A stretch of 64,000 bases of DNA, taken from positions 1,088,001 through 1,152,000 of the forward strand of contig OY759974.1 in assembly GCA_963662945.1 (NCBI GenBank), given 5' to 3'. Shown in pieces: positions 1 through 64,000 of the stretch (positions are counted from its first letter, which is position 1; each line of letters begins with the position of its first letter). The DNA comes from Arcobacteraceae bacterium (GTDB lineage: Bacteria; Campylobacterota; Campylobacteria; Campylobacterales; Arcobacteraceae). A program made the position numbers and the translations under genes. Under the pieces are notes generated by a model, which was given only the letters and a program-made list of their open reading frames with translations, searched no databases and was not told where the DNA came from.

Positions 1-414
1 ATTTTTTCTCCTAAATTCTAAATCTTTTCCTGCATATTTAATCCTGTTTGTAGCTTTTAGTGTATTAAATATAGGTTGGATAAAATCTGATTCTAGTGAC
101 TTAGTTAAGATGGCTGTTTGTGAAAACTGATGTAAAGTATGATCATCTATAGGTATAGCAAAGACCTTATCTGTAAATGTAAAATTTGTAGTAAACTTTT
201 GTAATGATAAGTGGGAAAGAATTTTGAAAATTCTATCTCCATAAAACTGATATTTTGTATTTATAAATTCTTTTATCTCTTCAAAGTTATAAAAGCTATA
301 CACATAAAAATCTTTTTCTAATTCACGTTTATAAAAAGATGCTTTTAAAAAGTTTTCTTGACAATCTTTACATATAGCTTGTAATGATAAAGATTGACAA
401 GTAAAACACCTCAT
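1..414 (-). CDS. ComF-family (CtsW-like) protein, runs off the window edge
   Basis: Manual translation from ATG at 414: MRCFTCQSLSLQAICKDCQ (N-terminal CxxC...CxxC), then AIPIDD...FSQTAIL...KYAGK. Not in the ORF track. Confidence 0.75.
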   Translation of the reverse strand, partial: MRCFTCQSLSLQAICKDCQENFLKASFYKRELEKDFYVYSFYNFEEIKEFINTKYQFYGDRIFKILSHLSLQKFTTNFTFTDKVFAIPIDDHTLHQFSQTAILTKSLESDFIQPIFNTLKATNRIKYAGKDLEFRRKN

Positions 415-419
415 ACTTT

Positions 420-2117
420 TTAAACAGCTTTTGAATTATCCATTAATACTGGTATAAATATGAGTGAAACTACTACTGCTGCAACTGTTCCAGATATTAA
501 AGCAACACCAAGTCCACCAAATACAGGATCAGATGCAAGAAGTGCTGAACCTAAAATAATAGCAATAGCTGTCAATAAAATTGGTTTTGCTCTTGTCGCA
601 CTTGCTATTGCAATTGCTCTTTTCTTCTCAATACCTTTCTCTTCCATTAGTGATTTTGCAAAATCTATTAATAAAAGAGAATTTCTTGAACTTATTCCCA
701 TTAAAGCAATAAATCCTATCAATGAAGTTGCTGTTAAAAAGAAAGTTTCACGAGTAACCAAATCAGCAACAAAATGTCCAACAATAACTCCAATAATAGA
801 TAAAAAACTTCCACCTAAAATAATTCCACTAATTGCAAATGATTTATAATATACAACTAAAAGTAAAAATATCAAAATAAGTGCCGCTATAAATGCAGCC
901 CCCAAATCTCTAAATGTATCAAGGGTAACTTTCATCTCTCCATCCCATCGTAAAAGATATTGTTCACCGGTATTTTTATCTTTTAAATGTAAATCAAACA
1001 TATATGTACTCATACCGGGTTCTTTAGTTACTTCATAATCATTACTAAACTGTTCAATCATCTTCTCTCTAGCATCAAGAAGTGGATAGACTTGACTTAC
1101 CATTTTTGTTTCAGCTAAAACATTTACCATAGTTTTTAAATTTTTATGAAAAATTGTAGGATTTGAAAAACCTCTCTCTATATTAACAACTTCCGTTAAA
1201 GGTATCATTGCCCCTTTGTTATTCATTAGACTTAAAGAACTTAATTTATTTTGTAAATATTCTTTTTCATTTTTATCTACTTTTTGTGTTTCTTCACTTA
1301 ACACTACAAAAATACCTATTTGATCATTATTAGTAATTGTATTTTTTACACCTGTAACCATACCTTCAAATGCCAAATAGAGTATTTTATTTACTTGATC
1401 TACTGTTAGTCCAGCCCTTGCAATTTTATCTGTTAATGGTACAAGTTCATATTTTTTATAAACCTCATCACTCATAACATCTACATCAACTAAACCATCT
1501 GTTTGACTTAAAACTTGAGCCACTTTTTTTGATAAATCTACCACTTTAGTATTATTATCTCCATAAACTTCTACAACTATTGAAGCCAATGTTGGAGGAC
1601 CTGCTGGCATCTCTATTAGTTTAATATTTGTATCTTTGTAAAGAGTTGCACACTCATTTTGTAAAATAGGTCTTAACCTAGTAACCATATTAAAAGATTT
1701 TTCATCCCTTTCATGTTTATCTGTTAAATTTACAACTATTTCACTATACTCTTCACCCTGCTTCATACCACTCCCTTTTACAAGACCGGCATAATCAAGA
1801 GGTGAACCTTGGGCTAAATAAAGTTCTAAATCTGTTACTGCTTCCTCTTTTTGAAGAATATTAATTACACATTGGGATACCTCTTTTGTTTGTTCTACTG
1901 AACTCCCTGTTGGTGTGTCAATATAGATTGAAAATGTATTTGTACTTTTCCCTGGTAACATCTTTGCTAATACTAATTTGGTAGGTAACATCATAAGAGA
2001 AGCCACTAAAGCCCCCATAACTATGAGTATAACCATCAATTTTTTTGACTTGTCTACTAAAATATTATGAATAAACTCTTCAAATTTTGTCGTTACATGT
2101 GTATTATGATTATCCAT
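420..2117 (-). CDS. RND (AcrB/CzcA-family) efflux permease, C-terminal half
   Basis: TM helices with SLIGFIALMGISSRNSLLLIDF and ATRAKPILLT. Start moved to the ATG at 2117 (TAAAATG junction with the upstream half). Confidence 0.85.
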   Translation of the reverse strand: MDNHNTHVTTKFEEFIHNILVDKSKKLMVILIVMGALVASLMMLPTKLVLAKMLPGKSTNTFSIYIDTPTGSSVEQTKEVSQCVINILQKEEAVTDLELYLAQGSPLDYAGLVKGSGMKQGEEYSEIVVNLTDKHERDEKSFNMVTRLRPILQNECATLYKDTNIKLIEMPAGPPTLASIVVEVYGDNNTKVVDLSKKVAQVLSQTDGLVDVDVMSDEVYKKYELVPLTDKIARAGLTVDQVNKILYLAFEGMVTGVKNTITNNDQIGIFVVLSEETQKVDKNEKEYLQNKLSSLSLMNNKGAMIPLTEVVNIERGFSNPTIFHKNLKTMVNVLAETKMVSQVYPLLDAREKMIEQFSNDYEVTKEPGMSTYMFDLHLKDKNTGEQYLLRWDGEMKVTLDTFRDLGAAFIAALILIFLLLVVYYKSFAISGIILGGSFLSIIGVIVGHFVADLVTRETFFLTATSLIGFIALMGISSRNSLLLIDFAKSLMEEKGIEKKRAIAIASATRAKPILLTAIAIILGSALLASDPVFGGLGVALISGTVAAVVVSLIFIPVLMDNSKAV

Positions 2118-2118
2118 T

Positions 2119-3723
2119 TTAGTTGCCTTTATCCATATGATGATGTGCACCATCGTCATTTTTCTTAATCAATTTTTTACTTAAATATGGTGTAAAAATA
2201 TATGCTATTACTAATGAAGCTAGTAATGCAACTGGAACATTGTAAGGAATTGGCTTCATAAATTCACCCATCATCCCTCCAACAAAAGCCATAGGTACCA
2301 TTGTAAGAATAATTGCTAAAGTTGCAACATTTGTAGGTGCTCCAATCTCATCTGTTGCTTTTACTAATAACTCATCCATATCTTTAAACTCACTATTATG
2401 GTCATGGAGATGTCTATGAATATTTTCGATTACGATAATTGCCGCATCCACAAGTAATCCAAGGGAGAGTAAAAATGCAAAAAGTGTGATACGGTTAATT
2501 GTCTGATCACTTAAATAAGCAACAAAAAGAGTTACTGCAAGAATTGCTGGAACTGTAAAAGTTACTATTAAAGATTCTTTCCAACCAAGGAAGAATATAA
2601 GCATAACAGCTATTATTATAATAGTAATAACCAAATGATGTACTAGCTCATTTACAGCCTCATTTGCTCTTTTCCCATAATTTCTTGTAATTGTATATCC
2701 AATACCTTGACTTTGTAATTCCTCTTTATGCTCTTCAAGTAAAGCTACCACATCATCTGCTACAAAAACTGCATTTGTTCCACCAAGTTTTGCTACAGTT
2801 AAAGTAACTTGATCATAACTTTTTAAACCATTATCTTCTTTTAAAACGATTGATGCACTTTGTTTATTTTGATTATCAAAACTATCTTTTACAGTTGCAA
2901 CATCTTTTAAATATATTGGACTTCCCATGTATTGAGCTACTATTATATTTTGTACATCTTGGATACTATCAATTGCATTTTTTACACCAAATACAACTAA
3001 TTCATTAGTTGCTGTTTTTGATTTTACATCAGGGACATTAATTGTTAAAGATTTAATAGCTTGTACAATTTGACCTAATGAAAGATGATAACCTTTAAGT
3101 TTTGCTAAATCAACTTCTACATTATACTGTTCTTTTTTAGCACCTTTAAGTTGTGTTTTTGATACACTATCTATCTCACTTATTTTATGTTTTAAATCTT
3201 GAATAGTTTTTACAAAAGTATTGTAATCAATAGTTTTATTTTTTTGATAAAAAGCAATATTCACTATTGGGATATCAATATCTATATCAAATGGTTTTAC
3301 CAATGGCTGCATTACCTCTTTTGGAAGTTGATCCATATTTTGCATCACTTTATCATAAAGTTTTAGATTTGATACTTCTCTATTTTGCCCTATATAGTAC
3401 ATAACATTTACAATAGCCACACTATTTGAACTCATAGAATAAATATGTTCAACACCTTTTATCTCACGAAGACGCTGTTCAAGTGGTTCAACTATCACTT
3501 TCTCTATTTGTTTAGGACTAAGACCAGGGGCTGGGATAATAATACTTCCACCACTAATTGCAATTTGGGGATCTTCCTCTCTTGGCATAATCTCTAAAGA
3601 AAGGTAACCAATAGAGAGTAAAAAGATTGCCAATACAGAAGTTAATGGACTATATAAAAAAGCTTTTGCTAACTTTCCTGCATAATCTTTCACACTTATA
3701 TGTGATAAGTTTTTCTCTTCCAT
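2119..3723 (-). CDS. RND efflux permease, N-terminal half
   Basis: MPREEDPQI, VEPLEQRL and GLLVDAAIIVIENIHRH motifs. Confidence 0.85.
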   Translation of the reverse strand: MEEKNLSHISVKDYAGKLAKAFLYSPLTSVLAIFLLSIGYLSLEIMPREEDPQIAISGGSIIIPAPGLSPKQIEKVIVEPLEQRLREIKGVEHIYSMSSNSVAIVNVMYYIGQNREVSNLKLYDKVMQNMDQLPKEVMQPLVKPFDIDIDIPIVNIAFYQKNKTIDYNTFVKTIQDLKHKISEIDSVSKTQLKGAKKEQYNVEVDLAKLKGYHLSLGQIVQAIKSLTINVPDVKSKTATNELVVFGVKNAIDSIQDVQNIIVAQYMGSPIYLKDVATVKDSFDNQNKQSASIVLKEDNGLKSYDQVTLTVAKLGGTNAVFVADDVVALLEEHKEELQSQGIGYTITRNYGKRANEAVNELVHHLVITIIIIAVMLIFFLGWKESLIVTFTVPAILAVTLFVAYLSDQTINRITLFAFLLSLGLLVDAAIIVIENIHRHLHDHNSEFKDMDELLVKATDEIGAPTNVATLAIILTMVPMAFVGGMMGEFMKPIPYNVPVALLASLVIAYIFTPYLSKKLIKKNDDGAHHHMDKGN

Positions 3724-4478
3724 TATTTAGCCTCTATAAAAACTTTTGCATACATTCCAGGATATACTTTTGGATTTGGAGTAAATGAAACTTTTATCAT
3801 AAATGTATGTGTCATAGGATTTGAACTTGGAATTATAGATTCTATTTTACCTTTTGTTTCATAATTTAAAGAAGGAATTACTACATTTACTTCATCTTTT
3901 AATTTGACTTTATATAAATCACTCTCTGCAATTTCAGCAGTAATTTTTAAACTACTTAAATCCGTAAGTACGAGTGCTGGCATACCTGGTATTGCCATCT
4001 CACCAGCTTTAATGTTTTTTCTTATTACAACTCCATCATTTGGAGCTTTTATTGTAAGATATTGGTATTGATTTTCTACCTCTTTTACTTGTGCTTTACT
4101 TACAGTTACCATATCTTCAAGATTTTTTGTTCCAAGTTCTAATTGTTCAACTTCAAATTTTGATACTAATCCTTTCTCAAATAATCTTTTATATCTTTCA
4201 TAATTTCTTTTCATAGTTTGATATTGATTTTCATACATTTGAACACCCATTAGTGCTTGTTGTTTTTTACTATCAATTTCTGTTGAATCTATAGCATAAA
4301 GAATTTGTCCTTTTTTTACCATACTCCCTTCACTCACATTGACACTTTTTATAAATCCCATAAATCTACTTGTAATAAATTTTTCATTATCTGAGATAAC
4401 AGTTGAACTTAATTCTATTGTTTGTCCAAAAGATATATTTACTAAAATAAATAGTGCTATTAAACTTTTTTTTATCAT
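3723..4478 (-). CDS. RND periplasmic adaptor (membrane fusion protein)
   Basis: Signal peptide, lipoyl-like VSEGSMVKKGQIL and IKAPNDGVV motifs, C-terminal PGMY. Confidence 0.9.
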   Translation of the reverse strand: MIKKSLIALFILVNISFGQTIELSSTVISDNEKFITSRFMGFIKSVNVSEGSMVKKGQILYAIDSTEIDSKKQQALMGVQMYENQYQTMKRNYERYKRLFEKGLVSKFEVEQLELGTKNLEDMVTVSKAQVKEVENQYQYLTIKAPNDGVVIRKNIKAGEMAIPGMPALVLTDLSSLKITAEIAESDLYKVKLKDEVNVVIPSLNYETKGKIESIIPSSNPMTHTFMIKVSFTPNPKVYPGMYAKVFIEAK

Positions 4479-5857
4479 TTTAAACTCTCCCCTAAAGATA
4501 TTTTTAATTTAGCTGCTGCTAATGATTTTTCATATTTTGCCATAATTGTTTCGGCACTTGCTTTTTGTTGATTTGCTTGTTGCATAAGTAAATTACTCAT
4601 ATTTATCAAATGATTTTTATACATTTGAGAAGATTGTTCTAATACTTCATCTGAAAGTTTTTGTGCTTTTATTTTTTGATTTAATACTTTTTCTTTTGCT
4701 TTGAGTGTTAAAATATTTTTTTCAACTTCAAGTTTAATCCCATCTTTCATATATTCAAAATTATTTACAATTTGATTATATTCTATCTTGGCTTTTTGTG
4801 ATTTTTTACTTGTCACACCACCATCAAAAAGTGTATATGAGATACCAATTGCTCCTAAATAATAATCTTTGTCTTCAATATCACTTGTTTTTAAAGTATT
4901 ATCGTTATACCCATATTCTGCTTGTATTCCAATAGTTGGATATTTTGCCGAACTATCAAAATCTATTTTTGATTTTAATGTTTGTGTATTATATTTCATC
5001 CATTGATAATCATCTCTATTTTCATAAATAGTCTCTTGTAATGCTGTTATTGTTATTGTATCAATATCAATTACTTTAAAATCTGCAACATTGCTAATAG
5101 TGTCATCTGAAGTTAAAAATCGTAAATATGCAATTGCTAACTCAAATCTATTTTCCGCTTCTATTTTTTGAGCCTCAACACCCATATCATAAACTTTAGC
5201 TTGTTTAACATCTATATTTGTTACAAGACCTTCATTGTATAATTCACTTGCAAACTCTACAAAAGAATTTGTTGCTTCTTTTGCTTTTTGTGTTGCTTTA
5301 ATAAACTCTTTTGATGCTACTGCACCATTATAAGCTTTAATAACTTCTAATGCTAATGTTTTCTCATCATATAAGTATTTTGCTTTTTGTGCAAGTAATT
5401 GCAACTGTGCCATTTTTTTAGCACTATCAAGTTTAAATCCAGTAAATATAGGTGCTTGATAAACTACTTTTGTTTCATAATTTGTTCTGTATCCAGGATA
5501 ATTTAAATCAGTTGGTTGTGTTTTTAAAATTGCATCACCACCACCTGGCATACCAGACATTTGCCAATTTAAAAAATCTTTAAAACCAAAAGCACCAAAA
5601 TCAGCTTCTCTTGAAGCAAGTTTCATACCAAAAACATAACCTGCATTATTTGTTCTACTAATATTTTCATTAAAAACCAAATTACCATAGTTGTATCCTG
5701 ACGCTTCATCTACCGAAAGTTTAGCTTTTTCAATCTCTAATTTTTTTGCTTTTAAGCCTTTATTATTTTCAAGTGTCTTATCTAATGATTTATCAAAATC
5801 TATAGTATAAGCCTGTAAAAATATTGGAATAACTAATAATGTAAAAAATACTTTCAT
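4475..5857 (-). CDS. TolC-family outer membrane efflux protein
   Basis: Signal peptide, helical repeats, YTLFDGG motif and operon context. Confidence 0.88.
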   Translation of the reverse strand: MKVFFTLLVIPIFLQAYTIDFDKSLDKTLENNKGLKAKKLEIEKAKLSVDEASGYNYGNLVFNENISRTNNAGYVFGMKLASREADFGAFGFKDFLNWQMSGMPGGGDAILKTQPTDLNYPGYRTNYETKVVYQAPIFTGFKLDSAKKMAQLQLLAQKAKYLYDEKTLALEVIKAYNGAVASKEFIKATQKAKEATNSFVEFASELYNEGLVTNIDVKQAKVYDMGVEAQKIEAENRFELAIAYLRFLTSDDTISNVADFKVIDIDTITITALQETIYENRDDYQWMKYNTQTLKSKIDFDSSAKYPTIGIQAEYGYNDNTLKTSDIEDKDYYLGAIGISYTLFDGGVTSKKSQKAKIEYNQIVNNFEYMKDGIKLEVEKNILTLKAKEKVLNQKIKAQKLSDEVLEQSSQMYKNHLINMSNLLMQQANQQKASAETIMAKYEKSLAAAKLKISLGESLK

Positions 5858-6441
5858 TGTGTATCCTCTTTCTTTAATAATTGAGATAAATTATCAATAT
5901 ATTCTATAATTACTTGTTTTGATTTTCTTGCAATAAAAAAGCCATCTAGCGTAGCAAAAATACTTGGAATAAAATTAATAGCTTCTTCTTTTAATTCCCT
6001 GTTTTTAATACCATCTTGAATAATATCCATCAAAATTGTTGTATATTTTTCCATCATATTATTTTGATATTCGATTATTTCTAAACTTGGATTATTTAAT
6101 GTAATTGCTAGAAATTCTTTGTATATTGCACGTTGAGTTTGTACCACTGGTTCATCACTAATATATAATGAAAATAAATCTTTGATTTTCTCTTGTGTTG
6201 AATTACTTGCTTCAAGATTTTCTTTTAGTTTTGGATCATAATCTTCTTGTAAACAACTCATAAGTTCAAAAATTATATCTTCTTTATTGGTAAAGTATTC
6301 ATATATAGTACCTTTTCCAATACCTGCAACTTTTGCGATTTCACTAATGGAAATATTTACAAATCCTTTTGTAATAAATAAATCACAAGTAGACTTTGCA
6401 ATTGCTTTTCTTTTATTAAGTTTTTTCAATAATCTTGACAT
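5854..6441 (-). CDS. TetR/AcrR-family regulator
   Basis: ISEIAKVAGIGKGTIYEYFTNKEDI HTH. Confidence 0.93.
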   Translation of the reverse strand: MSRLLKKLNKRKAIAKSTCDLFITKGFVNISISEIAKVAGIGKGTIYEYFTNKEDIIFELMSCLQEDYDPKLKENLEASNSTQEKIKDLFSLYISDEPVVQTQRAIYKEFLAITLNNPSLEIIEYQNNMMEKYTTILMDIIQDGIKNRELKEEAINFIPSIFATLDGFFIARKSKQVIIEYIDNLSQLLKKEDTQ

Positions 6442-6454
6442 TTAATACCTTTTC

Positions 6455-6467
6455 TGACCAATGGTCA
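6455..6467. promoter_or_regulatory. Palindrome TGACCA-A-TGGTCA, probable TetR operator
   Basis: Perfect inverted repeat just upstream of the tetR start. Confidence 0.55.
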
Positions 6468-6517
6468 ATTTTTTAATGGTATTATAATTTTTCTTAATAA
6501 TTTATAAATTTTAAATA

Positions 6518-7396
6518 TTATTTTGCGATTATATGTCTATTGAGATATTTTGATAATAATTCACTTAAATTATTTTTGATTTTTTCATCAAAACTATTTA
6601 AGCTTTTTTCACATTTTTTAGATAATTCATTGGCACTGTCTATCGCACCTTTTAAGCCTAAAAGATTTACAAATGAATTTTTATTAGCGTCATTTGATGT
6701 AGTTTTACCGGCTTCATCTTCACTTTGTACTTCATCAATAATATCATCTTGTATCTGAAAGAGTAATCCTATATCAATACCAAATTGATATAATTTTTCT
6801 TGTTCTTCATAAGATAAATTTACTATAATAGCACCCATTTTTAGACTTGCTGCTATAAGTTTTGCTGTTTTATGAATATGTAAAAACTCTAATTTTTCCA
6901 ATTCTATTTTTTGATTTTCAAAGTAACAATCAATAGCTTGACCAATAATCATTCCATCAATTCCACCATCATTACTCAATGTTTTAATCAATTCAATTTT
7001 TACATCATTACTTAATGATGCATTAGCTAAGAGATTAAAACTATGTGTATTTAGAGCATCTCCAACTAGTATAGCTGTAACTTCATCATAAGTTTTATGT
7101 AAAGTTGGGTTTCCCCGTCGTAAATCAGCGTTATCCATAGCTGGCAAATCATCATGAATTAGTGAATAAGTATGTAAAAACTCTATAGCTAAAGCAACAG
7201 GTAAACTGTTTTTAATAAGTAAAGGTTCTAAAGAATTTACTATAGTAAGTATAAGCATTGGTCGAAATCTTTTTCCACCTGCTTGAAGCATATCTTGCAA
7301 TGCATTTTCAAATATAGGGTGAAATGTTTTAGATACAGGAAGATTTTCTAATAAATATTGTTCAAACTGCTCTAATAACTTTTCACTTTGTAACAC
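6518..7396 (-). CDS. ispA: Geranyltranstransferase / polyprenyl synthetase
   Basis: GGKRFRP, SLIHDDLPAMD and FQIQDD motifs. Confidence 0.92.
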   Translation of the reverse strand: MLQSEKLLEQFEQYLLENLPVSKTFHPIFENALQDMLQAGGKRFRPMLILTIVNSLEPLLIKNSLPVALAIEFLHTYSLIHDDLPAMDNADLRRGNPTLHKTYDEVTAILVGDALNTHSFNLLANASLSNDVKIELIKTLSNDGGIDGMIIGQAIDCYFENQKIELEKLEFLHIHKTAKLIAASLKMGAIIVNLSYEEQEKLYQFGIDIGLLFQIQDDIIDEVQSEDEAGKTTSNDANKNSFVNLLGLKGAIDSANELSKKCEKSLNSFDEKIKNNLSELLSKYLNRHIIAK

Positions 7397-7405
7397 TGTT
7401 ACTAC

Positions 7406-7723
7406 CTACTTTGCAAAAGGGTTTATACCACCCATCATATTCATTGCCATTGTTTTTTTTGCTTCATCACTTTGCTTCATCACATCATTCATAGCACTTA
7501 TTAGTAATATTTGCAAAGCGTCTTTATCATCAAGAAGAGAATCATCTATTTGTAGATCAGTTACTTCTGAATTACCATTAATTGATAATTCAATCATTCC
7601 TCCACCTACTTTAGAAGTGAAAATTTGTTTTGCACCCTCAATTTTTGCTTTTTGAGTCATCTCTTGTACTTGACCCATCATCTCATTGAGATTTAATTTA
7701 CTTAAATCAATCCCTTCAAACAT
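7406..7723 (-). CDS. YbaB/EbfC nucleoid-associated protein
   Basis: GGGMIELSING motif, about 105 aa. Confidence 0.88.
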   Translation of the reverse strand: MFEGIDLSKLNLNEMMGQVQEMTQKAKIEGAKQIFTSKVGGGMIELSINGNSEVTDLQIDDSLLDDKDALQILLISAMNDVMKQSDEAKKTMAMNMMGGINPFAK

Positions 7724-8103
7724 TAACGATCACTTCCTATAAGTTCATTTGTAATTTCAATTATATTATTTTTTTCATCTACATGAACTACTATTGGTTT
7801 ATAGTTTTCTAACTCATCATTATGGTATGAACCATAAGCAATTACTATAATTTTATCACCTATTTCAACTTTTCTAGCTGCAGCACCATTAAGACACATA
7901 TCTTTACTTCCTCGTGCACCTTTTATAACATAAGTTGAAAATCGTTCACCATTATTTATATTTACTATTTCAACTTTTTGCCCAACTCTTAAAGCTGCAG
8001 CATCTAGTAAATCTTCATCAACAGTAATAGAACCTACATAATTTAGATTTGCATCTGTTACTGTGGCTCTATGTATTTTACTATATAACATATCAAATGT
8101 CAT
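7723..8103 (-). CDS. panD: Aspartate 1-decarboxylase
   Basis: [17 protein letters not shown] and LNGAAAR motifs. Confidence 0.97.
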
Positions 8104-8111
8104 TCTTATCC

Positions 8112-8474
8112 TTATTTTGCTAAAGATAGAGGCTCACCCCAAAATTGCTCAGGGATAATATACTCTTGTACTGGATTTCCACCAATTAAATGTTCATCTA
8201 TAATTCTATCTAATTTCTCTTTAGTTAATTGTACATACATATGATGACCTGGTTCTACTAACATAACTGGTCCCATTTGACATCTTCCAAGACAGCTTGT
8301 TCTTATAGGTTGAACTGGTCCCATTAAACCTTTTTGCATCATACTTTGTGCAAGATGATTAAATAAATCTCTTGTTTGTTCTGTCACACATGATGGTTTT
8401 GGCATCCCAGGAGGTGCACTTTGTTCACATTTAAATATGTAAAATGTTGGCTGCGGTATTTGTGGCATTTCCAT
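8112..8474 (-). CDS. Thioredoxin-like [2Fe-2S] ferredoxin
   Basis: Four-Cys pattern including [11 protein letters not shown], and C-terminal EHLIGG. Confidence 0.85.
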
Positions 8475-8557
8475 TATTTTTCCTTTATTTTTGTTTAACT
8501 TTTATTTTATTCGCGAATTTTATCCGAGATTACTTAAAACTATCTAAAATGAGATTT

Positions 8558-10273
8558 TTAGTAATCTTCACCTCCACTATGCATTGAAACTTCAAACTCA
8601 ACCACTTTATCTCGTCCATTATTCTTTGCATGATAAAGTGCATCATCAGCATATTTTATCGCTTTCCACAGTGTATCCGCATCATTTGGATAATATGCTA
8701 TTCCTACACTTAATGTCTTTGTAAATGTAATATGATTTGCATTAAAAATCTCTGATTTAAACTTTTCATTAATCATTTTTGCAATTTCTAAACTTTTTAT
8801 TTTTGTGGTATTTTGTAACAATATTAGAAACTCTTCACCACCATATCTTACTGCTACATCAGAATTTCGTGTTGATTCTTTCATTATTTTTGCTAAACGT
8901 TTAATCACTTCATCACCAACATCATGTCCATAAGTATCATTTACTTTTTTAAAAAAATCAACATCTATCATCAAAACTGCATGAAGATTGTCATCTATTA
9001 TTCTATTAGTTACATTGGAATCTAAAAGTTCATTTAAAAATCGTCTGTTATATAAACCTGTCATCGGATCTCTAAGGGTAGTTTCTTTTAAAATATCCAT
9101 TAAAATTTTACTTTCTATAACAGGTTTTGCCATATCAAAATAATTACTTATTACAGGTATTTCATCTTTAATTCTTTTTATCTCATCACGTGAAGATGAT
9201 TGTATATGTAATACTAAAGAATTATCTTCATCAATATCAAAATTTAAACATATATATTCACTTACTTTTTGTTTACAATGTAAACATAAGTCATCAAAAT
9301 CACTTGAATATACATGACTTGAAGTTCTAAATGCTCTACATAAAGTTGCATTCTCATCCAATTCAATATCATTTAAATCAGCTGAGTCAAATATTATTTC
9401 TCTTATTTTATTTTTATTATTAATCTCAAAAAATATAAATTTATTTATTTTAAACTTACTTTGAAGTATATGTACAATTCTATGATAAATAACCATCTTA
9501 TTTTCATCTAACTCAATAGTCTTTTTAAACCTATATATTTCTGAAAGTTCATTTAATCTATTAGCTACTTTTCCAGCTTCATTTTGAAGTTTTGTATCAA
9601 TGATATAAGAAAAATCACCTCTATATGCTTTCAATATTCCATTTTCTAAATCATCAAATAATTTGATATAAGGTCTAATAAAATAATTTGCTACAAAAAT
9701 TGAAATAATTAAAATAACTAATACAATAAATAAAATTTTAGCTGCTATTAAAACCCCTTCTATTCTTGTTGAACTTACTTCTAAATCCATACTAATAACA
9801 CCTAAAACATCACCCTCATTTGCAGTATGACATTCTAAACAATTTGGATTTGTATTCGCTGTAGCAATATATGGGATACTCACTTTTAATATAACATTAT
9901 CCACAGTTTCTATAAGTTTTGTTTGTAACTTAGCTGTATCCACTACTTTTTTTTCAAGTGGTGTGATTCTCGTTTCTCCATAAAAACCTACACCATATTG
10001 TTTTACTACAGAAGGAGCTCTTAAAAGATGGAAGTTTTCAATTTTTTGATTTACAGCAATGTTGTTTAAAAAAAATGCTCTTTTATCCATGGTGCCGTTT
10101 ACCATATGTGCAGTTAATCCATCCCGAACATTTTGTGCTATACTAATGGCTTTATCCGTTGTATTTTTTATACTAAAAGCTTTGAAATTGTAAATAAAAA
10201 CCATTATACTTACTAAAGAAACACTTAATAGCATAGCAATAACAATTGTTAGAACTTTTTTATTTGTACTCAT
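8558..10273 (-). CDS. Membrane diguanylate cyclase with a CxxCH-containing periplasmic domain
   Basis: Two TM helices, NPNCLECH, DPMTGLYNRR and RYGGEEF. Confidence 0.9.
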   Translation of the reverse strand: MSTNKKVLTIVIAMLLSVSLVSIMVFIYNFKAFSIKNTTDKAISIAQNVRDGLTAHMVNGTMDKRAFFLNNIAVNQKIENFHLLRAPSVVKQYGVGFYGETRITPLEKKVVDTAKLQTKLIETVDNVILKVSIPYIATANTNPNCLECHTANEGDVLGVISMDLEVSSTRIEGVLIAAKILFIVLVILIISIFVANYFIRPYIKLFDDLENGILKAYRGDFSYIIDTKLQNEAGKVANRLNELSEIYRFKKTIELDENKMVIYHRIVHILQSKFKINKFIFFEINNKNKIREIIFDSADLNDIELDENATLCRAFRTSSHVYSSDFDDLCLHCKQKVSEYICLNFDIDEDNSLVLHIQSSSRDEIKRIKDEIPVISNYFDMAKPVIESKILMDILKETTLRDPMTGLYNRRFLNELLDSNVTNRIIDDNLHAVLMIDVDFFKKVNDTYGHDVGDEVIKRLAKIMKESTRNSDVAVRYGGEEFLILLQNTTKIKSLEIAKMINEKFKSEIFNANHITFTKTLSVGIAYYPNDADTLWKAIKYADDALYHAKNNGRDKVVEFEVSMHSGGEDY

Positions 10274-11558
10274 TTAATATCGCTAAAATCATTGTTTTAT
10301 CATTTTGTGGGAGTTTTTTATCATATATTATTTGATATTCTTCATCACCTTTTCCAAGAACCAATACTACAGGATTTTTATAATTTTTTGATTTTTCTAA
10401 AGCTATTTTAATAGCTTCTTTTCTATTAAGTTCTACTGTAACATTTTCTTGTTTCTCAATACCTTTTAGAATATCTTCACATATTAAATCAGGATCTTCA
10501 AATCTTGGATTATCTGCTGTTATAATTATCTCTTTACTAAATTGTTCTGCAACTTTACCCATCAATGGTCTTTTTGTTGTATCTCTGTCTCCACCTGCAC
10601 CAAATACACTTATAATATCATAATCTTGAAAACTGCTAAATACTTCTTTCATACCATCATGTGTATGTGCAAAATCTACTACAATTAAAGGATTACTAGA
10701 TACAACTTCCATCCTTCCTGCAACTCCACCAAAATATTCTACAACATCACAAATTTCTTGAAGTGGCTTTTTTGTCAAAAGATTTACACTAGCAATTGCT
10801 GCGGTCAAATTATATACATTAAATAAACCCATCATTGGAGAACTAAAATGTACCATATTTGCAAAATGTTGTAATGCAACATGAAGTCCATTTTTCAAAC
10901 TATAAGCAGTTACTCTATAAGTTGCTGGATTTTCTAAACCATAGGCAAAAGCATTTTTTATATTAAATTTTATAAGAGCATCATCTTTATTTATAAGTTT
11001 CATACTTTCATCAGCAAAAAAGCTATTTTTTACACTAATATATTCTTCAATTGTTTTATGATAATCAAGATGATCTTGAGTTATGTTTGTATGAATTTTA
11101 AGAGCAAAATCAAGTCCCTCAATCCTATTTTGTTCAATAGCATGTGAACTAACTTCCATCACAAAAAAATCACAATTATTTTCTAAAGCTTGTTGAATAT
11201 GAAGAAAATTTGAGATTTGTACAGGTGTCGTTAAACTATAATCTTCTATTTTTTTATCATTAATAAAAAAACCACGTGTTCCCTGTAAAGCTACTTTATA
11301 CCCTAAATCTAAAAGAATAGAATATATAGCTGCTGCAGTAGTTGTTTTCCCATTAGTTCCAGTTATACCAACAATTTTGATAGATGAAAAATCAAAATAC
11401 TCTTTCAGTGCACTACTATTGATAAATTCTGTACAACCATTGTCTTTTGCACTTTGAATAAATCGTTCGTTCTGCTTTGATGTTACAAAAATAATTTCAC
11501 TTGTGACTTCATTTGAATTATCTGTAAAAACCCTACCATCATTAGTGGTTATTTTCAA
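10260..11558 (-). CDS. murE: UDP-MurNAc-tripeptide synthetase
   Basis: GITGTNGKTT, MEVSSH, VDFAHT and DNPR motifs. Confidence 0.96.
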   Translation of the reverse strand: MKITTNDGRVFTDNSNEVTSEIIFVTSKQNERFIQSAKDNGCTEFINSSALKEYFDFSSIKIVGITGTNGKTTTAAAIYSILLDLGYKVALQGTRGFFINDKKIEDYSLTTPVQISNFLHIQQALENNCDFFVMEVSSHAIEQNRIEGLDFALKIHTNITQDHLDYHKTIEEYISVKNSFFADESMKLINKDDALIKFNIKNAFAYGLENPATYRVTAYSLKNGLHVALQHFANMVHFSSPMMGLFNVYNLTAAIASVNLLTKKPLQEICDVVEYFGGVAGRMEVVSSNPLIVVDFAHTHDGMKEVFSSFQDYDIISVFGAGGDRDTTKRPLMGKVAEQFSKEIIITADNPRFEDPDLICEDILKGIEKQENVTVELNRKEAIKIALEKSKNYKNPVVLVLGKGDEEYQIIYDKKLPQNDKTMILAILNEYK

Positions 11559-12132
11559 TATTTTTTCTCTCTAATTTTTTATACAATGCAGTAAGTTCCT
11601 CATCATAAGAAAAAAACTCGTTAAATCCATCTAAATATGTATATGCCGTATTACTAAAATTATTTTCTATTAATTTATCAATAAAATCTATTAAATCATC
11701 TTTTGAAGTAATAGCAACTTTTGTACTGAACATAATATCTTGATATGCTTCTTTAAATGAACCACGACTTTGCACTAATTCTTGAAAATCTTTATATTCA
11801 ATCGCATCTAATGCTTCAACGTTTGTATGAGACATATCTTTTAGGACATTCATCATTTTTTCATTATCCCCATCATAAGCTGAAATTACATCTTGAACAT
11901 GCGTAACTGCATCATTAAAGTTTTCATCTTTTGCTACTATAAAATAGTCAAATAAACTTTGTGCTTTTTTATCATTTTCAAATCCTAAATCAGATAATAA
12001 ACAGTATATCTGATACTCTATATTTTTTGGATCTGTTGATGAAACTTGTGCATATAAAAATAATGCCTTATCATATTGCTTTGCACTAAAATAGGAATGA
12101 GCTTGTTTTAATAATTCTTCAATTCTAATCAT
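11542..12132 (-). CDS. Conserved hypothetical protein, TPR-like N-terminus
   Basis: Helical LLKQAHSYF...YDKAL. Start moved to the ATG at 12132 (ATGA overlap with the NifU gene). Confidence 0.6.
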   Translation of the reverse strand: MIRIEELLKQAHSYFSAKQYDKALFLYAQVSSTDPKNIEYQIYCLLSDLGFENDKKAQSLFDYFIVAKDENFNDAVTHVQDVISAYDGDNEKMMNVLKDMSHTNVEALDAIEYKDFQELVQSRGSFKEAYQDIMFSTKVAITSKDDLIDFIDKLIENNFSNTAYTYLDGFNEFFSYDEELTALYKKLERKNIENNH

Positions 12133-12404
12133 TTTATCTCTTCTTCCATACCTAAAGGTACATTTACTATTTCTAAATCTGGATGTATCGCTGCTTTTAA
12201 TTCTTTTTCTACTATAAATTTTAATGTACTTCCACTTGCAGCACACCCCACACAGGCACCCTGTAACTGTACATATATTTTACCATCTTTTATTTTAAGT
12301 AATACTATTGCACCACCATCTTTAGCCAACATTGGAGCAATCTTATTTTGAATAATATTACTTACAGGTTGTTCTAAATCTTCATCTGTAAATGGCATAC
12401 TCAT
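12129..12404 (-). CDS. NifU/NfuA-domain Fe-S cluster protein
   Basis: DGG and LQGACVGC motifs. Confidence 0.9.
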   Translation of the reverse strand: MSMPFTDEDLEQPVSNIIQNKIAPMLAKDGGAIVLLKIKDGKIYVQLQGACVGCAASGSTLKFIVEKELKAAIHPDLEIVNVPLGMEEEIK

Positions 12405-12521
12405 TAAAAATCCTTTTAATTTTTACTTTTATACTTAACTAGTACTATACCAATAGCAGTAACTACTAAAATCACGGCTATGGTTTCAAATATAAATTCT
12501 AATGTAACAGGCTCACTCATA

Positions 12522-15272
12522 TTAAGAGTTTACAACCTCATCACATCTTTTACATAATGTATCTTCAGCTGATGCTCTAAATTTCCAACATCTAGGACAT
12601 TTATGCTCAACAGCTTTATAAACTTCAAAAGTTTTTCCATCAACTTCAAAACTACCTAAACTTTCTTCTTGTTTTTCAGCTATTACTTGACTCACAACAA
12701 ACCAATCTTCAGCCAATGTACTATCCATAGCTAAAACATCTTCACTATTTGTATAAATAACTAACTCTAAAGTTGATTTTATAACTTTCTCTTTGTTAAG
12801 TTTATCTTTTATTTCTGCAAATTTACTTTTTGCATCTAATAAATGTATTTCATTAAGATTTGTTTTAACTTCAGGTAAATAATATTTTTTCATATCAAAA
12901 ATTGAAGTTACTCCATCTGTTATCACTTTTGGTGCATGTTGTATTAATTCATCCATTGTGTATGTCAATACCGGAGCTAACATTGTAATAAATGCACGTG
13001 CTATCATAGCCATAGCACTTGCACTCGCAACTCTTGTAATTGAATTTTTTCCATCACAATACATTTTATCTTTACATACATCAATATAAACATTTGATAA
13101 TTCTGCTACTAGAAAATGATTTAATTTATTTAAACCTCTACTATAATCGTAAGCTCTAAAACTATCATCAACTTCTTTAAATACTTTTTGTGCTTTATCT
13201 AAAATCCATAAATCTACTTCACTCATAGTTTCAATTGAAGCAATCTCTTCTAAGTCATTTACATTCCCTAAAAGTATTTTTCCTGTATTTCTTATTTTTC
13301 TGTATTGTTCCGCCATCTGTTTTAAAATACCATCAGATATTTTTAAATCTGACTGATAATCAGACATAGCAACCCACATTCTAAGTATCTCAGAACCATA
13401 CTCTTTTAAAACTTTATCAGGTGCCACAACATTACCTTTAGATTTTGACATCTTTTCACCCTTAGCATCAACAGTAAATCCATGAGTTAAAATTGATTTA
13501 TAAGGTGCTTGTTCATTTGAAGCTAATGAAGTTAAAAGTGAAGATTGGAACCAACCTCTATGTTGATCACTTCCTTCAAGATACATATCAGCAGGATAAG
13601 TACCAGCATCATAATTTCTACTTCTTAAAACTGCATGTTGTGTTGAACCACTATCAAACCATACATCTAAAATATCCATTGTTTTTTCTAAATCATCAGG
13701 ATTTAATCCGCTTCCAGGATATAATAAATCTTTTATATCTAAATCATACCAAGCATCGGCACCTTTTTGTTCAAAAATCATTGCAACATAATTTAAAACC
13801 TGCTCATCATAGATAATCTCATCAGTTAATTTGTTTCTAAAAAATGCAATAGGTACACCCCAATCTCTTTGTCTTGAGATACACCAATCTGGTCGACCTT
13901 CAATCATAGTTTTTAATCTATTTTTTCCATGTGCTGGATAAAACTTTACATCTTCAATAGCTTCTAAAGCATTTTCTCTTAGAGTTTTTCCTTTTTTCCC
14001 ATAAGGCTCATCCATAGCAATAAACCATTGTTTTGTTGCTCTAAAAATAACTGGTTTATGTGTTCTCCAACAATGAGGATATGAGTGTGTAATATCAACC
14101 CTTTTTATCAAAGCACTACCTAAAAGCTCAAGTATTCTCTCATTTGCAGTAAATACATTTACATTAACAAACTCTTCTGGATTTGGAAGTAAATTTTCTC
14201 TTACAATGGTATTGTCGTATGCACCATTTGCCCCAACTGGCATAATAACTTCTAAATCATATTTTAATCCAACTTTATAGTCATCTTCACCATGACCAGG
14301 TGCTGTATGAACTGCACCTGTTCCTGAATCCATCATTACATGATCACCTAGAACAATTGTTGATGTTCTTCCGTTTAATGGATTGATAGCAAATGTATTT
14401 TCTAAAGTTTTTGGATCAATATCTTCTACAATATCACCTTTTACCACTTCATTTTCTATACAAAAATTATAAAGTTTTTTCGCAACTATAAAACCATCAC
14501 TTGTTTTTACATACATCTCTTCACCATTTAAAGCAATTCCTGTATTTGCAGGAAGTGTCCAAGGTGTTGTTGTCCAAATAATTACACTTTCATCTCTATT
14601 TTGTAATTTAAATGCTACATAAATTGATGGAGATACTTTATCTTCATATTCAACTTCTGCTTCAGCCAATGCTGTTTGTGCTGCCCATGACCAATATACA
14701 GGCTTACTTCTTTGGATTAATAATCCTTGTTTTGCAATAGCAATCAATTCTCTATAAATATTTGCCTCAAATTTAAAATCCATCGTTAAGTATGGATTGT
14801 CCCAATCACCTATTACACCTAATGCTTTAAATTCATCTCTTTGAATATCAATAAATTTACTTGCATGGTTTCTACAAAGTTCTCTTAATTTTGATTTTGC
14901 TAACTCTTTTTTCTTTGCACCACCAATTTTTTCTTCTACTTTTTGCTCAATTGGTAAACCATGACAGTCCCAACCTGGAGTGTATCTAGTTGATTTCCCA
15001 TCAAAGTAATGATATTTCACAATAATATCTTTTAATACTTTATTGAGTGCGTGCCCTATATGTGTATTTCCATTTGCATAAGGAGGTCCATCATGAAGTG
15101 TAAAAGTTTCGCATCCCACTCTATTTTGTTTCATCTTTTCATACACTTTTTCATCATCCCAAAGTTTATATTGCTTTGGTTCATTATGTGGTAAGCTTCC
15201 TCTCATTGGAAAACTTGTTGTTGGTAATTGTAAGGTATTTTTATAATCTATTGGTTCTGTAACTTGTGACAT
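12522..15272 (-). CDS. ileS: Isoleucyl-tRNA synthetase
   Basis: HDGPPYANG, HIGH, WCISRQR, KMSKS and C-terminal Zn finger. Confidence 0.98.
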   Translation of the reverse strand: MSQVTEPIDYKNTLQLPTTSFPMRGSLPHNEPKQYKLWDDEKVYEKMKQNRVGCETFTLHDGPPYANGNTHIGHALNKVLKDIIVKYHYFDGKSTRYTPGWDCHGLPIEQKVEEKIGGAKKKELAKSKLRELCRNHASKFIDIQRDEFKALGVIGDWDNPYLTMDFKFEANIYRELIAIAKQGLLIQRSKPVYWSWAAQTALAEAEVEYEDKVSPSIYVAFKLQNRDESVIIWTTTPWTLPANTGIALNGEEMYVKTSDGFIVAKKLYNFCIENEVVKGDIVEDIDPKTLENTFAINPLNGRTSTIVLGDHVMMDSGTGAVHTAPGHGEDDYKVGLKYDLEVIMPVGANGAYDNTIVRENLLPNPEEFVNVNVFTANERILELLGSALIKRVDITHSYPHCWRTHKPVIFRATKQWFIAMDEPYGKKGKTLRENALEAIEDVKFYPAHGKNRLKTMIEGRPDWCISRQRDWGVPIAFFRNKLTDEIIYDEQVLNYVAMIFEQKGADAWYDLDIKDLLYPGSGLNPDDLEKTMDILDVWFDSGSTQHAVLRSRNYDAGTYPADMYLEGSDQHRGWFQSSLLTSLASNEQAPYKSILTHGFTVDAKGEKMSKSKGNVVAPDKVLKEYGSEILRMWVAMSDYQSDLKISDGILKQMAEQYRKIRNTGKILLGNVNDLEEIASIETMSEVDLWILDKAQKVFKEVDDSFRAYDYSRGLNKLNHFLVAELSNVYIDVCKDKMYCDGKNSITRVASASAMAMIARAFITMLAPVLTYTMDELIQHAPKVITDGVTSIFDMKKYYLPEVKTNLNEIHLLDAKSKFAEIKDKLNKEKVIKSTLELVIYTNSEDVLAMDSTLAEDWFVVSQVIAEKQEESLGSFEVDGKTFEVYKAVEHKCPRCWKFRASAEDTLCKRCDEVVNS

Positions 15273-15340
15273 ATTTTTTAATAATCCTGTAATTTAAAAT
15301 AGGCTAAAGTGTACCAAAATAAGATTTAAAAGGTGTTTAA

Positions 15341-15841
15341 ATGTTTAACAATATCTTTAACCAAGAAAAAATGTTATTGCTACAAGAGTTACTCATTAAA
15401 AAAAATGAAACTATTACTTGTGCAGAAAGTTGTACAGGAGGATTAGTAGCTTCATATATTACACAAAACTCTGGTTCATCTTCTATTTTTAGAGGCTCAG
15501 TAGTAACTTACTGTAATGAAATAAAAGAACAAGAATTAAATGTAAGAAAAGAAACTATGATTAAATTTGGTGTAGTAAGTTGTGAAGTAGTTGAAGAGAT
15601 GTGTATAGGTGTTTTAAAAAAATTTGATGCAGATTATGCCATATCAATAAGTGGTGTAGCTGGTCCAACTGGTGGTACAAAAAATAAGCCTGTTGGTACT
15701 GTAGCGATAGGAATAATAAGTAAAGAGAAGATTCTAGATATAAGAATATATAATTTTTCAGGCAATAGAAATGAGATACAAATTCAAGCAGCCAAAACTG
15801 CTCTAAATACAATTTTTGAAATTTTATCAAAAAACTCTTGA
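15341..15841 (+). CDS. CinA C-terminal / NMN deamidase (PncC) family
   Basis: AESCTGG and SGVAGPTGG motifs. Confidence 0.92.
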   Translation: MFNNIFNQEKMLLLQELLIKKNETITCAESCTGGLVASYITQNSGSSSIFRGSVVTYCNEIKEQELNVRKETMIKFGVVSCEVVEEMCIGVLKKFDADYAISISGVAGPTGGTKNKPVGTVAIGIISKEKILDIRIYNFSGNRNEIQIQAAKTALNTIFEILSKNS

Positions 15842-15866
15842 CAAAAAAAATATATTTCACTATAAT
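15838..15866 (+). promoter_or_regulatory. Sigma70 promoter of the tRNA operon
   Basis: TTGACA-17 nt-TATAAT, 21 nt upstream of the first tRNA. Confidence 0.85.
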
Positions 15867-15887
15867 TCCACTCCATTTAACAAATAT

Positions 15888-15963
15888 GACCCGTTAGCTC
15901 AGCCGGTAGAGCATCTCCCTTTTAAGGAGGTGGCCGATGGTTCGAATCCATCACGGGTCACCA
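15888..15963 (+). tRNA. tRNA-Lys(TTT)
   Basis: Cloverleaf, anticodon loop CTTTTAA, TTCGAAT, CCA end. Confidence 0.95.
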
Positions 15964-15975
15964 TAAATGTTATTT

Positions 15976-16051
15976 GGTCGATTAGCTCAGTTGGTAGAGC
16001 GCTACCCTTACAAGGTAGATGTCAGTGGTTCGAGTCCACTATCGACCACCA
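15976..16051 (+). tRNA. tRNA-Val(TAC)
   Basis: Anticodon loop CTTACAA, CCA end. Confidence 0.95.
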
Positions 16052-16067
16052 TAAAAAATTTAATGTT

Positions 16068-16142
16068 GGCCCCATCGTCTAGTGGTTAGGATCCATGGTT
16101 TTCATCCATGTTACAGGAGTTCGAGTCTCCTTGGGGTCACCA
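16068..16142 (+). tRNA. tRNA-Glu(TTC)
   Basis: CATGG-TTTTCAT-CCATG anticodon arm, CCA end. Confidence 0.95.
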
Positions 16143-16170
16143 ACATTTAGTTTTACATTAATTTAAAAGT

Positions 16171-16247
16171 GCGGTTGTAGTTCAGTTGGTTAGAATACCT
16201 GCCTGTCACGCAGGGGGCCGCGAGTTCGAGTCTCGTCAACCGCGCCA
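16171..16247 (+). tRNA. tRNA-Asp(GTC)
   Basis: Anticodon loop CTGTCAC, CCA end. Confidence 0.95.
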
Positions 16248-16266
16248 CTTTTAAAATTTTATAGAT

Positions 16267-16342
16267 GACCCGTTAGCTCAGCCGGTAGAGCATCTCCCTT
16301 TTAAGGAGGTGGCCGATGGTTCGAATCCATCACGGGTCACCA
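16267..16342 (+). tRNA. tRNA-Lys(TTT), second copy
   Basis: Same sequence as 15888-15963. Confidence 0.95.
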
Positions 16343-16356
16343 TTTTTATAATTGTT

Positions 16357-16431
16357 GGCCCCATCGTCTAGTGGTTAGGATCCATGGTTTTCATCCATGT
16401 TACAGGAGTTCGAGTCTCCTTGGGGTCACCA
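16357..16431 (+). tRNA. tRNA-Glu(TTC), second copy
   Basis: Same sequence as 16068-16142. Confidence 0.95.
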
Positions 16432-16440
16432 ACAATTTTT

Positions 16441-16516
16441 GGTCGATTAGCTCAGTTGGTAGAGCGCTACCCTTACAAGGTAGATGTCAGTGGTTCGAGT
16501 CCACTATCGACCACCA
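16441..16516 (+). tRNA. tRNA-Val(TAC), second copy
   Basis: Same sequence as 15976-16051. Confidence 0.95.
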
Positions 16517-16609
16517 TAAGTATAAGATTGTAATATTTATACAATTAAAATACATCTCTCTTAAGTTATACAAATAGCTTCAGTCAGAATTTCAATTTTT
16601 ATTTGGTGT

Positions 16610-16686
16610 GCGGTTGTAGTTCAGTTGGTTAGAATACCTGCCTGTCACGCAGGGGGCCGCGAGTTCGAGTCTCGTCAACCGCGCCA
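16610..16686 (+). tRNA. tRNA-Asp(GTC), second copy
   Basis: Same sequence as 16171-16247. Confidence 0.95.
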
Positions 16687-16704
16687 CTTTTCATTTAAAT
16701 CAAA

Positions 16705-17328
16705 TTACTTCTTATATAAAATTGATTGTCCAGAAGATACTTTATCTCCAATTTTAACTAATAAGTTATTGTTATTTTTTACAGTAATAATGGCTAAACC
16801 ATCTATAAAAAATGATACAACATCTCCTTGAGACAAGACTTTATCTTCACATTTTTCTATACCTATATTAAAAAATCCACTTATTAACTTTAATTTTAAA
16901 CTTACTTGATCATCATATGAAATAAATTTATAAACAATTTGTTCATTTAAAGTTTTTGCTTTTAAAGTATTAGGATCTAAATTTAATCCTTTATGATATT
17001 TTTTAACTTTTATTTCACCACTAAAAGGTGCCCGTACTGAATGATTATCACAAAGAGACACTTTACAATAGATTTTTAAATTTTCTCCAACACTATCAAT
17101 AGCTATTATCTTACCATCCACAGGAGATAAAACACTATCACTATTCTCATAAATATATCTCTTTGTATCTCTAAAAACATATAAAGTAAAAAGTGTAATT
17201 ACAAAAAATATGCATCCTAAAAAATCTGAAATAACACTTGCTAATATTGTTAATAAAGCTAAAACAAATAAAGGTTTAATACCTTTATTTGATATAAATC
17301 CTATGCTATTCATTTTCATTACTTTCAT
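16705..17328 (-). CDS. Phosphatidylserine decarboxylase-like protein
   Basis: N-terminal TMs, FRD..R, VLSPVDGKI and H.VRAP motifs; downstream of ftsH. Confidence 0.7.
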   Translation of the reverse strand: MKVMKMNSIGFISNKGIKPLFVLALLTILASVISDFLGCIFFVITLFTLYVFRDTKRYIYENSDSVLSPVDGKIIAIDSVGENLKIYCKVSLCDNHSVRAPFSGEIKVKKYHKGLNLDPNTLKAKTLNEQIVYKFISYDDQVSLKLKLISGFFNIGIEKCEDKVLSQGDVVSFFIDGLAIITVKNNNNLLVKIGDKVSSGQSILYKK

Positions 17329-19282
17329 CGTGCTTTAAATCTTCATCATCATGAAGTTCTTCACCTTTATAAACTTCACCACCATTTTCTATAATAATCT
17401 CTTGAACTCTTTTCCCAGAAATCACCTCTTTATCTAATAATTCAGCTGTCATTTGTTCCATTGCTGCACTATTGTCTTTTAAAGTTTGAATAACTGCTTG
17501 ATATCTCTCTTCAAGTGTTCTTTTAATATAATCATCAAGTTTATGTGCCATTTCATCACTGTAATCTTTACTTGATTGTCCACCACCTAAAAATTGATTG
17601 TGTTGTTTATGTAATACCATAAGTCCTGCAATTTCAATATCACTCATACCATAGATTGTTGCCATAGATTTTATTATATCTGTCGCTCTGTCTAAATCAT
17701 TTCCAGCGCCCGTACTAATTTCACCTATAAAAACTTCTTCAGCTGCTCGTCCACCAAGTAAAGTATCAACTTCTGCTATTAATTCATGTTTTTGCATTAA
17801 ATATTTATTTTCTTCTGGAGTATTTAATGTGTATCCAAGTGCTGCTAAACCTCTTGGAACTATAGAAACTTTATTAACTTTTTTCGCACCTTTAGTAATC
17901 TCTGCAATAATAGCATGACCTGATTCATGGTAAGCTACAATTTCTCTTTCTTTTGGAGAAATTCGTCTACTTTTTTTCTCTAATCCAGCAATTTGTCTTT
18001 CAACTGCTTCTTTAAAATGATCTGGTCTAACCTCGTTATCTTCAGCTCTACCTGCAAGAAGTGCAGCTTCATTAATAACATTTGCTAAATCAGCTCCTGC
18101 CAATCCAGCTGTCATAACAGCAATCTCTCGCAAATCAACATCTTTTGCTATTTTTACATCTTTGATATGAACATTTAAAATTTCAATTCTACCTTCTAAA
18201 TCTGGCTTATCAACTAGAACTTGTCTATCAAATCTTCCAGGTCTTAAAAGAGCTGGGTCTAATACTTCTGGTCTATTTGTTGCAGCTAACACAATAACAG
18301 GTGCCCCAGCACTTGAAAATCCATCCATTTCTGCTAAAAGTTGATTTAATGTTTGCTCTCTTTCATCATTTCCACCCATACTTCCAGCACTAGCACGACT
18401 TTTACCAATAGCATCAATCTCATCTATAAAGATAATAGCAGGTGCTACTTTTTTAGCCTGTTCAAATAGATCTCTAACTCTACTTGCCCCAACTCCAACA
18501 AACATCTCTATGAAGCTTGAACCAGTTACACTTAAAAACTCAACATCAGCTTCACCTGCCACTGCTTTTGCTAAAAGTGTTTTTCCAGTTCCTGGAGGTC
18601 CTACAAGTAAAACACCTTTTGGAATTTGAGCTCCCAAATTCACATATCTATCAGGATTTCGTAAAAATTCCACAATCTCAGTAACTTCTTCTTTTGCTTC
18701 TTTGTTTCCTGCCATATCTTCAAATTTTACTTTAGGTTTTTCACTATTAATCATTTTTTTAGCGCCACCCATACCTAAAATTCCACCGGCACCACCACCA
18801 AGTGATTTTGACATTCTTCGTGCTAAAAACATCCAAATTGCAAAAAAGAAAAATAGTGGAAGAACCCAACCAAATAACATATCAGCTAGTAAATTTTGTT
18901 CGTTTACACCACCATAATCTATTCCCATTTTTTCTAATGTAGGGATTAAAGTATCATCATTTCCTACTTTCCTTGCTCTATATGTTGTGACTATGCCACC
19001 TACAGGTTTTGAAATAGCTTTGATATTGGTATCACCAATTCCAACATATTCTATTTCGCCATTGTTAATAAGTTTTTTAACATCAGAATATGCTACATTT
19101 TTACTAACACTTTGCCCATACGCTGGTTGACCAGAATTCACACTCATATCATCTGTTGGGAAAAAGCTTTTAAAAGCCATTATCGTTACGACTGAAAAAA
19201 TTACAAATACTATAATTGGGTTTTTATCAAAAAATCCATTTGAGTTATTGTTTTCATTTTTATTATTTTGCTTGTTATCCAT
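17306..19282 (-). CDS. ftsH: ATP-dependent zinc metalloprotease FtsH
   Basis: Two TMs, [15 protein letters not shown] and HESGH. Confidence 0.98.
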
Positions 19283-19291
19283 TTTTTTCCT

Positions 19292-20128
19292 TTAATTCAC
19301 TAACTTTTTAACTACAAGTGTTACCCACTCATTTTCTTGTAATTCTTCTACAATCTCACATTGTTTATTAAATTTATTTATTACTTTTTGTTTATGTTGT
19401 TCCATTATACCTGATAATATAATCATTCCATTTTCTTTTGTAATTTTTATTAAATCTTTTGATATCATTGTTAAAACGTCTGCAACAATATTTGCAATCA
19501 CTACATCATAACTTTCAGACGTACTATTTGCTGAACCTTCCCAAGACTTATTTACTGCTACATCATTTTGTGCAAAGTTTTTAATCGCATCTTCAACTGC
19601 AACTATATCTGTATCACAAATATCAACAATAGCACCTAATTTTGCAGCAGCAATACCTAAAATACCACTTCCACTTCCTACATCACAAACAGTCATATCT
19701 GCTTTTACATATTGTTCTACTGCTTTTAAACATCTATTTGTAGTTTCATGATGTCCTGAACCAAAAGCTAAAGTTGGATCTATAATAATATTTATTTTTT
19801 TGTCTTCTGGCTCACACCAACTTGGATGAATATAAAAATTTCCAACTTCTATTGGTTGTACACTTTGTTGATATGCTTGTATCCAATCAATATTTTCTTT
19901 TTTAGTTAAAGTTGTTTTACATTCTATTTGTGTATCAAATGCCAAACTTAATTCTTTTGCAAATGCAATAATTCCAGCTTCAATATCATCAAGTGTATCT
20001 TCACTTCGTATAATTATTGTTTCTTCATACTCTTCTATTGCATCTTCTGTTAGGCTTGATGCTAAATCTAAAAATAATTCATAGTATAAACTTGGCTGTA
20101 TTTGCAGCTCATAATAATATTTTTCCAA
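19292..20128 (-). CDS. prmA: Ribosomal protein L11 methyltransferase
   Basis: DPTLAFGSGHHETT, DVGSGSGIL and VIANI motifs. Confidence 0.96.
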   Translation of the reverse strand: MEKYYYELQIQPSLYYELFLDLASSLTEDAIEEYEETIIIRSEDTLDDIEAGIIAFAKELSLAFDTQIECKTTLTKKENIDWIQAYQQSVQPIEVGNFYIHPSWCEPEDKKINIIIDPTLAFGSGHHETTNRCLKAVEQYVKADMTVCDVGSGSGILGIAAAKLGAIVDICDTDIVAVEDAIKNFAQNDVAVNKSWEGSANSTSESYDVVIANIVADVLTMISKDLIKITKENGMIILSGIMEQHKQKVINKFNKQCEIVEELQENEWVTLVVKKLVN

Positions 20129-20229
20129 ATATCTACCTTATATAATTTTTTATAAATAGTGTAGATTTTATCTAAATTGATGTTTAAAATAGTTTAAATT
20201 TTATTTTTAAACGCAACTCATAATGATTG

Positions 20230-21228
20230 TTATTTTTTTAAAAATATTATTGTATCATCTTCATTGATTTCATATCTATAAACTTCTTGAAATCCAAACT
20301 GATTTATATCTATTTTTTTATCTGATTTTGTTTTTTTTGACAAAAATACTACAAGATAATCTATCTGTGTTTTTACATGGTCTAATAAATTATATCCACC
20401 TTCTATCATAACAAACTTTTTTGTTTTCAACAGTTCTAAACTATTTGAAATTTCTACTATTCTATTAGGAATATTAAATAGAGGTATTGTTGTATCAAAA
20501 TCATCTTTATTTGAATAAATTAAAATATCAGGGGAATTATTCAAATCACTAAATCTTGTATCTAGTGTTGGTCTATCTACTCTTACTGTTTGTCCACCTA
20601 TAACTAAGAGATCTAAATTATTTCTTATATTATGTACTAATTTTAAAGAATCTTTTGTGGTAATATACCCTCCATCAATTGTCCCATCAGCTCTCATTGC
20701 TAATTTAAAAAATACAAAATTTCCCTCTTGCCATTTTTTAAAAGGATAGAGTAACTCATCTGTTTGTTCTTTACAAATATCTATTTCAACTTCAATATTT
20801 GCATCTCTTAGTCTTTGCAAGCCACCTGCTGCATCAATGTTACAATCCATTGTACCAATATATACTTTTTTTATTTTAACAGCTTTTAATAACATTGCAC
20901 AAGCTGGTGTTTTGCCGATATGATTACAAGGTTCTAAAGTAACATATATTTCACAATCTTTAAAAAAGTCATTATGATTTTTGATTAAATAATTATGTAT
21001 ATCTAAAGAATCTTCTAAATCTTTCAGTTCAGAATCACTATAGTATTTTAAATAGGCAACTTTCAGTGCTAAAACTTCTGCATGTGGAGAACCTGCTTTT
21101 TTATGAGCTTCAACAGATATCACTTCTCCATTCTTTACAACAGTGGCACCAACGGCAGGATTTGGATAAGTTAAAAATTGATATTTCCACGCTTCTTGGA
21201 TAGCTAATTGCATAAATTTCTTATTCAT
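20230..21228 (-). CDS. ribD: Riboflavin biosynthesis deaminase/reductase
   Basis: PNPAVG, HAE and TLEPCNHIGKTPAC motifs. Confidence 0.96.
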   Translation of the reverse strand: MNKKFMQLAIQEAWKYQFLTYPNPAVGATVVKNGEVISVEAHKKAGSPHAEVLALKVAYLKYYSDSELKDLEDSLDIHNYLIKNHNDFFKDCEIYVTLEPCNHIGKTPACAMLLKAVKIKKVYIGTMDCNIDAAGGLQRLRDANIEVEIDICKEQTDELLYPFKKWQEGNFVFFKLAMRADGTIDGGYITTKDSLKLVHNIRNNLDLLVIGGQTVRVDRPTLDTRFSDLNNSPDILIYSNKDDFDTTIPLFNIPNRIVEISNSLELLKTKKFVMIEGGYNLLDHVKTQIDYLVVFLSKKTKSDKKIDINQFGFQEVYRYEINEDDTIIFLKK

Positions 21229-21285
21229 CGATTGTATTCTTTTTGATTTATTGATTTGTAGTGTAGCAAATTTTGGTTGAATTGT

Positions 21286-21315
21286 AAAAGAGTTGAAAAG
21301 GAATACAACTCTTTT
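21286..21315. terminator. Intrinsic terminator hairpin downstream of the two-component pair
   Basis: AAAAGAGTTG-N10-CAACTCTTTT. Confidence 0.65.
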
Positions 21316-21410
21316 TTATCTTATGTATATATCTCTTGTTAAATTTCGTACCTAATTGTAATAAGTGAAAATGAAATGAAAATGAAATAGTATGCAAGAA
21401 TAAAAAGAAT

Positions 21411-22751
21411 TTAAAAAATAATCTCTACTTTTGTCCATTTTCCTATTTCTGATTCTATATTAATTGAAGCATTATGAAGTTCTACACTATTTTTTACAAT
21501 ACTTAAACCCAAACCAAATCCCTTTATTTTTTTATTTCTAGATTCTTCAACTCTATAAAATCGATTCATAACTTTCTCTAATTGTTCTTGAGATATACCA
21601 ATACCTTCATCCTCAACGACAAAATGAATTTTCTCTTGTTTTGTAAACAAAGATATAAAAATATTTTTATCTTTAGGTGTATACTTTATTGCATTATCTA
21701 TAATATTAGAAAATATTGTACTTAATAATAATTGATTTCCATGAAATGTTATAGATTCAAATCGTTTTAAATGTAATTTAATATTTTTATCTTTTAGTTG
21801 TTTATTATATTTATTTACAATTTCTAATAAAATAGAATCTAAACTACAAGAAGTAAAAGTATGTTCTATATTTTCTTTAGTGTATTTTGTTAACATTAAA
21901 AGATTATCAACTATTGTTTGAATTTGATTAGCTTCACTTTGAATTGTTTCTAAACTTTTTATATAATATTCAGGTTCTCTTATTTTATTAAGTGTAATCT
22001 CAATTTCTCCCCTTATAACTGTAAGTGGAGTTTTTAATTCATGGGATACATCACTATTAAATTGCTCTAACAGTTCCACTCCACTTTTTAACCTTTGAAT
22101 CATTTTATTAAAAGAATCAACTAAATCTTTTATCTCATCATCGTATTTTGGTTGTGGTATCTGCTGTGATAAATCTGTTACATATATTGTATTTGCTGTT
22201 TGAGTAATATTTTTAATAGATTTAAGAATTTTATCTGTTAATTTACTTGCTATAAAAATTAACAAAAAGAATAATATTGGTTCTAAAACCATTAATATCT
22301 CTTTTATTTTTTGTGTATCTTTACTAATTTCTGCATTAATATTTTGTTCTAAGAAAAAAATCGCACCATCAAAAGGTTCAGTAATTTTAAAAATATATAA
22401 TCCATTTAACACTCTTCCTTCATTAAAAACAAAAAATGATTTTTTTTCTTTTGAAAAAGGCAATAAATGTGTAAAATCAATATTACCTTTTTTAAATATT
22501 ATTTTATCTTCTTTAACAATTGCCACTTCAAATGATTTTAATTCTTGATTTTCAAGGAGATCCTCAATTGATTTTTTTGCTTTTATACTATCATTGATAA
22601 ATACAGCTTTATTGTAAAGTTTATTTTGAATACTTAATTTTGTATTTTGTTCTAAAAAATGATATATTGCTACATTAAAAAATACAAGAATAAGAATAGT
22701 TGCTGCTCCAAACCAAAATAAAACTTTAGTTTTTAAACTTTTAAACTTCAA
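21411..22751 (-). CDS. Sensor histidine kinase (HAMP-HisKA-HATPase)
   Basis: SHELKTPL, NAIKY, DEGIG and GFGLGLS motifs. Confidence 0.95.
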   Translation of the reverse strand: MKFKSLKTKVLFWFGAATILILVFFNVAIYHFLEQNTKLSIQNKLYNKAVFINDSIKAKKSIEDLLENQELKSFEVAIVKEDKIIFKKGNIDFTHLLPFSKEKKSFFVFNEGRVLNGLYIFKITEPFDGAIFFLEQNINAEISKDTQKIKEILMVLEPILFFLLIFIASKLTDKILKSIKNITQTANTIYVTDLSQQIPQPKYDDEIKDLVDSFNKMIQRLKSGVELLEQFNSDVSHELKTPLTVIRGEIEITLNKIREPEYYIKSLETIQSEANQIQTIVDNLLMLTKYTKENIEHTFTSCSLDSILLEIVNKYNKQLKDKNIKLHLKRFESITFHGNQLLLSTIFSNIIDNAIKYTPKDKNIFISLFTKQEKIHFVVEDEGIGISQEQLEKVMNRFYRVEESRNKKIKGFGLGLSIVKNSVELHNASINIESEIGKWTKVEIIF

Positions 22752-23397
22752 TTTTATAACCTAAACCACGTGAACTTTTAATAAAATCTTTCGATATTTT
22801 TTTTCGCAAGTTATAAATAGTTACCTGAATTACATTACTATTAATATATTCTTCATTTCCCCATAATTGCTCTTCTATCATTGCATTTGATACTGTTTTA
22901 TTTTTATTTTTAATTAAAAATAATAAAAGCTCATACTCTTTTTGAGTTAAAAGTATATCAACATCGTCTTTCTTGACACTTTTTGCATCTAAATCAATAG
23001 TAAGATCTTTTATGTGTATTATATTTGTATTAGAAGAGATTGATCTTCTATAAAGTGCTATAGCTCGTGCTTGTAGTTCCTTAAAACTAAAAGGTTTACA
23101 CATATAATCATCTGCACCACTTGTTAATCCTAAAACCCTATTATCAATTTCATCTTTTGCAGTAAGCATAATGACAGGTGTAGAAACATTTTGTTCCCTA
23201 ATTGATTTAAGAATCTCTATTCCATTTTTACTTGGAAGCATCCAATCAAGTATTATGATATCATAACTATTTGTTGTAATAAGATATTCTGCTTCTTCTC
23301 CATCACTGGAGCTATCTATTATGTATCCCTCTTCTTCAAAACCTCTTTTTAATAAAGAGAGAATATTTTCATCATCTTCAACTATTAAAATTTTCAT
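22741..23397 (-). CDS. OmpR-family response regulator
   Basis: IVEDD, LDWMLP, GADDY..KPF and winged-helix RGLGY. Confidence 0.95.
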   Translation of the reverse strand: MKILIVEDDENILSLLKRGFEEEGYIIDSSSDGEEAEYLITTNSYDIIILDWMLPSKNGIEILKSIREQNVSTPVIMLTAKDEIDNRVLGLTSGADDYMCKPFSFKELQARAIALYRRSISSNTNIIHIKDLTIDLDAKSVKKDDVDILLTQKEYELLLFLIKNKNKTVSNAMIEEQLWGNEEYINSNVIQVTIYNLRKKISKDFIKSSRGLGYKIEV

Positions 23398-23450
23398 TTT
23401 TACCTCATTGAAAATAAAATATTAGATATTTAGTTTTCTTCTATTTTTTA

Positions 23451-23894
23451 TTAATTCCAGTCAAAATAAGTGGCTGCAGATAATATATCATCAAATTGTA
23501 TCTCAATTTTATTGTTATCGCAATCATTTATAACTATTAATCCATCATCAGATACTTCAAGAAGTTTTCCTTTATGTACTTCAGTTGAATAAAGTTTAAT
23601 TTTTACATCAGATCCAATTGAACATTTAAAATGATGTAATGTTTTTAATTTTCTTTCAATTCCAGGACTACTTACCTCTAAATTATACTTCCCATTCATC
23701 GGTTCATGAATATCTAGAAGTGGAGATATCATTCGACTGACATGAGCACATTGATCAAGATTCACTCCATCTTTTGATGTAATATATACCCTTAAAATAT
23801 TTGTTTTATGTTCTTTGGTCATTTGAATATCGTAAAGATCGACACCACAACCTTCAACTGCTAATTTTATAGATTCTTCTAATTGTTGTTCCAT
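23451..23894 (-). CDS. rimP: Ribosome maturation factor RimP
   Basis: YNLEVSSPGIER motif. Confidence 0.95.
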   Translation of the reverse strand: MEQQLEESIKLAVEGCGVDLYDIQMTKEHKTNILRVYITSKDGVNLDQCAHVSRMISPLLDIHEPMNGKYNLEVSSPGIERKLKTLHHFKCSIGSDVKIKLYSTEVHKGKLLEVSDDGLIVINDCDNNKIEIQFDDILSAATYFDWN

Positions 23895-23897
23895 AAA

Positions 23898-24299
23898 TTA
23901 ATTTCCTTCTGTAGAAGTATTATCTTCTTTTTTCGTTGCAATTTGAGCAAATAAATCTTCCAATCTTTTACTTCTTTCAATATCTTCATCTTTAATGAAC
24001 TCAAAATTTGGACATTTATACCAACCTGTTGCATTTAATATATATGACTTTAATCTGCCATTTACTTTTCTTAATGTTGCTCTTATAACTTTAAGTTCAG
24101 CATTGTCAAAATCACTTCCATCAAAATAAACTTTTGCATCATATTTACCATTTTTACAATCTACATCTGTAATTGTTAAAGATTTAACATATGGATCATT
24201 TAAACTGCTAAGTGCTTCAGGGATAAGCTCCATCAAAAGTGATTGAGTTCGTTGTAAGTTTATACTTTTTTCTTTCATATTCTTTCCATTATTGATCAT
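23898..24299 (-). CDS. rbfA: Ribosome-binding factor A
   Basis: Lies between infB and rimP; GKYDAKVY and WYKCP motifs. True start may be the later Met. Confidence 0.9.
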   Translation of the reverse strand: MINNGKNMKEKSINLQRTQSLLMELIPEALSSLNDPYVKSLTITDVDCKNGKYDAKVYFDGSDFDNAELKVIRATLRKVNGRLKSYILNATGWYKCPNFEFIKDEDIERSKRLEDLFAQIATKKEDNTSTEGN

Positions 24300-24407
24300 C
24301 TAAAAAAGTTCATAGATGTATAAGATTTTGCAAAACTCTGTATGAAAATGTACTTTAGTACCTCAAATGCAGAGTTTTGTGAAAGATTGTGCATCTATGC
24401 ACTTTTC

Positions 24408-27125
24408 TTAATCTATTGTTTGTTCTTCTTTATGTTCTATAAATGTTTCGATGTAGTCATTAACTCTAATATCATTATAACTCTCAAAGATAATACCACA
24501 CTCATAACCATTAGATACTTCTTTAACATCATCTTTAAATCGTTTAAGAGATTTAATTGCACCTGTGTACACAACTACACCATCTCTAATAATTCTAGCC
24601 AATCCACCTCGTACAACTTTACCATCAGTAACTCTACATCCAGCAACTGTACCAACTTTTGGTACAACAAATGTATCAAGTACATTTGCTTGACCAGTAT
24701 TTTCTTCAATAACAATTGTACTCATCATACCTGAAAGTGTAGCTTTAATGTCATCTAAAAGTGCATAAATTATACTGTATGTTTTTATCTCAATACCTTC
24801 AGCTTTTGCTTTAGTTTTTACACTTCCTGTAGGTCTTACATTGAATCCTAAAATAATACAATCATCACTAGCACTAGCCATCGCTACGTCTGCTTCAGTT
24901 ATTCCACCAACACCTGCAGAGATAATTTTTACTTTTACCTCGTCATTTTTAATTGCTTCTAAACTAGCTTTAATCGCTTCTAGACTTCCACCTGCATCAG
25001 CTTTTAAAATTACTGGTAATGCTTTAATTTTACCCTCAGCAATAAGTCCAGCCATCTCATCTAAACTTACTTTTGTAGAAGCACTTAATTCTTTTGCTCT
25101 TGCATGGTCAGCTCTTGTAGTTGCAATCTCTTTTGCTTCTGCAGCACTATTTTGGGCAACAAGATGAGAACCTGTTGGTGGTACATCATTAAGCCCAACA
25201 ACTTGTCCTGTTCTACTTAAACCTAATTCTTTTACTGGTTGACCTTGATCATCAAGTAAAGCTTTTACTCTACCAAATGTTGTATCAGCAACAACATTAT
25301 CACCAATTTTTAGTGTACCACTTTGTACAATAACTGTAGCAACTGGACCTCTTCCTTTAACTTGTAAAGATTCAATTACAGTTGCTTTAGCCAATGCACT
25401 TGGATCAGCTTGAAGTTCTAATAGTTCAGCTTGAATTAAAATATTTTCTAATAGATCTTCAATACCTTCTCCTGTATGTGCAGAAACTGGAATAAACTCA
25501 AAATCTCCACCCCAATCAACAGGACTCATCCCTTGTTCTGCCATACCAGCTTTTACCATATCCATATTTGCTGATTCTTTATCTATTTTATTTACCGCAA
25601 CTATAATTGGTGCACCACTTTCACGTGCTGCTTTAATAGACTCTACTGTTTGTGGTTTTACACCATCATCAGCAGCAACTACTAAAATAATAATATCCGT
25701 AACACTTGCGCCTCTTTGTCTCATTGCACTAAATGCCTCATGTCCTGGAGTATCTACAAAAGTGATATCTTGACCATTTTTATTGATTGTGTATGCACTA
25801 ATATGTTGTGTAATTCCACCAGCTTCTCCAGCTGCAACTCTACTACTTCTTATTTTATCTAAAAGTGATGTTTTACCATGGTCAACATGTCCCATAATTG
25901 TAACAACTGGTGGTCTTGTTACAAAATTAGATTTATCTATTTCTTCTTCATGGTAATCTTCAACATAGTTTACATCTTCTAACTCATCCTTGATTGTAAT
26001 ATCTATTCCATACTCTTCACCAAGAATTTCTATTTCGTCATTTCCTAAAAAGTCATTTTTTGTAACCATCATACCTAGCATGAAAAGTTTACCGATTACA
26101 TCACCTGCAGACTTTCCAATTTTTTCTGCAAATTCATAAACTCTACACTCTTCAGGTATTGTAACTTCTGTTATCTCTACCTCTTCTGCAACTTTTTTAT
26201 ACTTTTTCTTTTTCTTTCCTCTTTTAAGACCTCGAGGTTGATTTCCAAATGCACTAGGTTTAGTTGTTCTTATATTTTTTGGTTTTGGCGTTTCTTGTAA
26301 AAATTTTGATGTTTCCATTAAACCTAAGTCAAGTAAAACAACCTCTTCACCCATTAATGACTCATCTGGTTCTTTAAACTCATCACGCTCAGGTTCTACC
26401 ATAAGTTTTTTACCGTGGTCATGTGCTTTTGCTGCAGTTTTTGGTTTTGCTTTTTTCGGTTTTGGAGAATATTCTTCCTGTAAATCAGCACTTGCACCAA
26501 ATAACTCACTCATAGAAGCCATTTTTTGCTTTTTAGACTGAGGTTCAGCTGGAATATGAGATATTACTGGTTTTTTCTTTTTAACAATTGTAAGTCCTCT
26601 TTTTTTCAGAACTACTTTATCATTATCTTTACCAGACATAATATCATCTTCTTCAGCACTTGTTACCTCTTCAACAGGCTTTTCTTTAGCAATAGGTGTT
26701 ACAACAGGCTTCTCTTCTTCTTTAGCTTTAACTTCAACTGTAACTTTAGCCTCTTTTTCTACTTCTGACTCAATTTCAGATTCAGCAGTTTTCTTTTGAA
26801 CAATTTTTAATTCTTTTCGCTTAGGTAACTCTTTAGCTTTAGAAACTTTCTTTTCTTCTTTTTCTGTCTCTTGAGATTTTGTTTCTTGTACTTTTTCTTC
26901 TTTTTTAGCTTCAGTTTTTTTCTTTGATGCTGTTTCTTTTTTAGGTTTTAATAACTTACTTGTTCCAGTCATTATATACCCTGCTATCTCTTCTGCTTCT
27001 TCAAAAGAAACTGAGCTTTGTGGTGATTTTAAAACTATTGCTAAATCTGCTGCTTTTTTTATTACTTCTGCACTTGTAGAACCAGCTTCTTCTGCTATTT
27101 CAAAAACCCTAACTTTGTCATCCAT
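24408..27125 (-). CDS. infB: Translation initiation factor IF-2
   Basis: GHVDHGKTSLLD, DTPGHEAF and NKID motifs. Confidence 0.98.
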   Translation of the reverse strand: MDDKVRVFEIAEEAGSTSAEVIKKAADLAIVLKSPQSSVSFEEAEEIAGYIMTGTSKLLKPKKETASKKKTEAKKEEKVQETKSQETEKEEKKVSKAKELPKRKELKIVQKKTAESEIESEVEKEAKVTVEVKAKEEEKPVVTPIAKEKPVEEVTSAEEDDIMSGKDNDKVVLKKRGLTIVKKKKPVISHIPAEPQSKKQKMASMSELFGASADLQEEYSPKPKKAKPKTAAKAHDHGKKLMVEPERDEFKEPDESLMGEEVVLLDLGLMETSKFLQETPKPKNIRTTKPSAFGNQPRGLKRGKKKKKYKKVAEEVEITEVTIPEECRVYEFAEKIGKSAGDVIGKLFMLGMMVTKNDFLGNDEIEILGEEYGIDITIKDELEDVNYVEDYHEEEIDKSNFVTRPPVVTIMGHVDHGKTSLLDKIRSSRVAAGEAGGITQHISAYTINKNGQDITFVDTPGHEAFSAMRQRGASVTDIIILVVAADDGVKPQTVESIKAARESGAPIIVAVNKIDKESANMDMVKAGMAEQGMSPVDWGGDFEFIPVSAHTGEGIEDLLENILIQAELLELQADPSALAKATVIESLQVKGRGPVATVIVQSGTLKIGDNVVADTTFGRVKALLDDQGQPVKELGLSRTGQVVGLNDVPPTGSHLVAQNSAAEAKEIATTRADHARAKELSASTKVSLDEMAGLIAEGKIKALPVILKADAGGSLEAIKASLEAIKNDEVKVKIISAGVGGITEADVAMASASDDCIILGFNVRPTGSVKTKAKAEGIEIKTYSIIYALLDDIKATLSGMMSTIVIEENTGQANVLDTFVVPKVGTVAGCRVTDGKVVRGGLARIIRDGVVVYTGAIKSLKRFKDDVKEVSNGYECGIIFESYNDIRVNDYIETFIEHKEEQTID

Positions 27126-27357
27126 TCGCGAATATCTCCCTTAATTGTACGATATAATTATCTTTATTTTTACAAATTCTATACAATGATTTTTCTAATT
27201 TCTTTTCATCTTTTAAACAATCATCGCATATATAAAAACTTCTCCCTATTCCAGTGAATGGACTAAGCTTTTTTTCATTACATTGCAATCTATTTAATAA
27301 TTTTTGTGAAAATTTTAATCTACAAACTACACAAGTTCTTATCGTTATTTTCAACAT
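27118..27357 (-). CDS. YlxR/DUF448-family protein
   Basis: IRTCVVCR and GRSFYIC motifs; upstream of infB. Confidence 0.85.
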   Translation of the reverse strand: MLKITIRTCVVCRLKFSQKLLNRLQCNEKKLSPFTGIGRSFYICDDCLKDEKKLEKSLYRICKNKDNYIVQLREIFANG

Positions 27358-27373
27358 TTTATCTAAATTGCCC

Positions 27374-28255
27374 TTAATCTTCTACAATGATACCATTATT
27401 ATCAAAATCACAAATAAGAATCTTAAAATGTGGAAAGTTCTCTTCAAGTTTTTTTACCAATCGCGGTGCATCTTTATTATACGCCATATTAAAAAATGTT
27501 GAACCACTTCCAGAAAGAGTACTCATCAAAGCACCATTACGTAAAGCTACTTTTTGTACTGCAAATAATTCTGGCATCTGCTTCATTCTATAGTATTGAT
27601 GAAATCTATCTTTTGAAGCTTTTTTCAACATTCGCCAATCTTCAGACATAAATGCTGCTGTTAAAAGAGAACTATGTGAAATATTAAATATTGCATCTTC
27701 TTTACTATATTTAAAAGGCAATGCTTTTCTTGAAAGATTTGTTGAAATTGGTCTGTTTGGTATGACAACTACGGCTTTTAATGTATTTGGAATATCTTTT
27801 TTTATAAAATAAACCTCATTCTCATGTATGGTTGCCACTGTAAAACCACCCATAACTGCTGGTGTGATATTATCAGGATGAGACTCATAACTTAATGCCA
27901 AATTTAAAAGCTTTTTATCTTGTAACTCAATACCTTCAATAGCATAAGCTGAAGCAATTGCACTAATAATAACAGCACTACTACTTCCTAAACCTCTTGA
28001 CAATGGTATTGCATTTTGAAATTCAAATCGAAACTGTTGTTTATTACTTGATAAATTTTGATGAAAATCATTAAAAGTTGAGATAAACATATTGTTATCT
28101 TTTAATTTTGGATTATTTGCGCCTTCTCCTTTTAATGATACACTATGAAATTTAGCTGGTTTAATAACAACTTCATTTCTAATGTCTAACGCCAATCCTA
28201 AGGTATCAAAACCTGGTCCTAAATTAGCACTTGTAGCTGGTACACTTATTTTCAT
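27374..28255 (-). CDS. thrB: Homoserine kinase
   Basis: [26 protein letters not shown] and SGSG motifs. Confidence 0.97.
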
Positions 28256-28277
28256 TTTATTCCTTAAATTTTATTAT

Positions 28278-28748
28278 TTATACTGCAGGTAGATGATAAT
28301 TAGGTAAAGTATCTTCACTAAATGATATGTTAGATATATCATTTGGGAGTTTAAAATCTTTTAACTCTTCTAAATCTTCTATAAAATCTATAGTTATTTT
28401 ATCATCTTGTCCATTAAAAAAATATTTTTTGCCTAAAGCCTTAATTGGACTATTATCATTAAATACAAATCCACTCACTGCTTTTAATGGTATTTTTTTC
28501 GTAATTGATAATGTTTTTAAAAAGATATATGATATTTTAATAGCCATATAACTTCCTGGTCCATTTGCATAATAAATATTTGAAATAGTATATTTTTGTA
28601 ATAATTCATCAAAAATTAAAGGAAGTACATCACTTGTTTTTCCTTCATTTTGAATTGAATCAATTAAGACATTATTTTCATAAATTCCAATTAGTATTGG
28701 AGATGAAATTGATACAACAACAATAGATACAGTCACTTTATTTTCCAA
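28278..28748 (-). CDS. TsaB-like (M22 family) tRNA t6A protein
   Basis: GPGSYMAIK motif; lpxC-thrB context. Confidence 0.75.
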   Translation of the reverse strand: MENKVTVSIVVVSISSPILIGIYENNVLIDSIQNEGKTSDVLPLIFDELLQKYTISNIYYANGPGSYMAIKISYIFLKTLSITKKIPLKAVSGFVFNDNSPIKALGKKYFFNGQDDKITIDFIEDLEELKDFKLPNDISNISFSEDTLPNYHLPAV

Positions 28749-28754
28749 ACTCTC

Positions 28755-29654
28755 TTATACTGTCGCGTACGCTTTTTGAATAGCTTTTACTTGATCTTTT
28801 TCCTCTTCTAAATCAACAATCTCATAATTTTCTGTTGACTCTAAAAGCTTTTTCGTTAAAAGATGATTTAAATGATGACTGCCTGCATGAGCGTTATATT
28901 CGCCTATCATCGTATACCCTAGTAATGACATATCTCCAATAGCATCAAGAATTTTATGTCTTACAAATTCATCATCATATCTCAATCCTTCAGGATTAAT
29001 TATTTTTTGATCATCAAGTACAATTGCATTATCTAAGCTTCCACCTTGTGCTAAACCAATACTACGTAAATATTGTACTTCATGTAAAAAACCAAATGTT
29101 CTTGCACGACTTATATTCTCTTTATACTCTTCAACAGAATAGTCAAAATTAAAATGTTGTTCTCCAATGGCAGGATGTTCAAAATTGATAGAGAAATCAT
29201 ATATTATATGGTTTGAAGGTTTAAGTTTCACAAATTTATTATCAACTTTTACCTCAATCTCTTTTTTTACACGAATTGCTTTTTTGCTTTTTTCTTGTTC
29301 ACGAATTCCTACTTCATCTAAAAGCATACAAAAACCACTGCTACTTCCATCTAAAATTGGTATCTCATCATTGTCAAGAACTACTCTTAGATTATCAATA
29401 CCATAAGCATAAATAGCAGATAAAAGATGTTCAATAGTTGAAATTACAACATTATCTTTCCCTATTACTGTTGCCATTTTTGTATCTATTACATTCTCTG
29501 GTTTTAAAGGAATAGATATAGCTTCATCAGATCTATAAAAAACTATTCCCATATCATCATCAAGTGGCTCTAGTCTCATTTTTACAGGTACACCTTTGTG
29601 CAAACCTATACCAACAATCTCAACCTCTTTTTTTATTGTTCTTTGTTTCATCAT
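28755..29654 (-). CDS. lpxC: UDP-3-O-acyl-GlcNAc deacetylase
   Basis: GIGLHKG, TIEHLLSA, ARTFGF and RHKILD motifs. Confidence 0.98.
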   Translation of the reverse strand: MMKQRTIKKEVEIVGIGLHKGVPVKMRLEPLDDDMGIVFYRSDEAISIPLKPENVIDTKMATVIGKDNVVISTIEHLLSAIYAYGIDNLRVVLDNDEIPILDGSSSGFCMLLDEVGIREQEKSKKAIRVKKEIEVKVDNKFVKLKPSNHIIYDFSINFEHPAIGEQHFNFDYSVEEYKENISRARTFGFLHEVQYLRSIGLAQGGSLDNAIVLDDQKIINPEGLRYDDEFVRHKILDAIGDMSLLGYTMIGEYNAHAGSHHLNHLLTKKLLESTENYEIVDLEEEKDQVKAIQKAYATV

Positions 29655-31030
29655 TTACCATCTATTAATTTTTTAGCACTTGCCAATACATCTGTAATTC
29701 GTACTTTAATCCAATGATTATCCATCCATTCAATTGGATTTACTTCTACACCTTGTACTAAGGTTCCAAAATGAAGATGATCTCCAAATACAGCACCAGT
29801 TGATCCTGTATTCGCTATTTTTTGATTTGTAACTACCTGATCACCCAATCTAACACTTTGTGAACTTGTATGTGCGTATAATGTAGCTAACCCCATTCCA
29901 TGATCAACAATTAATGTATTTCCATATAATCCTAAATAACCATTAAAAATAACTGTTCCATTATTTGATATTCTTATTGGTGCTTTTTTGACACTTGCCC
30001 AATCAATTCCTAAATGCCAAGCTTCATTTATTTTTTCACCATCTAAATAATAATGTCTTCGCTCCCCATAACCAGCAACTGTTTTAGAACCTCGTAATCT
30101 ATCAAAAGAGTTAATTTTAAAATTATCTATAAATTGGTTATCCAAATATTTTTGAACTGTTTCTTCTATAGTTTTTACATTTTTAGCTCTTAAATCACTA
30201 TTTGAATATAAAAATATATCTCTTACATTTTGTGGTATTGGTTCAAAACTTTGCTCCAATACACTTGCACTAATATTTTTAATAAAGTTTTCACTTAATG
30301 TTATATTGTCAACTTTAATTTTTTTCTTTTGTATATAAAAAGGCACTTTCGTAATTGTTTTATTATTTGCTTTATCTACAGCTACAAGATTTACTCTACT
30401 AAATTCTTCAAAATCTATAGGCCAAGCAATTAGTGCCACATAATAATCTTCTTTATAATATGGAATCAATTTAAACTTTTTTTCATCATTAAATGTTATA
30501 TATGCTTCTTTTAAATTAGCATCTTTTACTTTTACAACTACAACGGCACTTCCACCTCTTTGAATATATCGTGAATTATCAATTACATTTGCAATTGGTT
30601 TTAAAGTATCTATTTTTACATCAATTATTTTAAGAGCTTTATTTCCCTCTAGTAAATTCCATTTACTATTATCAACAACTTCTACTTCTAAACTTGTATC
30701 AATACCCTTATAAAACATATCTAATTTTGGAGGAATAACTTCAATAGACAAATCTTTTTTCACATCAGCTAAAACTTCTTGATTTAAAACAATACTTTTT
30801 TGTCCATCTCTAAAAGTGACTTTATAATATTTAATTCCACTTTCATCTCTTAAATCTATTTTTATAGGTGATTTTAAATTCCAGTAAATACTATCAGCAG
30901 AGATAATTTGTGGCTTATTTTGTTCAAAAGCAGGAGAAAGGTACACATATCCTCCAGCAACTAATACAACAATCAATAATAAACCAAATATAATACCGAA
31001 TGGCCCTCTTTTTTTCTCTTTAAATTTCAA
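29651..31030 (-). CDS. M23-family metallopeptidase
   Basis: HLGID and HLHF motifs, N-terminal TM. Confidence 0.9.
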   Translation of the reverse strand: MKFKEKKRGPFGIIFGLLLIVVLVAGGYVYLSPAFEQNKPQIISADSIYWNLKSPIKIDLRDESGIKYYKVTFRDGQKSIVLNQEVLADVKKDLSIEVIPPKLDMFYKGIDTSLEVEVVDNSKWNLLEGNKALKIIDVKIDTLKPIANVIDNSRYIQRGGSAVVVVKVKDANLKEAYITFNDEKKFKLIPYYKEDYYVALIAWPIDFEEFSRVNLVAVDKANNKTITKVPFYIQKKKIKVDNITLSENFIKNISASVLEQSFEPIPQNVRDIFLYSNSDLRAKNVKTIEETVQKYLDNQFIDNFKINSFDRLRGSKTVAGYGERRHYYLDGEKINEAWHLGIDWASVKKAPIRISNNGTVIFNGYLGLYGNTLIVDHGMGLATLYAHTSSQSVRLGDQVVTNQKIANTGSTGAVFGDHLHFGTLVQGVEVNPIEWMDNHWIKVRITDVLASAKKLIDGK

Positions 31031-31078
31031 TTTTATTCCTTCATAATTTATAATATTTGATTCATTTTACCATAATTA

Positions 31079-32506
31079 TCATTTAGACTTTATATAGTGT
31101 AATTGTTTGTAACCATCTTTTCTTTTTTTATAGCTACTTAAAGCAAAAGGATTTTGAATATCTAGAATATCTATTGCTAAACAATCACTCCCACCTCTTC
31201 CTATTCTTCCAAGATATTGCACGAGTCTTCCATAATATGATATAGGTGTTGCAAATATGATTGTATCTAAATGTGGAAAATCAATTCCTTCTCCAAAATA
31301 AGAAGTTGTAGCTATTACTAAAGATGCATTATTCACTTTTTCCATATTTTCTTTTTGATCATTTTTATTCAAACTTCCATGAATAGATATATACTCTATT
31401 TTTTTTGATTTTAATAACAATTCTAAATTATCAATATGTTCTATTCTATCTGTTAAAACTAGTATTTTTCTATTTTTATATTGTATAATTTGCTCTATAA
31501 TAAGATTATTCCGTTTATCATCATTCACTATTTCATTGAGTAAGTCTGAAAAATTATCCGCATTACTCACAAAGTCTGTTTCTACTATTTTTAATTTATT
31601 TGTATATACTTTTTGACTTTTTACTTCATACGCTATTGAACCTAACTGTTGATAAATCAAAGGCTCCATTCCATCTTTTCTATTTGGTGTAGCACTCAAT
31701 CCTAAAATATATTTTCCACAGAATTGCTTAATGATTTTTTCAAAGGTTAATGCTGGTATATGGTGACATTCATCTACTATGACAAATGAATAGTTTTTAA
31801 TTACTTCTAAATTGTTTTTCAAACTTTGCATTGTTGCCACATCAATAGAGTTATTTAGTTTATTTTGTCCTTTTCCTAAATATCCAATATCTTTTTTTGA
31901 ATATCCAAAATAATTCACAAATCTTTCAATCCATTGATCTAGCAACATATTTTTATTTACTATTACAAGAGTATTTGCTTTTCGAATCTCAATCATTTTT
32001 GCACCCAAAAGAGTTTTTCCAAAACCTGGCGGTGCAATACACAGAGAAAAATCTTTTTTCATAATTTGTTCTATAGCTTTTTGTTGTTCTGGACGTAACT
32101 GATAGGTTATTTTAGGAAAAATAACCTCTTTATAAAGTCTTTTATCTATATATGTTGTGTCTAGATTATTTTTTGAAAAAAGTTCAATAACTCCTCTCAT
32201 CAAACCTCTAGGTAATATAAGTTTTCCATTTTCATTATCATAACTTTTTAAAAATCTTGGAGTATTGTAAATTGGTTTTCGTAAAAGTTGTAAAGTTTTT
32301 ATCTGAGGATTTTCAAAAGTTGCCAACTGTTCTAAAGAACTAATTAGCTTTTTTGATAAATGGGAAGTTTCAATATATATTGCATCACTAAGTGATATAT
32401 AACTTTTAATACTTTTTTGTTTTTTAGTTTCTAAAAACTCTATTTGTTTTTCTATCTCTTTTTTTTGTTCATATAAAGTTTTCAGTTCTTTATCAATATT
32501 TTCCAT
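31079..32506 (-). CDS. SF2 DExH helicase
   Basis: APPGFGKT, DECHH, SAT, GEGID and QYLGRIGR motifs. Confidence 0.9.
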   Translation of the reverse strand: MENIDKELKTLYEQKKEIEKQIEFLETKKQKSIKSYISLSDAIYIETSHLSKKLISSLEQLATFENPQIKTLQLLRKPIYNTPRFLKSYDNENGKLILPRGLMRGVIELFSKNNLDTTYIDKRLYKEVIFPKITYQLRPEQQKAIEQIMKKDFSLCIAPPGFGKTLLGAKMIEIRKANTLVIVNKNMLLDQWIERFVNYFGYSKKDIGYLGKGQNKLNNSIDVATMQSLKNNLEVIKNYSFVIVDECHHIPALTFEKIIKQFCGKYILGLSATPNRKDGMEPLIYQQLGSIAYEVKSQKVYTNKLKIVETDFVSNADNFSDLLNEIVNDDKRNNLIIEQIIQYKNRKILVLTDRIEHIDNLELLLKSKKIEYISIHGSLNKNDQKENMEKVNNASLVIATTSYFGEGIDFPHLDTIIFATPISYYGRLVQYLGRIGRGGSDCLAIDILDIQNPFALSSYKKRKDGYKQLHYIKSK

Positions 32507-32917
32507 CTATTGTATAATATGATGTTCGTTAAGCTCCAACTTATTATACTTACTTGTTAAAGTTGAATTTCTTTTTTTACCTTCGCCTTCAAATACACCA
32601 TTTTGTTCAATTAAAAGTTCATCATATTGCATCTTACCTATAACTTTTCCAAAACCTAAAATATTAACTTGTTCAACATCAAATAAACCATCAATTAAAC
32701 CATTTACAGTAAGTACTTTTGATCTTATTTCTCCCAAAACTTCACCATTTTTTCCAATAGTTACATCTTGTGTAGCTACAATAATACCTTCAAATCTTCC
32801 ATCAATAAAAATAGAACCTTGAGTATCTATCATACCTTTAAATGAAGTTCCACTATTGATTACTGTTGTGCCATCTTGTTGCTCTGATCGCTTACTAACT
32901 TTACTAAAGATTCCCAA
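32507..32917 (-). CDS. Bactofilin (CcmA-like)
   Basis: TVINSG...IDGRFEG...IGKNG.V.G beta-helix repeats. Confidence 0.9.
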   Translation of the reverse strand: MGIFSKVSKRSEQQDGTTVINSGTSFKGMIDTQGSIFIDGRFEGIIVATQDVTIGKNGEVLGEIRSKVLTVNGLIDGLFDVEQVNILGFGKVIGKMQYDELLIEQNGVFEGEGKKRNSTLTSKYNKLELNEHHIIQ

Positions 32918-33732
32918 TTTACTCTCCTTTGTTTTTCAAATATATCTTCATAATTTTTCATTCCCCAATCAATAAAATGACGAGGATCTAAAACTTTACT
33001 TGCATGTATAACTTCATAATGTAAATGTGGACCATTACTTCGTCCACTATTTCCACTTCTACCTATCACTTGCCCTTTTTTGACAAAATCTCCTACTTTA
33101 ACATCTGCAAATCGAAGATGTCCATATACTGTTTCAAAACCAAAGTTATGAGATACTATTATAACTCTACCAAAAGTTCCTTTATTTTTATCTTCAACAT
33201 ACCTTACAACTCCATCCGCTGTAACATGAATAGGTGTTCTTCTAGCTGCTCTTAAGTCAATCCCTTTATGGAATTGTTTTTCATTTGTTACAGGATTTGT
33301 TCTCCATCCAAATTTTGAAGTTGTTATACACTCCTCAAGTGGACAATTATTTGGTATTGTTTGTAACATATAACTTTTTTCAGCAGAAGTGAGTTTTGCT
33401 AAAGTTGCTCTTTGAATTAAATCTGTTGTATCATCAACATTGATTCCAATAATATCTTCTATTTTTTGTAATTCATCACCAAGTTCTTTTATTTGTGTTA
33501 CTTTTGCCTCAATTTGATTACTATACAAACTATTTTCTTTTGTTAATAAATCTCTCTCTTTTGAGAGTGAATTTACACTTGTTGCCAATCTAGAGATGGT
33601 AAAGAAACTTAAACTAACTATAGTAAGTGTTACAAGTATAACCCATAAAATAATCTTTTTTATAATCTTATTTACATTATAAGACCTTGAGTTATTAACA
33701 TCCGAAACTGTAATTACTAATCTATCTTTCAT
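32860..33732 (-). CDS. M23 peptidase (Csd1-like)
   Basis: HKGIDL and GPHLHYEV motifs; adjacent to bactofilin. Confidence 0.9.
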   Translation of the reverse strand: MKDRLVITVSDVNNSRSYNVNKIIKKIILWVILVTLTIVSLSFFTISRLATSVNSLSKERDLLTKENSLYSNQIEAKVTQIKELGDELQKIEDIIGINVDDTTDLIQRATLAKLTSAEKSYMLQTIPNNCPLEECITTSKFGWRTNPVTNEKQFHKGIDLRAARRTPIHVTADGVVRYVEDKNKGTFGRVIIVSHNFGFETVYGHLRFADVKVGDFVKKGQVIGRSGNSGRSNGPHLHYEVIHASKVLDPRHFIDWGMKNYEDIFEKQRRVNWESLVKLVSDQSNKMAQQ

Positions 33733-34859
33733 ATACCCCTAAAATCCTTTAAAAAATTCTCAACAACAATAAACGACCCAAATACAAGGTAATTTTCACT
33801 TTCTCTCATATTCATTATATCAAAATAATTTATATTTAAGCATAAACTCTTTATAAAATCCTCTAAAGAATGAGTATCTACCATTCTTTTATCATTACAT
33901 TTTATAATTTGTATTTCCTTGATATAGGGATGTAAAATTCTTAAAACCTCTTTATAATCTTTATCTTTATAACTATTATAGACTAAAATCACTTTTTTAT
34001 TTAATTTTTCTAATTCTTTTGCTATAACTTTTGCAGCAAGAGGATTATGTCCAACATCAATCGTTATATTATTTGTCAATTTTTGAAATCTACCGAAAAG
34101 TTTAGGTAATTTATACTCTTGACAATCAATTTTTAAATACTCTAATACACTCAAAGCTACTTGTAAATTATTTTGTAAATATAATGGTAAATCTTGGGCT
34201 TCTTTTGAAAGAAAATAAGACTTAAATTCTATTTCTATTTTATCTTGTAAAAGAGTTTTTTTAACATCATAGACTTCATTATTTATTTGTGGAGATAAAA
34301 TAAAAGCATTATCACAACTTCTCATTTTTGTTGTTGCAATTTTTTCTATAGTATCTCCTAAAAAACTTTGATGATCAAGATCTATAGTTGTTATAACTGT
34401 GAGATTATTTTCTACAACATTTGTTGCATCAAATTCTCCTCCTAAACCAGCTTCCAAAACTAAATACTCTAAGCCACTACTTAAATACAATGCAATCAAT
34501 GTTGTATATTCAAAATACGTTAATTTTTCAATCAAATCTTCTGACAATATCTCTTGGAGTTTTAGGTGAGCATTATTGAGTTCTGTTTCACTACTGTTAG
34601 TTCCATTAATCCATATACGTTCATTAAATTCTATGATATGAGGCGAGCTATAATGTAAAACTGTTTTATTTTTTTGTTCTAAAAAAGATGCTATAAATCT
34701 TCCCGTACTTCCTTTTCCATTAGTACCAATAATATGGATAACGTATGGTAAATGAATATGATGTTGTAAAATTTTCCAAGATTGATTTATAACATCATAA
34801 TCTATTTTGTCATAAAAAAGAGTTTTGTTTTCTAAAAACTCTACTAAACTACTTTCTAT
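33729..34859 (-). CDS. folC: Folylpolyglutamate synthase / dihydrofolate synthase (apparent ATA start)
   Basis: Frame is open upstream of the track's start through IIGTNGKGSTGR and HYSSPH; EAGLGGEFDATN and IDVGHNP downstream. Confidence 0.92.
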   Translation of the reverse strand: MESSLVEFLENKTLFYDKIDYDVINQSWKILQHHIHLPYVIHIIGTNGKGSTGRFIASFLEQKNKTVLHYSSPHIIEFNERIWINGTNSSETELNNAHLKLQEILSEDLIEKLTYFEYTTLIALYLSSGLEYLVLEAGLGGEFDATNVVENNLTVITTIDLDHQSFLGDTIEKIATTKMRSCDNAFILSPQINNEVYDVKKTLLQDKIEIEFKSYFLSKEAQDLPLYLQNNLQVALSVLEYLKIDCQEYKLPKLFGRFQKLTNNITIDVGHNPLAAKVIAKELEKLNKKVILVYNSYKDKDYKEVLRILHPYIKEIQIIKCNDKRMVDTHSLEDFIKSLCLNINYFDIMNMRESENYLVFGSFIVVENFLKDFRGI

Positions 34860-34861
34860 AA

Positions 34862-35386
34862 CTACTCCTTAAAGCTATTTACTGCAATTTTGGAGAAAAG
34901 ATCACTTAATGCTTTTTTTGCAGCATTTTTCACAGCTTCTTGTTTTTGTTGATCAGAAACAAGAGAATTTGCTTCTACATTATAGTCATAATAATTTGAT
35001 ACCGAAATATATTTCTTTTGTTCACCAATTTTTTGATACATTACTGTAATTGTTACATCGGCTCTATAAGTTTTTGCATATCCTTCATTATCTGAAGCCA
35101 TTACACTATGTGTTACTCTTGCTAACCTTACCAATACTTGCGTATCTGCATTTTTTTTATCTTGAGTTAGTTGGGCATTAAATCTATTTAAAATCATCTC
35201 ATTCATAGCATCTTTTACTAAAACAGAATTTTGTGTATTTTCGATATCCATTTGAAGATCTACATACACTTTTCCACTAATCTCATTTTTTGCATAATAT
35301 GAGGTTGGTTTGTAGCCACAACCACTTAAAAAAAATAATGAAAATTGAACAATAAAAAAAGACATTAGAATAAATTTTAAATTCAC
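34862..35386 (-). CDS. lptE: LPS assembly lipoprotein LptE
   Basis: Lipobox LSGCGY; immediately downstream of leuS. Confidence 0.8.
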   Translation of the reverse strand: MNLKFILMSFFIVQFSLFFLSGCGYKPTSYYAKNEISGKVYVDLQMDIENTQNSVLVKDAMNEMILNRFNAQLTQDKKNADTQVLVRLARVTHSVMASDNEGYAKTYRADVTITVMYQKIGEQKKYISVSNYYDYNVEANSLVSDQQKQEAVKNAAKKALSDLFSKIAVNSFKE

Positions 35387-35388
35387 TT

Positions 35389-37860
35389 TTAACCTTTAAC
35401 TACTAAATTTACTAACTTTTTAGGAACTACAATCTCTTTAATTAACTCTTTTCCCTCAATCCATTTTTTAGTATTTTCATTTTCTTTTGCAAGAGCTAAA
35501 ACTTCTTCATTTGAAGCATCTGGTGCTACTTCTATCTCACCTCTTTTTTTACCATTAACTGTTATCGCTAAAATAATACTATCTTGTACAAAAACTTCTT
35601 GTTTTATCTCAATCACTTTATCAAAATTACTTCTTGCAAATAACATATCACTTAATTCCCAACAAGTATGAGGAATAATTGGTTCTAAAATATTTGTTAA
35701 TATATAATATCCTTCTAACCAAATTGTAGGATTTTCTTGTTTATTTAAAGCATTTAAAGCTTCCATACAACTAGCAATTAACGTATTAAAAGTATATGTT
35801 TTATTCATTACCTCATCAGCTTTTTGTAAAGCTTCATAGATTTTTTTTCTAGCTTCTTTTTCATCTTTACTTAGACTACTGTGTTCAATTCTCTCTATTT
35901 TTGAAGCATTTGAACCTTCACATTTAGATACTGATTCATAAAATCTTCGTATAAATCTATATGCACCCTCAACTGCACTATCATTCCACTCTAACTCTTT
36001 TGTAGGGGGGGCAGCGAACATCATAAAAAGTCTTGCTGTATCAGCTCCATATTTTGCAACAATCTCATCAGGATCTACAACATTTCCTTTTGATTTTGAC
36101 ATTTTTGCACCATCTTTTAAAACCATACCTTGTGTAAGTAAGTTTTTAAATGGCTCAACACTATTTGCATACCCTAATTGATTTAAAGCTTTTGTGAAAA
36201 ATCTCGCATATAAAAGGTGTAAAATAGCATGTTCAATTCCACCAATATATTGATCAACATCCATCCAATAATTCGAATTTTCTTTATCAATACCTGTTTC
36301 ATTCCATTTTGATGGATTTGTTGCATATCGTAGAAAATACCAAGAAGATTGTACAAAAGTATCTAAAGTATCTGTTTCTCTTCGTGCAGGTTTGCCACAT
36401 TTTGGACAACTACAATTTTTCCAAGTAGGATGATTATCAAGTGGATTTCCCTCACCTGTAATCTCTACATCTTCTGGTAATGCAATAGGAAGATTTTCAA
36501 TTTTTTCAGGAACAATTCCACAATTATCACAATGAACAAAAGGAATCGGTGCACCCCAATATCGCTGACGCGAAACACCCCAATCTCGAAGTTTAAAATT
36601 AACTTTTTCTCTTCCTAAATTATTTTTCTCAAAATACTCTATTATCGCTTTTTTTGCAGTAACATTTGGCATATCTGTAAACTCATCACTATCTACAAGT
36701 ATCCCCTCTTCTGTGAAAGCTTCTTCAAGGTTAATAATACCCATTTTAGTATCTATAACTATTTTGATATCAAGTTTATATTTACTTGCAAACTCAAAGT
36801 CTCTTTGATCATGTGCTGGAACTGCCATAACAGCACCACCACCATAACTTGCTAATACGAAGTTTGCAACCCATACAGGTATCTCTTTTCCAGTTAATGG
36901 ATGAATTACAGTTATCTCTAAATCTAATCCTTGTTTTTCTTGAGTTGCTCTATCTCTTTCAGTCACTTTTTGCATAGCTTCAATTTGTGCTATCTTTTCA
37001 TCACTTACAAGTTTGTTTTCTACAATATATTTTACTATTTTATGCTCTGGTGCAAGTGCAGTATACGTCACCCCATAAATTGTATCTGGTCTTGTTGTAA
37101 ATACTTCATATTTTTCAAAATTATTATTTAGCTTTTGTTTTGTCTCATTGCTTAAAGTAAATTCAAACTCTAGTCCTGTACTTCTCCCTATCCAATTTTC
37201 TTGCATAGTTAAAACTTGCGATGGCCATTTCCCTTCTAAAGTTTTTAAATCATCAAGAAGTGTTTGTGCATATTTTGTAATCGCTACATAATATCCTGGC
37301 ATCTCTTTTTGCTGTACTGGTGTGTCACATCTCCAACAACAACCCTCTTCTACTTGTTCATTTGCTAAAACTGTATGACAAGGTTCACACCAGTTTACTA
37401 TTGAACTTTTTTGATACAAAAGTCCTTCTTCATACATTTTGATAATAAACTCTTGTTCCCATTTTGTATAAAGCTCATCACTTGTTGCAAATTCTCTTGT
37501 TTTTGAAAAACTAAGCCCTAAACCTTCAAGCTCTTTTCTCATATAATCAATATTTTCATAAGTCCATTTTTTTGGGTGCAATTTATGTTTTATCGCTGCA
37601 TTTTCTGCTGGCATACCAAAACTATCCCAACCAATTGGGTGCAATACATTAAAACCATTTTTTCTAAAATGTCTTGCAAATGCATCACCTAAACAATAGT
37701 TTCTCACATGCCCCATATGGATTCTTCCACTTGGATATGGGAACATACTTAAAATATATTTTTTCTCTTTACCGCAATCTTCATTTAATGGTTCAAAACT
37801 ATTATTTGTTGACCAAAATTTTTGCCATTTTGTCTCAATACTCTGTGGATTATAATCCAT
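35389..37860 (-). CDS. leuS: Leucyl-tRNA synthetase
   Basis: MFPYPSG.HMGH, SRQRYWG and KMSKS motifs. Confidence 0.98.
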
Positions 37861-38204
37861 TAATACTCATCCTTCTCTGTACTTTTTGCACTTTCAATTA
37901 ATGCTAATGCTACTGCAAATAAGTTTGCAACAACTGCACCAATTGCTAATGCTACTGCTAATTCTACATTATTTGTAAACGTAAATACTATAAATGCCGG
38001 TATAAGATGTAAATCTGCCACTAATGAACTTGCAAGTAACTCTGCTGATAATAAATTTCTCACACCAATTTTTAAAATTGTTGATATAACATTTACCCCT
38101 GCAGCTACAAAAAGTGCTACTGCGTTATGGTCGTATAAAAAACCTGCCGTGGTTGTCAAACTCATCAATGAAAAGAAAATATAAACTACTTTACCCCAAT
38201 CCAT
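37860..38204 (-). CDS. Conserved small membrane protein (DUF6394-like)
   Basis: Hydrophobic; MDWGKV and [13 protein letters not shown]; upstream of leuS. Confidence 0.7.
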
Positions 38205-38276
38205 ATAATACTCCTAAAGTTCCAAATCTTAAATAATCCACGATTATAGTCAAATCTTAGTTATAGCTGGTTTAAA

Positions 38277-39848
38277 TTATAATAATTCTTTGAACATCAA
38301 ATTAAATTTCACTTCACCTCTAAACTCATTTTTAGAGATATTGGCTGTAAAACTTATCTTTTCTCCAATCATAACATCATCAAAATCAGAAAATATAACA
38401 ACTTCAATAGGTAAAGTTCCATTTGATACTATAAGTTTTGTATATTCTTTATTTTTCCCCATTTTTGTTACACTTACCACTTCCATATTGGAAAAAGTAA
38501 ATATTGGATAAGGATTTGTTATCCCATATGGTCTATAAGATTCTATAAGATTATAAATCTTTTCTCCAACTTCACTGATACAAAACTCACCTAAAGATAC
38601 ACTCTCATAATCCTCTTCTTGGCTTAATAAATCATCAATATTGCTATTGAGCATATTTTTAAATTGTTCTATTTTCTCACTTTGGATACTTAAACCTGCT
38701 GCTTGTTTATGTCCACCAAAACCATCTAAAACTTCACTACAACTTGCAATTAGTTTATATAGATCAACTTGAGAAGTACTTCTAGCACTTGCTTTTGCTT
38801 TTTGATTTTCAATACTCAAAACTATAGAAGGTTTTTTATATTTATCACATAATTTTGAAGCAACTATTCCTATAATTCCTTCATTCCATTTTTGACTTGC
38901 AACAACAATTACCTTATCCATTTCATCAACTTGTTCTTTTGCTTCATTAAAAATTTGTAGTTGTTCTTGTTTTCTTGCCTCATTAAGTTCTATCAAATAA
39001 TCAAGTTGCATATTCGCTTCAAACTCATCAAAAGAAAGTAAAAATTCTAGTGCAACAGAAGGGTCAGACATTCTTCCAGCACAATTTATGAGTGGTGCTA
39101 TTTTAAATCCAATATCTTCTTCTGTTATAACATCTAAACCATATCTTTGTCTTAAAGCAACCATACAAGGTCTTTGAGAATTTTGAATAGTTTTAAGTCC
39201 AACTTTTACCATAGTTTGATTCAAACTTTTCATTGGCATAATATCTGCAACAATAGCCAAAGTCATCAAATCAAATAGTTCCATCAAGTTATATTGAATA
39301 TTCAAACCATTTTTAATACTTGCACATAAATACCAAGCAACTTGTGCTCCACAAATTTCTTTAAAAGGAAATGAACAATCACTTTGTTTTGGATTCACTA
39401 TTGCATAAGCATCTGGGAGTTCTGTACCCACCGTATGATGATCTGTAATGATTAAATCTAAACCTCTTTTTTTGCAAATTTCTGCAGCTTCTATAGCACT
39501 AATACCATTATCAACTGTAATAATTATTCCATCATAAATTTGCTCTAAAATAATAGGACTTAAGCCATAACCATGTTCAAATCTGTTCGGAATAATATAA
39601 TGTACTTCAACACCCAAGCTTGTGAAAAAGTTTACCATCAAAGCTGTTGAAGTTACACCATCAACGTCATAATCCCCTACTACATTTATAGTTTCATCAT
39701 TTTTAATAGCTTGTATAATCCGTTGTGTTGCTTTTTGCATATCTTTAAAATTATCAGGAGTTGGAATACTTTTGAGTGTCTTATAAGCATCATCTTTCAC
39801 ACGGTTGTGTAAAATTTGTTCTATATCGTTTATTGTTAATCTATTCAT
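38277..39848 (-). CDS. recJ: ssDNA exonuclease RecJ
   Basis: GDYDVDG, TVDNG, TDHH and GGHKQAAG motifs. Confidence 0.97.
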   Translation of the reverse strand: MNRLTINDIEQILHNRVKDDAYKTLKSIPTPDNFKDMQKATQRIIQAIKNDETINVVGDYDVDGVTSTALMVNFFTSLGVEVHYIIPNRFEHGYGLSPIILEQIYDGIIITVDNGISAIEAAEICKKRGLDLIITDHHTVGTELPDAYAIVNPKQSDCSFPFKEICGAQVAWYLCASIKNGLNIQYNLMELFDLMTLAIVADIMPMKSLNQTMVKVGLKTIQNSQRPCMVALRQRYGLDVITEEDIGFKIAPLINCAGRMSDPSVALEFLLSFDEFEANMQLDYLIELNEARKQEQLQIFNEAKEQVDEMDKVIVVASQKWNEGIIGIVASKLCDKYKKPSIVLSIENQKAKASARSTSQVDLYKLIASCSEVLDGFGGHKQAAGLSIQSEKIEQFKNMLNSNIDDLLSQEEDYESVSLGEFCISEVGEKIYNLIESYRPYGITNPYPIFTFSNMEVVSVTKMGKNKEYTKLIVSNGTLPIEVVIFSDFDDVMIGEKISFTANISKNEFRGEVKFNLMFKELL

Positions 39849-39920
39849 TTTTTTATTATATCGTTTTTAAACTATTTTTAGATAAAATAATAGCTATTTA
39901 AATGAATTTAGGATTTATAA

Positions 39921-40841
39921 ATGGATAAAGCAAAATATATATGGATGGATGGTGAACTCACTCCTTGGGATGACGCAAAGGTACACGTTCTTACACATAC
40001 TCTTCACTATGGAAATGGTGCAATTGAGGGAACAAAAGCATATAAAACAGTTGATGGAAGATGTGCTATATTTAAATTAACTGAGCATACTCAAAGATTA
40101 ATTGATTCTTCAAAAATGACATTAATGAATGTACCATTTACAGTTGAAGAATTAAATGCTGCACAAGTAAAACTATTACAAGAAAATGAACTATTCGATG
40201 GTGCATACATTAGACCACTTGTATACTTAGGATATGGAGTAATGGGACTTTACCATAAAGAATGTCCTGTTAATGTTTCAATCAGTGCTTGGAAATGGGG
40301 AGCATACTTAGGTGAAGAGGGATTAAAAAAAGGTATTAGATTAAAAATATCTTCATTTACAAGAACTCCAAATACTTCAGGTATGGGAAAAGCAAAAGCA
40401 GTTGCAAACTACCTAAACTCACAAATGGCAAAATATGAAGCTGTAGAAGCTGGATATGATGAAGCACTTTTAAGAGATGATCAAGGATATGTTGCAGAAG
40501 CTAGTGGTGCTGCATTTTTTATGGTACAAAATGGAGTTTTAGTAACACCGCCAAGTGATAATGCACTAAAATCAATCACACAATCAACTATCATAGATTT
40601 AGCTATTGATATGGGTATCAAAGTTGAAAGAAGAAGAATCACAAGAGAAGAGATATATATTTGTGATGAATGTTTTTTAACAGGAACAGCTGCTGAAGTT
40701 ACACCTATTAGAGATGTTGATGCTAGAACTATTGGTTGTGGAAGTCGTGGACCAATAACAGAAAAACTTCAATCTGCATATTTTGATGTAGTTGCAGGGA
40801 AAAATGAAAAGTATCTAAAATACTTAACTTATATTAACTAA
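39921..40841 (+). CDS. ilvE: Branched-chain amino acid aminotransferase
   Basis: HTLHYG, YIRP and FLTGTAAEVTP motifs. Confidence 0.96.
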   Translation: MDKAKYIWMDGELTPWDDAKVHVLTHTLHYGNGAIEGTKAYKTVDGRCAIFKLTEHTQRLIDSSKMTLMNVPFTVEELNAAQVKLLQENELFDGAYIRPLVYLGYGVMGLYHKECPVNVSISAWKWGAYLGEEGLKKGIRLKISSFTRTPNTSGMGKAKAVANYLNSQMAKYEAVEAGYDEALLRDDQGYVAEASGAAFFMVQNGVLVTPPSDNALKSITQSTIIDLAIDMGIKVERRRITREEIYICDECFLTGTAAEVTPIRDVDARTIGCGSRGPITEKLQSAYFDVVAGKNEKYLKYLTYIN

Positions 40842-40912
40842 TATAATTAAGTGGAGATAAAGTGGATTTTTATATTATAACAATCCATTTAAAAAAAAGA
40901 GGAAAGTAAATA

Positions 40913-42022
40913 ATGCCAATAGACAATGACTATTTTAAAAATAGACAAAAACAACAAAGCGGTTCTACAAATAGTAACAGTAGTGGAAACAATAACAACG
41001 GTGGAAATGGTGGAGGTGGATACGAACCACCATTTCAAGCACCTGACTTATTTAAAAACTTCAACAAACAATCAGGTATTATATATGGGATTATAATACT
41101 CGCTGTATTGCTATTTTTCACAAAACCATTTGTTATTATCAACTCAGGTGAAGTTGGTATTAAAGTAACAACTGGTAAATATGAGAATGAACCATTACAA
41201 CCAGGTTTTCATCTATACATTCCAGTTATTCAAAAAGTTATTACAGTAGATACAAAAGTAAGACTTATCAACTATATGACAGTTGAACAAATGAGTGGAT
41301 TTGATAGTGGTATTAAGTTAAATCCAGCTATTAATATTCTTGATGCAAGAGGGTTACCAGTCTCAATTGAACTTACTGTTCAATATAAACTTTTACCATC
41401 AGGTGCACCTGCTACGATTGCAACATGGGGACTTAGTTGGGAAGATAAAATCGTAAATCCAGTTGTAAGAAATATCGTAAGAAATGTTGTAGGTGAGTTT
41501 AATGCAGAACAACTTCCAACAAAAAGAAATGAGATTGCAACTATGATTGAAAATGGTATAAGAACTCAAATTGAAGCACTGGATGGGAAACCTGTATCTA
41601 TTGAATCAGTTCAATTAAGAGAGATTGTTCTTCCAGTAAAAATCAAAGAGCAAATTGAGAGAGTTCAAATTGCAAATCAAGAAGCTGAAAGATTAAAATA
41701 CGAAGTTTTAAGAGCGAAACAAGAAGCTGAGAAAAAAGCTGCTCTTGCAAAAGGGGAAGCTGATAAAAATAGAATTGAAGCACAAGGTAGAGCAGATGCT
41801 GTAACTATAGAAGCAAGTGCACAATCAAAAGCAAATAAACTTGTAGCAGAATCTTTAACAGAAAAACTTCTTCATATGCAACAAATCGAAGTTCAAGGAA
41901 AATTTAATGATGCACTTAGAGAAAACAAAGATGCAAAAATTTTCTTAACTCCTGGTGGTTCTACTCCAAATATTTGGGTGGATACTAAAGACACACAAAG
42001 AGCTACTGCGGTTAGCAGATAG
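40913..42022 (+). CDS. SPFH/prohibitin-family membrane protein
   Basis: TM, GEVGI, PGFHLYIP and C-terminal EA-rich coiled coil. Confidence 0.9.
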   Translation: MPIDNDYFKNRQKQQSGSTNSNSSGNNNNGGNGGGGYEPPFQAPDLFKNFNKQSGIIYGIIILAVLLFFTKPFVIINSGEVGIKVTTGKYENEPLQPGFHLYIPVIQKVITVDTKVRLINYMTVEQMSGFDSGIKLNPAINILDARGLPVSIELTVQYKLLPSGAPATIATWGLSWEDKIVNPVVRNIVRNVVGEFNAEQLPTKRNEIATMIENGIRTQIEALDGKPVSIESVQLREIVLPVKIKEQIERVQIANQEAERLKYEVLRAKQEAEKKAALAKGEADKNRIEAQGRADAVTIEASAQSKANKLVAESLTEKLLHMQQIEVQGKFNDALRENKDAKIFLTPGGSTPNIWVDTKDTQRATAVSR

Positions 42023-42061
42023 TTTATAAAGAGAGATTTTTTTCTCTCTTTTTTTAATAAT

Positions 42062-42421
42062 ATGCAGAAAATAAAATATATAATCATTCTTATCTTAGCT
42101 TTATCATTGGTATTTGTATATATCCAATTAAGCGATTATGATAAAATATCAAATTCACTTTTACAACAAAACTCATCTTCAAGTAAAAAAATAGAAGACT
42201 TAGAAAGTCAAGTATCTACATTAAAAGCTGAAAATCAAGTGTTGCAAGATACAATTGCTACTCAAAAGCAAAAAATATTTTTACTTGAAGAGGAGTTAGT
42301 ATTGATTAAATATGATAAATCTGATTCTAATACTACAATAACTGACACAAATACTACAACCGAACCACCAATATTCCAAAAAGAAGAAAAATCACTTTTT
42401 GACAAAATATTTAACAAATAA
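42062..42421 (+). CDS. Hypothetical membrane-anchored coiled-coil protein
   Basis: N-terminal hydrophobic helix followed by heptads. Confidence 0.6.
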   Translation: MQKIKYIIILILALSLVFVYIQLSDYDKISNSLLQQNSSSSKKIEDLESQVSTLKAENQVLQDTIATQKQKIFLLEEELVLIKYDKSDSNTTITDTNTTTEPPIFQKEEKSLFDKIFNK

Positions 42422-42431
42422 GAGGATAGAG

Positions 42432-43118
42432 ATGAGCAACATAATAGATACCATAGATTTTGAGAAACAGGATGGATTAATTCCAGTTATTACTCAAGAC
42501 AACCAAACAAATGAAGTTCTAATGCTTGCATATATGAATAAAGAAGCATTAGAACTAACTCTTAGTACAAATTTTGCTCATTATTTTAGTAGAAGTAAAC
42601 AACGAATTTGGAAAAAAGGGGAAAGTTCAAATCATACCCAAGAGGTTGTATCTATAAGTCTAGATTGTGACAATGACACTATTCTTTTAAAAGTAAATCA
42701 AAATGGTGTTGCCTGTCACACAGGAAGAAAATCTTGTTTTTTCACAGATATAAAAACAGGAGAAACTACAAGTGAAGTTGAAGTTGATACAACAGCTGCT
42801 TATGGTGTAGTAGATACTTTATATCATACTATCTTAGAGAGAAAAAATGATGACCCAACAAAATCATACACAGCAAAACTTCTTCAAGGAAAACAAAACT
42901 CTATGCTTAAAAAAATAGTAGAGGAAGCTGGAGAGTTTACTTTTGCAGTAAAAGACAACGACTCAGAAGAGATTATCTACGAAGGTGCTGATTTATTGTA
43001 TCATTGTTTAGTAGCTCTAGCAAGTGCTAATATAAGTCCAGATAGAATCAAACAAGAGATTGCTAGAAGATTTGGACTTAGCGGGATTGAGGAGAAAAAT
43101 TCAAGAGTAGAGAAGTAA
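42432..43118 (+). CDS. hisIE: Phosphoribosyl-AMP cyclohydrolase / phosphoribosyl-ATP pyrophosphatase
   Basis: WKKGESS, DCDND, ACHTG and KKIVEEAGE motifs. Start placed at the ATG after AGAGGA. Confidence 0.96.
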   Translation: MSNIIDTIDFEKQDGLIPVITQDNQTNEVLMLAYMNKEALELTLSTNFAHYFSRSKQRIWKKGESSNHTQEVVSISLDCDNDTILLKVNQNGVACHTGRKSCFFTDIKTGETTSEVEVDTTAAYGVVDTLYHTILERKNDDPTKSYTAKLLQGKQNSMLKKIVEEAGEFTFAVKDNDSEEIIYEGADLLYHCLVALASANISPDRIKQEIARRFGLSGIEEKNSRVEK

Positions 43119-43137
43119 TTTAGATTACTTTTCTACT
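43106..43137. terminator. Hairpin spanning the hisIE stop and the displaced original mnmG stop
   Basis: AGTAGAGAAGTAAT-TTAG-ATTACTTTTCTACT, with one mismatch. Confidence 0.6.
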
Positions 43138-43147
43138 TCTTTTTACT

Positions 43148-43152
43148 TTTCA
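43148..43152. repeat. 5-bp target-site duplication TTTCA (hisIE side)
   Basis: Immediately before TGT at 43153; identical to 61761-61765. Confidence 0.9.
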
Positions 43153-43280
43153 TGTGAGATACAATAAAGTTTGAGAATGCTTGTAAAGTCATGTATGCTC
43201 CGTGTTTACTAAGTTATACTGGATTATAAAGTCAATTTACTAATAACTAAGTAAATATTTTATTTAATAAAGTTTGATAC
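43153..43280 (+). repeat. Outer transposon end (left-type, widely spaced TnsB sites)
   Basis: TGTGAGATACAATAAAGTTTGAGAAT at 43153; further site AATAAAGTTTGATA at 43266. Confidence 0.85.
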
Positions 43281-43305
43281 TATAGTGAATTTTGTATATT
43301 GCTCT

Positions 43306-43331
43306 TAACTATGAGGAGTTCCTCATAGTTA
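43306..43331 (-). terminator. Perfect hairpin at the end of the small-ORF pair
   Basis: TAACTATGAGG-AGTT-CCTCATAGTTA. Confidence 0.6.
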
Positions 43332-43466
43332 TTCATCTTCATCGATATAAGAATCATTATTTGGATTATGGACATCAGACCAATCATCCATGTCAGCTTC
43401 ATTATTTGGATTGTTAATATCAGACCAAATGTCTAATTCATCTTGAGACATATTTGAGGTATCCAT
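43329..43466 (-). CDS. 45-aa acidic protein with duplicated D.WSD..NPNN motif
   Basis: ATG at 43466 preceded by GGAGGT; corresponds to the C-terminal part of the track's 72-aa ORF. Confidence 0.65.
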   Translation of the reverse strand: MDTSNMSQDELDIWSDINNPNNEADMDDWSDVHNPNNDSYIDEDE

Positions 43467-43467
43467 T

Positions 43468-43614
43468 TTAATTACCTCCGCTTGAAGAGTTTTTTGATGC
43501 AGCTCTTTGTGCTCTTGCCGAAAAACTTCCTTTTGAGGTATTTCCACCTTTTTTTGCTGTACTTGATTGAATTCTTGCAGCAGCAGTTTTTGTCATTTGA
43601 CTTTTCTTTGTCAT
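43468..43614 (-). CDS. 48-aa basic small protein (SMP/LEA-like pattern), not in the ORF track
   Basis: AAAGGA RBS; MTKKSQMTKTAAARIQSSTAKKGGNTSKGSFSARAQRAASKNSSSGGN. Confidence 0.7.
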   Translation of the reverse strand: MTKKSQMTKTAAARIQSSTAKKGGNTSKGSFSARAQRAASKNSSSGGN

Positions 43615-43690
43615 AATATGATCCTTTAAATTATATTTCCCTTGCTAGAGATACTAAAATTATAAAACAAAATTTTATAGTCAATTCATT

Positions 43691-44731
43691 CTAATAGTGC
43701 CACTTTACATTTTTAGTCATATAATCAATCATTTTCTTTTGTAAATCTTTTTCTATATCAAAATCATTTAGGTCTTTACAAAAAGGAATACAATATTTAC
43801 CTAAGATATTTAAATCAAAATCTTTTTCATCTAATTCACAAAACATCTTCTCAAAATCGATACAGTAATTTGATTTTAAAACTTCAAGATCTTCTTTCTT
43901 ATTGTATTTTAATTTCTGCTGGATAATGGCTTTATAATTGTTAAGTTTTTCAAAAAATTGTCCTTCTTCTTTATCATCAATATTATATTCTCTTTTAATA
44001 TACAATAGTGCTCTTAGAATCAACATCAAAATTAATTGTGCTCTTTGTTCGTTTTTTTTGATATTTGAAAACAAGGTAACATTAATTACTAAAACTTTTA
44101 AAAACCCTGGTAACTCTCCATTCATCCATTTTGAGACATCATTAATAAATACTTTTTCTGATTGAATATCTTTTATATCTGAGTTATAATTTTCAGCCAT
44201 AGCCTCTGTTAGTTTAATAAAAATCTCATGAAAATCATGTGCAATTCCATTTTGAGTCTTATTGCTTTTTTGTATATAGTAATCAAGATATGGCTTGAAG
44301 CTTTTTTCCCTTAAAGCATCTTCAAAAATAGAAATATCAATATTTAGTTTTTTTATTTTTTCTATAATAAAAGCAATTTGAAAAGAAAATAATTTAATTT
44401 TTTTGTTATTATCATTAATACCATATATATCTAAGAATCTAAGTGTAAATGAAATATTATTTAGTTCCTTGATTAATTCTATACTTTCATCATTATCAAC
44501 TTTATAAAACAAGTTATTAAATAACAAATAAAACTCATTTGGTTCTTTGTATAAAGTTTCTAAAAATGCATCTATTCTCATATTAGTATTATTTTTAAAC
44601 TTATGGAACTTTTTTTTGGCAGGCTCTGTAAAACTATTTTTTATCCGAAAAACATCTTCCCATATATAAACTCTTTGATTAACTCCCCAAGTTTTCCAAA
44701 ATAATGCATTAAAATCTTTTATCATAATCAA
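43691..44731 (-). CDS. Hypothetical protein (possible HTH-like segment VSKWMNGELP)
   Basis: 346-aa ORF, no recognised family. Confidence 0.55.
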   Translation of the reverse strand: MIMIKDFNALFWKTWGVNQRVYIWEDVFRIKNSFTEPAKKKFHKFKNNTNMRIDAFLETLYKEPNEFYLLFNNLFYKVDNDESIELIKELNNISFTLRFLDIYGINDNNKKIKLFSFQIAFIIEKIKKLNIDISIFEDALREKSFKPYLDYYIQKSNKTQNGIAHDFHEIFIKLTEAMAENYNSDIKDIQSEKVFINDVSKWMNGELPGFLKVLVINVTLFSNIKKNEQRAQLILMLILRALLYIKREYNIDDKEEGQFFEKLNNYKAIIQQKLKYNKKEDLEVLKSNYCIDFEKMFCELDEKDFDLNILGKYCIPFCKDLNDFDIEKDLQKKMIDYMTKNVKWHY

Positions 44732-44807
44732 TATCCAAAATTTTATCTTTCATATTTAATAAAATCAATATCGATTATCAAACTTCTCTACTTCTTCCTA
44801 CTCTTCA

Positions 44808-44935
44808 TGTGATATACAATAAAGTTTGATAACAAAAGAAAGATTTTCAGTCCTTTTATTTCAAATTAAATCAATAGTTATATAGTAAATTTTCTGTAAA
44901 CAAACTAAAAATATATTTAATAAAGTTTGATAATA
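44808..44935 (+). repeat. Second, internal transposon end (left-type)
   Basis: TGTGATATACAATAAAGTTTGATAAC at 44808; further site at 44919, spacing similar to the outer end. Confidence 0.85.
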
Positions 44936-44948
44936 AACTAACTATATG

Positions 44949-45806
44949 CTATATTGATATAACTTTTAAATTGCCTTTTTGTGTAAAAAATATCTCATTA
45001 TAATAAGTTGTTAAATTACTTACTCTATCTTTAGTAATTTGACTAAATACTTTATTTTTAATATTAAATTTATACAACCCATTTCTAGCTTGAATAATAT
45101 AATATGATTTATCAAAACTTATTACTAATTTAATAGTATTTGGAACATCATTCTCAGGTAGTACATAGCGGCTTGTATCTCCATTTTTAATATTAACTAA
45201 TAATAAGCCAAAGTCATAATCTATTATTGCTAATTGATTGCTTTTGTGATCATAGTAAATATCTTGAGGATTGTTAATTTCTAATTTATGTAATGTTTTA
45301 TAAACAAATTGTGACTTTTTATTTTTATAATCAATTCTATAAACTCCTGAATTTAAAATTGAAAGAAAAATGACTCCGTCATGTGCAACAATAGATGTAA
45401 TAGGTATAGTTTGATCTTGATTATTGAATATATCTAAATATATATCATCAATAAAACTATCATTTCTTAAGTTTATTCCAATTAATCCTCTTGTATTAGA
45501 AATAATAAATAGTACTTGCAGTATAGGATCGATAGTAATAACTTGTGCATCATTTATACTTTTTACTTTCTCTGTATAATTACTATAATATTTGTATAAC
45601 CCATCTCTAGTTAGTATGTAAAACCTATTTCCATATGCTTTAATATCTAAAATTATTGTATTATTCAAATTAAAGTTTGGTTCAAATATTAAATTTTCAT
45701 ACTTTTTATATTTTGTCTTAATATAGTCTTTGGTTATCTCTCCATTTAAATAACTTTTAAATAAATATGATTTATAAATAAATAAGGAAGTGATAATATT
45801 ACTCAT
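44949..45806 (-). CDS. Hypothetical protein, beta-propeller-like repeats
   Basis: Recurring blade-like motifs (LTRDGLY, SNTRGLI, ILNSGVY, DYDFGLL, QARNGLY). Confidence 0.55.
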   Translation of the reverse strand: MSNIITSLFIYKSYLFKSYLNGEITKDYIKTKYKKYENLIFEPNFNLNNTIILDIKAYGNRFYILTRDGLYKYYSNYTEKVKSINDAQVITIDPILQVLFIISNTRGLIGINLRNDSFIDDIYLDIFNNQDQTIPITSIVAHDGVIFLSILNSGVYRIDYKNKKSQFVYKTLHKLEINNPQDIYYDHKSNQLAIIDYDFGLLLVNIKNGDTSRYVLPENDVPNTIKLVISFDKSYYIIQARNGLYKFNIKNKVFSQITKDRVSNLTTYYNEIFFTQKGNLKVISI

Positions 45807-46240
45807 AATAACTTGCCTTCTATTAAGGTAGCAATTTCATCTTCAGATAAAATATCATTTGTACACCAAAACTCAAGTAGACTATTACCAATATCGTATT
45901 TTTTATTTTTTTCTTTAAAAGGAAAGACTGGATACCCATGCCAATCATCAGATTGAGGATTTTGTACTGCAGGAAAATAGCCAAACTGTTGTTTTTTTGT
46001 ACCAACTTTAATAATATCATTATCTTGCCTAATAAATCCCCACATATGCCCATTACAATCAATCCATTCTATACGTTGAGAATTTACCATTGTTCCAACT
46101 TCTGAAGTATCAAAAGTTTCAACTTCTAAAACTCTAGAAATCCATAGAGAATGCTTCTTATTTATACTGCTATAATGATGTTTTCCTCTGGATAGGTAAC
46201 TTTTAATACCTAATTTTGTAGGAAGTCTAATATCTCCCAT
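45803..46240 (-). CDS. Hypothetical protein with a WHGYP motif
   Basis: 145 aa, GAGGA RBS, 4-nt overlap with the downstream gene. Confidence 0.6.
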   Translation of the reverse strand: MGDIRLPTKLGIKSYLSRGKHHYSSINKKHSLWISRVLEVETFDTSEVGTMVNSQRIEWIDCNGHMWGFIRQDNDIIKVGTKKQQFGYFPAVQNPQSDDWHGYPVFPFKEKNKKYDIGNSLLEFWCTNDILSEDEIATLIEGKLL

Positions 46241-46251
46241 TTAATTCCTCA

Positions 46252-47001
46252 TTAGTTGATTGATTCAATATCTATCCATTCACCATAGTAATTGTCCGAG
46301 TACCAGTAAATTCTATCTCCTGTATCATATTTATTTCTATCATTTTCAAACTCTTGCTTTAAAGACTCAAAAATTGTAAATTTTAAAGTTTTAATTAAAT
46401 CTACTTTTTTATTATCAGTCTTAATATGAAGTTCTAAGGAGTAATTTCCATCTTTCCAATTAAAATGTTTTTCAAACAATTCTTCAAATGCCACAATAAA
46501 TGACTTATTTGCCCTTACTATTTCACCTTTTTCAGTTTCTTTTTTAATTCTTTCAATTTCATTTTTTAAGTTTCTTTCATTCTCTTTGTATTTTTTAACA
46601 TCATCTCTTGAAAAAAAATTTAAAAATCTTGCTCCATGGTGCCACTCCTCATTTGGATCAAGAGATACTTTCTTAAATGGAAAATAATAACTATCATTAA
46701 ATTTTTCTAAATAATTTTTTAAAGGCAATTTCATTATTTTTTCACCGTCTCTATAAACATCAATAAATATTTGATTTATGGATAAAGACGAACCACCAAT
46801 ATTTTTTATTATCAAATTTATTTGTATTATAGGATTACCAACATGATGTGTAATCCAAATTGAATCGTAAATATCAACTTCTAATTTTGCTTTTTTAAAG
46901 AAACGCCTAAGATAAGGAAGTGCACTTATTATCAGTGCTATAAAAGCAATAACCACACTCCAAAATTCTGGACGTGTGTAAAATGAAATATTATTATCCA
47001 T
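46252..47001 (-). CDS. Hypothetical protein with a single N-terminal TM helix
   Basis: FWSVVIAFIALIISALP followed by a beta-rich soluble domain. Confidence 0.6.
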   Translation of the reverse strand: MDNNISFYTRPEFWSVVIAFIALIISALPYLRRFFKKAKLEVDIYDSIWITHHVGNPIIQINLIIKNIGGSSLSINQIFIDVYRDGEKIMKLPLKNYLEKFNDSYYFPFKKVSLDPNEEWHHGARFLNFFSRDDVKKYKENERNLKNEIERIKKETEKGEIVRANKSFIVAFEELFEKHFNWKDGNYSLELHIKTDNKKVDLIKTLKFTIFESLKQEFENDRNKYDTGDRIYWYSDNYYGEWIDIESIN

Positions 47002-47227
47002 TAGATATTTCCTAGTAGTAGTATAGTTAACATTTTAACATAGTATACTTATATTAAATAATAAAACTAAAATGTAATTTAATAAAATTTTTGTGTAGTA
47101 AAAATACCATTATTCTTTTTATTATTTAAAGTATATACTAAGTATGTGCAATTATTTTATTTTATAATATTGAAGTTTAATATTATTTTGTATACTCCTA
47201 GATACTCTTTGTAACTTATATTTACTA

Positions 47228-48973
47228 TTAAATATCTAGTATTTCAAGAATTTTACTTTCTAACCAATTTTTTCTATTTTCTATAGAAGTAGCATTCCAC
47301 TCCATAGGATAATCAGCAATAACTTTTTTAGTCATATCAAATGCTGTTACACCTGTATCATCTTCAGAATATTTACCTTTTCCTTTATAAATATTGATTT
47401 TTATATTATAAGGATTATTACTTGCAGAAATATTTTTTGAGCCACTCAATAGCGTTAAATTACCTAAACTATGTAAATATCTATTTACTTCATCTATAGT
47501 AAATTTATTTTTCCAATCATCAAATTCATTCCAACCAATTGGTAAAATGTGTTCTGTATGAATTGTATTATCTAAGTGAATGTACGCTAATTTTGCATCA
47601 TCTGTTATCCTATATTCTATTATTGTTAATAAAGGCTTTATCCATGCTGTATGATAAACATCATTACTATTAATCACTTCTTTAACTTGTTTTACAATAT
47701 TATCTTTTTCAAGTTTATTATTTAAACTAGTAGTTATATAGTTTATATGCTTTTTATCTTTTATCCATGAAATCATGTTAAATGAAATTTGTTTAATATG
47801 AGATAGTGTTTTTCCTGACATCCAATTTAAATAATAAAATCTTCTAAGAGAAATTTGTAACTCATCATAATATTCATAGTTTGTATGTAAAGCTGTAAGT
47901 AAAATACTCTTCCAGTATACTGTCCATCTTAAATACCAAAAGGAATAAAGTATTTTATCTTCCTTGTCCCAAATCTGATTTTTATAGGCATTAACAAACT
48001 CTGAAAAATCTTTTATGGTTTCATTTGGATCTTGTTGTTCAAAAATATCTTGCAATTCATCAGAAAGTGATTTTTTTGGATTTCTAGCAATTAAATAGTA
48101 AAGGTATAATGTAAACATATCGTTCATACTATCATATGTACCAGTTAATAAATTTTCTAAACGTCTCCATTCCGCAATAAACTCGTTTTCATCTTCTATC
48201 CTCGCTTCAAAATTTTCACCCTCATCAACATATTTTTTTTCTATTTGTTCTAATAAAAAGCTTTTTACTAAATCTGATGCAGTAAGGTCCATTCCCCTAT
48301 CATTTAAGACTTGAAATAGTTTTATTGCAAAACTTCTATCTTCACAATCTATTCTAATTATTGACACTTTATTAAATAAATATTCAATTAAATCTCCTGC
48401 TTTATCTTCACCAATCTCTTCAAGTTTACTTCTTAATATATAGGCACTATTTTGAAATTTCAACTTTGGTTGTTCATCATCCTTAAGTTGATACTTATAA
48501 GGTTTTTGATGCTTTAAAGTTGATCCCTCATTTATAATATTTTGTTTAAAGTCTGCAGAATGTTGGGGATCAGTAAGTAAAGTTAGTCTTTGATCACCAA
48601 AATTAAATATAGCACTGTTAATATGGTTTGTATTAATAGAATTTTTATTGTTATTAATATTAGGATATAAATCTCTTAATACACATAACAATATCATTAA
48701 AGTTGTTAACCTTTGTTGTCCATCAACAATATCAAATCTATTTGAACCCGCTTGCGGAGCTGCAGTAATTATTGAACCTAAAAAATAGTTTTTTGATTCA
48801 TTCTCAAATGATTCAAAAATATCATCCCATAACTGTTCAATTTGTTCATCTAGCCACTTATATGGTCTTTGATATTTAGGTATTCTATAAATAGAATCTG
48901 TATCCATAAAAAGTTGCTTTATTGTTCTTGATCTTGGTGTAAATAGTTCCAAATTATCCCTTTCATTAATCAC
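47228..48973 (-). CDS. DUF262-DUF1524 (GmrSD-like, type IV restriction) protein
   Basis: IPKYQRPYKW, IVDGQQRLTT and FQVLNDRG; C-terminal HNH-type EHILP and LGNLTLL...N. Confidence 0.88.
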   Translation of the reverse strand: MINERDNLELFTPRSRTIKQLFMDTDSIYRIPKYQRPYKWLDEQIEQLWDDIFESFENESKNYFLGSIITAAPQAGSNRFDIVDGQQRLTTLMILLCVLRDLYPNINNNKNSINTNHINSAIFNFGDQRLTLLTDPQHSADFKQNIINEGSTLKHQKPYKYQLKDDEQPKLKFQNSAYILRSKLEEIGEDKAGDLIEYLFNKVSIIRIDCEDRSFAIKLFQVLNDRGMDLTASDLVKSFLLEQIEKKYVDEGENFEARIEDENEFIAEWRRLENLLTGTYDSMNDMFTLYLYYLIARNPKKSLSDELQDIFEQQDPNETIKDFSEFVNAYKNQIWDKEDKILYSFWYLRWTVYWKSILLTALHTNYEYYDELQISLRRFYYLNWMSGKTLSHIKQISFNMISWIKDKKHINYITTSLNNKLEKDNIVKQVKEVINSNDVYHTAWIKPLLTIIEYRITDDAKLAYIHLDNTIHTEHILPIGWNEFDDWKNKFTIDEVNRYLHSLGNLTLLSGSKNISASNNPYNIKINIYKGKGKYSEDDTGVTAFDMTKKVIADYPMEWNATSIENRKNWLESKILEILDI

Positions 48974-49101
48974 AAATTATATATAAAAGTTATTTTATCT
49001 TAATAGTTGTAAGTAAAATGTTAAATAATTAAACTTCTAACTACCCTAAAAATTCATAAATTATGATATACTACTAAAATATGATAATAGGGAGAAATAA
49101 A

Positions 49102-49773
49102 ATGAGTAATAGTCATATTACTTTTCCACAAAGAAAAATCAAAAAAAGCTACCGTTCTGTTACTGGACACTTCCCTAGTATTAAAAACAATAAATCAATA
49201 GCATTTGAATCAAAACTAGAAAGTGAATTTTTTTTAACTCTTGAATTTGATGATAATGTAGCCACTTATCAAGAACAACCACAAATTGAAATTATTTTAG
49301 ATAATAAAACAACAACTTATAGTGCAGATTGTTATATACAAAGACCAAAGGGCTCTTTAAATCGTGATGCTCTTGTAGAAGTTAAATATACTACTGAATT
49401 GGAAAAAGAAAAAGAATATTTTGATAAGAAATTTAAAGCTATTGAAGCTTCTACTGAAGAACTTGATTTAGACTTTATAATTTATACAGAACTTCAATAT
49501 CCTCTAGAATATATTACAAATCTTAAATTTTTATATCGATATAGAACTCAACAAAGAGAAATGAGATATGATGAGATTATTAATGAACTATTACAAGATA
49601 AAAAATTATCTGCACATGAGTTAGCAGAAACTATCTCAAAAAATAAAGCGGAATATATTATTGTAGCAAATGCAATTTGGGGCTTAGTTGCAAATAATAT
49701 ACTCACAACTGATTTAAAATCATCTGAGATTAACATGAAATCTATACTGGAGAAAAATAATGGCTGTTGTTAA
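49102..49773 (+). CDS. tnsA: Transposon endonuclease TnsA
   Basis: FESKLE, YQEQP, YSAD and LVEVK (PD-D/ExK). Start placed at the ATG after GGAGA. Confidence 0.9.
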   Translation: MSNSHITFPQRKIKKSYRSVTGHFPSIKNNKSIAFESKLESEFFLTLEFDDNVATYQEQPQIEIILDNKTTTYSADCYIQRPKGSLNRDALVEVKYTTELEKEKEYFDKKFKAIEASTEELDLDFIIYTELQYPLEYITNLKFLYRYRTQQREMRYDEIINELLQDKKLSAHELAETISKNKAEYIIVANAIWGLVANNILTTDLKSSEINMKSILEKNNGCC

Positions 49774-51667
49774 ACTAACTCTAAATTCAACTATTGTTTT
49801 TGAAGGTGTAAAATATCTCATCAAAGGTTATGCTTCCCTTGATGAAGTTCTTGTAAAACAAATAGATCCACCTCATAAGGAAAAGATTTTAAAAGTTAGT
49901 GATATTATTAAAGAACCTCAAAACTCAACAGATAACATTCAAAGAGAACTTGTGGATACCAATGACAAAGAGTTTCAAAAAGCACTAGAGAGATACAAGG
50001 TAATAGAATCTTTAGTTGATATGCCAAGTAGAAACTCCAAAGAGGTACAAAAAGTTGCTAAAAAATATAAAAAAGGTGTAGCTACTGTTTATCGTTGGTT
50101 AAGTACTTTTGAAAAATTTGGTACTATTAGCTCATTGGTAGCTTCTTATAACAACTGTGGAGGTAAAGGGAAAAGTCGTCTCAATGAATCTGTAGATGCA
50201 GTTATAGACTCGGTACTTGAAGAACTATATCTCAATAAACAAAAATATGCTTTTCTAACAGTTTATAGAAAAATAGAGCAGCTATGTAAAAATCTTGAAT
50301 TAGAAGTTCCAAACAAAAACACGGTAAGAAGTAGAATCAAAGCACTAGACCCAAAACTTATCACTAAATATAGACATGGTGAAAAGATAAGAGATACAAG
50401 AGGAACACCTGGAAAGTTTCCAGAAGTAAAAATGCCCCTTGACGTTATACAAATAGATCATACTAAAGTTGATGTAATACTTGTTGACGAAGAGACAAGA
50501 GAAGAGATAGGAAGACCATTTATTACAGTTGCTATTGATGTATTTAGTAGAATGATATATGGTTTTTATATCTCTTATGAAGCTCCAAGTTTTTTTAGTG
50601 TTGGACAATGTCTTTTACATGCCATCTTACCCAAAGATGAAATATTAAAAAAATACAATGTAACTGGAGAATGGCCAGTTTTTGGTCTACCCCAAGCAGT
50701 CCATATGGATAATGGAAAAGATTTTCAATCAGTGAGTCTAAAAAAGTTTTGTCAAGAATATAGAATATCTGATATTTATAGACCCGTTGCTCGCCCAGAA
50801 TTTGGTGGAAAAATCGAGAGGGTGATAAGAACAGCAATGGAAAAAGTTCACGAATTACCAGGTTCAACATCTTCTAATATTCAGGACAAAGGAACCTATG
50901 ATTCTCAAAAAATGGCTACTATGACTATCAATGAATTAGAACAATGGTATACGGACTTTGTAGTAAATATTTATCATAAAACAATACATAGTAGCCTTGG
51001 TGTGACCCCTGAAGAAAAATTCTATGAGGGTATGTATGGAGTTAGTGGTGACTCTATACCTTTTTTACCACAAGTTCCTGCAGATACTATTAAACTAAAA
51101 ATGTCACTTCTTCCAGCTTTTGAAAGAACTGTACAAAAAAATGGAATCACAATAGACTATATAACCTATTTTTCCGAAACACTTAGAAAATGGATAGTAC
51201 CAGCAGCCTATAAAAAACTCAATAAGACTTCAAATACAATAACTTGCAGAAGAGACCCAAGAGATATTAGTAAACTTTATGTATATGACCCAGATATAAA
51301 TGATTATATAATTGTACCCTATGCTAATATTAAAAAGCCAGCTATGAACCTTACAGAGCTAAGAAGAGCTATTTCTGAAGCTAAGAAAACAGTAACAGGA
51401 AGAGAACTAGAATCATATGATATCTATGAAGCTTATGACAGACTTCACCAATATGTAGAAAATTCAAAAAGAGAAAAGAAGTCTGCAAGAAGACAAGCTA
51501 GTTCAAAAAAGCATTTAAAAAAGAATATTGAATACGAAAAACAAATCTTACAAGATGGTAATGGTCTTAAACAAGATGAGAAATCACTCCAAAACTCAAC
51601 AACTCATATCCAGAATACTTTTCAAGAAGAAGAGGATGATGGCTATGAATATTATCCAATTGGTTAG
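49760..51667 (+). CDS. tnsB: DDE transposase TnsB/TniA (Mu-like)
   Basis: HTH ATVYRW; QIDHT, GRP..T.AIDVFSR, DNGKDF, GKIER, RDPRDIS; acidic C-terminal tail. Confidence 0.93.
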   Translation: MAVVKLTLNSTIVFEGVKYLIKGYASLDEVLVKQIDPPHKEKILKVSDIIKEPQNSTDNIQRELVDTNDKEFQKALERYKVIESLVDMPSRNSKEVQKVAKKYKKGVATVYRWLSTFEKFGTISSLVASYNNCGGKGKSRLNESVDAVIDSVLEELYLNKQKYAFLTVYRKIEQLCKNLELEVPNKNTVRSRIKALDPKLITKYRHGEKIRDTRGTPGKFPEVKMPLDVIQIDHTKVDVILVDEETREEIGRPFITVAIDVFSRMIYGFYISYEAPSFFSVGQCLLHAILPKDEILKKYNVTGEWPVFGLPQAVHMDNGKDFQSVSLKKFCQEYRISDIYRPVARPEFGGKIERVIRTAMEKVHELPGSTSSNIQDKGTYDSQKMATMTINELEQWYTDFVVNIYHKTIHSSLGVTPEEKFYEGMYGVSGDSIPFLPQVPADTIKLKMSLLPAFERTVQKNGITIDYITYFSETLRKWIVPAAYKKLNKTSNTITCRRDPRDISKLYVYDPDINDYIIVPYANIKKPAMNLTELRRAISEAKKTVTGRELESYDIYEAYDRLHQYVENSKREKKSARRQASSKKHLKKNIEYEKQILQDGNGLKQDEKSLQNSTTHIQNTFQEEEDDGYEYYPIG

Positions 51668-51679
51668 GTTAGGTAAAAA

Positions 51680-52549
51680 ATGAATAATAGAATCTTAATT
51701 AAAGAAGCTGAAGAATATTTAACTAAAAGTGACGAAGAGAGAATTCTCTATTGTAAAAAAGATCATTGGATAGGATATGGAGCAGCTGTAAAATTGTTAG
51801 AACTTCTAGAAGATAAATTTGAAGACCCTCCACAAATGAGACATGAAGGGTTATTAATATATGGAGATCCTAATAATGGGAAAACTGCAATATTGAAAAA
51901 AATGTACAATTTACATAAAACCAATTTAGACTATGTAAATAAAGAAAATGAGATTGTCTATGAGATACCAATTATCTATTTTCAAGCACCTACAATTCCT
52001 GATGAGAGTAGATTGTATAGTTTAATACTCAATGAACTTTTGGTACCACACAAGCATACTGAAAAGATAGTAGAAAAAGCAAAATTATGTGAACACTATC
52101 TTAGAAAACTAGGTACTAAAATGATTTTAATTGATGAAATTCATAGTGCTCTAACAGGAAATCTCAATAAACAAAGAACTTTTATAGATGATTTAAAACA
52201 ACTAAGCAATAGACTTTCTCTAACGATTATCTTAGCAGGAACGAGAGAAGCACACTCAGCACTTTCTATTGGGAGTGAAACGAATACTAGATTTCCTTCT
52301 CTTGAACTTCCACGCTGGAACAATGATAGAAAGTTTAGATCTTTTGTAGCTACTTATGAAAGATGTTTACCACTTAAACTCGCTTCAAATCTGGCTGACA
52401 ATCCAGAGATTATGAATGCTTTATTTTATCAATCAGAGGGTTTAATAGGTAAGACTGTAAATCTTTTGAAAAAAGCAGCTGTAAAAGCAATCAAATCAAA
52501 AAGAGAATATATCATAGCTAGTGATATAGAGTACTTACCAAAACTCTGA
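51680..52549 (+). CDS. tnsC: AAA+ regulator TnsC/TniB
   Basis: WIGY, GDPNNGKT (Walker A), ILIDEIH (Walker B) and SEGLIG. Confidence 0.92.
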   Translation: MNNRILIKEAEEYLTKSDEERILYCKKDHWIGYGAAVKLLELLEDKFEDPPQMRHEGLLIYGDPNNGKTAILKKMYNLHKTNLDYVNKENEIVYEIPIIYFQAPTIPDESRLYSLILNELLVPHKHTEKIVEKAKLCEHYLRKLGTKMILIDEIHSALTGNLNKQRTFIDDLKQLSNRLSLTIILAGTREAHSALSIGSETNTRFPSLELPRWNNDRKFRSFVATYERCLPLKLASNLADNPEIMNALFYQSEGLIGKTVNLLKKAAVKAIKSKREYIIASDIEYLPKL

Positions 52550-52551
52550 TT

Positions 52552-53733
52552 ATGGCACAGTCAAAGAGAAATCAGGATTGGGTTCAAGACTATTTCTTTT
52601 TGATTATTCCAAAACTTCTACCAGATGAGTTATTAAGTTCATGGCTTACAAGATTAGCAATTGAACATAGATATAAACTTTCTGACTTTCTATCTTTATT
52701 TGTTAGAAAACAAGGACATAAAATCTGTAATATAGATATAGATTTTCAGTACAATGAAAAATTATTTCTAACCTTAGCTTTAAAAAGCAATATACCTATA
52801 AAAGATATTTGGAAACTGTCCCTTAGTAGTGAAGAGGGATATCTCTATTCCTGTAATGATTGCCTCTATCCTCCTAAACAAATAAGAAAATTAAAAGACA
52901 AAAGAACACACTATGGACTGATGTTTTGTCCAAAATGTTTAGCTGAAGATAAAATACCTTATTTTAGAAAAAAATGGAGATACTATTTTTATAATGCTTG
53001 TCCTAAACATAATATTTTTTTAACAGATAGATGTTGGTGCTGCTATGAAAGAATTTGTCTTCCTAAAATATCACATATGAAAGGTTTATCATATTGCAGT
53101 AGATGTGAAAAAGATTTAAGTACTACTATAGCAATACCTTTACAAAGTAATTATCAATATGCTTTAAAGGCTATACGATGGTTTGAAAAAGGTTTAAAAA
53201 AAGGCTATTTTATCATCAATCATCAAAAAGTAGCTTCTCTATTTGTCTTTGAAAGCTTCACAAATCTTTGCTTTTTACTTGATAGAAAAGAAAATTTAGT
53301 TTTAGATAACTTTCCAATGATTCAAGAATACGAAACAATATGTAAAAAACTTGCAAAATATGATTCTAAAAAAGCAACTTCTATACAAAAAGATTTTATC
53401 TTAACAGCAATGGTATATTTTTTATTTCAAAACTATCCAAAAAATATTCTAAGTTTTGCAGAAACTAACCATCTAACACATAGAGAATTTGTACATGGTT
53501 TTATAGATATCCCATATTGGTACAAAAATATAATTGACGAACTACTACCAGCACAAAATAAAATTGGTAGAGAGATAAGTGAAAGTGAAGTTAGAGCAGC
53601 TATAAAATATTTACAGAAACAGAATACTAAAGTAACACAGGAGGCAGTTGCAAACATTGTTGGCTGTCATTTTAGTATTCATAAGGGATTTGTGAAAATT
53701 TATAAAGATGCAAAAAAGTATTTGACCTTATAA
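52552..53733 (+). CDS. tniQ: TniQ/TnsD-family target selector
   Basis: PDELLSSWLTRLA, FCPKCL, W...CPKH...L.DRC, CSRC; C-terminal HTH-like TQEAVANIVG. Confidence 0.9.
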   Translation: MAQSKRNQDWVQDYFFLIIPKLLPDELLSSWLTRLAIEHRYKLSDFLSLFVRKQGHKICNIDIDFQYNEKLFLTLALKSNIPIKDIWKLSLSSEEGYLYSCNDCLYPPKQIRKLKDKRTHYGLMFCPKCLAEDKIPYFRKKWRYYFYNACPKHNIFLTDRCWCCYERICLPKISHMKGLSYCSRCEKDLSTTIAIPLQSNYQYALKAIRWFEKGLKKGYFIINHQKVASLFVFESFTNLCFLLDRKENLVLDNFPMIQEYETICKKLAKYDSKKATSIQKDFILTAMVYFLFQNYPKNILSFAETNHLTHREFVHGFIDIPYWYKNIIDELLPAQNKIGREISESEVRAAIKYLQKQNTKVTQEAVANIVGCHFSIHKGFVKIYKDAKKYLTL

Positions 53734-53734
53734 A

Positions 53735-54736
53735 CTAATCCTTGATTTTATCAAATAAGTCAAACTCTATTGTATATTTATTAATTCTAAAATACCCTTC
53801 GCTTGATGATGCAGAGTAAGAATCAGTAAATGGGTAATGTATATGTAAATTTATATCCTGATTATCATAATATTCATTCTCAAATATATAAAATAAAGCA
53901 ATTCCTATAGTTTGCGCTTTTGTTGCTAAAGGAGCTAAATGAATATTGTTAACTGCACTTTTATTTATAGATACATATTTTTTAACATATTCTGAAATAA
54001 CATGAGCTGTAATAAATGGGTTATTAGCAGGAGCATAAAGCAATTCTGTATTTTCTTTTATACCAAGTTCAGTTTTTGATTTTAATAAATTTAATATATT
54101 TTCTTGATACATAATAGCTTGCAAAGAAGGAAAACCAATTAATGGTTTAATTTCATTTGCTGTGACATTACGTATAACTTTATTAACCAATTTAGAATCA
54201 TATCCTACATTTACTATAAATAAATCATTTTCTCCTGATTTTGAGTATGTTTCGTATGGTGAGACAATATTTCTTGATTCAACAATATTATCAGAAAATT
54301 TTGTTTTATCACTTTTTAAATATCTCTGAGGTTCTGTATAAATTAAGTCGAATTTATCGATTCCCTTTTCTTTAAACCAAAATAAAAGAAAAACTAAATA
54401 AGGCTTATTAAAACCTGTTGTATCTATACAAATTTTATCCTTATCAGTAATATTTATATATTTTTCACACATGGCATTAATATATTCAGATTCTTTAATA
54501 TTATGATTAATTATATTATATTCAAAGATTTCACCATTAATTTGGGAAGTATCTATATTGTATTCTGGGAAAATTAAATATATCTTTTTTTCTGCCTGTA
54601 TATTATCATATGTTTTAATGACAATATCTTCTTGTGTGTATGCAGAGATAAATAAATCATAATTTTCAATATCTGTAGAAAACTCTTCAAAGCTTCTATA
54701 AGAATCATAATTAAAAAGATGATACTTACTAATCAT
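53735..54736 (-). CDS. Hypothetical alpha/beta protein, last gene of the four-gene cargo operon
   Basis: ICIDTTGF, YTEPQRY, GFPSL and LAPLATKAQ motifs. Confidence 0.65.
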   Translation of the reverse strand: MISKYHLFNYDSYRSFEEFSTDIENYDLFISAYTQEDIVIKTYDNIQAEKKIYLIFPEYNIDTSQINGEIFEYNIINHNIKESEYINAMCEKYINITDKDKICIDTTGFNKPYLVFLLFWFKEKGIDKFDLIYTEPQRYLKSDKTKFSDNIVESRNIVSPYETYSKSGENDLFIVNVGYDSKLVNKVIRNVTANEIKPLIGFPSLQAIMYQENILNLLKSKTELGIKENTELLYAPANNPFITAHVISEYVKKYVSINKSAVNNIHLAPLATKAQTIGIALFYIFENEYYDNQDINLHIHYPFTDSYSASSSEGYFRINKYTIEFDLFDKIKD

Positions 54737-56745
54737 TATAAAGTATCTCCAAATAAACTAGGAGTAATAAAAGAAAGCACTTTTTCTTTTTTGTTGAAAG
54801 GGGCATTATATCTTGACATATACTCTTTATGAATATTTAGCCATTCTTTATCTTCACCTTTACATAATATCTCTATATCATCAGCTTTAAATTGAAAAGT
54901 TCCTCCTATAGCAATATGCAAATCCCATTTTGCTGTTAAGATTGCAGGGACAGAATAACTATCCAACATCATTCCAGAGTTATTTTTTTCTTTTTTATCA
55001 ATACTTTTTTTTATTAGTAACATATGATTAACTGCTTTAGTAAGAATTGACTCTGATTCCTCTGATAATGTACCCTTATAGGAAAAAGCAATCAATGTTT
55101 TCTCCGTAGGTTTATTTGACATTCGAAATGCTTTAAAAAAACTATTTATTCTCTCTATCATTTTAATAACGAGTTTATTTTCTATATCTATAATTGCATA
55201 AGTCCAAAACTCATCTGAAGCATCTTTTATTGCTTTATATTGAGTTTTACATTTTATGGGATTATTACTATCAAACATAGGTTCTTCAGAAAATTTAGAA
55301 TTAATATAAATTTCACTTAATATCAACATTAAATTTCTAGGATTTGCATGCGAAAAATCAATTATTTTTTCAAGACCACAATTAAAAAATGTTATCGAAT
55401 AATCTCTACAAATCTGAAAGTAAAAGGTATTTTTTAAATGCCTAAGAGTTTCATTATCATGAATATTTTTAGAACTTCCTTCCATTGAACTTTTAATTTC
55501 TATACTTTTTTCAACTAAATTCTTGTTTTTACTCCAAGCTTGATATAGCAACCATATATTTTCTTTTTCTTTAAGTGGATCCATTGGACAAAATAAATTA
55601 TCTATTATAATTGATATTTCATCTAATGATAAACTTAATTCTTCTGAATATTCTTCTAACTGTTTTGATAAAGTTAAAAAATACTTTCTATCTTTCGAGT
55701 CAGGATGAATATCTAATACTTTTTTGATTATTTGATTTTCATTTAATTTTTGAAAAGAATCAATAAGAGCTTTCTCATCTAAATTAGCAAGATTTTTATT
55801 AAGTCTTTTTCTAATTAAATTAATAGCAAACTGTTTATAGTTGTTTGAATTATCAAGGTATGTTTCTAAATATTTTTTCGTTACTTCTGCATATGAATTT
55901 TTTTCATCATCTGAAAAAGTTTTTTCTTCTTTTATTGAATATAATCTACCTGATATTCTTATTGAAATTCTTTCTGAATATTTAGGGTGTCTTAAAATTG
56001 TATTCACAAAAACTTGCTGTTCTTTACTTAAATCTTCAAACTGGTCTAATAAAAATAAGAATCGAACATCTTTCAAAATCTTACTAGAATCTAGTATATA
56101 ATAACATATATCATAGAACATATTCGATCTTGTATCGAAAACTACATCAATATCAAGAGAATCTTTAAATCCTGTACGTAATCTCGAAAAAGCCCTATCA
56201 ACTTTTTTATGTTCTTGTCGGATTTTTTTATATATATACTCTATTGTAATTGTTTCATCAACTGAATCAAAAAAACACTCATTATACATACTAGAAACTT
56301 TTTCACAGTCTATATCATCTAACCCATTTAGCTGTAAATCTATTATTTGTTCTAAAAATGCTTCAATCAAAATTAAATTAAAATAATAAAAATACCACTC
56401 TTCCCAAATTGACTTATCTAATTTTGAGCCACTAAATCTTTCAAACTGAAAGTTTCCTAATTCTAATAGTAAACTTGTATATTTATCCTCTTTAATTTGC
56501 TCTAATATGGATCTATGTGTCGTTTTTAAAGCTCTAATTTTTTGAGCCTTATAAGAGCAATATCGTAAAATGTGAGTTTTCCCACTTCCTTTTCCGCCTA
56601 ATATTATTAAAGGTCTAGGATTTGTAGGTTCAATTACATCCAAAAACTTTTTATGTTCAATTTCATCATTTAATTCAACCCAAAAATTAACTATTTCATC
56701 ATTATTTAAATGAACAGCTTTAATATTTGAAAATGGATTATTCAT
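54736..56745 (-). CDS. Large P-loop ATPase (STAND / ORC-Cdc6-like)
   Basis: ILGGKGSGKT (Walker A), FLLDQFEDL (Walker B) and NPRNL. Confidence 0.8.
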   Translation of the reverse strand: MNNPFSNIKAVHLNNDEIVNFWVELNDEIEHKKFLDVIEPTNPRPLIILGGKGSGKTHILRYCSYKAQKIRALKTTHRSILEQIKEDKYTSLLLELGNFQFERFSGSKLDKSIWEEWYFYYFNLILIEAFLEQIIDLQLNGLDDIDCEKVSSMYNECFFDSVDETITIEYIYKKIRQEHKKVDRAFSRLRTGFKDSLDIDVVFDTRSNMFYDICYYILDSSKILKDVRFLFLLDQFEDLSKEQQVFVNTILRHPKYSERISIRISGRLYSIKEEKTFSDDEKNSYAEVTKKYLETYLDNSNNYKQFAINLIRKRLNKNLANLDEKALIDSFQKLNENQIIKKVLDIHPDSKDRKYFLTLSKQLEEYSEELSLSLDEISIIIDNLFCPMDPLKEKENIWLLYQAWSKNKNLVEKSIEIKSSMEGSSKNIHDNETLRHLKNTFYFQICRDYSITFFNCGLEKIIDFSHANPRNLMLILSEIYINSKFSEEPMFDSNNPIKCKTQYKAIKDASDEFWTYAIIDIENKLVIKMIERINSFFKAFRMSNKPTEKTLIAFSYKGTLSEESESILTKAVNHMLLIKKSIDKKEKNNSGMMLDSYSVPAILTAKWDLHIAIGGTFQFKADDIEILCKGEDKEWLNIHKEYMSRYNAPFNKKEKVLSFITPSLFGDTL

Positions 56746-57729
56746 TCAACTATTTCCTTTTTTTAAAAGCATATACTTTTTACTATATCGTTTAAATATT
56801 GATTGCCATTGCTTATTATTTGCCCAAAATATGGGAAGACTATTATTAGGAATATTATAAAAAAACCCTAATGCTAATTGGCCATCAGCAAATCCACACT
56901 CGTCCTTATTTAATTTTTTATTTTCATCTCTACTAATATCTTCATTTCCTAACTCAAACTTTTTTGAATAAGTATTTACACATAGTTCTTTAAATTCTTC
57001 TTTACAATTAGAAATAGTTTGAAAATATCTAGAAGTATCTGAAAAAACCTTATATGTCTCATCCAATTCAAAAATAGTATCAACATTATCAAATAGTTTT
57101 GAATCTTTTAGAGTTTTTAATGCTGTAGTAGTTGCAAATAGCGTGAAATATGAAATTTTAATTTTAGGAACTTTAGTTCTAATCTCTGAAATAATTTTAT
57201 GAAAACTTTCATTAGTTGCCTGACTACCACTACCACTTATATCATCAATATAAATTAACTGTTCTAGTTCATTATATTTTTCATTAACTATTAGTTCACA
57301 AGAATGAATAAATAATTCCTTTGGAATATTATTTCTTTGCCTAAAAAAATAAAGTATTATACTACTACTTTCTGATGGATTACCAATACTAGAAAATCTA
57401 GTTTTTAATAAGCTGTCATCTAAATATTCATTGTAATCATTTAACTTTAATGATTTCATTTCTTTTCTATATTTCTTTACTAAAGGAGCAATATATTTAT
57501 CTTTATATAATGATTTTAAAGCCTGTTTTATTTCTCTCTGATCATAAAACATAAATTGACTAAGAAGACTTAACGCAATAAACTTATTTTTATTTCTTTT
57601 ATCAGAAACTTCTTCAAAGTTCTTTAACCATTCTTCTATATCTTGTTCTAAAACTTTATGTCCCCATAACCATGTTGATAAATCTTGTATTTGGTCTTTT
57701 AACTTTTGTATTTGATTATTATATGTCAT
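56746..57729 (-). CDS. Phosphoribosyltransferase-fold protein (conflict-system type)
   Basis: PRPP loop IYIDDISGSGSQ, ESS motif and C-terminal GF...NIPNNSLPIFW. Confidence 0.78.
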   Translation of the reverse strand: MTYNNQIQKLKDQIQDLSTWLWGHKVLEQDIEEWLKNFEEVSDKRNKNKFIALSLLSQFMFYDQREIKQALKSLYKDKYIAPLVKKYRKEMKSLKLNDYNEYLDDSLLKTRFSSIGNPSESSSIILYFFRQRNNIPKELFIHSCELIVNEKYNELEQLIYIDDISGSGSQATNESFHKIISEIRTKVPKIKISYFTLFATTTALKTLKDSKLFDNVDTIFELDETYKVFSDTSRYFQTISNCKEEFKELCVNTYSKKFELGNEDISRDENKKLNKDECGFADGQLALGFFYNIPNNSLPIFWANNKQWQSIFKRYSKKYMLLKKGNS

Positions 57730-59092
57730 TATTTTTCTTAAATACTACAATATATTCTCTAGAAATAACACTAGCAGTTTTATTCCTTTTTGTCATTAAT
57801 CCTCGAGATTTAATATCATCAATTAAAATTAACTCTGTTGAAAATCCAATTTTTTCAGCAATCTTTATTAAATATTTATGGGTCATAAACTCATACCCTG
57901 CAATAGTATTATTACCAATTACCATCACAAAATAACCATTATTTTTTAAAACTTTATAATAATGAGTAAAAGATTCCTGCATTTCAAGTAAGTATTTATA
58001 TGTAATATAGGCTCGTAACTTATTTTTTTCATAAATCTTTAATAATATTTTATCAATTTTATTTATCCCAAAAACATGTAACTTGTCATATTCTTTTTTT
58101 GGAAAGTGTTCTCTACCAATTGATTGCTTATCTAATTCAGCAATCGTAGAATTATTTAGCTCTAGCCACTGTAAACTTAAACTAGAAGCTCTGATATATT
58201 TTTGTGCACTAACATAAGGAGGTGAAGTTAAAATCAATTGAACCGTATTTTTTTTAATATCTTTTTTTGTTAAATGTTTAATATCACTATTATATACAGT
58301 AACTTCATTTGAACTTAACATTGTACTATTTTGATATTCAACAAGTCTAGCTATATTCTTATTGGCTTGTTCAATAAAAAATTCAAAAACTTTACTTTTA
58401 TCAATAAATTTTAAATTTTTTATAGCAGCTTCTCTAAGAGAATGACCTTCTGGAAATTTATCTTTATTAATTTTTACTGGTACTGAAATTCTAGGATCAG
58501 AATAACTGAACTTTTTACAACAAATAGAAAAAACTACCAAATAAAACTCTTTTATATTTTGATCACTAATTTGACTAACGATATCTTTAATTTTAGATAA
58601 TTTTCGCATATTTTGTTTACTATACCAATGTTCTATATTTGACACTTTAGGTATATGATATTGTTTTTTAGAGCTGCTATAAATTTCAAAAAGATTTTTA
58701 ATATTTTCTAACTCTTGTTTTAAATTAATTATATCTACTTTGGAAGTTTTTGTTTTTGCAATTAAAGCAGCTAGTGGATTAACATCAACACCTATTGCAT
58801 TTCTATTAGCAAGAGATGCTTCTAATAGTACTGTTCCTGTTCCACAAAAGGGATCTACTACTATATCTTGTTCTCTAGAAAAAACTGTATTATTTAAAAA
58901 AAAATATGGTATTTGCTGTAATAACTTTGCAGGATAAGAATGTATAAAATGAGTATGTCTATCCATATTTACAATACTAGGTACTAATTCTCTAAAATTA
59001 ACAGTTATTGGTTCTTGATTCTCTTTATATTTATTTATTAATTCTAAAATATAATTATCAAAAAAACTAATACCCTTATATTGTTTATTCAT
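57719..59092 (-). CDS. Site-specific DNA amino-methyltransferase (N4-C likely)
   Basis: THFIHSYPAK, DPFCGTGT (motif I) ahead of TSPPY (motif IV). Confidence 0.88.
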   Translation of the reverse strand: MNKQYKGISFFDNYILELINKYKENQEPITVNFRELVPSIVNMDRHTHFIHSYPAKLLQQIPYFFLNNTVFSREQDIVVDPFCGTGTVLLEASLANRNAIGVDVNPLAALIAKTKTSKVDIINLKQELENIKNLFEIYSSSKKQYHIPKVSNIEHWYSKQNMRKLSKIKDIVSQISDQNIKEFYLVVFSICCKKFSYSDPRISVPVKINKDKFPEGHSLREAAIKNLKFIDKSKVFEFFIEQANKNIARLVEYQNSTMLSSNEVTVYNSDIKHLTKKDIKKNTVQLILTSPPYVSAQKYIRASSLSLQWLELNNSTIAELDKQSIGREHFPKKEYDKLHVFGINKIDKILLKIYEKNKLRAYITYKYLLEMQESFTHYYKVLKNNGYFVMVIGNNTIAGYEFMTHKYLIKIAEKIGFSTELILIDDIKSRGLMTKRNKTASVISREYIVVFKKNNDI

Positions 59093-59167
59093 TACTGCCC
59101 CAATTAATTCTTAATTTGTTAATATAACAAATTCAAGCTGCTATTAAGATAAAATGGTAAGTAAATT

Positions 59168-59947
59168 TTAAAATTCTATTTCAATACCTATTGGACAATG
59201 GTCAGAACCTTCTATTTCATCTAAAATAAAAGCATCTTTTAGTTTATTTTGTAAATCACTAGAAATAAAAATATAGTCAATTCTCCAGCCTTCATTTTTT
59301 ACTCGTCCTCTTGATCGATAAGACCACCAAGTATAAGCTTCTTCTTTTTCTCCATGAATCTGTCTATAGGTATCTATATAACCTACTTGGATAAACTTAT
59401 CTACACACTCCCTTTCAATATCAGAAAATCCAGACTTACTATATATTTTAGTTTTTTTTAAATCAATATCTTTATGTGCAATATTAAAATCACCACAGAT
59501 TATTATAGATTTTCCATCAGCTCGTAATTCTTCACAATGTGAAAAAAATTTATTATAAAAATTAATTTTAAATTCTAATCTTTCTTTTGATATCTTGCCA
59601 TTTGGAAAATAAACATTGAAAACTACTATATTTTCATAGTGTTGCTCAATAACCCTACCTTCCATATCAGCATCAACTAATTCACAAGTATTTTCTCTGA
59701 CGAAATCTATATTAGAATATGTCAAAGTACCAGATAAACCTTTCGTAATACCACTATTTACTGTAAAATTTTTATACTGTTTATTAAAGCTTTTAGGTAT
59801 TTCTTCTTTTATTGCTTTAATCTCTTGTAGACATAAAATATGAGGATGGATTTCATCAACCCAAAAAAAAGAATCTTTTTTTGCAGCAGCTCTTAAACCA
59901 TTAACATTCCATGAAAATATTCTTATTTTTTCTTTTAAAGTTTTTAT
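59168..59947 (-). CDS. xth: Exodeoxyribonuclease III / AP endonuclease (no canonical start codon)
   Basis: Frame is open upstream of the track's ORF through FSWNVNGLRA and LCLQEIK; NVYFPNG, GDFN, GWRIDY and GSDHCP. Confidence 0.88.
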   Translation of the reverse strand: MKTLKEKIRIFSWNVNGLRAAAKKDSFFWVDEIHPHILCLQEIKAIKEEIPKSFNKQYKNFTVNSGITKGLSGTLTYSNIDFVRENTCELVDADMEGRVIEQHYENIVVFNVYFPNGKISKERLEFKINFYNKFFSHCEELRADGKSIIICGDFNIAHKDIDLKKTKIYSKSGFSDIERECVDKFIQVGYIDTYRQIHGEKEEAYTWWSYRSRGRVKNEGWRIDYIFISSDLQNKLKDAFILDEIEGSDHCPIGIEIEF

Positions 59948-59963
59948 TAATATTTCCTATTAG

Positions 59964-61670
59964 CTATAAAAATATCTTTCCAATTAATCCAACTACCCAT
60001 TTAAACTTTTCATTATCAGTTAAATTTTCATTTCTCTCATGATTTTTTGTAGTGAATTTAATAGAACTCTCTTTATCTTGTTTTTTCATAGTATTTATTG
60101 CTTCAAGATCTTTAAAATGACGTGCTATGAAAATATGAAAATCACTATCCAAAATCTTTTGTTCTGATACCAATATCCAACTACTAGAAGCTGATGAAGG
60201 ATAATTTTCAAGTTCCAAAATTCCTACATGGAAATTTTTATAAATAAACGTTGCAGTTAAATACTGTCTAGGTCTACCATGCATCATACATTTAGAATTT
60301 ATATCTTCTGTATCTTTGATTGTAACTTTTGGCAACTCTTTTACCTCACTTAAATAAAATGATATTATCTCTTTTTGTATTTTTAAAAAATCCATGTATT
60401 GTCTAAATACTACAAAATTATCTATCTCAGATAAAGGCTTTGACTCATTCTGCTCTTTTTCAAAATTACTTGATACGACTACTTTTCTAATTTTTTTCTT
60501 CCCTTTTGTAGAAGACTCTGTTAGACTTTGATCAACTGCCTCATCAGATTGATGTTCTTCATAGATTTTAAATAAATCAATTATAGTCTCTTTAGTTACC
60601 GTCTCACTTTCAATTTCAATACCTTGAAGACTTCCACAAGTTTTTCTTTTTTCTTTTTGATGTTGAGTCTGAGTATTTTTTTTACTAGCAGCTTCAACTT
60701 TTAAAATTTCTGTTGTTTCATCTGGATTTTCTATATCTACTTTTGGTAAATTTTCTAATTCATCAATATCTGTTATTACCTTGTCTTTTTCATAATATTT
60801 AGTAAATTTATCAAAACCAATATCTGAATAATCATTTGTTATCTCATGCACATAATAAAATTCTTCATTTGTATCATCATTTTTCAATAAAGCTGCTCTT
60901 GTTTCAATTTTAAATATTTCTTTTATAGGAAACTTTACTTTAATAGGAACTGTCTTTATATCTTCTTTTTCTGGATAATTGTCATGCATAAACTTTAAAT
61001 AACTATGTATATACTTTGCAACATCTTCAAAAGCATAAGTTGCATCAGACTGACAGGCATATCTGTGAATAAAAGCAGCATCTGCATCTATTCTTGGATA
61101 TCTTAGTACAATTGAAGCATCATCCCTATCACAACAACAACCACTATATAGGTCATCTAATTTACATTTTAATACTGCTTCTCTTAAATGGGTAAATCTA
61201 TAGTAAAAGTAAATTGCAACTGCATAGTGGGGGATAATAATATTTACATTATCTTGTTTGAATAAATAACAATAGTTATACTTAGCTTCTTTTAAAAATT
61301 TTCTTTTCCAACCTATTAGTGAAACTATACTTTTTTCATCAAGTATTTTATGTAAATGTAAAGTATTGCTTTCTGCCAAATGTGTCGTATCAATAAGAAA
61401 GCTTTTTTCAGTTATATCTTTATTCGTATAATATTTAGTTTTGTCACCCTTTAGAAATGATTTTTCTAAAGGATAGTGGGTAAACAAAAGTTCAGGTGAC
61501 ATTTCATATAAAAAAACTTCTTTTTTTGTTATATTTTTGACTACAACATCAAAATGACTTTGACTATATTCTTCATCATCAAGTCTTAATCTAAGAGGAA
61601 AAAGTATTTTAAAAATATCTGTAGGATTATCTACCATAAATTCAGGGATAACACTCTTAGACTTTGACAT
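59964..61670 (-). CDS. TnsE-like target-selection protein
   Basis: By-eye colinear similarity to Tn7 TnsE as recalled: IIIP..., YYVHEI, NFVVF...FL, ELPKV, GRPR, ILELE, KNH. Similar length (568 aa). Confidence 0.7.
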   Translation of the reverse strand: MSKSKSVIPEFMVDNPTDIFKILFPLRLRLDDEEYSQSHFDVVVKNITKKEVFLYEMSPELLFTHYPLEKSFLKGDKTKYYTNKDITEKSFLIDTTHLAESNTLHLHKILDEKSIVSLIGWKRKFLKEAKYNYCYLFKQDNVNIIIPHYAVAIYFYYRFTHLREAVLKCKLDDLYSGCCCDRDDASIVLRYPRIDADAAFIHRYACQSDATYAFEDVAKYIHSYLKFMHDNYPEKEDIKTVPIKVKFPIKEIFKIETRAALLKNDDTNEEFYYVHEITNDYSDIGFDKFTKYYEKDKVITDIDELENLPKVDIENPDETTEILKVEAASKKNTQTQHQKEKRKTCGSLQGIEIESETVTKETIIDLFKIYEEHQSDEAVDQSLTESSTKGKKKIRKVVVSSNFEKEQNESKPLSEIDNFVVFRQYMDFLKIQKEIISFYLSEVKELPKVTIKDTEDINSKCMMHGRPRQYLTATFIYKNFHVGILELENYPSSASSSWILVSEQKILDSDFHIFIARHFKDLEAINTMKKQDKESSIKFTTKNHERNENLTDNEKFKWVVGLIGKIFL

Positions 61671-61694
61671 TTTATTTTCTTATTTTATTCTCAA

Positions 61695-61760
61695 TATCAA
61701 ACTTTAATAAAATCATTATCAAACTTTATTGTCCATTATCAAACTTTTTTGTTTCTTACA
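61695..61760 (-). repeat. Transposon end (right-type) with three closely spaced TnsB sites
   Basis: TATCAAACTTT at 61695, 61717 and 61737; minus strand starts TGTAAGAAACAAAAAAGTTTGATAAT. Confidence 0.9.
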
Positions 61761-63653
61761 TTTCATATCAATATGCAAATGAATAATATCCACAGCACTC
61801 GGTGTAACCCCACTTATTTGAGAAGCGTTAAAAAGTGTTGGTGGATTGAACTTTTTAAGCTTTTCTATAACTTCTGTTGAAAGTCCAGGGAGTTCATCGT
61901 AGATAAAATCTTCTGGTATCTTTAGATTTAACATCTTTTTCATTTTCTCTATCTGTTTTTGTTGTTTATCCACATATCTATAGTATTTTGCTTCCACTAT
62001 CACTTGCTCCTTTAAATAGTCATCAAGAGAAGCAAAACTAGGAACGAGTCTATCAAATTTTTCTTTTGTGATAGTGTTTCTTCCTACTAAATCTACGAGT
62101 AAAATTTGGTCTGAAATTTTATCTTCCCCTAACTCTTCAAGAAGTGCTAGGTTTTCTTTTTTTGATGTGAACCACTCATTTTCCATAAACTCAATAGCAT
62201 CTTTGATAGTTTGTTTTTTGTGTTCCATAGTTTTAAATGTATCATCATCTATAAGTCCAAAATCATGTCCATACTCCATAAGTCTCATATCAGCACTCTC
62301 TTCTCTTAAAAGAAGTCTGTACTCTGCTCGACTTGTAAACATTCTATATGGTTCATTTGTCCCTTTTGTTACAAGGTCATCTATTAAAACTCCAATATAA
62401 CTCTCATCTCGTCTTAATATAAAAGGCTCTTTACCATCAATTGCTAAACTAGCATTTATACCCGCCATTAACCCTTGCGCTGCTGCTTCTTCATATCCAG
62501 TTGTTGCGTTGATTTGTCCTGCTAAATAAAGATTTTTTATCTTTTTTGTTTCAAGGGTATGTTGCAATTCTGTTGGGTCTATGTAGTCATATTCTATGGC
62601 ATAAGCATATCTTACGATTTTTGCATTTTCAAGCCCTTCTATTGAGTGTATCATCTGCTTTTGTACATCAATAGGTAAACTTGAACTAAGCCCATTGATA
62701 TAATACTCTTCAGCTCTTTTTGTTTGTGGCTCTAAGAAAAGCTGATGTCTTTCACGTTCAGCAAATCTATTTACTTTATCTTCAATACTTGGACAATATC
62801 GTGGACCAGTCCCTTCAATTTGTCCTGTAAAAAGTGGTGCTCTATCAAAATTACTTCTTATAGTATGGTGAGTATCAAGATTTGTATATGTAATATAACA
62901 AGGAAGTTGCGTAGGATGAAACTCTTCTTTGTTTGTTCTAAAACTAAATGGATGTGGATCTTCATCTCCCCCGTGTGCTTCCATAACTGAAAAGTCTATT
63001 GAGTTTACATTTATCCTTGCAGGAGTTCCTGTTTTTAATCTTCCTACATTAAGACCCAATATTTTTAATTGGTCTGAAAGTGTAGTTGATGGTAATTCCC
63101 AAGCACGACCTGCTGGATATTGATTTTCACCAATGTGAATTAATCCTTTCATAAAAGTACCTGTAGTCAAAATAACTTTTTTTGCTTCAAAAGTTTCCCC
63201 AAGTTTTGTCTCTACTCCAAATACTGAAAGTTGATTATCTTGTGCATCTACTTTTAAAGCACTCACTTCATCTTGATATACATCTAAATTTGGAGTATTT
63301 AACGTAACATTTCTCATATATTCTCTATATGCATCCATATCAATCTGAGCACGACTTCCTTGAACTGCTGCACCTTTAGAAGCATTTAAAATTCTAAATT
63401 GAATACCAGTTGCATCAGTACACAATCCCATCTCACCACCAAGGGCATCTAGTTCTCGAACTAAATGTCCTTTAGCAAGTCCTCCAATAGCTGGATTACA
63501 ACTAGCTGCTCCTATTTGTTCCACTAACATAGTTATAAGTAAAGTTTTTTTACCCATTCTTGCAGCTGCAAGACTTGCTTCTATTCCAGCATGTCCCCCA
63601 CCAACTACTATAACATCATATTGTGATGATTGTTCTTGTGTTTGTTTTGTCAT
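61719..63653 (-). CDS. mnmG: tRNA U34 carboxymethylaminomethyl modification enzyme MnmG/GidA; last 13 aa encoded by the transposon end
   Basis: [32 protein letters not shown] and [11 protein letters not shown] motifs. Confidence 0.98.
61761..61765. repeat. 5-bp target-site duplication TTTCA (mnmG side)
   Basis: Immediately after ACA at 61760. Confidence 0.9.
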
Positions 63654-63753
63654 TGCTACCCTTGCTCTTTTTATATTCGCATTATACCAAATCTAAGTAT
63701 AATTTTGTTAAATTACTAAACTATTACTTTAGTAATTAAAGGGTTTTATAAAA

Positions 63754-64000
63754 GTGAATAATATATTTAAAATATCTGGTGACTGGGAATATGATACAAT
63801 TGAACATCACATTAAAGATATGGATAAGTTTTATTTAGATAATAAAACCAATGAGATTGTATTTGATTTTGCTAATTTAAAAAAAATAGACTCTTCTGGG
63901 ATGATTGTCATTATTCGTTATATCAATCTTTTTAAAAAACAAAATATTACACCTACTTTATCAAATATATCAACAAAACACCAAAATATGTTAAAACTTT
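63754..64000 (+). CDS. STAS-domain protein, probably the N-terminus of an MlaE-type ABC permease (partial)
   Basis: Manual translation from GTG: ...ISGDW...IVFDFANLKKIDSSG; open to the window end. Confidence 0.65.
   Translation, partial: MNNIFKISGDWEYDTIEHHIKDMDKFYLDNKTNEIVFDFANLKKIDSSGMIVIIRYINLFKKQNITPTLSNISTKHQNMLKL

Follow-up and report, generated by a model that had tools for sequence, protein, structure and literature searches.

The window analysed here, a stretch of 64,000 nt on contig OY759974.1 of an Arcobacteraceae bacterium, contains four adjacent genes encoding a DNA methyltransferase, a phosphoribosyltransferase-like protein, a large ATPase and a putative nucleotide sensor (Table 1). 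The ORF coordinates give an 11-nt overlap between the methylase and PRTase genes, a 0-nt gap between the PRTase and ATPase genes and a 1-nt overlap between the ATPase and CARF genes. The first-pass annotation of this DNA had described four coupled genes on one strand, and this was confirmed, all lying on the minus strand (53735-59092) with the junctions exactly as given there. Every motif that it named was also recovered in the translations: the methylase has SPPY, and also FCGTGT, the PRTase YIDDISGSGSQ, the ATPase GGKGSGKTH and the last ORF IDTTG and LAPLATK; the named motifs of all four proteins map to invariant or near-invariant columns of the respective family alignments. As judged from sequence, the catalytic motifs of the cassette (DD-x-x-GSG, Walker A/B and SPPY) are intact.

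The proposal that these genes are Tn7-like cargo proved real, TnsA, TnsB, TniB/TnsC and TniQ being encoded in a row (Pfam). The transposition module and the cassette are convergent, with 1 nt between the end of tniQ and the stop codon of the CARF gene. The cargo-side copy of a candidate transposon-end repeat lies 48 nt past the methylase start codon and 12 nt ahead of the xth stop codon. With at most 2 mismatches, this repeat has 7 matches in the window versus 1.94 expected, a number reached in 0 of 100 shuffles. Between tniQ and the candidate end repeat, the Tn7-like transposon carries this cassette and no other cargo. Neither a 5-bp target duplication nor an empty site was definable at xth, because synteny around xth is absent in relatives. 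GmrSD adjoins the element (Pfam, PADLOC), which places it in a defence neighbourhood.

Table 1 Features of the Tn7-like element and its cargo in the window.
Feature	Position	Strand	Evidence or size
Candidate transposon-end repeat, tnsA-proximal side (ATTTTATCTTAATAG)	48992..49006	+	exact 15-nt inverted match to 59141-59155
Tn7-like transposition module	49081..53733	+	Pfam
tnsA	49081-49773	+	Pfam Tn7_TnsA-like_N
tnsB	49760-51667	+	Pfam Mu-transpos_C/rve
tnsC/tniB	51680-52549	+	Pfam TniB 2e-51
tniQ	52552-53733	+	Pfam TniQ 4.1e-22
Stand-alone tandem CARF (CARF-CARF, SAVED-like) nucleotide sensor, 'CARF6' family	53735..54736	-	333 aa
ORC/Cdc6-like AAA+ ATPase	54736..56745	-	669 aa
PRTase-CE family phosphoribosyltransferase-like effector	56746..57729	-	327 aa
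DNA methyltransferase	57719..59092	-	457 aa
Candidate transposon-end repeat, cargo side	59141..59155	-	inverted partner of 48992-49006

Families and predicted folds of the four proteins

The methylase carries motif I (FCGTGT, residue 82) ahead of motif IV (SPPY, residue 290) and matches PF01555 N6_N4_Mtase in Pfam (3.3e-17) and MTase_II PDLC03322 in PADLOC (6.6e-52, residues 40-454); its target is predicted to be an exocyclic amino group. Considering the SPPY motif, we suspect m4C as the product. SPPY is present in 67 of the 69 rows of the methylase alignment, which includes 2 contig-cut partial genes, and the remaining 2 rows are gapped at the SPPY columns.

The PRTase matches PF24390 (8.9e-54, 183.5 bits against a cut-off of 27) and the PADLOC model PRTase_III-A (6.7e-36), while profile comparison with solved PRTases gave no match. 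Its PRPP loop, D162 D163 x x G166 S167 G168, is intact; in the alignment of 30 sequences D162, D163, G166 and G168 never vary and S167 is kept in at least 90%. An enzyme that makes or depletes a nucleotide, as had been suggested, fits the PRTase-CE family, to which the retron III-A effector belongs, and the precedent of ShosT. The latter, the toxin half of a toxin-antitoxin pair, binds PRPP, depends on its DD motif and perturbs purine metabolism (PMC11961720). Nucleotide depletion by PRTase-CE would be a property carried over from its relatives.

The ATPase matches PF24389 (7.6e-81, 273 bits against a cut-off of 27) and the AAA part of the fused PADLOC model PDLC01925. Its Walker A motif is G50-x-K52-G53-x-G55-K56-T57-H58 and its Walker B motif D234-E235-x-E237; in the family alignment E235 is near-invariant and all the other residues numbered here are invariant. 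The protein is very divergent, on a long branch and with at most 30% identity to the ATPase tree rows. The AF2 model (pLDDT 86.7) is made up of an AAA+ part, helical domains and a winged-helix-like module at the C-terminus. The VIA matches of this model include PAB2304 (Z 13.4, 326 aligned, model residues 3-609), Orc1/Cdc6-DNA (Z 12.2-12.3) and further TnsC, Avs3 and BrxC, and Foldseek returned Cdc6/Orc1 with a probability of 1.00, BrxC with 0.99 and also RdrA. These model comparisons point to a fold of the ORC/Cdc6 type with a winged-helix-like end.

The last ORF has no match in Pfam and matches PDLC01914 CARF6 in PADLOC (2.2e-89). Its AF2 model (pLDDT 88.3, pTM 0.91) resembles Can1 (6sce; VIA, Z 12.4, 216 aligned, residues 26-308), so that the CARF-like character, at first only weakly hinted at, turned out to be right. 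The CARF domains of Csm6, Can2, Card1 and Cam1 align over residues 144-324 (VIA, Z 10-12), and the SAVED domains of Cap5 and Cap4 have their best matches at Z 9.1-9.7 and the lowest at 6.4 (VIA). Two Rossmann-like domains fill the 333 residues, with no effector domain. Loop motifs containing S/T and K, which we take to be the CARF ligand loops, are kept in both halves. The model and the profile match together support a two-CARF fold, i.e. a CARF6 tandem sensor, for which ligand binding is predicted.

We found no enzyme that would make a signal for this sensor. Profile searches of the source genome, a single contig 99.99% complete, gave 0 matches to SMODS and 0 to Cmr2, and the Cas10 family Csm1 gave only three sub-threshold matches (19-28 bits versus a cut-off of 170). 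Likewise, neither the cassette nor the flanking ORFs of 80 loci contained a recurrent cyclase.

No nuclease domain was detected in the four proteins by Pfam and PADLOC, nor in the structure models of the ATPase and the CARF protein, in which every domain could be assigned; the family profiles cover residues 31-314 of 327 in the PRTase and 40-454 of 457 in the methylase. The absence of a restriction endonuclease, noted at the outset, is thereby borne out as a prediction from these two near-full-length profiles and two models, a very divergent nuclease being conceivable, and family matches reveal no standard type II enzyme among the ORFs.

Conservation and modular relatives

Sixty-six related loci extend 4600 nt or more upstream of the CARF-like gene, and 64 of them hold all four genes on one strand in the order methylase-PRTase-ATPase-CARF. 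The four-gene clustering is far beyond chance, and the conserved neighbourhood for which the first-pass annotation had asked exists; an assembly of genes that do not co-occur elsewhere is excluded.

The cassette occurs in Bacteroidota, Pseudomonadota, Planctomycetota, Acidobacteriota, Latescibacterota, Spirochaetota and other phyla. A full-length PF24389 match was found in 0 of 60 relatives (2 of the 60 were barely above the cut-off, over about 50 N-terminal residues only), and of 401 genomes in each of two phyla, 15 and 9 contain PF24389. Eight plasmid records, 5 of them conjugative, carry the cassette, and it was found in 0 of 50,697 phage records. Its neighbours at other loci include Fic, TIR-TPR, AbiGi, type I HsdM, DUF4365 and SIR2 as well as integrases and transposases. 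The distribution of the cassette is sporadic and horizontally mobile.

The cassette is one member of a modular family with the composition [DNA methylase, any class]-[nucleotide-targeting effector]-[ATPase]-[CARF6], in which the effector slot is occupied by PRTase-CE, HD-CE or a calcineurin-like protein. The first two parts vary: methylases of three chemistries swap between relatives, and so do the effector classes. Variants combine a C5 methylase with HD-CE (5 loci), an N6_Mtase or C5 methylase with PRTase-CE (3 loci), or have a calcineurin-like effector and no methylase (4 loci); the latter indicate that the methylase is not essential for the ATPase-CARF core. A kinase, ATPase and CARF are joined in that order in one chain in two fused proteins (L121 and L122). 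The order effector-ATPase-CARF is common to all variants found, and the last genes of the variant loci match CARF6 models in 13 of 13 tested cases. The CARF6 subfamily shifts with the cassette type; C5 methylases are paired with PDLC01917 or PDLC01923, so the subfamily does not track the methylase class alone.

Beside the cassette, 16 of 64 loci have a further thymidylate synthase, ThyA or ThyX, and these loci are spread over 5 distinct positions in the ATPase tree; the window's own cassette has none beside it. This synthase duplicates an existing copy in 4 of 5 genomes and, more broadly, adds an enzyme in 5 of 5. The cassette ThyA copies are closer to one another (64-82%) than to the copy of their own genome (62-72%). 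Other nucleotide-enzyme neighbours are PRA-PH/MazG-like (2 loci) and AIRS/PurM-like (2 loci). Such neighbours would suit a non-immune pathway too.

Relation to known systems

Cassettes of PF24389 with PF24390, PF24391 or PF24408 were reportedly described by Nicastro, Burroughs, Iyer and Aravind (NAR 2023, 51:11479), the likely source of these families. Their paper is cited in PMC12839542. In these cassettes the PF24389 ATPase accompanies PRTase-CE (PF24390), HD-CE (PF24391) or a calcineurin-like protein with wHTH-Calcineurin_assc (PF24408), and the window has the same ATPase and effector families, with Walker motifs in the ATPase, CARF6 directly downstream and the effector directly upstream. 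Nucleotide damage is the predicted output of those cassettes and likewise of this one. The statement that the genes match no named, validated system holds for validation, as we found no experimental paper or phenotype for any cassette member in the literature, and goes too far on novelty, since Pfam PF24389/PF24390 and PADLOC CARF6 already exist. The cassette is of a computationally known kind whose component families are already in domain databases.

The label 'CARF6', which in PADLOC covers PDLC01910-01925, is said to originate in a census of CARF proteins (Makarova et al., NAR 2020). A family of kinase-AAA+-CARF fusions was noted by Makarova et al. 2014 (PMC4012209); here, in contrast, ATPase and CARF are separate genes, there is no kinase and the effector is a PRTase. 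The last protein shares with Can1 and SAVED the presence of two CARF-like halves in one chain. Unlike the sensors Can1, Csm6, Can2, Card1, Cap4 and Cap5, it has no fused effector, and the cassette contains no cas genes or cyclase. Signalling of the type III CRISPR or CBASS kind was set aside, with no Cas10 or CD-NTase cyclase above threshold in the genome.

The PRTase falls in the same effector family as that of retron type III-A, but no reverse transcriptase was found among the 14 proteins scanned (43.7-61.7 kb), and the genes on either side of the PRTase gene encode the methylase and the ATPase. Similarly, the DD PRPP loop, on which ShosT toxicity depends, is also conserved in the window PRTase family, whereas the same 14 proteins include no DprA-like antitoxin (Pfam). 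BREX and MADS likewise pair a DNA methylase with an ATPase similar to ORC/Cdc6 or STAND proteins, BrxC is among the structures that the ATPase model resembles, and weak PADLOC matches link the methylase to mad2 (8.2e-13) and the ATPase to mad8 (2.3e-4). However, PglZ, BrxA, BrxB, BrxL and other MADS genes are absent from the cassette, where a CARF sensor and a nucleotide-targeting effector stand in for the PglZ/Brx/mad components. Type II restriction-modification is disfavoured, no cognate endonuclease being recognisable beside the methylase by family profiles or in the two models.

Proposed function and alternative readings

The four-gene cassette is probably an anti-phage system. With moderate confidence, we consider it a self-contained and horizontally mobile immune cassette, sole cargo of the Tn7-like element, that combines an ORC/Cdc6-like ATPase, CARF6 and a nucleotide-targeting effector. 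Its function is most likely abortive or restrictive immunity that works by attacking the nucleotide pool, with the ATPase and CARF as the gate.

The obligate linkage of a methylase, though no nuclease is present, also bears on two other readings. In one of them, which we regard as unlikely, the methylase writes a private mark and the CARF ligand consists of breakdown products of the methylated DNA, mono- or oligonucleotides freed by the phage; the system would then sense the destruction of its own DNA, and the methylase would not be self-protection from the sensor. This would account for the lack of a cyclase to serve the CARF protein, both within the cassette and around 80 loci, and of any such match above threshold in the genome; it would likewise account for the interchangeable methylase chemistries and the variation of the CARF6 subfamily with cassette type. 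There is a validated precedent in PUA-Calcineurin-CE-HAD, activated by m6-dAMP of Dam-methylated host DNA (preprint 10.64898/2026.01.15.699771). On the other hand, the subfamily does not follow the methylase class alone, calcineurin-type cassettes lack a methylase of their own, and the ligands of solved CARF domains are, by the structure titles, cyclic or linear oligoadenylates and not methylated deoxynucleotides. The second reading, cryptic restriction-modification with an unrecognised nuclease hidden in one of the four proteins, is the least probable of those weighed here. Restriction enzymes are notoriously hard to spot from sequence, and Can1, the top structural match of the last protein, is a nuclease; yet this match is confined to the CARF domains, the Rossmann-like pair leaves no room in the chain, the ATPase model is taken up by its AAA+, helical and winged-helix parts, and the profiles span nearly all of the PRTase and methylase.

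The PRTase and its intact PRPP loop could instead serve, with the methylase and, in relatives, thymidylate synthase and MazG-like and PurM-like enzymes, a mobile nucleotide or DNA-modification pathway that makes or installs an unusual base, the ATPase and CARF being its regulators. The recurrent nucleotide-enzyme neighbours are in line with such a pathway, which we find quite improbable: these enzymes occur in a minority of loci and not in the window, the relatives' effector slot holds phosphohydrolases (HD-CE, calcineurin-like) that degrade rather than build, PRTase-CE is a retron III-A effector family, and the cassette is patchily distributed, mobile and adjoined by defence genes. Slightly lower still in our estimate stands an addiction or stabilisation module, in which a PRTase toxin restrained by the other proteins keeps the transposon or plasmid in the cell. 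Its carriage as sole cargo here and on conjugative plasmids elsewhere suits this role, and ShosT, also a PRTase toxin, belongs to a toxin-antitoxin pair (PMC11961720), but such modules would not need as much as four large genes with a sensor and an AAA+ switch among them, and tblastn found no Tn7 genes beside the other 80 loci. Addiction and defence roles are compatible with each other.

For the immune cassette that we favour, the roles first assigned to the methylase, marking self, and to the ATPase, sensing, are plausible, and that initial reading as a whole is partly supported. The methylase would mark the host chromosome, the ATPase would act as a switch, with or without DNA contact, and the tandem CARF may bind a small nucleotide signal arising on infection. 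ATPase, CARF and methyl mark would then jointly release PRTase-CE, which would damage the nucleotide pool via PRPP/glycosidic-bond chemistry. A precedent is Calcineurin-CE, which in a validated system depletes dNTPs (preprint 10.64898/2026.01.15.699771). The extra thymidylate synthase at a quarter of the relatives may point to the pyrimidine/dTMP branch as the affected metabolism. Phage replication would be halted in this way, at the expense of host growth.

The proteins of the cassette

The four genes of the cassette are joined, from gene 1 to gene 4, by an 11-nt overlap, a gap of 0 nt and a 1-nt overlap, and all the motifs named in the first-pass annotation are present in the translations of the four ORFs. 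The cassette measures 5.4 kb with all active-site motifs present, and its G+C content is low, 0.24-0.25, whereas the remainder of the window ranges over roughly 0.23-0.34 and is mostly at 0.26-0.33. None of the four proteins appears to have room for a nuclease. A promoter/terminator scan of positions 53400-59400 gave 0 terminators, none inside the four-gene block, and 45 promoter-like sites compared to 48.7 in shuffles, the promoter part being uninformative in this AT-rich DNA.

Coordinates of the cassette, its Tn7-like carrier and the adjoining features in the window
Feature	Position	Strand	Remarks
Three low-G+C ORFs	43691-47001		249, 285 and 346 aa
GmrSD-type type IV restriction enzyme	47228-48973	-	just outside the element, divergent from tnsA
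15-nt inverted repeat, first copy	48992-49006		exact pair with the second copy
TnsA, TnsB, TniB/TnsC and TniQ genes	49081-53733		identified by Pfam
15-nt repeat, third copy	53393-53407	+	one mismatch; inside the 3' part of tniQ
Gene 4, CARF sensor	53735-54736	-	333 aa ORF
Gene 3, ATPase	54736-56745	-	669 aa ORF
Gene 2, PRTase	56746-57729	-	327 aa ORF
Gene 1, DNA methyltransferase	57719-59092	-	457 aa ORF
15-nt inverted repeat, second copy	59141-59155		12 nt from the xth stop codon
xth (exodeoxyribonuclease III) frame	59168-59950	-	open, full-length
568-aa ORF	59964-61670	-	between xth and mnmG

Gene 1 encodes a DNA methyltransferase of the N6/N4 family (Pfam PF01555, 3.3e-17; PADLOC MTase_II, 6.6e-52, residues 40-454), in which motif I is followed by SPPY. 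This SPPY motif, from which N4-cytosine methylation is predicted, was found in 67 of 69 aligned rows of the methylase family, the remaining 2 rows being gapped at those columns. The gene 2 protein matches Pfam PRTase-CE (PF24390, 8.9e-54) and PADLOC 'PRTase_III-A' (6.7e-36). Reading the latter label as CRISPR type III-A is wrong, as it designates retron type III-A effectors in a table of PMC13712802. In the PRPP loop, D162, D163, G166 and G168 are invariant among 30 sequences and S167 is near-invariant. When the PRTase was modelled in complex with the first 340 residues of the ATPase, the score was 0.24 against a mark of 0.32, which speaks neither for nor against an interaction.

The gene 3 product belongs to the Pfam ORC-CDC6-like family (PF24389, 7.6e-81), with an invariant Walker A and a conserved Walker B in the family alignment. 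In structural comparisons of its AlphaFold model (pLDDT 86.7), archaeal AAA+/winged-helix ATPases match residues 3-609 at Z 13.4 and 11.9. Origin-DNA-bound Orc1/Cdc6 is matched with Z 12.2-12.3, and TnsC, Avs3, BrxC and RdrA are weaker structural matches. Sequence-profile searches against solved structures yielded nothing usable for the PRTase (best 0.22), the ATPase (14-3-3 at 0.021, DnaA at 0.47) or the CARF-like protein (best E 1.2), and NCBIfam had no name for any of these three proteins.

The gene 4 protein, which also lacks a match in Pfam, matched the PADLOC model 'CARF6--CARF_CARF_CARF' at 2.2e-89. Its structural model (pLDDT 88.3, pTM 0.91) exhibits two Rossmann-like domains, and the top match among 48,161 solved chains is Can1, one chain with two CARF domains (Z 12.4, 216 residues aligned, model residues 26-308). 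The C-terminal half next matches the CARF domains of Csm6, Can2, Card1 and Cam1 (Z 10-12) and of Csa3 (Z 9.0). About 180-205 residues also align with the SAVED domains of Cap5 and Cap4, the best rows reaching Z 9.1-9.7 and the lowest 6.4. In the same way, Foldseek matched the protein to the Csm6 CARF with a probability of 1.00. Therefore, the PADLOC match together with the CARF and SAVED fold matches bears out the weak CARF resemblance first proposed for this ORF, and the protein is a stand-alone tandem CARF without an effector domain. Concerning the source of its ligand, the complete genome had no match to SMODS or Cmr2 and only three matches to Csm1, all far below the cut-off, and no recurrent cyclase was found beside the 80 related loci from other genomes.

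Conservation of the four-gene unit and its wider family

The 80 loci were retained from 102 relatives obtained with a CARF-like profile (30 homologues) on contigs of one genome per species, and every ORF in them was searched with the four window proteins. Among the 66 loci with 4600 nt or more of sequence before the CARF gene, 64 have the methylase-PRTase-ATPase-CARF order on one strand; the two exceptions carry an IS transposase in place of the first two genes (L030) and a rearranged 739-aa ORF (L048). The other 14 loci, cut by contig ends, show whatever part fits, 4 of them with all four genes. The hosts belong to many phyla, and the family is rare: of 1.84 billion representative clusters, 1197 match at E <= 0.001 and 215 at E <= 1e-30. 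No full-length PF24389 match was found in 60 relatives of the window genome, 27 of them of the same genus. The CARF gene was found in 8 plasmid records, of which 5 are conjugative, and in 0 of 50,697 phage records. The four-gene observation holds, and the cassette almost certainly functions as one unit. Genome annotation would gain from it: a Moraxella plasmid carries the only intact plasmid copy looked at, and there RefSeq names all four genes 'hypothetical protein'. The copy on the Rhizobium plasmid pRlX2 (L144), whose ATPase region is listed as two shorter genes in an incomplete plasmid gene table, is possibly decayed, and a SIR2-family gene lies just downstream of it.

Additionally, 16 of the 64 complete loci carry a thymidylate synthase of one of two non-homologous types, ThyA or ThyX, next to the cassette. 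ThyA (L032, L035, L039, L040, L042, L043, L051 and L076; Pfam confirmed three of them and a genome search another two) immediately precedes the methylase gene, at a spacing of -3 to 18 nt. ThyX (L005, L010, L012, L041, L052, L057, L037 and L053; six confirmed by Pfam) is adjacent on the same strand, upstream or downstream, in 6 of its 8 loci and lies on the other strand, 427-553 nt away, in 2. These loci occupy five separate places on the ATPase tree. In 4 of 5 genomes the linked ThyA comes in addition to another ThyA copy, and where ThyX is linked, a ThyA is encoded elsewhere in 5 of 5 genomes. The linked ThyA proteins group together by similarity, with 64-82% identity among themselves compared to only 62-72% to the other copy of the same genome. 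MazG-like genes recur in two loci and PurM-like genes likewise in two; the window copy has none of these four kinds of gene alongside. The thymidylate synthase link suggests that the cassette touches dUMP/dTMP metabolism; a literature search that lacked the text of key papers gave nothing relevant on it.

The ORC-CDC6-like family PF24389 was then searched in two sets of 401 genomes, one of Bacteroidota and one of Pseudomonadota, both including a centre genome picked for having the cassette, and was matched in 15 and 9 genomes, respectively. Annotation of 21 further loci gave 3 of the window type, 2 with N6_Mtase and PRTase-CE, 1 with a C5 cytosine methylase and PRTase-CE, 5 with a C5 methylase and HD-CE (PF24391), 4 with a calcineurin-like phosphoesterase and no methylase (2 of them with wHTH-Calcineurin_assc, PF24408), 3 with kinase-containing ATPase forms and 3 incomplete or other. 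The gene after the ATPase encodes a CARF6-family protein in 13 of 13 loci tested, the CARF6 subfamily varying with the cassette type. The constant core is the ATPase and the tandem CARF, and the variable slot holds enzymes acting on nucleotides. Two of the kinase-containing forms are long fusions with the domain order kinase-ATPase-CARF, indicating that ATPase and CARF are functionally tied; this fusion family was already noted in 2014 (PMC4012209).

These fusions, of 1218 and 1236 aa (L121:8396-14296 and L122:7539-12270; protein kinase, ORC-CDC6-like ATPase, CARF6), adjoin a DNA methylase, and the effector slot of L121 also holds a Glycos_transf_3-type enzyme. In another locus (L120:6048-10791), the DruA gene of Druantia is followed directly by genes for an 846-aa kinase-like/ORC-CDC6-like ATPase and a 383-aa CARF6-like protein, a possible hybrid of Druantia parts with the ORC-CDC6-like/CARF6 family.

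The consecutive numbers PF24389-24391, together with PF24408, suggest one common source, which we take to be Nicastro et al. 2023, where Calcineurin-CE, HD-CE and PRTase-CE were reportedly named as nucleotide-degrading immune effectors. The cassette is not categorically new, its families being in Pfam and PADLOC and, as far as can be told, computationally predicted to be immune; the window copy is a divergent, transposon-borne member of a known family. CE-type domains deplete NTP pools, according to a citing sentence in PMC12839542. The literature search gave no published experiment on the cassette.

The Tn7-like carrier and its surroundings

As candidate transposon ends, the exact 15-nt inverted pair frames an element of about 10.2 kb, of which the cassette is the sole cargo. 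A compact cassette on such a small Tn7-like element is easy to clone. Neither a target duplication nor an empty site was found, the xth genes of relatives, through which the empty site was sought, showing 64-68% identity over long alignments and no shared neighbours; by tblastn, none of the other 80 loci has Tn7 genes alongside. The restriction enzyme gene next to the element matches GmrSD_N (2.8e-37), GmrSD_C (8.6e-17) and PADLOC HEC-06 (6.4e-53), and the three low-G+C ORFs beyond it gave no significant family match, only two sub-threshold ones far below the cut-offs. The 43.7-49 kb region looks like a second island adjoining the transposon.

On the other side, the xth frame retains its N-terminal ...RIFSWNVNGLRA motif and has no ATG, GTG or TTG in about its first 75 codons, so that the ORF lister gave only a 185-aa piece from a TTG. 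A truncated gene is ruled out by the full-length open frame without canonical start codon, and xth either initiates at a non-standard codon or has lost its initiation site. The 568-aa ORF that follows matched nothing in Pfam, PADLOC or NCBIfam.

Proposed working of the cassette and the role of the methylase

Considering the constant ATPase-CARF core, the slot for nucleotide enzymes and two precedents, we infer that the cassette is an immune switch, in which the ATPase and the CARF protein would sense infection and would then free PRTase-CE. The precedents, which favour the nucleotide pool as the target of the output, are the PRTase toxin ShosT, which binds PRPP, depends on its DD motif and perturbs purine metabolism (PMC11961720 and PMC12961424), and Calcineurin-CE, for which a preprint (10.64898/2026.01.15.699771) describes dNTP depletion in a tested system.

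The methylase may be of any chemical class, which suggests that the purpose these enzymes share is DNA modification. The methylase may shield self DNA from the sensor, by analogy with BREX, or, after the m6-dAMP precedent, it may make a mark whose breakdown products are the signal. The methylase-less calcineurin variants and the CARF6 subfamily pattern do not discriminate between a self-shielding and a signal-source methylase. An elaboration of the latter, a 'self-DNA-destruction alarm', seems to us improbable as a whole. Here the cassette's own methylase would put a private mark on the chromosome, from which phage nucleases would free methylated nucleotides; the cyclase-less tandem CARF would take these as a danger signal, the ORC/Cdc6-like ATPase would license PRTase-CE, leading to nucleotide destruction, and the thymidylate synthase, present in a quarter of relatives, would buffer or rescue the host dTMP supply. 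If true, it would give CARF domains a new ligand class and methylases of the R-M type a signalling role.

The points of interest are the ligand of a cyclase-less CARF, the role of an obligatory methylase without nuclease and the thymidylate synthase link. If the cassette defends its host, with a PRTase acting on the nucleotide pool as its output, it would unite methylation-based self-marking with nucleotide-second-messenger sensing, which are usually separate themes.

Follow-up and report, generated by a model that had tools for sequence, protein, structure and literature searches.

A Tn7-like transposon from an Arcobacteraceae bacterium with a remote TnsE family member at its mnmG-side end

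Introduction

Among the target selectors of Tn7-type transposons, TnsE is the second one, distinct from TniQ, and steers the element into replicating DNA; the DNA to which it directs TnsABC is 3'-recessed or replicating, or a conjugating plasmid. The locus described here raises the question of whether a 568-aa protein, encoded immediately inside one end of a transposon in the 3' end of mnmG, belongs to the TnsE family, and of whether it serves as a second selector beside the TniQ of the same element. The window, that is, the whole stretch of 64,000 nucleotides that was analysed (positions 1,088,001 to 1,152,000 of contig OY759974.1, GenBank assembly GCA_963662945.1), had previously been interpreted from its letters and open reading frames. 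This sequence-only reading proposed a TnsE-like gene, detached from a compact transposition core and inverted relative to it, in a two-pathway element of unusual architecture.

According to the available parts of a 2023 survey and a 2024 review, TnsE is known from two groups only, the Tn7-related elements (glmS) and Tn6022 (comM), and in a 2021 survey it was confined to two clades out of four. The 2021 and 2023 surveys, in the sections available, consider the spread of TnsE to be probably underestimated because the protein is poorly conserved.

Results

The element and its boundaries

The coordinates of all features are collected in Table 1. The 568-aa ORF, the terminal repeats and the spacing between them were confirmed as previously reported. 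The repeat ATCAAACTTT occurs in three exact plus-strand copies, at 61696, 61718 and 61738, and 25 nt lie between the innermost copy (61696) and the start codon of the ORF (61670). The exact copies, six in number, are confined to three short stretches (61696-61747, 44821-44931 and 43269), which are the ends of the element. When one mismatch was allowed, the window showed no enrichment of the repeat, with 35 occurrences against 25.0 expected. On the mnmG side the element terminates in ACA (61758-61760), or 5'-TGT when read on the minus strand; counterparts of this TGT stand at 44808 and at 43153. The termini at 61760, 44808 and 43153 share a common layout of TGT, 10 nt and AAAGTTTGA(T/G)AA. At the mnmG-proximal end, three TnsB-type sites abut one another, with cores at 61696-61705, 61718-61727 and 61738-61747. 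The 5-bp flank of the outer distal end, TTTCA, is identical to the flank at 61761-61765. The element extends from 44808 (or 43153) to 61760. The segment at 44776-44786 was considered as a relic of a transposon end and ruled out, being native mnmG-tail sequence as in the congener G135.

Table 1. Features of the element and its attachment site (positions in the window).
Feature	Position	Strand	Basis or detail
Outer (second) distal end	43153..43285		Same type as inner
Inner distal end	44808..44936		TGT at 44808; sites about 44816-44833 and 44917-44936
Cargo between distal end and tnsA	44949..48973	minus	
GmrSD-type nuclease, cargo	47228-48973	minus	
tnsA	49081..49773	plus	PF08722 E 4.1e-10
tnsB	49760..51667	plus	Mu-transpos_C E 2.2e-11, rve E 3.4e-7
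tnsC, compact TniB type, 289 aa	51680..52549	plus	Pfam TniB PF05621 E 2e-51
tniQ, 393 aa, presumed mnmG selector	52552..53733	plus	PF06527 E 4.1e-22
CARF-like protein, cargo	53735-54736	minus	
ORC-CDC6-like ATPase, cargo	54736-56745	minus	
PRTase-CE, cargo	56746-57729	minus	
DNA methyltransferase, cargo	57719-59092	minus	
Exonuclease III-like frame, cargo	59168..59956	minus	
tnsE-like gene	59964..61670	minus	568 aa, ATG start; ORF list
mnmG-proximal transposon end	61693..61760		Terminal 5'-TGT 61760-61758 (minus-strand reading)
mnmG (gidA), attachment-site gene	61719..63653	minus	TIGR00136 E 6e-261

The insertion is precise and lies in the 3' end of mnmG, four codons ahead of the native stop. 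Comparison with the native tails of congeners showed that the last four native codons had been replaced by transposon-end sequence. The transposon end contributes the stop codon of mnmG together with the 13 codons before it, the frame of the gene stays open, and the junction reads ...ATATGAAA. Among the congeners, empty mnmG sites and one 19-nt scar were found. The structure of the mnmG-side end recurs in 15 related loci, and the position of the junction is constant within 1 nt across genera. With TnsA, TnsB, a TniB-type TnsC and TniQ inside these ends, the earlier proposal of a Tn7-like element in mnmG was upheld, as was the assignment of TnsC to the short TniB type (Table 1).

Counted from the mnmG side, the tnsE-like gene comes first within the element. 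It reads inward, convergent with tnsABC-tniQ, and cargo lies in between; the gap between the ends of tniQ (53733) and of the ORF was measured as 6,231 nt, in agreement with the distance of about 6.2 kb and the opposite strands stated before. Hexamers of the three TnsB sites ahead of the gene resemble a promoter; the promoter scan overall gave no excess over shuffled sequence (17 against 15.4). The gene is also co-directional with mnmG, and no terminator lies between the two.

The cargo around the tnsE-like gene varies among related loci, and an identical order of the genes for the CARF-like protein, the ORC-CDC6-like ATPase, PRTase-CE and the methyltransferase was found in two of them (L043 and L060). 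The exonuclease III-like frame has 263 open codons, the first ATG, GTG or TTG being the TTG at 59725; a truncated exonuclease III gene was ruled out by this full-length frame. On the other side of the core, three ORFs within 44949..48973 (285, 145 and 249 aa) gave no family match, and a 94% identical copy of the GmrSD nuclease occupies the same position in another locus (L005). These elements carry anti-phage cargo between the selector gene and the core.

The C-terminal domain identifies a divergent TnsE

An AF2 model of the 568-aa protein (mean pLDDT 72.8) was divided into an N-terminal domain (about residues 1-295), a linker (about 296-414, pLDDT <50) and a C-terminal domain (about 412-568). 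When residues 412-568 were compared with solved structures by VIA, the best entry was 9d5l_A (Z 13.0, rmsd 3.2, 146 residues aligned), and 5d17_A and 5d16_A followed with Z 12.5 and 12.3 (143-146 residues aligned across the TnsE entries). All three are TnsE C-terminal domains, and the next entry scored 5.6. Rows 1-7 of the Foldseek search were likewise all TnsE C-terminal domain, with a probability of 0.99-1.00 and a TM to target of 0.55-0.66, at E-values of 3.6e-3 to 3.5e-2. The likeness to TnsE that had been called by eye is supported by this fold.

At the level of sequence, all E-values to solved TnsE were weak. A profile of 46 relatives searched against the PDB ranked the three TnsE chains first, weakly (E 0.017-0.06). 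With hhalign, columns 405-557 were placed on residues 385-534 of Tn7 TnsE at E 1.3e-4, the reference sequence being taken from plasmid R721. In this alignment LPKV was paired with LPKV, GRPR with GSPR and ILELE with LLEVD, the same motifs that the sequence-only reading had aligned by eye. The Pfam family TnsE_C (PF18623, curated cut-off 26.7 bits) was tried on 44 distant relatives of full length: 10 gave a match (E up to 0.01), in each case in the C-terminal part, and two of the 44 scored above the cut-off. A score of 28.0 bits was obtained for a 573-aa relative encoded beside a truncated comM (L080). In a TnsE_C search of the whole 2.5-Mb genome the 568-aa ORF was the only candidate, at 15.3 bits and hence below the cut-off; standard Pfam cut-offs miss this selector.

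Other searches returned nothing of use. The 568-aa protein had no match in Pfam (E up to 10), NCBIfam or PADLOC, and BLASTP against Tn7 TnsE gave nothing (best E 1.3). The sole phmmer match in the PDB was an irrelevant coiled-coil (E 0.05), and a profile of 26 close relatives had no match there. A protein search with the 46-sequence alignment returned the same close relatives again and no others.

The DNA backbone is contacted in TnsE by Asn509, His510 and Lys512 (PMC12153342, in part), with which N543, H544 and R546 were aligned by hhalign. N543 and H544 are invariant in the 26 close relatives and R546 nearly so, and H544 is invariant in all 46. In TaTnsE, Lys458 of the V-loop enters the major groove; the corresponding position here is Ala494, so that the V-loop lysine is not kept. 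The domain order is that of EcTnsE, which comprises an N-terminal domain (1-331), a linker (332-380) and a C-terminal domain (381-538) (PMC12153342, in part). From its fold and its weak C-terminal sequence kinship, the 568-aa protein is a remote, very divergent member of the TnsE family.

Occurrence in relatives

A cognate TnsC (at least 80% identical) was present in 16 of 184 family genomes, and in each of these the tnsE-like gene was found on the same contig and convergent. The gene directly followed mnmG in 20/20 family genomes checked and in 16 of 21 informative metagenome loci. It was convergent with tniQ-tnsC-tnsB-tnsA in every relative with core genes visible, and it was the first gene inside the end in all 15 loci inspected. 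The layout is not peculiar to the single locus. The gene was absent from other genomes of the same genus (27/27), and of 401 genomes sampled from the phylum, 36 contained the lineage. Two genomes (G045 and G086) keep the gene without a cognate TnsC. Among the 18 family genomes with a long match the frame was intact in 16, and stop codons were found in G156 and G158. The divergence of the tnsE-like protein tracks that of TnsC (r 0.85) and TniQ (r 0.82) over 66 pairs, which come from related, non-independent elements. Within the phylum, a relative with 22% identity belongs to an element associated with comM (L080).

Copies away from mnmG

Four of the 21 informative metagenome loci showed non-mnmG flanks that were mutually unrelated. 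Over the first 258 residues, three of these four copies are 84-93% identical to mnmG-sited copies, and the fourth is 56% identical. One copy (L059) lies among housekeeping genes and another (L044) adjoins an IS1595 transposase fragment; the remaining two flanks are too short to classify. For L059 the distal end was not found, and hence no target-site duplication. At two loci (L001 and L049) the copy is situated within a resident tnsE, in its 5' end. A tblastn search of 72,556 plasmid records with the 568-aa protein gave no match, in a collection that may hold few plasmids of the phylum, and a distant relative (P0235) had no match in the plasmid collection either.

That close elements occupy mnmG as well as unrelated sites agrees with a second pathway that does not depend on sequence. 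Of the two-pathway proposal made from the sequence, this part was supported by the relatives; targeting of plasmids, its other part, found no support among the plasmid records. The explanation considered probable is that the remote TnsE acts as a second selector beside the mnmG-homing TniQ.

The protein could instead be a TnsE derivative that partners TniQ in the recognition of mnmG, as TnsF does for comM in Tn6022, with no independent pathway. Consistent with this, the gene is tied to mnmG in all 20 family genomes and is the only conserved gene besides tnsABC-tniQ, no TnsF having been found; the TniQ domain (residues 18-157) is the sole domain annotated in TniQ, and plasmid copies were lacking. 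When two mnmG-targeting subfamilies were compared, however, TniQ was 53% identical, TnsC 43% and the tnsE-like protein 25%. The reader of a conserved DNA site is expected to be the conserved protein. Closely related elements are also found at the four unrelated sites, tnsE-like relatives occur in the comM-associated element with its different target, and TnsE's C-terminal domain binds DNA without sequence contacts (PMC12153342, in part). A role as partner in mnmG recognition is considered unlikely.

Slightly less likely again is a working TnsE relative aimed at chromosomal termination or repair structures, or at resident mobile elements, and not at conjugating plasmids. The housekeeping context of L059, the IS1595 fragment beside L044, the copies within resident tnsE genes and the lack of plasmid matches all point in this direction. 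Against it, the collection may contain few plasmids of the phylum, two of the four flanks are not long enough to be classified, and the Tn6022 homologue directs insertion into the F plasmid (PMC11014353, in part). A decaying passenger or cargo gene with no role in transposition is very improbable: stop codons in two of 18 genomes and two genomes that keep the gene without a cognate TnsC speak for decay, but the frame is intact in the other 16, the position inside the end is fixed (15/15 loci), the gene accompanies the cognate TnsC in 16/16 genomes and diverges in step with TnsC and TniQ (with the non-independence of the pairs given above), all while the surrounding cargo varies.

The N-terminal domain and a predicted contact with TnsC

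The N-terminal domain was aligned by hhalign with a 605-aa ORF of an Acinetobacter baumannii Tn6022-like element (probability 79%, E 1.6e-5, 243 columns); that ORF lies about 36 kb from the Tn6022-like core, on the opposite strand. No similarity to the N-terminal domain of Tn7 TnsE was detected by hhalign (probability 0.5%). Around the invariant P147, IIIPHYAVAIYFYY was paired with HIPQLELARSLFL of Tn7 TnsE in a non-significant BLASTP segment only (E 30). The latter stretch is presumably the N-terminal motif by which Tn7 TnsE binds the beta sliding clamp. TnsE's N-terminal domain consists of two SSB/PriB-like OB folds (PMC10293859, in part), and residues 82-285 of the present model gave weak OB-fold rows (ExoVII Z 3.9, PolC Z 3.0 and RPA Z 3.0). 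A search of the ESM Atlas with residues 1-296 gave no usable match.

A complex of TnsC with the N-terminal domain was predicted with a score of 0.84 (runs 0.83-0.85), and the best control scored 0.00. This mark was attained by 116 solved complexes out of 157, and by 2 mismatched pairs out of 215. The partner had a pLDDT of 89, and at least 98% of contacts agreed between runs. In the model, helix 208-231 (Y220, Y224 and L225) is placed on residues 80-96, 119-125 and 139-144 of TnsC. The predicted interface is no better conserved than the rest of either protein (0.38 versus 0.52 for the N-terminal domain, 0.70 versus 0.81 for TnsC). On the strength of the model, the N-terminal domain may recruit TnsC.

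Discussion

Proposed working of the element

In the two-selector explanation preferred here, homing would proceed with TnsA and TnsB cutting and joining the ends, the 289-aa TnsC acting as adaptor, and TniQ directing insertion to a single exact point in the last codons of mnmG. For the second pathway, the tnsE-like protein most likely gives TnsC an alternative entry. Its C-terminal domain would bind duplex DNA with no sequence preference, and its N-terminal domain, as modelled, would contact TnsC via the long helix 208-231. Insertions by this pathway may fall on structures of replication or repair, with conjugating plasmids as possible sites.

A joint reading, in which helix 208-231 docks directly on TnsC and production of the second selector is tied to the position of its gene at the end, is put forward tentatively, as a possible rather than a probable arrangement. 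Selector output would in that case hinge on occupancy by TnsB and on read-through from mnmG at the home site. How TnsE recruits the transposition machinery is called unknown in the 2024 review (available part). If the predicted contact is true, this lineage may expose it; as the predicted TnsC-TnsE interface passed its controls, the question of recruitment could be tested with a few point mutants.

Comparison with known systems

Tn7 TnsE (538 aa; 5D16 and 5D17, with TaTnsE as 9D5L) is similar in length to the 568-aa protein and has the same arrangement of N-terminal domain, long disordered linker and C-terminal domain, the fold of the last being shared over residues 383-537 of Tn7 TnsE. The two proteins differ in that they have no pairwise sequence similarity, their N-terminal domains are not detectably alike and Lys458 is not kept. 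In Tn7, tnsE is the last gene of the tnsABCDE operon, TnsC has 555 aa and the element lies after glmS, whereas the tnsE-like gene here is detached and convergent, TnsC has 289 aa and the target is mnmG.

The best solved matches of the TnsC profile were the TnsC proteins of VchCAST (Tn6677, type I-F; E 1.3e-16) and ShCAST (type V-K; E 9.8e-10). Both, like the present TnsC, are AAA+ adaptors of compact form that lack the long extensions seen in Tn7 TnsC. The selectors of those systems differ, being Cascade or Cas12k with TniQ, and TnsE is absent.

The element is a Tn7-like transposon of the TniB type, in a branch related to Tn6022. The A. baumannii Tn6022-like element is nearer than Tn7 both in TnsB (37% versus 26%) and in TnsC (36% versus no BLASTP match). 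As in Tn6022/AbaR-type elements, TnsA and TnsB are heteromeric and TnsC is of the short TniB type (283 aa in the comparator); a distal, opposite-strand tnsE likewise accompanies a core of TnsA, TnsB, TniB-type TnsC and TniQ, and the two distal proteins can be aligned over their N-terminal domains. A remote opposite-strand tnsE near the end far from the core has been described for Tn6022-type elements (PMC10293859 and PMC11014353, both in part), and the distal TnsE of Tn6022 supports TnsABC+TnsE transposition into the F plasmid (PMC11014353, in part). For Tn6022, the combination of a short TnsC and a distal TnsE on the opposite strand is already in print, and the earlier description of the architecture as unusual is not supported; the convergent layout is also the rule within the present lineage, and the combination of TnsE with a short TnsC recurs in the Tn6022-like comparator.

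The differences from Tn6022 concern targeting and gene content. Tn6022 carries TnsF (Orf3/TniE) after tniQ, where convergent cargo follows directly in the present element; the Acinetobacter comparator has a 481-aa ORF behind its tniQ, to which none of the 18 window proteins gave a match (E up to 0.01). Tn6022 inserts in the interior of comM, and the element here in the 3' end of mnmG, with a rewritten tail. In the present element tnsE comes first behind the end, with 25 nt between it and the last TnsB-type site, and the host range is Campylobacterota. In the available main-text passages of the literature, no mnmG home site, TnsF-free lineage or tnsE right at the end was found in print. The lineage adds mnmG as a third home site for TnsE-bearing elements, and it offers a small TnsF-free system of TnsA, TnsB, a 289-aa TnsC, TniQ and TnsE with exact ends and an exact target.

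Identification of the 568-aa protein as TnsE-like

Searched on its own, the 568-aa protein matched no family in Pfam (E up to 10), NCBIfam or PADLOC; phmmer against the PDB returned nothing relevant, and BLASTP against the Tn7 TnsE of plasmid R721 detected no similarity (best E 1.3). Its kinship with TnsE surfaced instead with profiles and structure. At an E threshold of 0.001, 228 proteins matched; the top 120 of them were 50–59% identical and came mainly from Aliarcobacter and its relatives, some under the UniRef name 'TnsE C-terminal domain-containing protein'. Pfam TnsE_C matched one of 26 close relatives. An exhaustive relative search gave 117 cluster representatives, and among full-length distant relatives 10 of 44 matched TnsE_C at E up to 0.01 (two exceeding the curated cut-off), always within the last ~140 residues. 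In its own whole genome, the ORF was the sole TnsE_C candidate (15.3 bits, under the cut-off).

A profile of 46 relatives, searched against the PDB, placed the three TnsE C-terminal-domain chains on top (E 0.017–0.06). Using hhalign, the same profile aligned with Tn7 TnsE at E 1.3e-4 over 143 columns (405–557 to 385–534), and this alignment reproduced the motif pairs that the sequence-only reading had given (LPKV, GRPR/GSPR and ILELE/LLEVD). The AF2 model had a mean pLDDT of 72.8 and was confident for residues 1–295 and 415–568, with values <50 at 296–414. The top seven Foldseek rows were all TnsE C-terminal domains, and VIA-align gave Z values of 13.0 (9d5l), 12.5 (5d17) and 12.3 (5d16), the next entry scoring 5.6. 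By these profile and structural checks the protein is TnsE-like, as had been proposed. Sections of PMC12153342 name Asn509, His510, Lys512 and Lys458 as DNA-contact residues of TnsE; N543, H544 and R546 align with the first three, and the position aligned with Lys458 is not basic.

No similarity was detected between the N-terminal domain and that of Tn7 TnsE. Over 243 columns it aligned with the product of a 605-aa ORF carried by an A. baumannii element (E 1.6e-5, probability 79%). This ORF is on the opposite strand, ~36 kb off a core resembling that of Tn6022, the comM-targeting Tn7-like group (TnsA 232 aa, TnsB 633 aa, TniB 283 aa, TniQ 363 aa, plus an ORF of 481 aa). The TnsE N-terminal domain is described as two OB folds in passages of PMC10293859; in structure comparison with the full model, OB-fold rows for the 568-aa protein's N-terminal domain were weak (Z 3.0–3.9).

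Genes, cargo and transposon ends

The G+C content around the element region is ~25%. The sequence-only reading had placed the ATG 25 nt inside the innermost end site, which was exact, and the ORF ~6.2 kb from tniQ on the opposite strand; the distance from the end of tniQ to the end of the ORF is 6,231 nt. Its short TniB-type TnsC was confirmed by a Pfam match.

Genes of the element and the adjoining mnmG
Feature	Position	Strand	Remarks
tnsA	49081–49773	plus	
tnsB	49760–51667	plus	
tnsC	51680–52549	plus	TniB type, 289 aa; PF05621 E 2e-51
tniQ	52552–53733	plus	
cargo, tniQ to tnsE-like ORF		minus	CARF-like protein, ORC-CDC6-like ATPase, PRTase-CE protein, DNA methyltransferase, exonuclease III-like frame
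tnsE-like ORF	59964–61670	minus	568 aa
mnmG	61719–63653	minus	TIGR00136 E 6e-261; directly upstream of the tnsE-like ORF in the ORF's direction

The first four cargo genes (53735–59092) recur in the same order in two related loci (L043:11913-17363 and L060:2772-8283; 51–92% identity) and look like one defence module. The exonuclease III-like frame (59168–59956) has 263 open codons, the first ATG/GTG/TTG being a TTG at 59725; either the start is unusual or it was lost. An xth homologue adjoins the tnsE-like gene, in one orientation or the other, in L044, L046, L060, L073 and L077. The cargo at 44949–48973 includes a GmrSD-type nuclease divergent from tnsA (94% identical in L005:9261-10982); three ORFs beside it (285, 145 and 249 aa) matched no Pfam or PADLOC family.

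The mnmG-side end carries three exact ATCAAACTTT cores (61696, 61718 and 61738; spacing ~21 bp) and terminates in ACA (61758–61760). Inverted copies are found at the far end at 44808 and 43153, with the layout TGT + 10 nt + AAAGTTTGA(T/G)AA as at the mnmG side, each with a second site ~100 nt further inward. From these layouts, sites are packed at the mnmG-side end and spaced at the far end, the same contrast as between Tn7R and Tn7L. The mnmG-side end falls within the coding frame of mnmG and supplies its last 13 codons and stop. In element-free congeners mnmG stops 4 to 9 codons past the same ATATGAAR, and one congener (G129) has a 19-nt scar, TGTAAGAAACAAAAAAGTT, at exactly the same junction. 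The end structure (TGT, three sites, ATG 15–25 nt later) was common to all 15 loci inspected, with two sites instead of three in the distant subfamily, and the mnmG junction was constant to within 1 nt.

The outer left-type end (TGT at 43153) is followed by a 1.6-kb relic with two ORFs, one of 72 aa and one of 346 aa that matched Cas6_N weakly, and then by a 32-nt copy of an mnmG tail (44776–44807), identical to that native to congener G135. At the outer end the 5-bp flank is TTTCA, exactly as at 61761–61765; at the inner end it is CTTCA. The entire 43153–61760 segment could have moved together as a unit.

On the minus strand, the TnsB-type site repeats at 61693–61742 themselves form two promoter-like hexamer pairs immediately upstream of the tnsE-like gene (TTGATA, 16 nt, GATAAT, 10/12; TTGATA, 18 nt, GATATT, 9/12). 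No terminator-like site was found between mnmG and this gene.

Layout and distribution in relatives

Thirteen genome-contig loci were found in Arcobacteraceae, Sulfurovum, Sulfurimonas and Campylobacter. The tnsE-like gene directly followed mnmG in 12, the thirteenth having only 163 nt upstream, and in six a convergent tniQ-tnsC-tnsB-tnsA lay 36 nt to >8 kb downstream. Matches were present in 29 of 184 family genomes (18 long) and in 36 of 401 genomes (15 of 64 genera) of the phylum sample; the other 27 genomes available for this genus all lacked one. All 16 family genomes with a cognate TnsC (at least 80% identical) carried the tnsE-like gene on the same contig, convergent and 1.9 to 17 kb off, and all 20 family copies checked sat after mnmG. 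Two of the 20 belong to a subfamily only 25–27% identical, with the same layout and a TniB of 285 aa. Wherever any core gene was visible in metagenome loci (12), it was convergent with the tnsE-like gene. A 573-aa relative (22% identical, TnsE_C 28.0 bits) belongs to an element that adjoins a truncated comM, and it too is convergent with a tniQ. Since this layout runs throughout the relatives, the detached, convergent position is the ancestral state of the branch, not a quirk of the window copy.

In numerous family genomes all that is present of the gene is its first 30–80 codons, frequently interrupted by stops (G091:C1:3388450-3388641, G148, G183, G100 and G153, for example). These 5' remnants are probably scars of lost elements. 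In L001:9826-9990 and L049:1-190, a complete new end begins inside a resident tnsE relic, in its 5' part (after 8 codons at one locus, ~24 at the other); re-use of occupied sites thus took place slightly inward of the original junction.

Target choice

Of 37 metagenome loci, 21 had an informative upstream flank. This was mnmG in 16 (two of which duplicate the contigs of L006 and L013), and one copy lay in a resident tnsE relic, within its 5' end. The remaining four had mutually unrelated flanks: a fragment of an IS1595 transposase, the end of an HD-domain gene amid housekeeping genes, a small membrane ORF and a stretch without assignment. Over the first 258 residues, three of these four were 84–93% identical to mnmG copies and the fourth 56% at most. 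Such flanks fit the trace expected of a sequence-independent second route, with the 568-aa protein as a candidate cause only. A plasmid location was shown for none of the four, and the plasmid collection contained no copy of the gene. The two-pathway element proposed earlier (TniQ to mnmG, TnsE to mobile DNA) is a reasonable idea.

In one non-mnmG copy, L059, part of a second tniQ lies past tnsA in inverted orientation (16937-17296 and 12912-12979), with 38% identity to the window TniQ; this region is rearranged or nested. The far end of the L059 element was looked for and not found.

Between the two mnmG subfamilies, identity was 53% for TniQ, 43% for TnsC and 25% for the tnsE-like protein. 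Because TniQ is the highest, these values fit a role for it as the putative reader of the conserved mnmG site.

Divergence and predicted TnsC contact

Among 12 elements, mean pairwise identity was highest for TnsC (80%), followed by TniQ (62%) and the tnsE-like protein (51%). Divergence of the tnsE-like protein correlated with that of TnsC (r 0.85; 0.62 without the distant subfamily), the 12 elements being kin and the points non-independent. L060 is the closest core relative (TnsC 89%, TnsB 83%, TniQ 71%), yet its tnsE-like protein is only 46% identical, among the most distant. A close core with a distant selector suggests recombination in which the end-plus-selector module was swapped.

TnsC (12-row alignment) was modelled with selector residues 1–296 (16-row alignment). 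The complex scored 0.84 (runs 0.83–0.85; best control 0.00). In calibration, 116 of 157 solved complexes attained this value, as did 2 of 215 mismatched pairs; the calibration is rough here as custom alignments were used. The partner pLDDT was 89 and contact agreement between runs at least 98%. The predicted interface comprises TnsC residues 80–96, 119–125 and 139–144 and selector residues 31–35, 99–100, 169–170 and 215–230; its conservation was not above average (0.38 vs 0.52 for the selector, 0.70 vs 0.81 for TnsC). We know of no solved TnsE-TnsC complex.

Comparison with known elements

Among the papers listed by the full-text searches, none named mnmG together with Tn7-like elements. Also not found in print were mnmG as a home site, a lineage lacking TnsF (the Tn6022 product encoded after tniQ), the selector as first gene inside the end and a testable TnsC-contact model.

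The core proteins are nearer to those of a Tn6022-like Acinetobacter element (TnsB 37%, TnsC 36%, TnsA 28% and TniQ 30% identical) than to those of Tn7 (TnsB 26%; no match for TnsC). Among solved structures, the TnsC profile matched VchTnsC and ShTnsC. According to portions of PMC10293859, tnsE is found only in Tn7 relatives and the Tn6022 group, the Tn6022 gene is carried by the opposite strand, close to the end remote from the core, and the two TnsE types are <10% identical, yet fold alike. Excerpts of PMC11406308 describe TnsE homologues as almost universal in glmS- and comM-targeting elements, and a passage of PMC8649781 states that tnsE may be more widely distributed than estimated. The architecture, which the sequence-only reading had considered unusual, matches that already known from the Tn6022 branch and is common to relatives of the window element.

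Follow-up and report, generated by a model that had tools for sequence, protein, structure and literature searches.

A Tn7-like transposon family at the 3' end of mnmG in Campylobacterales: the exchanged MnmG tail as a probable by-product of insertion at a safe site

Integrative elements and prophages that enter the 3' ends of tRNA or protein genes restore the interrupted end with a homologous copy of their own, and for Tn7 the insertion point lies downstream of the stop codon of glmS. According to PMC11406308, Tn7 at its attachment site attTn7 (glmS) uses a TnsA+TnsB transposase, TnsC, a TniQ-domain selector and a second selector, TnsE; TnsD recognises the coding sequence at the 3' end of glmS. 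The selector targets a housekeeping gene of essential type at its conserved 3' coding end, and the right-like end of the element faces this gene. The same source describes TGT termini, a 5-bp duplication and repeats that are spaced at one end and set closely at the att-proximal end, by which the Tn7 right end can be recognised. Members of the Tn6022/AbaR family are Tn7-like as well and have their home site within a coding sequence, comM, and TnsE homologues are common in this group (PMC11014353, PMC11406308). Tn6022 interrupts and inactivates comM, for which it needs an extra selector, TnsF.

[quoted passage not shown] The plus strand carries the endonuclease gene tnsA (49081-49773; Pfam Tn7_TnsA-like_N, 4.1e-10), the transposase gene tnsB (49760-51667; Pfam Mu-transpos_C, 2.2e-11, whose 44.0 bits exceed the 21.7-bit cut-off, and an rve match of 3.4e-07 whose 30.9 bits stay under the curated 32.6-bit cut-off), the TniB-type AAA+ ATPase gene tnsC (51680-52549; Pfam TniB, 2e-51) and the TnsD-like target selector gene tniQ (52552-53733, 393 aa; Pfam TniQ, 4.1e-22). 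In NCBIfam, no match was obtained for TniQ, the TnsE-like protein or the small unassigned frames. Cargo on the minus strand between tniQ and the TnsE-like gene (53735-59725) comprises a CARF-like protein, an ORC/CDC6-like ATPase, PRTase-CE, a DNA methyltransferase and an endonuclease/exonuclease/phosphatase-fold protein; G256 has homologues of all five in the corresponding interval, that of the endonuclease/exonuclease/phosphatase-fold protein being on the opposite strand. A GmrSD-type nuclease (47228-48973, minus strand) forms further cargo between the far end and tnsA.

The element thus resembles Tn7 in its TnsA, TnsB, TnsC and TniQ proteins (a TnsE-like one being the putative second selector), in its termini, duplication and repeat spacing, and in facing a conserved 3' coding end with its right-like end. 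It differs from Tn7 in targeting mnmG instead of glmS, in inserting (as does its family) within the coding sequence, 2-10 codons ahead of the native stop, with exchange of the protein tail, in having its tnsABC-tniQ operon in mid-element, pointing to the att-proximal end, and in having its TnsE-like gene on the other strand next to that end. Unlike Tn6022, it replaces only the last unconserved residues and leaves the gene open, and no TnsF-like gene was noted. As with the integrative elements and prophages of 3' ends, a mobile element provides the new 3' end of its target gene; in contrast to them, this new end is a transposase-binding terminal repeat with no homology requirement, and it is read in two frames. 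The anatomy, the site specificity, the variation in frame and the origin of the stops can be read directly from the sequences compared here. With a probability of about 0.8, we consider that the element occupies an mnmG attachment site and that the new MnmG tail is a tolerated by-product of insertion at a safe site, not a selected coding feature.

The chimeric mnmG frame (61719-63653, minus strand) codes for 644 aa, of which residues 1-631 are native and residues 632-644, together with the stop, come from the transposon end. Its product matches the TIGR00136 equivalog model with 867 bits (cut-off 524.85), residues 12-629 covering profile positions 1-613 of 616; PDB MnmG chains align with residues 11-627, and the family model stops at about residue 632 of the window protein. 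Followed along the minus strand, mnmG runs in frame through ...ATT GAT ATG AAA and continues into the element as TGT AAG AAA CAA AAA AGT TTG ATA ATG GAC AAT AAA GTT TGA, with the element's TGT at 61760-61758 and the new TGA stop at 61721-61719. The 13 element-encoded residues and their stop take up the initial 42 nt of the mnmG-proximal end (61719-61760, minus strand), and the TGA sits in the second of three transposase-binding repeats. The initial annotation had described an insertion inside the coding sequence after ATG AAA, the replacement of SKKK* by 13 residues read in frame from TGT to a TGA in the second TnsB site, and a new tail that begins Lys-rich like the native one; all of these statements were reproduced from the sequence, native tails being Lys-rich as well, and the native tail was found at the far flank. 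There, 18.6 kb from mnmG, lies the displaced AGT AAA AAG AAG TAG (SKKK*; 43133-43147, minus strand), separated by 14 nt from the stop of the convergent hisIE gene (43116-43118), and the reverse complement of 43133-43152 reads TGAAA AGT AAA AAG AAG TAG, that is, the 5-bp duplication followed by native SKKK*. Across 61300-62300, contigs from three sequencing runs of this organism, which may be the source runs, show no difference and no indel, and a relative of about 95% identity from an independent metagenome run has an identical junction without indel; therefore, the frame across the A-run is not an assembly error.

The mnmG-proximal, right-like end (61692-61760, minus strand) consists of the terminal TGT and three closely set repeats with spacings of 20 and 22 nt: the 13-nt repeat AAGTTTGATAATG is exact at 61734-61746 and 61714-61726 and has one mismatch at 61692-61704. 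Other ends of the window begin at 43153 (TGTGAGATACAATAAAG, exact) and at 44808 (one mismatch), the latter being the far, left-like end of the large element (44808-44935, plus strand; TGTGATATACAATAAAG), with spaced repeats at 44822-44834 and 44923-44935. The target-site duplication TTTCA has one copy beside mnmG (61761-61765) and one on the far side (43148-43152), and the element has its outer ends at 43153 or 44808 and at 61760. Thus the hallmarks of Tn7-like elements are present, namely TGT...ACA termini, repeat arrays at both ends and a 5-bp target duplication. Among 12 elements a matching 5-bp duplication was found in 5 (those of the window, G034, G392, G255 and G050), a count in which the far ends are assigned by similarity and in which far ends and duplications are not fixed for G256, G153, G213, G029, G371, G290 and G267. 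The mnmG-proximal end departs from the other ends of the window at 3 of 17 positions; in the difference that had been noticed in the initial annotation, CAAAAAAG against CAATAAAG, the in-frame TAA typical of the family is gone.

Orthologues of tniQ (51-64% identity) were present in 15 of 401 genomes of Campylobacterales, and at 11 of the 14 tniQ places retrieved the mnmG 3' end lies convergent downstream in the same orientation; the other three have no mnmG within 20 kb, one of them being clearly at a different locus. A search with the TnsE-like protein returned 59 metagenome loci, 36 of which have mnmG directly upstream and the TnsE-like gene first and co-directional, and a contig search with TniQ returned two loci, both in Campylobacter MAGs, where the available contig sequence stops short of mnmG. 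This recurrence, which extends over several families of the order, marks the mnmG 3' end as the home site of the element. Moreover, the 47 distinct junctions, which are not phylogenetically independent, lie 18 nt (24 junctions), 17 nt (19), 20 nt (3) or 38 nt (1, past the native stop) from the His codon, 46 of them being confined to a 4-nt span, and a conserved nucleotide block is found 19-55 nt upstream of the junction, in keeping with what PMC11406308 says of TnsD at glmS. The offsets probably follow the TniQ lineage.

By analogy with TnsD at glmS, TniQ most likely binds the highly conserved coding DNA for ...SGITPAAIDIxH; we infer that it would direct insertion at a fixed distance, 17-18 nt beyond the His codon, with a 5-bp duplication. 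At the insertion point the conserved core of MnmG gives way to a short, variable tail rich in Lys. This native tail, SKKK* in the window, is severed and translation continues into the transposon end up to the first stop; the A/T-rich transposase-binding repeats, present at both element ends, close the two frames in use within 4-13 codons. Native tails at 26 empty sites of the family have 2-10 residues and are variable and Lys-rich (for example GK*, AKK*, GKKQ*, SKKQ*, SKKVIVK* and KRKIKEAKET*). Because insertion falls between the conserved core and this disposable, variable tail, the mnmG 3' site is a safe site, and MnmG presumably keeps its function with the new tail. In G416, the native tail equals the first 16 nt of the G034 end; its interpretation as a transposon scar was rejected, since it is followed by a clean terminator and no repeats, and it is also opposed by a congener's native tail that is identical at 14 of 16 positions.

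Between the two outer left-like ends lies a small remnant or passenger element (43153-44785, plus strand) whose left-like end, at 43153, carries repeats at 43167-43179 and 43270-43282. It contains two unassigned reading frames, the 346-aa one of which was considered as a decayed TnsE-like gene and rejected (hhalign probability 0.2). Its inner right-end remnant consists of 44773-44785 and the spacer GATTTTATTAAA, which also occurs at 61702-61713. Abutting this right-end-like remnant is a diverged second copy of the mnmG tail (44782-44807, minus strand), read by eye as ..TG AAG AGT AGG AAG AAG TAG (KSRKK*) and identical to the native flank at 22 of 26 nt. A restored-looking tail of native type beside a truncated right end, between two elements, could record a past tail repair and, with the window tail of 13 residues exceeding all 26 native tails sampled, would suit a mildly harmful insertion, one whose new tail would weaken MnmG or hinder its pairing with MnmE, so that only the benefit of the cargo would keep sites occupied. 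However, mnmG is intact as far as the junction in all occupied genomes examined, the occupied sites span several families, and the tail is conserved in neither length nor sequence and lies outside the family model, so that we regard such harm as highly improbable.

Beyond the sequence itself, the initial annotation had suggested that the end may be dual-coding and selected to keep MnmG functional. Spelled out, this idea would have the first 15-42 nt of the end selected both as transposase substrate and as a Lys-rich, native-like MnmG tail with a timely stop. Several features point in this direction: MnmG ends within 4-13 element-encoded residues at all 47 junctions, the element tails are rich in Lys, Asn and Gln as native tails are, and the CKKQ* tails of frame A (the window's frame; frame B denotes the other one in use) resemble native SKKQ* and GKKQ*, CKKQ* itself being native in G416. 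In addition, the third frame is used at none of the 47 junctions, so some constraint on frame may exist. Yet the frame is not conserved among homologous insertions: 24 junctions are in frame A, 22 in frame B and one follows the native stop, and practically identical ends in the same host context occur in both frames (G290/L106/L108 versus L110, and L093 versus L118). Insertion after the mnmG stop or in variable frames, with no conserved read-through peptide, had been named in the initial annotation as the observation that would refute the idea, and this is what the junctions show.

Nor is the stop a peculiarity of the translated end and frame, or more frequent there. The stops arise within the transposase-binding repeats, as TAA in ..CAATAA.. 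and as TGA-TAA in ..TGATAAT.., and the far ends, never read as part of MnmG, contain them equally: nine of 11 far ends close frame A in at most 4 codons, and all 11 close frame B within 5-6; in near ends, frame A is closed at 4-5 codons in 8 of 12 and at 13 codons in 4 of 12. A stop triplet at end positions 13-15 is found in 8 of 24 ends where it is in frame and effective against 14 of 22 where it is out of frame. In the window end the usual TAA at these positions has become AAA, and translation in this frame then meets no stop before the TGA in the second repeat; it is owing to this loss that the tail has 13 residues instead of 4. Open runs from random positions in the element have a median of 9 codons and 60% of them close within 13 codons, so the 13-codon read-through is no longer than expected by chance, and A-rich DNA yields Lys, Asn and Gln in any frame. 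One base could speak for coding selection: end position 8 is A or C in 41 of 47 near ends (T or G in the other six) and, by eye, mostly T in far ends, and A or C there turns the third codon of frame A into Lys or Thr instead of Ile. However, it also occurs in frame-B elements, without effect on that codon. Hence, of the earlier proposal, the supply of the last MnmG residues and the stop by the transposon end stands for the whole family, but selection of the end as dual-coding is not supported by these comparisons and appears very unlikely to us.

The gene next to this end offers another explanation of the insertion point. It encodes a TnsE-like protein of 568 aa (59964-61670, minus strand), is the first gene inside the end, is co-directional with mnmG and starts 48 nt past the new stop. 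The window copy has no match in Pfam or NCBIfam; Pfam TnsE_C is matched by 3 of 10 aligned members (best E 3.7e-4), the window copy not being among them, and some homologues are named TnsE C-terminal domain-containing in UniRef. A profile search against PDB sequences gave chance-level matches only and no TnsE. When the AF2 model (pLDDT 77.9) was compared with PDB by Foldseek, TnsE C-terminal domains took the first seven places with probabilities of 0.99-1.0, although with E values of only 2.8e-3 to 4e-2 and TM(target) of 0.52-0.65. The N-terminal two thirds of the protein had no assigned domain in these comparisons.

Selection might have acted on insertion within the coding sequence, upstream of the mnmG terminator, mnmG transcription then expressing the TnsE-like gene and the tail being incidental. 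Arguing for this are the first and co-directional position of the TnsE-like gene in 11 of 11 genome relatives as well as at the 36 metagenome loci, the 48-nt gap before its ATG, in which no terminator-like site was found, and the native terminator of G416, which lies just past the native tail and downstream of the insertion point. Against it, the repeats themselves form promoter-like hexamers within the end (61742-61715), so that the TnsE-like gene may have its own promoter, and one junction lies past the native stop. On the arrangement of these sequences, we hold transcription capture to be unlikely; it is compatible with the by-product explanation of the tail. Likewise doubtful is a wider version, in which insertion just within mnmG and before its terminator, and not in the intergenic DNA a little further on, would hijack constitutive transcription (and possibly terminating ribosomes) for the TnsE-like gene, the A-rich repeats would be tolerated as a surrogate Lys-rich tail, and 44773-44807 would be the fossil of a host-side repair.

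In the literature searched, we found no paper that links mnmG or gidA to Tn7-like elements, or Tn7 or TnsE to Arcobacter; the mnmG site is absent from the main texts of two large Tn7-like surveys, whose supplementary tables may list mnmG, and on element-supplied stop codons in Tn7-like elements only the figure legend of an archaeal Tn7 preprint, which concerns end-to-stop distances, was found. As regards the evolution of a dual-coding end, the outcome is negative, and usefully so. With the present finding, mnmG joins the conserved genes that serve as home sites of Tn7-type transposons, and knowledge of this site helps the annotation of defence islands. A defined, orientation-specific safe site in Campylobacterales could also serve genetic tools. 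Further, the family shows that a safe site can fall a few codons inside a gene whose tail is disposable.

In the minus-strand mnmG frame (61719..63653, a chimeric frame of 644 aa), the sequence runs ...ATT GAT ATG AAA and then continues as TGT AAG AAA CAA AAA AGT TTG ATA ATG GAC AAT AAA GTT TGA, the TGT at 61760-61758 being the terminus of the transposon end. Three copies of AAGTTTGATAATG were present in this mnmG-proximal (near) end, at 61734-61746, 61714-61726 and 61692-61704, and the new mnmG TGA stop lies inside the second copy. Two more ends of the same type were found in the opposite orientation at 43153 and 44808, from which the near end differs at 3/17 positions, and both element flanks carry the 5-bp duplication TTTCA (43148-43152 and 61761-61765). 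Just outside the 43153 end the reverse complement reads TGAAA AGT AAA AAG AAG TAG, and the displaced native mnmG tail SKKK* adjoins the far-side duplication; 14 nt separate it from the stop codon of hisIE, which is convergent. In three runs of the same organism, which may be the assembly source, contigs had zero differences over 61300-62300, and a ~95%-identical relative from an unrelated metagenome run had the identical junction without indels; the frame through the six-A run is therefore not an assembly slip. The initial annotation proved accurate in all that it stated of the sequence: the junction, the in-frame tail, the TGA in the second repeat and the differences between ends.

The element is Tn7-like in every tested respect. 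The core genes tnsA (49081-49773), tnsB (49760-51667), tnsC/TniB (51680-52549) and tniQ (52552-53733) occupy the middle of the element, on the plus strand. The repeats stand close together on the mnmG side and about 100 nt apart at the opposite (far) side, the spacing that distinguishes right from left ends in Tn7 (PMC11406308). Between the far end and tnsA, the cargo consists of a GmrSD-type nuclease plus three frames without assignment. The mnmG-side cargo, on the minus strand, encodes CARF-like, ORC/CDC6-like ATPase, PRTase-CE, DNA methyltransferase and EEP-fold proteins. The first three form a minus-strand module at 53735-57729 (CARF-like protein: PADLOC CARF6 model, 2.2e-89), probably a nucleotide-signal defence system; their homologues in one sampled genome, G256, are likewise placed between tniQ and the gene for a TnsE-like protein.

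That gene (59964-61670, minus strand) encodes a 568-aa protein with zero Pfam or NCBIfam matches of its own, and a homologue occupies the same position in 11/11 related elements with 25-57% identity; it is a conserved core gene of the transposon family, always first inside the mnmG-proximal end. We read its product as a putative TnsE-like second target selector, on the evidence of the C-terminal domain: Pfam TnsE_C was matched by 3/10 aligned family members (best E 3.7e-4), databases give some homologues the name TnsE C-terminal domain-containing, and the best seven Foldseek PDB matches of the AlphaFold2 model (mean pLDDT 77.9) were TnsE C-terminal domains (probability 0.99-1.0, E from 2.8e-3, TM 0.52-0.65 on target). 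About 300 residues on the N-terminal side have no family assignment. The gene is co-directional with mnmG, with zero terminator-like sites between them, and might be expressed by read-through from mnmG; promoter-like hexamers, built by the repeats, are also present there.

Orthologues of tniQ (51-64% identity) were found at 16 places in 15/401 sampled genomes of the order, the window's included, and in several families. When sequence downstream of tniQ, 20 kb at most, was examined at 14 of the 15 places beyond the window's own (G320, at a contig end, was left out), a convergent mnmG 3' end was present at 11/14 and was not found within that distance in G209, G199 and the second G290 copy (3/14), the last being at a clearly other locus with a degenerate terminus. 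This second copy (L034, G290 contig C49, ~13750-14150) lies beside a small unrelated gene with TGG replacing TGT, and the mnmG site of the same genome is already occupied by an element. Two further occupied sites (G452, G455) were met among the mnmG tails of 30 family loci, and the TnsE-like alignment, run against metagenomes, matched 59 loci; in 36 of them an mnmG end of like orientation stands directly upstream. A nucleotide block, GG..T.AC.CC....GC..T.GAT.T..T.CAT, is conserved 19-55 nt upstream of the junction. On the model of TnsD, which recognises the 3' end of the glmS coding sequence (PMC11406308), it is likely the TniQ site. The 3' end of mnmG is the home site of the family and a new target for a Tn7-like element; mnmG/gidA was not found as a Tn7-like site in the main texts of the literature searched. 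With this target gene and an insertion point a few codons inside it, the window's element differs from Tn7 at glmS, which inserts downstream of the stop. It also differs from Tn6022, which inactivates comM (PMC11014353).

The initial annotation had proposed that the near end may be dual-coding and selected to keep MnmG functional. Among 47 distinct junctions (three duplicates and one unusable record were dropped), the element started 18 nt past the His codon of ...SGITPAAIDIxH in 24/47 (frame A, as in the window), and 17 nt past it in 19/47 or 20 nt in 3/47 (together frame B); the third frame was used in 0/47. In 1/47, the metagenome locus L122, the start was 38 nt past the His codon against the usual 17-18, two bases beyond an intact native stop, and therefore the family can also land outside the coding sequence. 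Frame A gave tails of 4 (8 junctions), 5 (4) or 13 residues (12), and frame B tails of 6 (16) or 7 (6). G290, L106 and L108 (IFIKIH-CKKQESSIMAKKD*) share with locus L110 (IFIKIH-VRNKKVR*) the end's first 48 nt and the host context, one T apart, and L093 versus L118/G153 is a second pair with the same end type in both frames. The stops are supplied by the repeats, as TAA/TAG at end positions 13-15 (in ..CAATAA..) and TGA-TAA of ..TGATAAT... Near ends closed frame A in 4-5 codons in 8/12 and frame B in 5-7 codons in 12/12, and far ends, never part of mnmG, closed frame A within 4 codons in 9/11 and frame B within 5-6 in 11/11. The triplet at positions 13-15 was a stop in 8/24 ends read in frame A, in which it would terminate MnmG, versus 14/22 read in frame B, in which it has no such role (Fisher p = 0.075, which in related samples shows absence of enrichment only). 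Selection of the near end as dual-coding is thus not supported: the frames vary (24 A, 22 B, 1 post-stop), the same end is read in both, the stops occur also in far ends, and the in-frame stop is not enriched.

The end difference flagged earlier is exactly the loss of TAA at positions 13-15: the window's near end is a derived form, TAA to AAA, a change that gives a tail of 13 residues in place of 4. Chance readily yields a read-through of 13 codons, the open run at random positions in the element having a median of 9 codons (60% at most 13) and the base composition of the ends predicting a stop about every 9 codons. A small chance of coding selection is left by the absent third frame (0/47) and by some native tails that equal the frame-A element tail. 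The native tail of G416 is CKKQ*, with 16 nt identical to the end in G034 and then a clean terminator, and its congener G439 has SKKQ*. These tails (L064 and L065) match the G034 terminus at 16/16 and 14/16 positions, followed by a terminator without repeats. Position 8 is A or C in 41/47 near ends and, by eye, T in most far ends; a coding reason is unlikely because frame-B elements show the same.

The window has two left-like ends. Between them, in the 26 nt that precede 44808, the mnmG tail region recurs as a diverged copy (22/26 nt, reading KSRKK*). Through an AAGT common to both, it is joined to a right-end remnant that retains a single repeat (44773-44785) and the spacer GATTTTATTAAA, its terminus missing; the fused structure spans 44773-44807. 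G392 (L043/L035) and G050 (L047/L039) have plain tandem arrays, in which the 5-bp duplication of the mnmG-proximal element is bordered on its outer side by a second right end; plain tandem insertion fails to explain a truncated right end fused to a tail copy with a stop. One possibility is past replacement of the end's terminus (tail repair) by DNA of an empty-site strain. The 1.6-kb remnant at 43153-44785 keeps a good left-like end without transposition genes, and its 346-aa and 72-aa frames had zero family matches.

The junction follows MnmG residue 631. Residues 12-629 are matched by the equivalog model (profile positions 1-613/616), and residues 11-627 by solved structures of MnmG. Empty sites of the family (n=26) carry 2-10 freely variable residues past the junction position, such as GK*, AKK*, NKK*, GKKQ*, SKKQ*, AKKK*, TRKQK*, SKKVIVK* and KRKIKEAKET*. 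With native tails Lys-rich and unconserved and the junction past the MnmG core, the transposon therefore exchanges one tail for another encoded by A-rich sequence. In all the occupied genomes examined, mnmG is open as far as the junction. We infer that MnmG is still active after the exchange, and the C-terminus it gains is tolerated as a by-product of insertion at a safe site.
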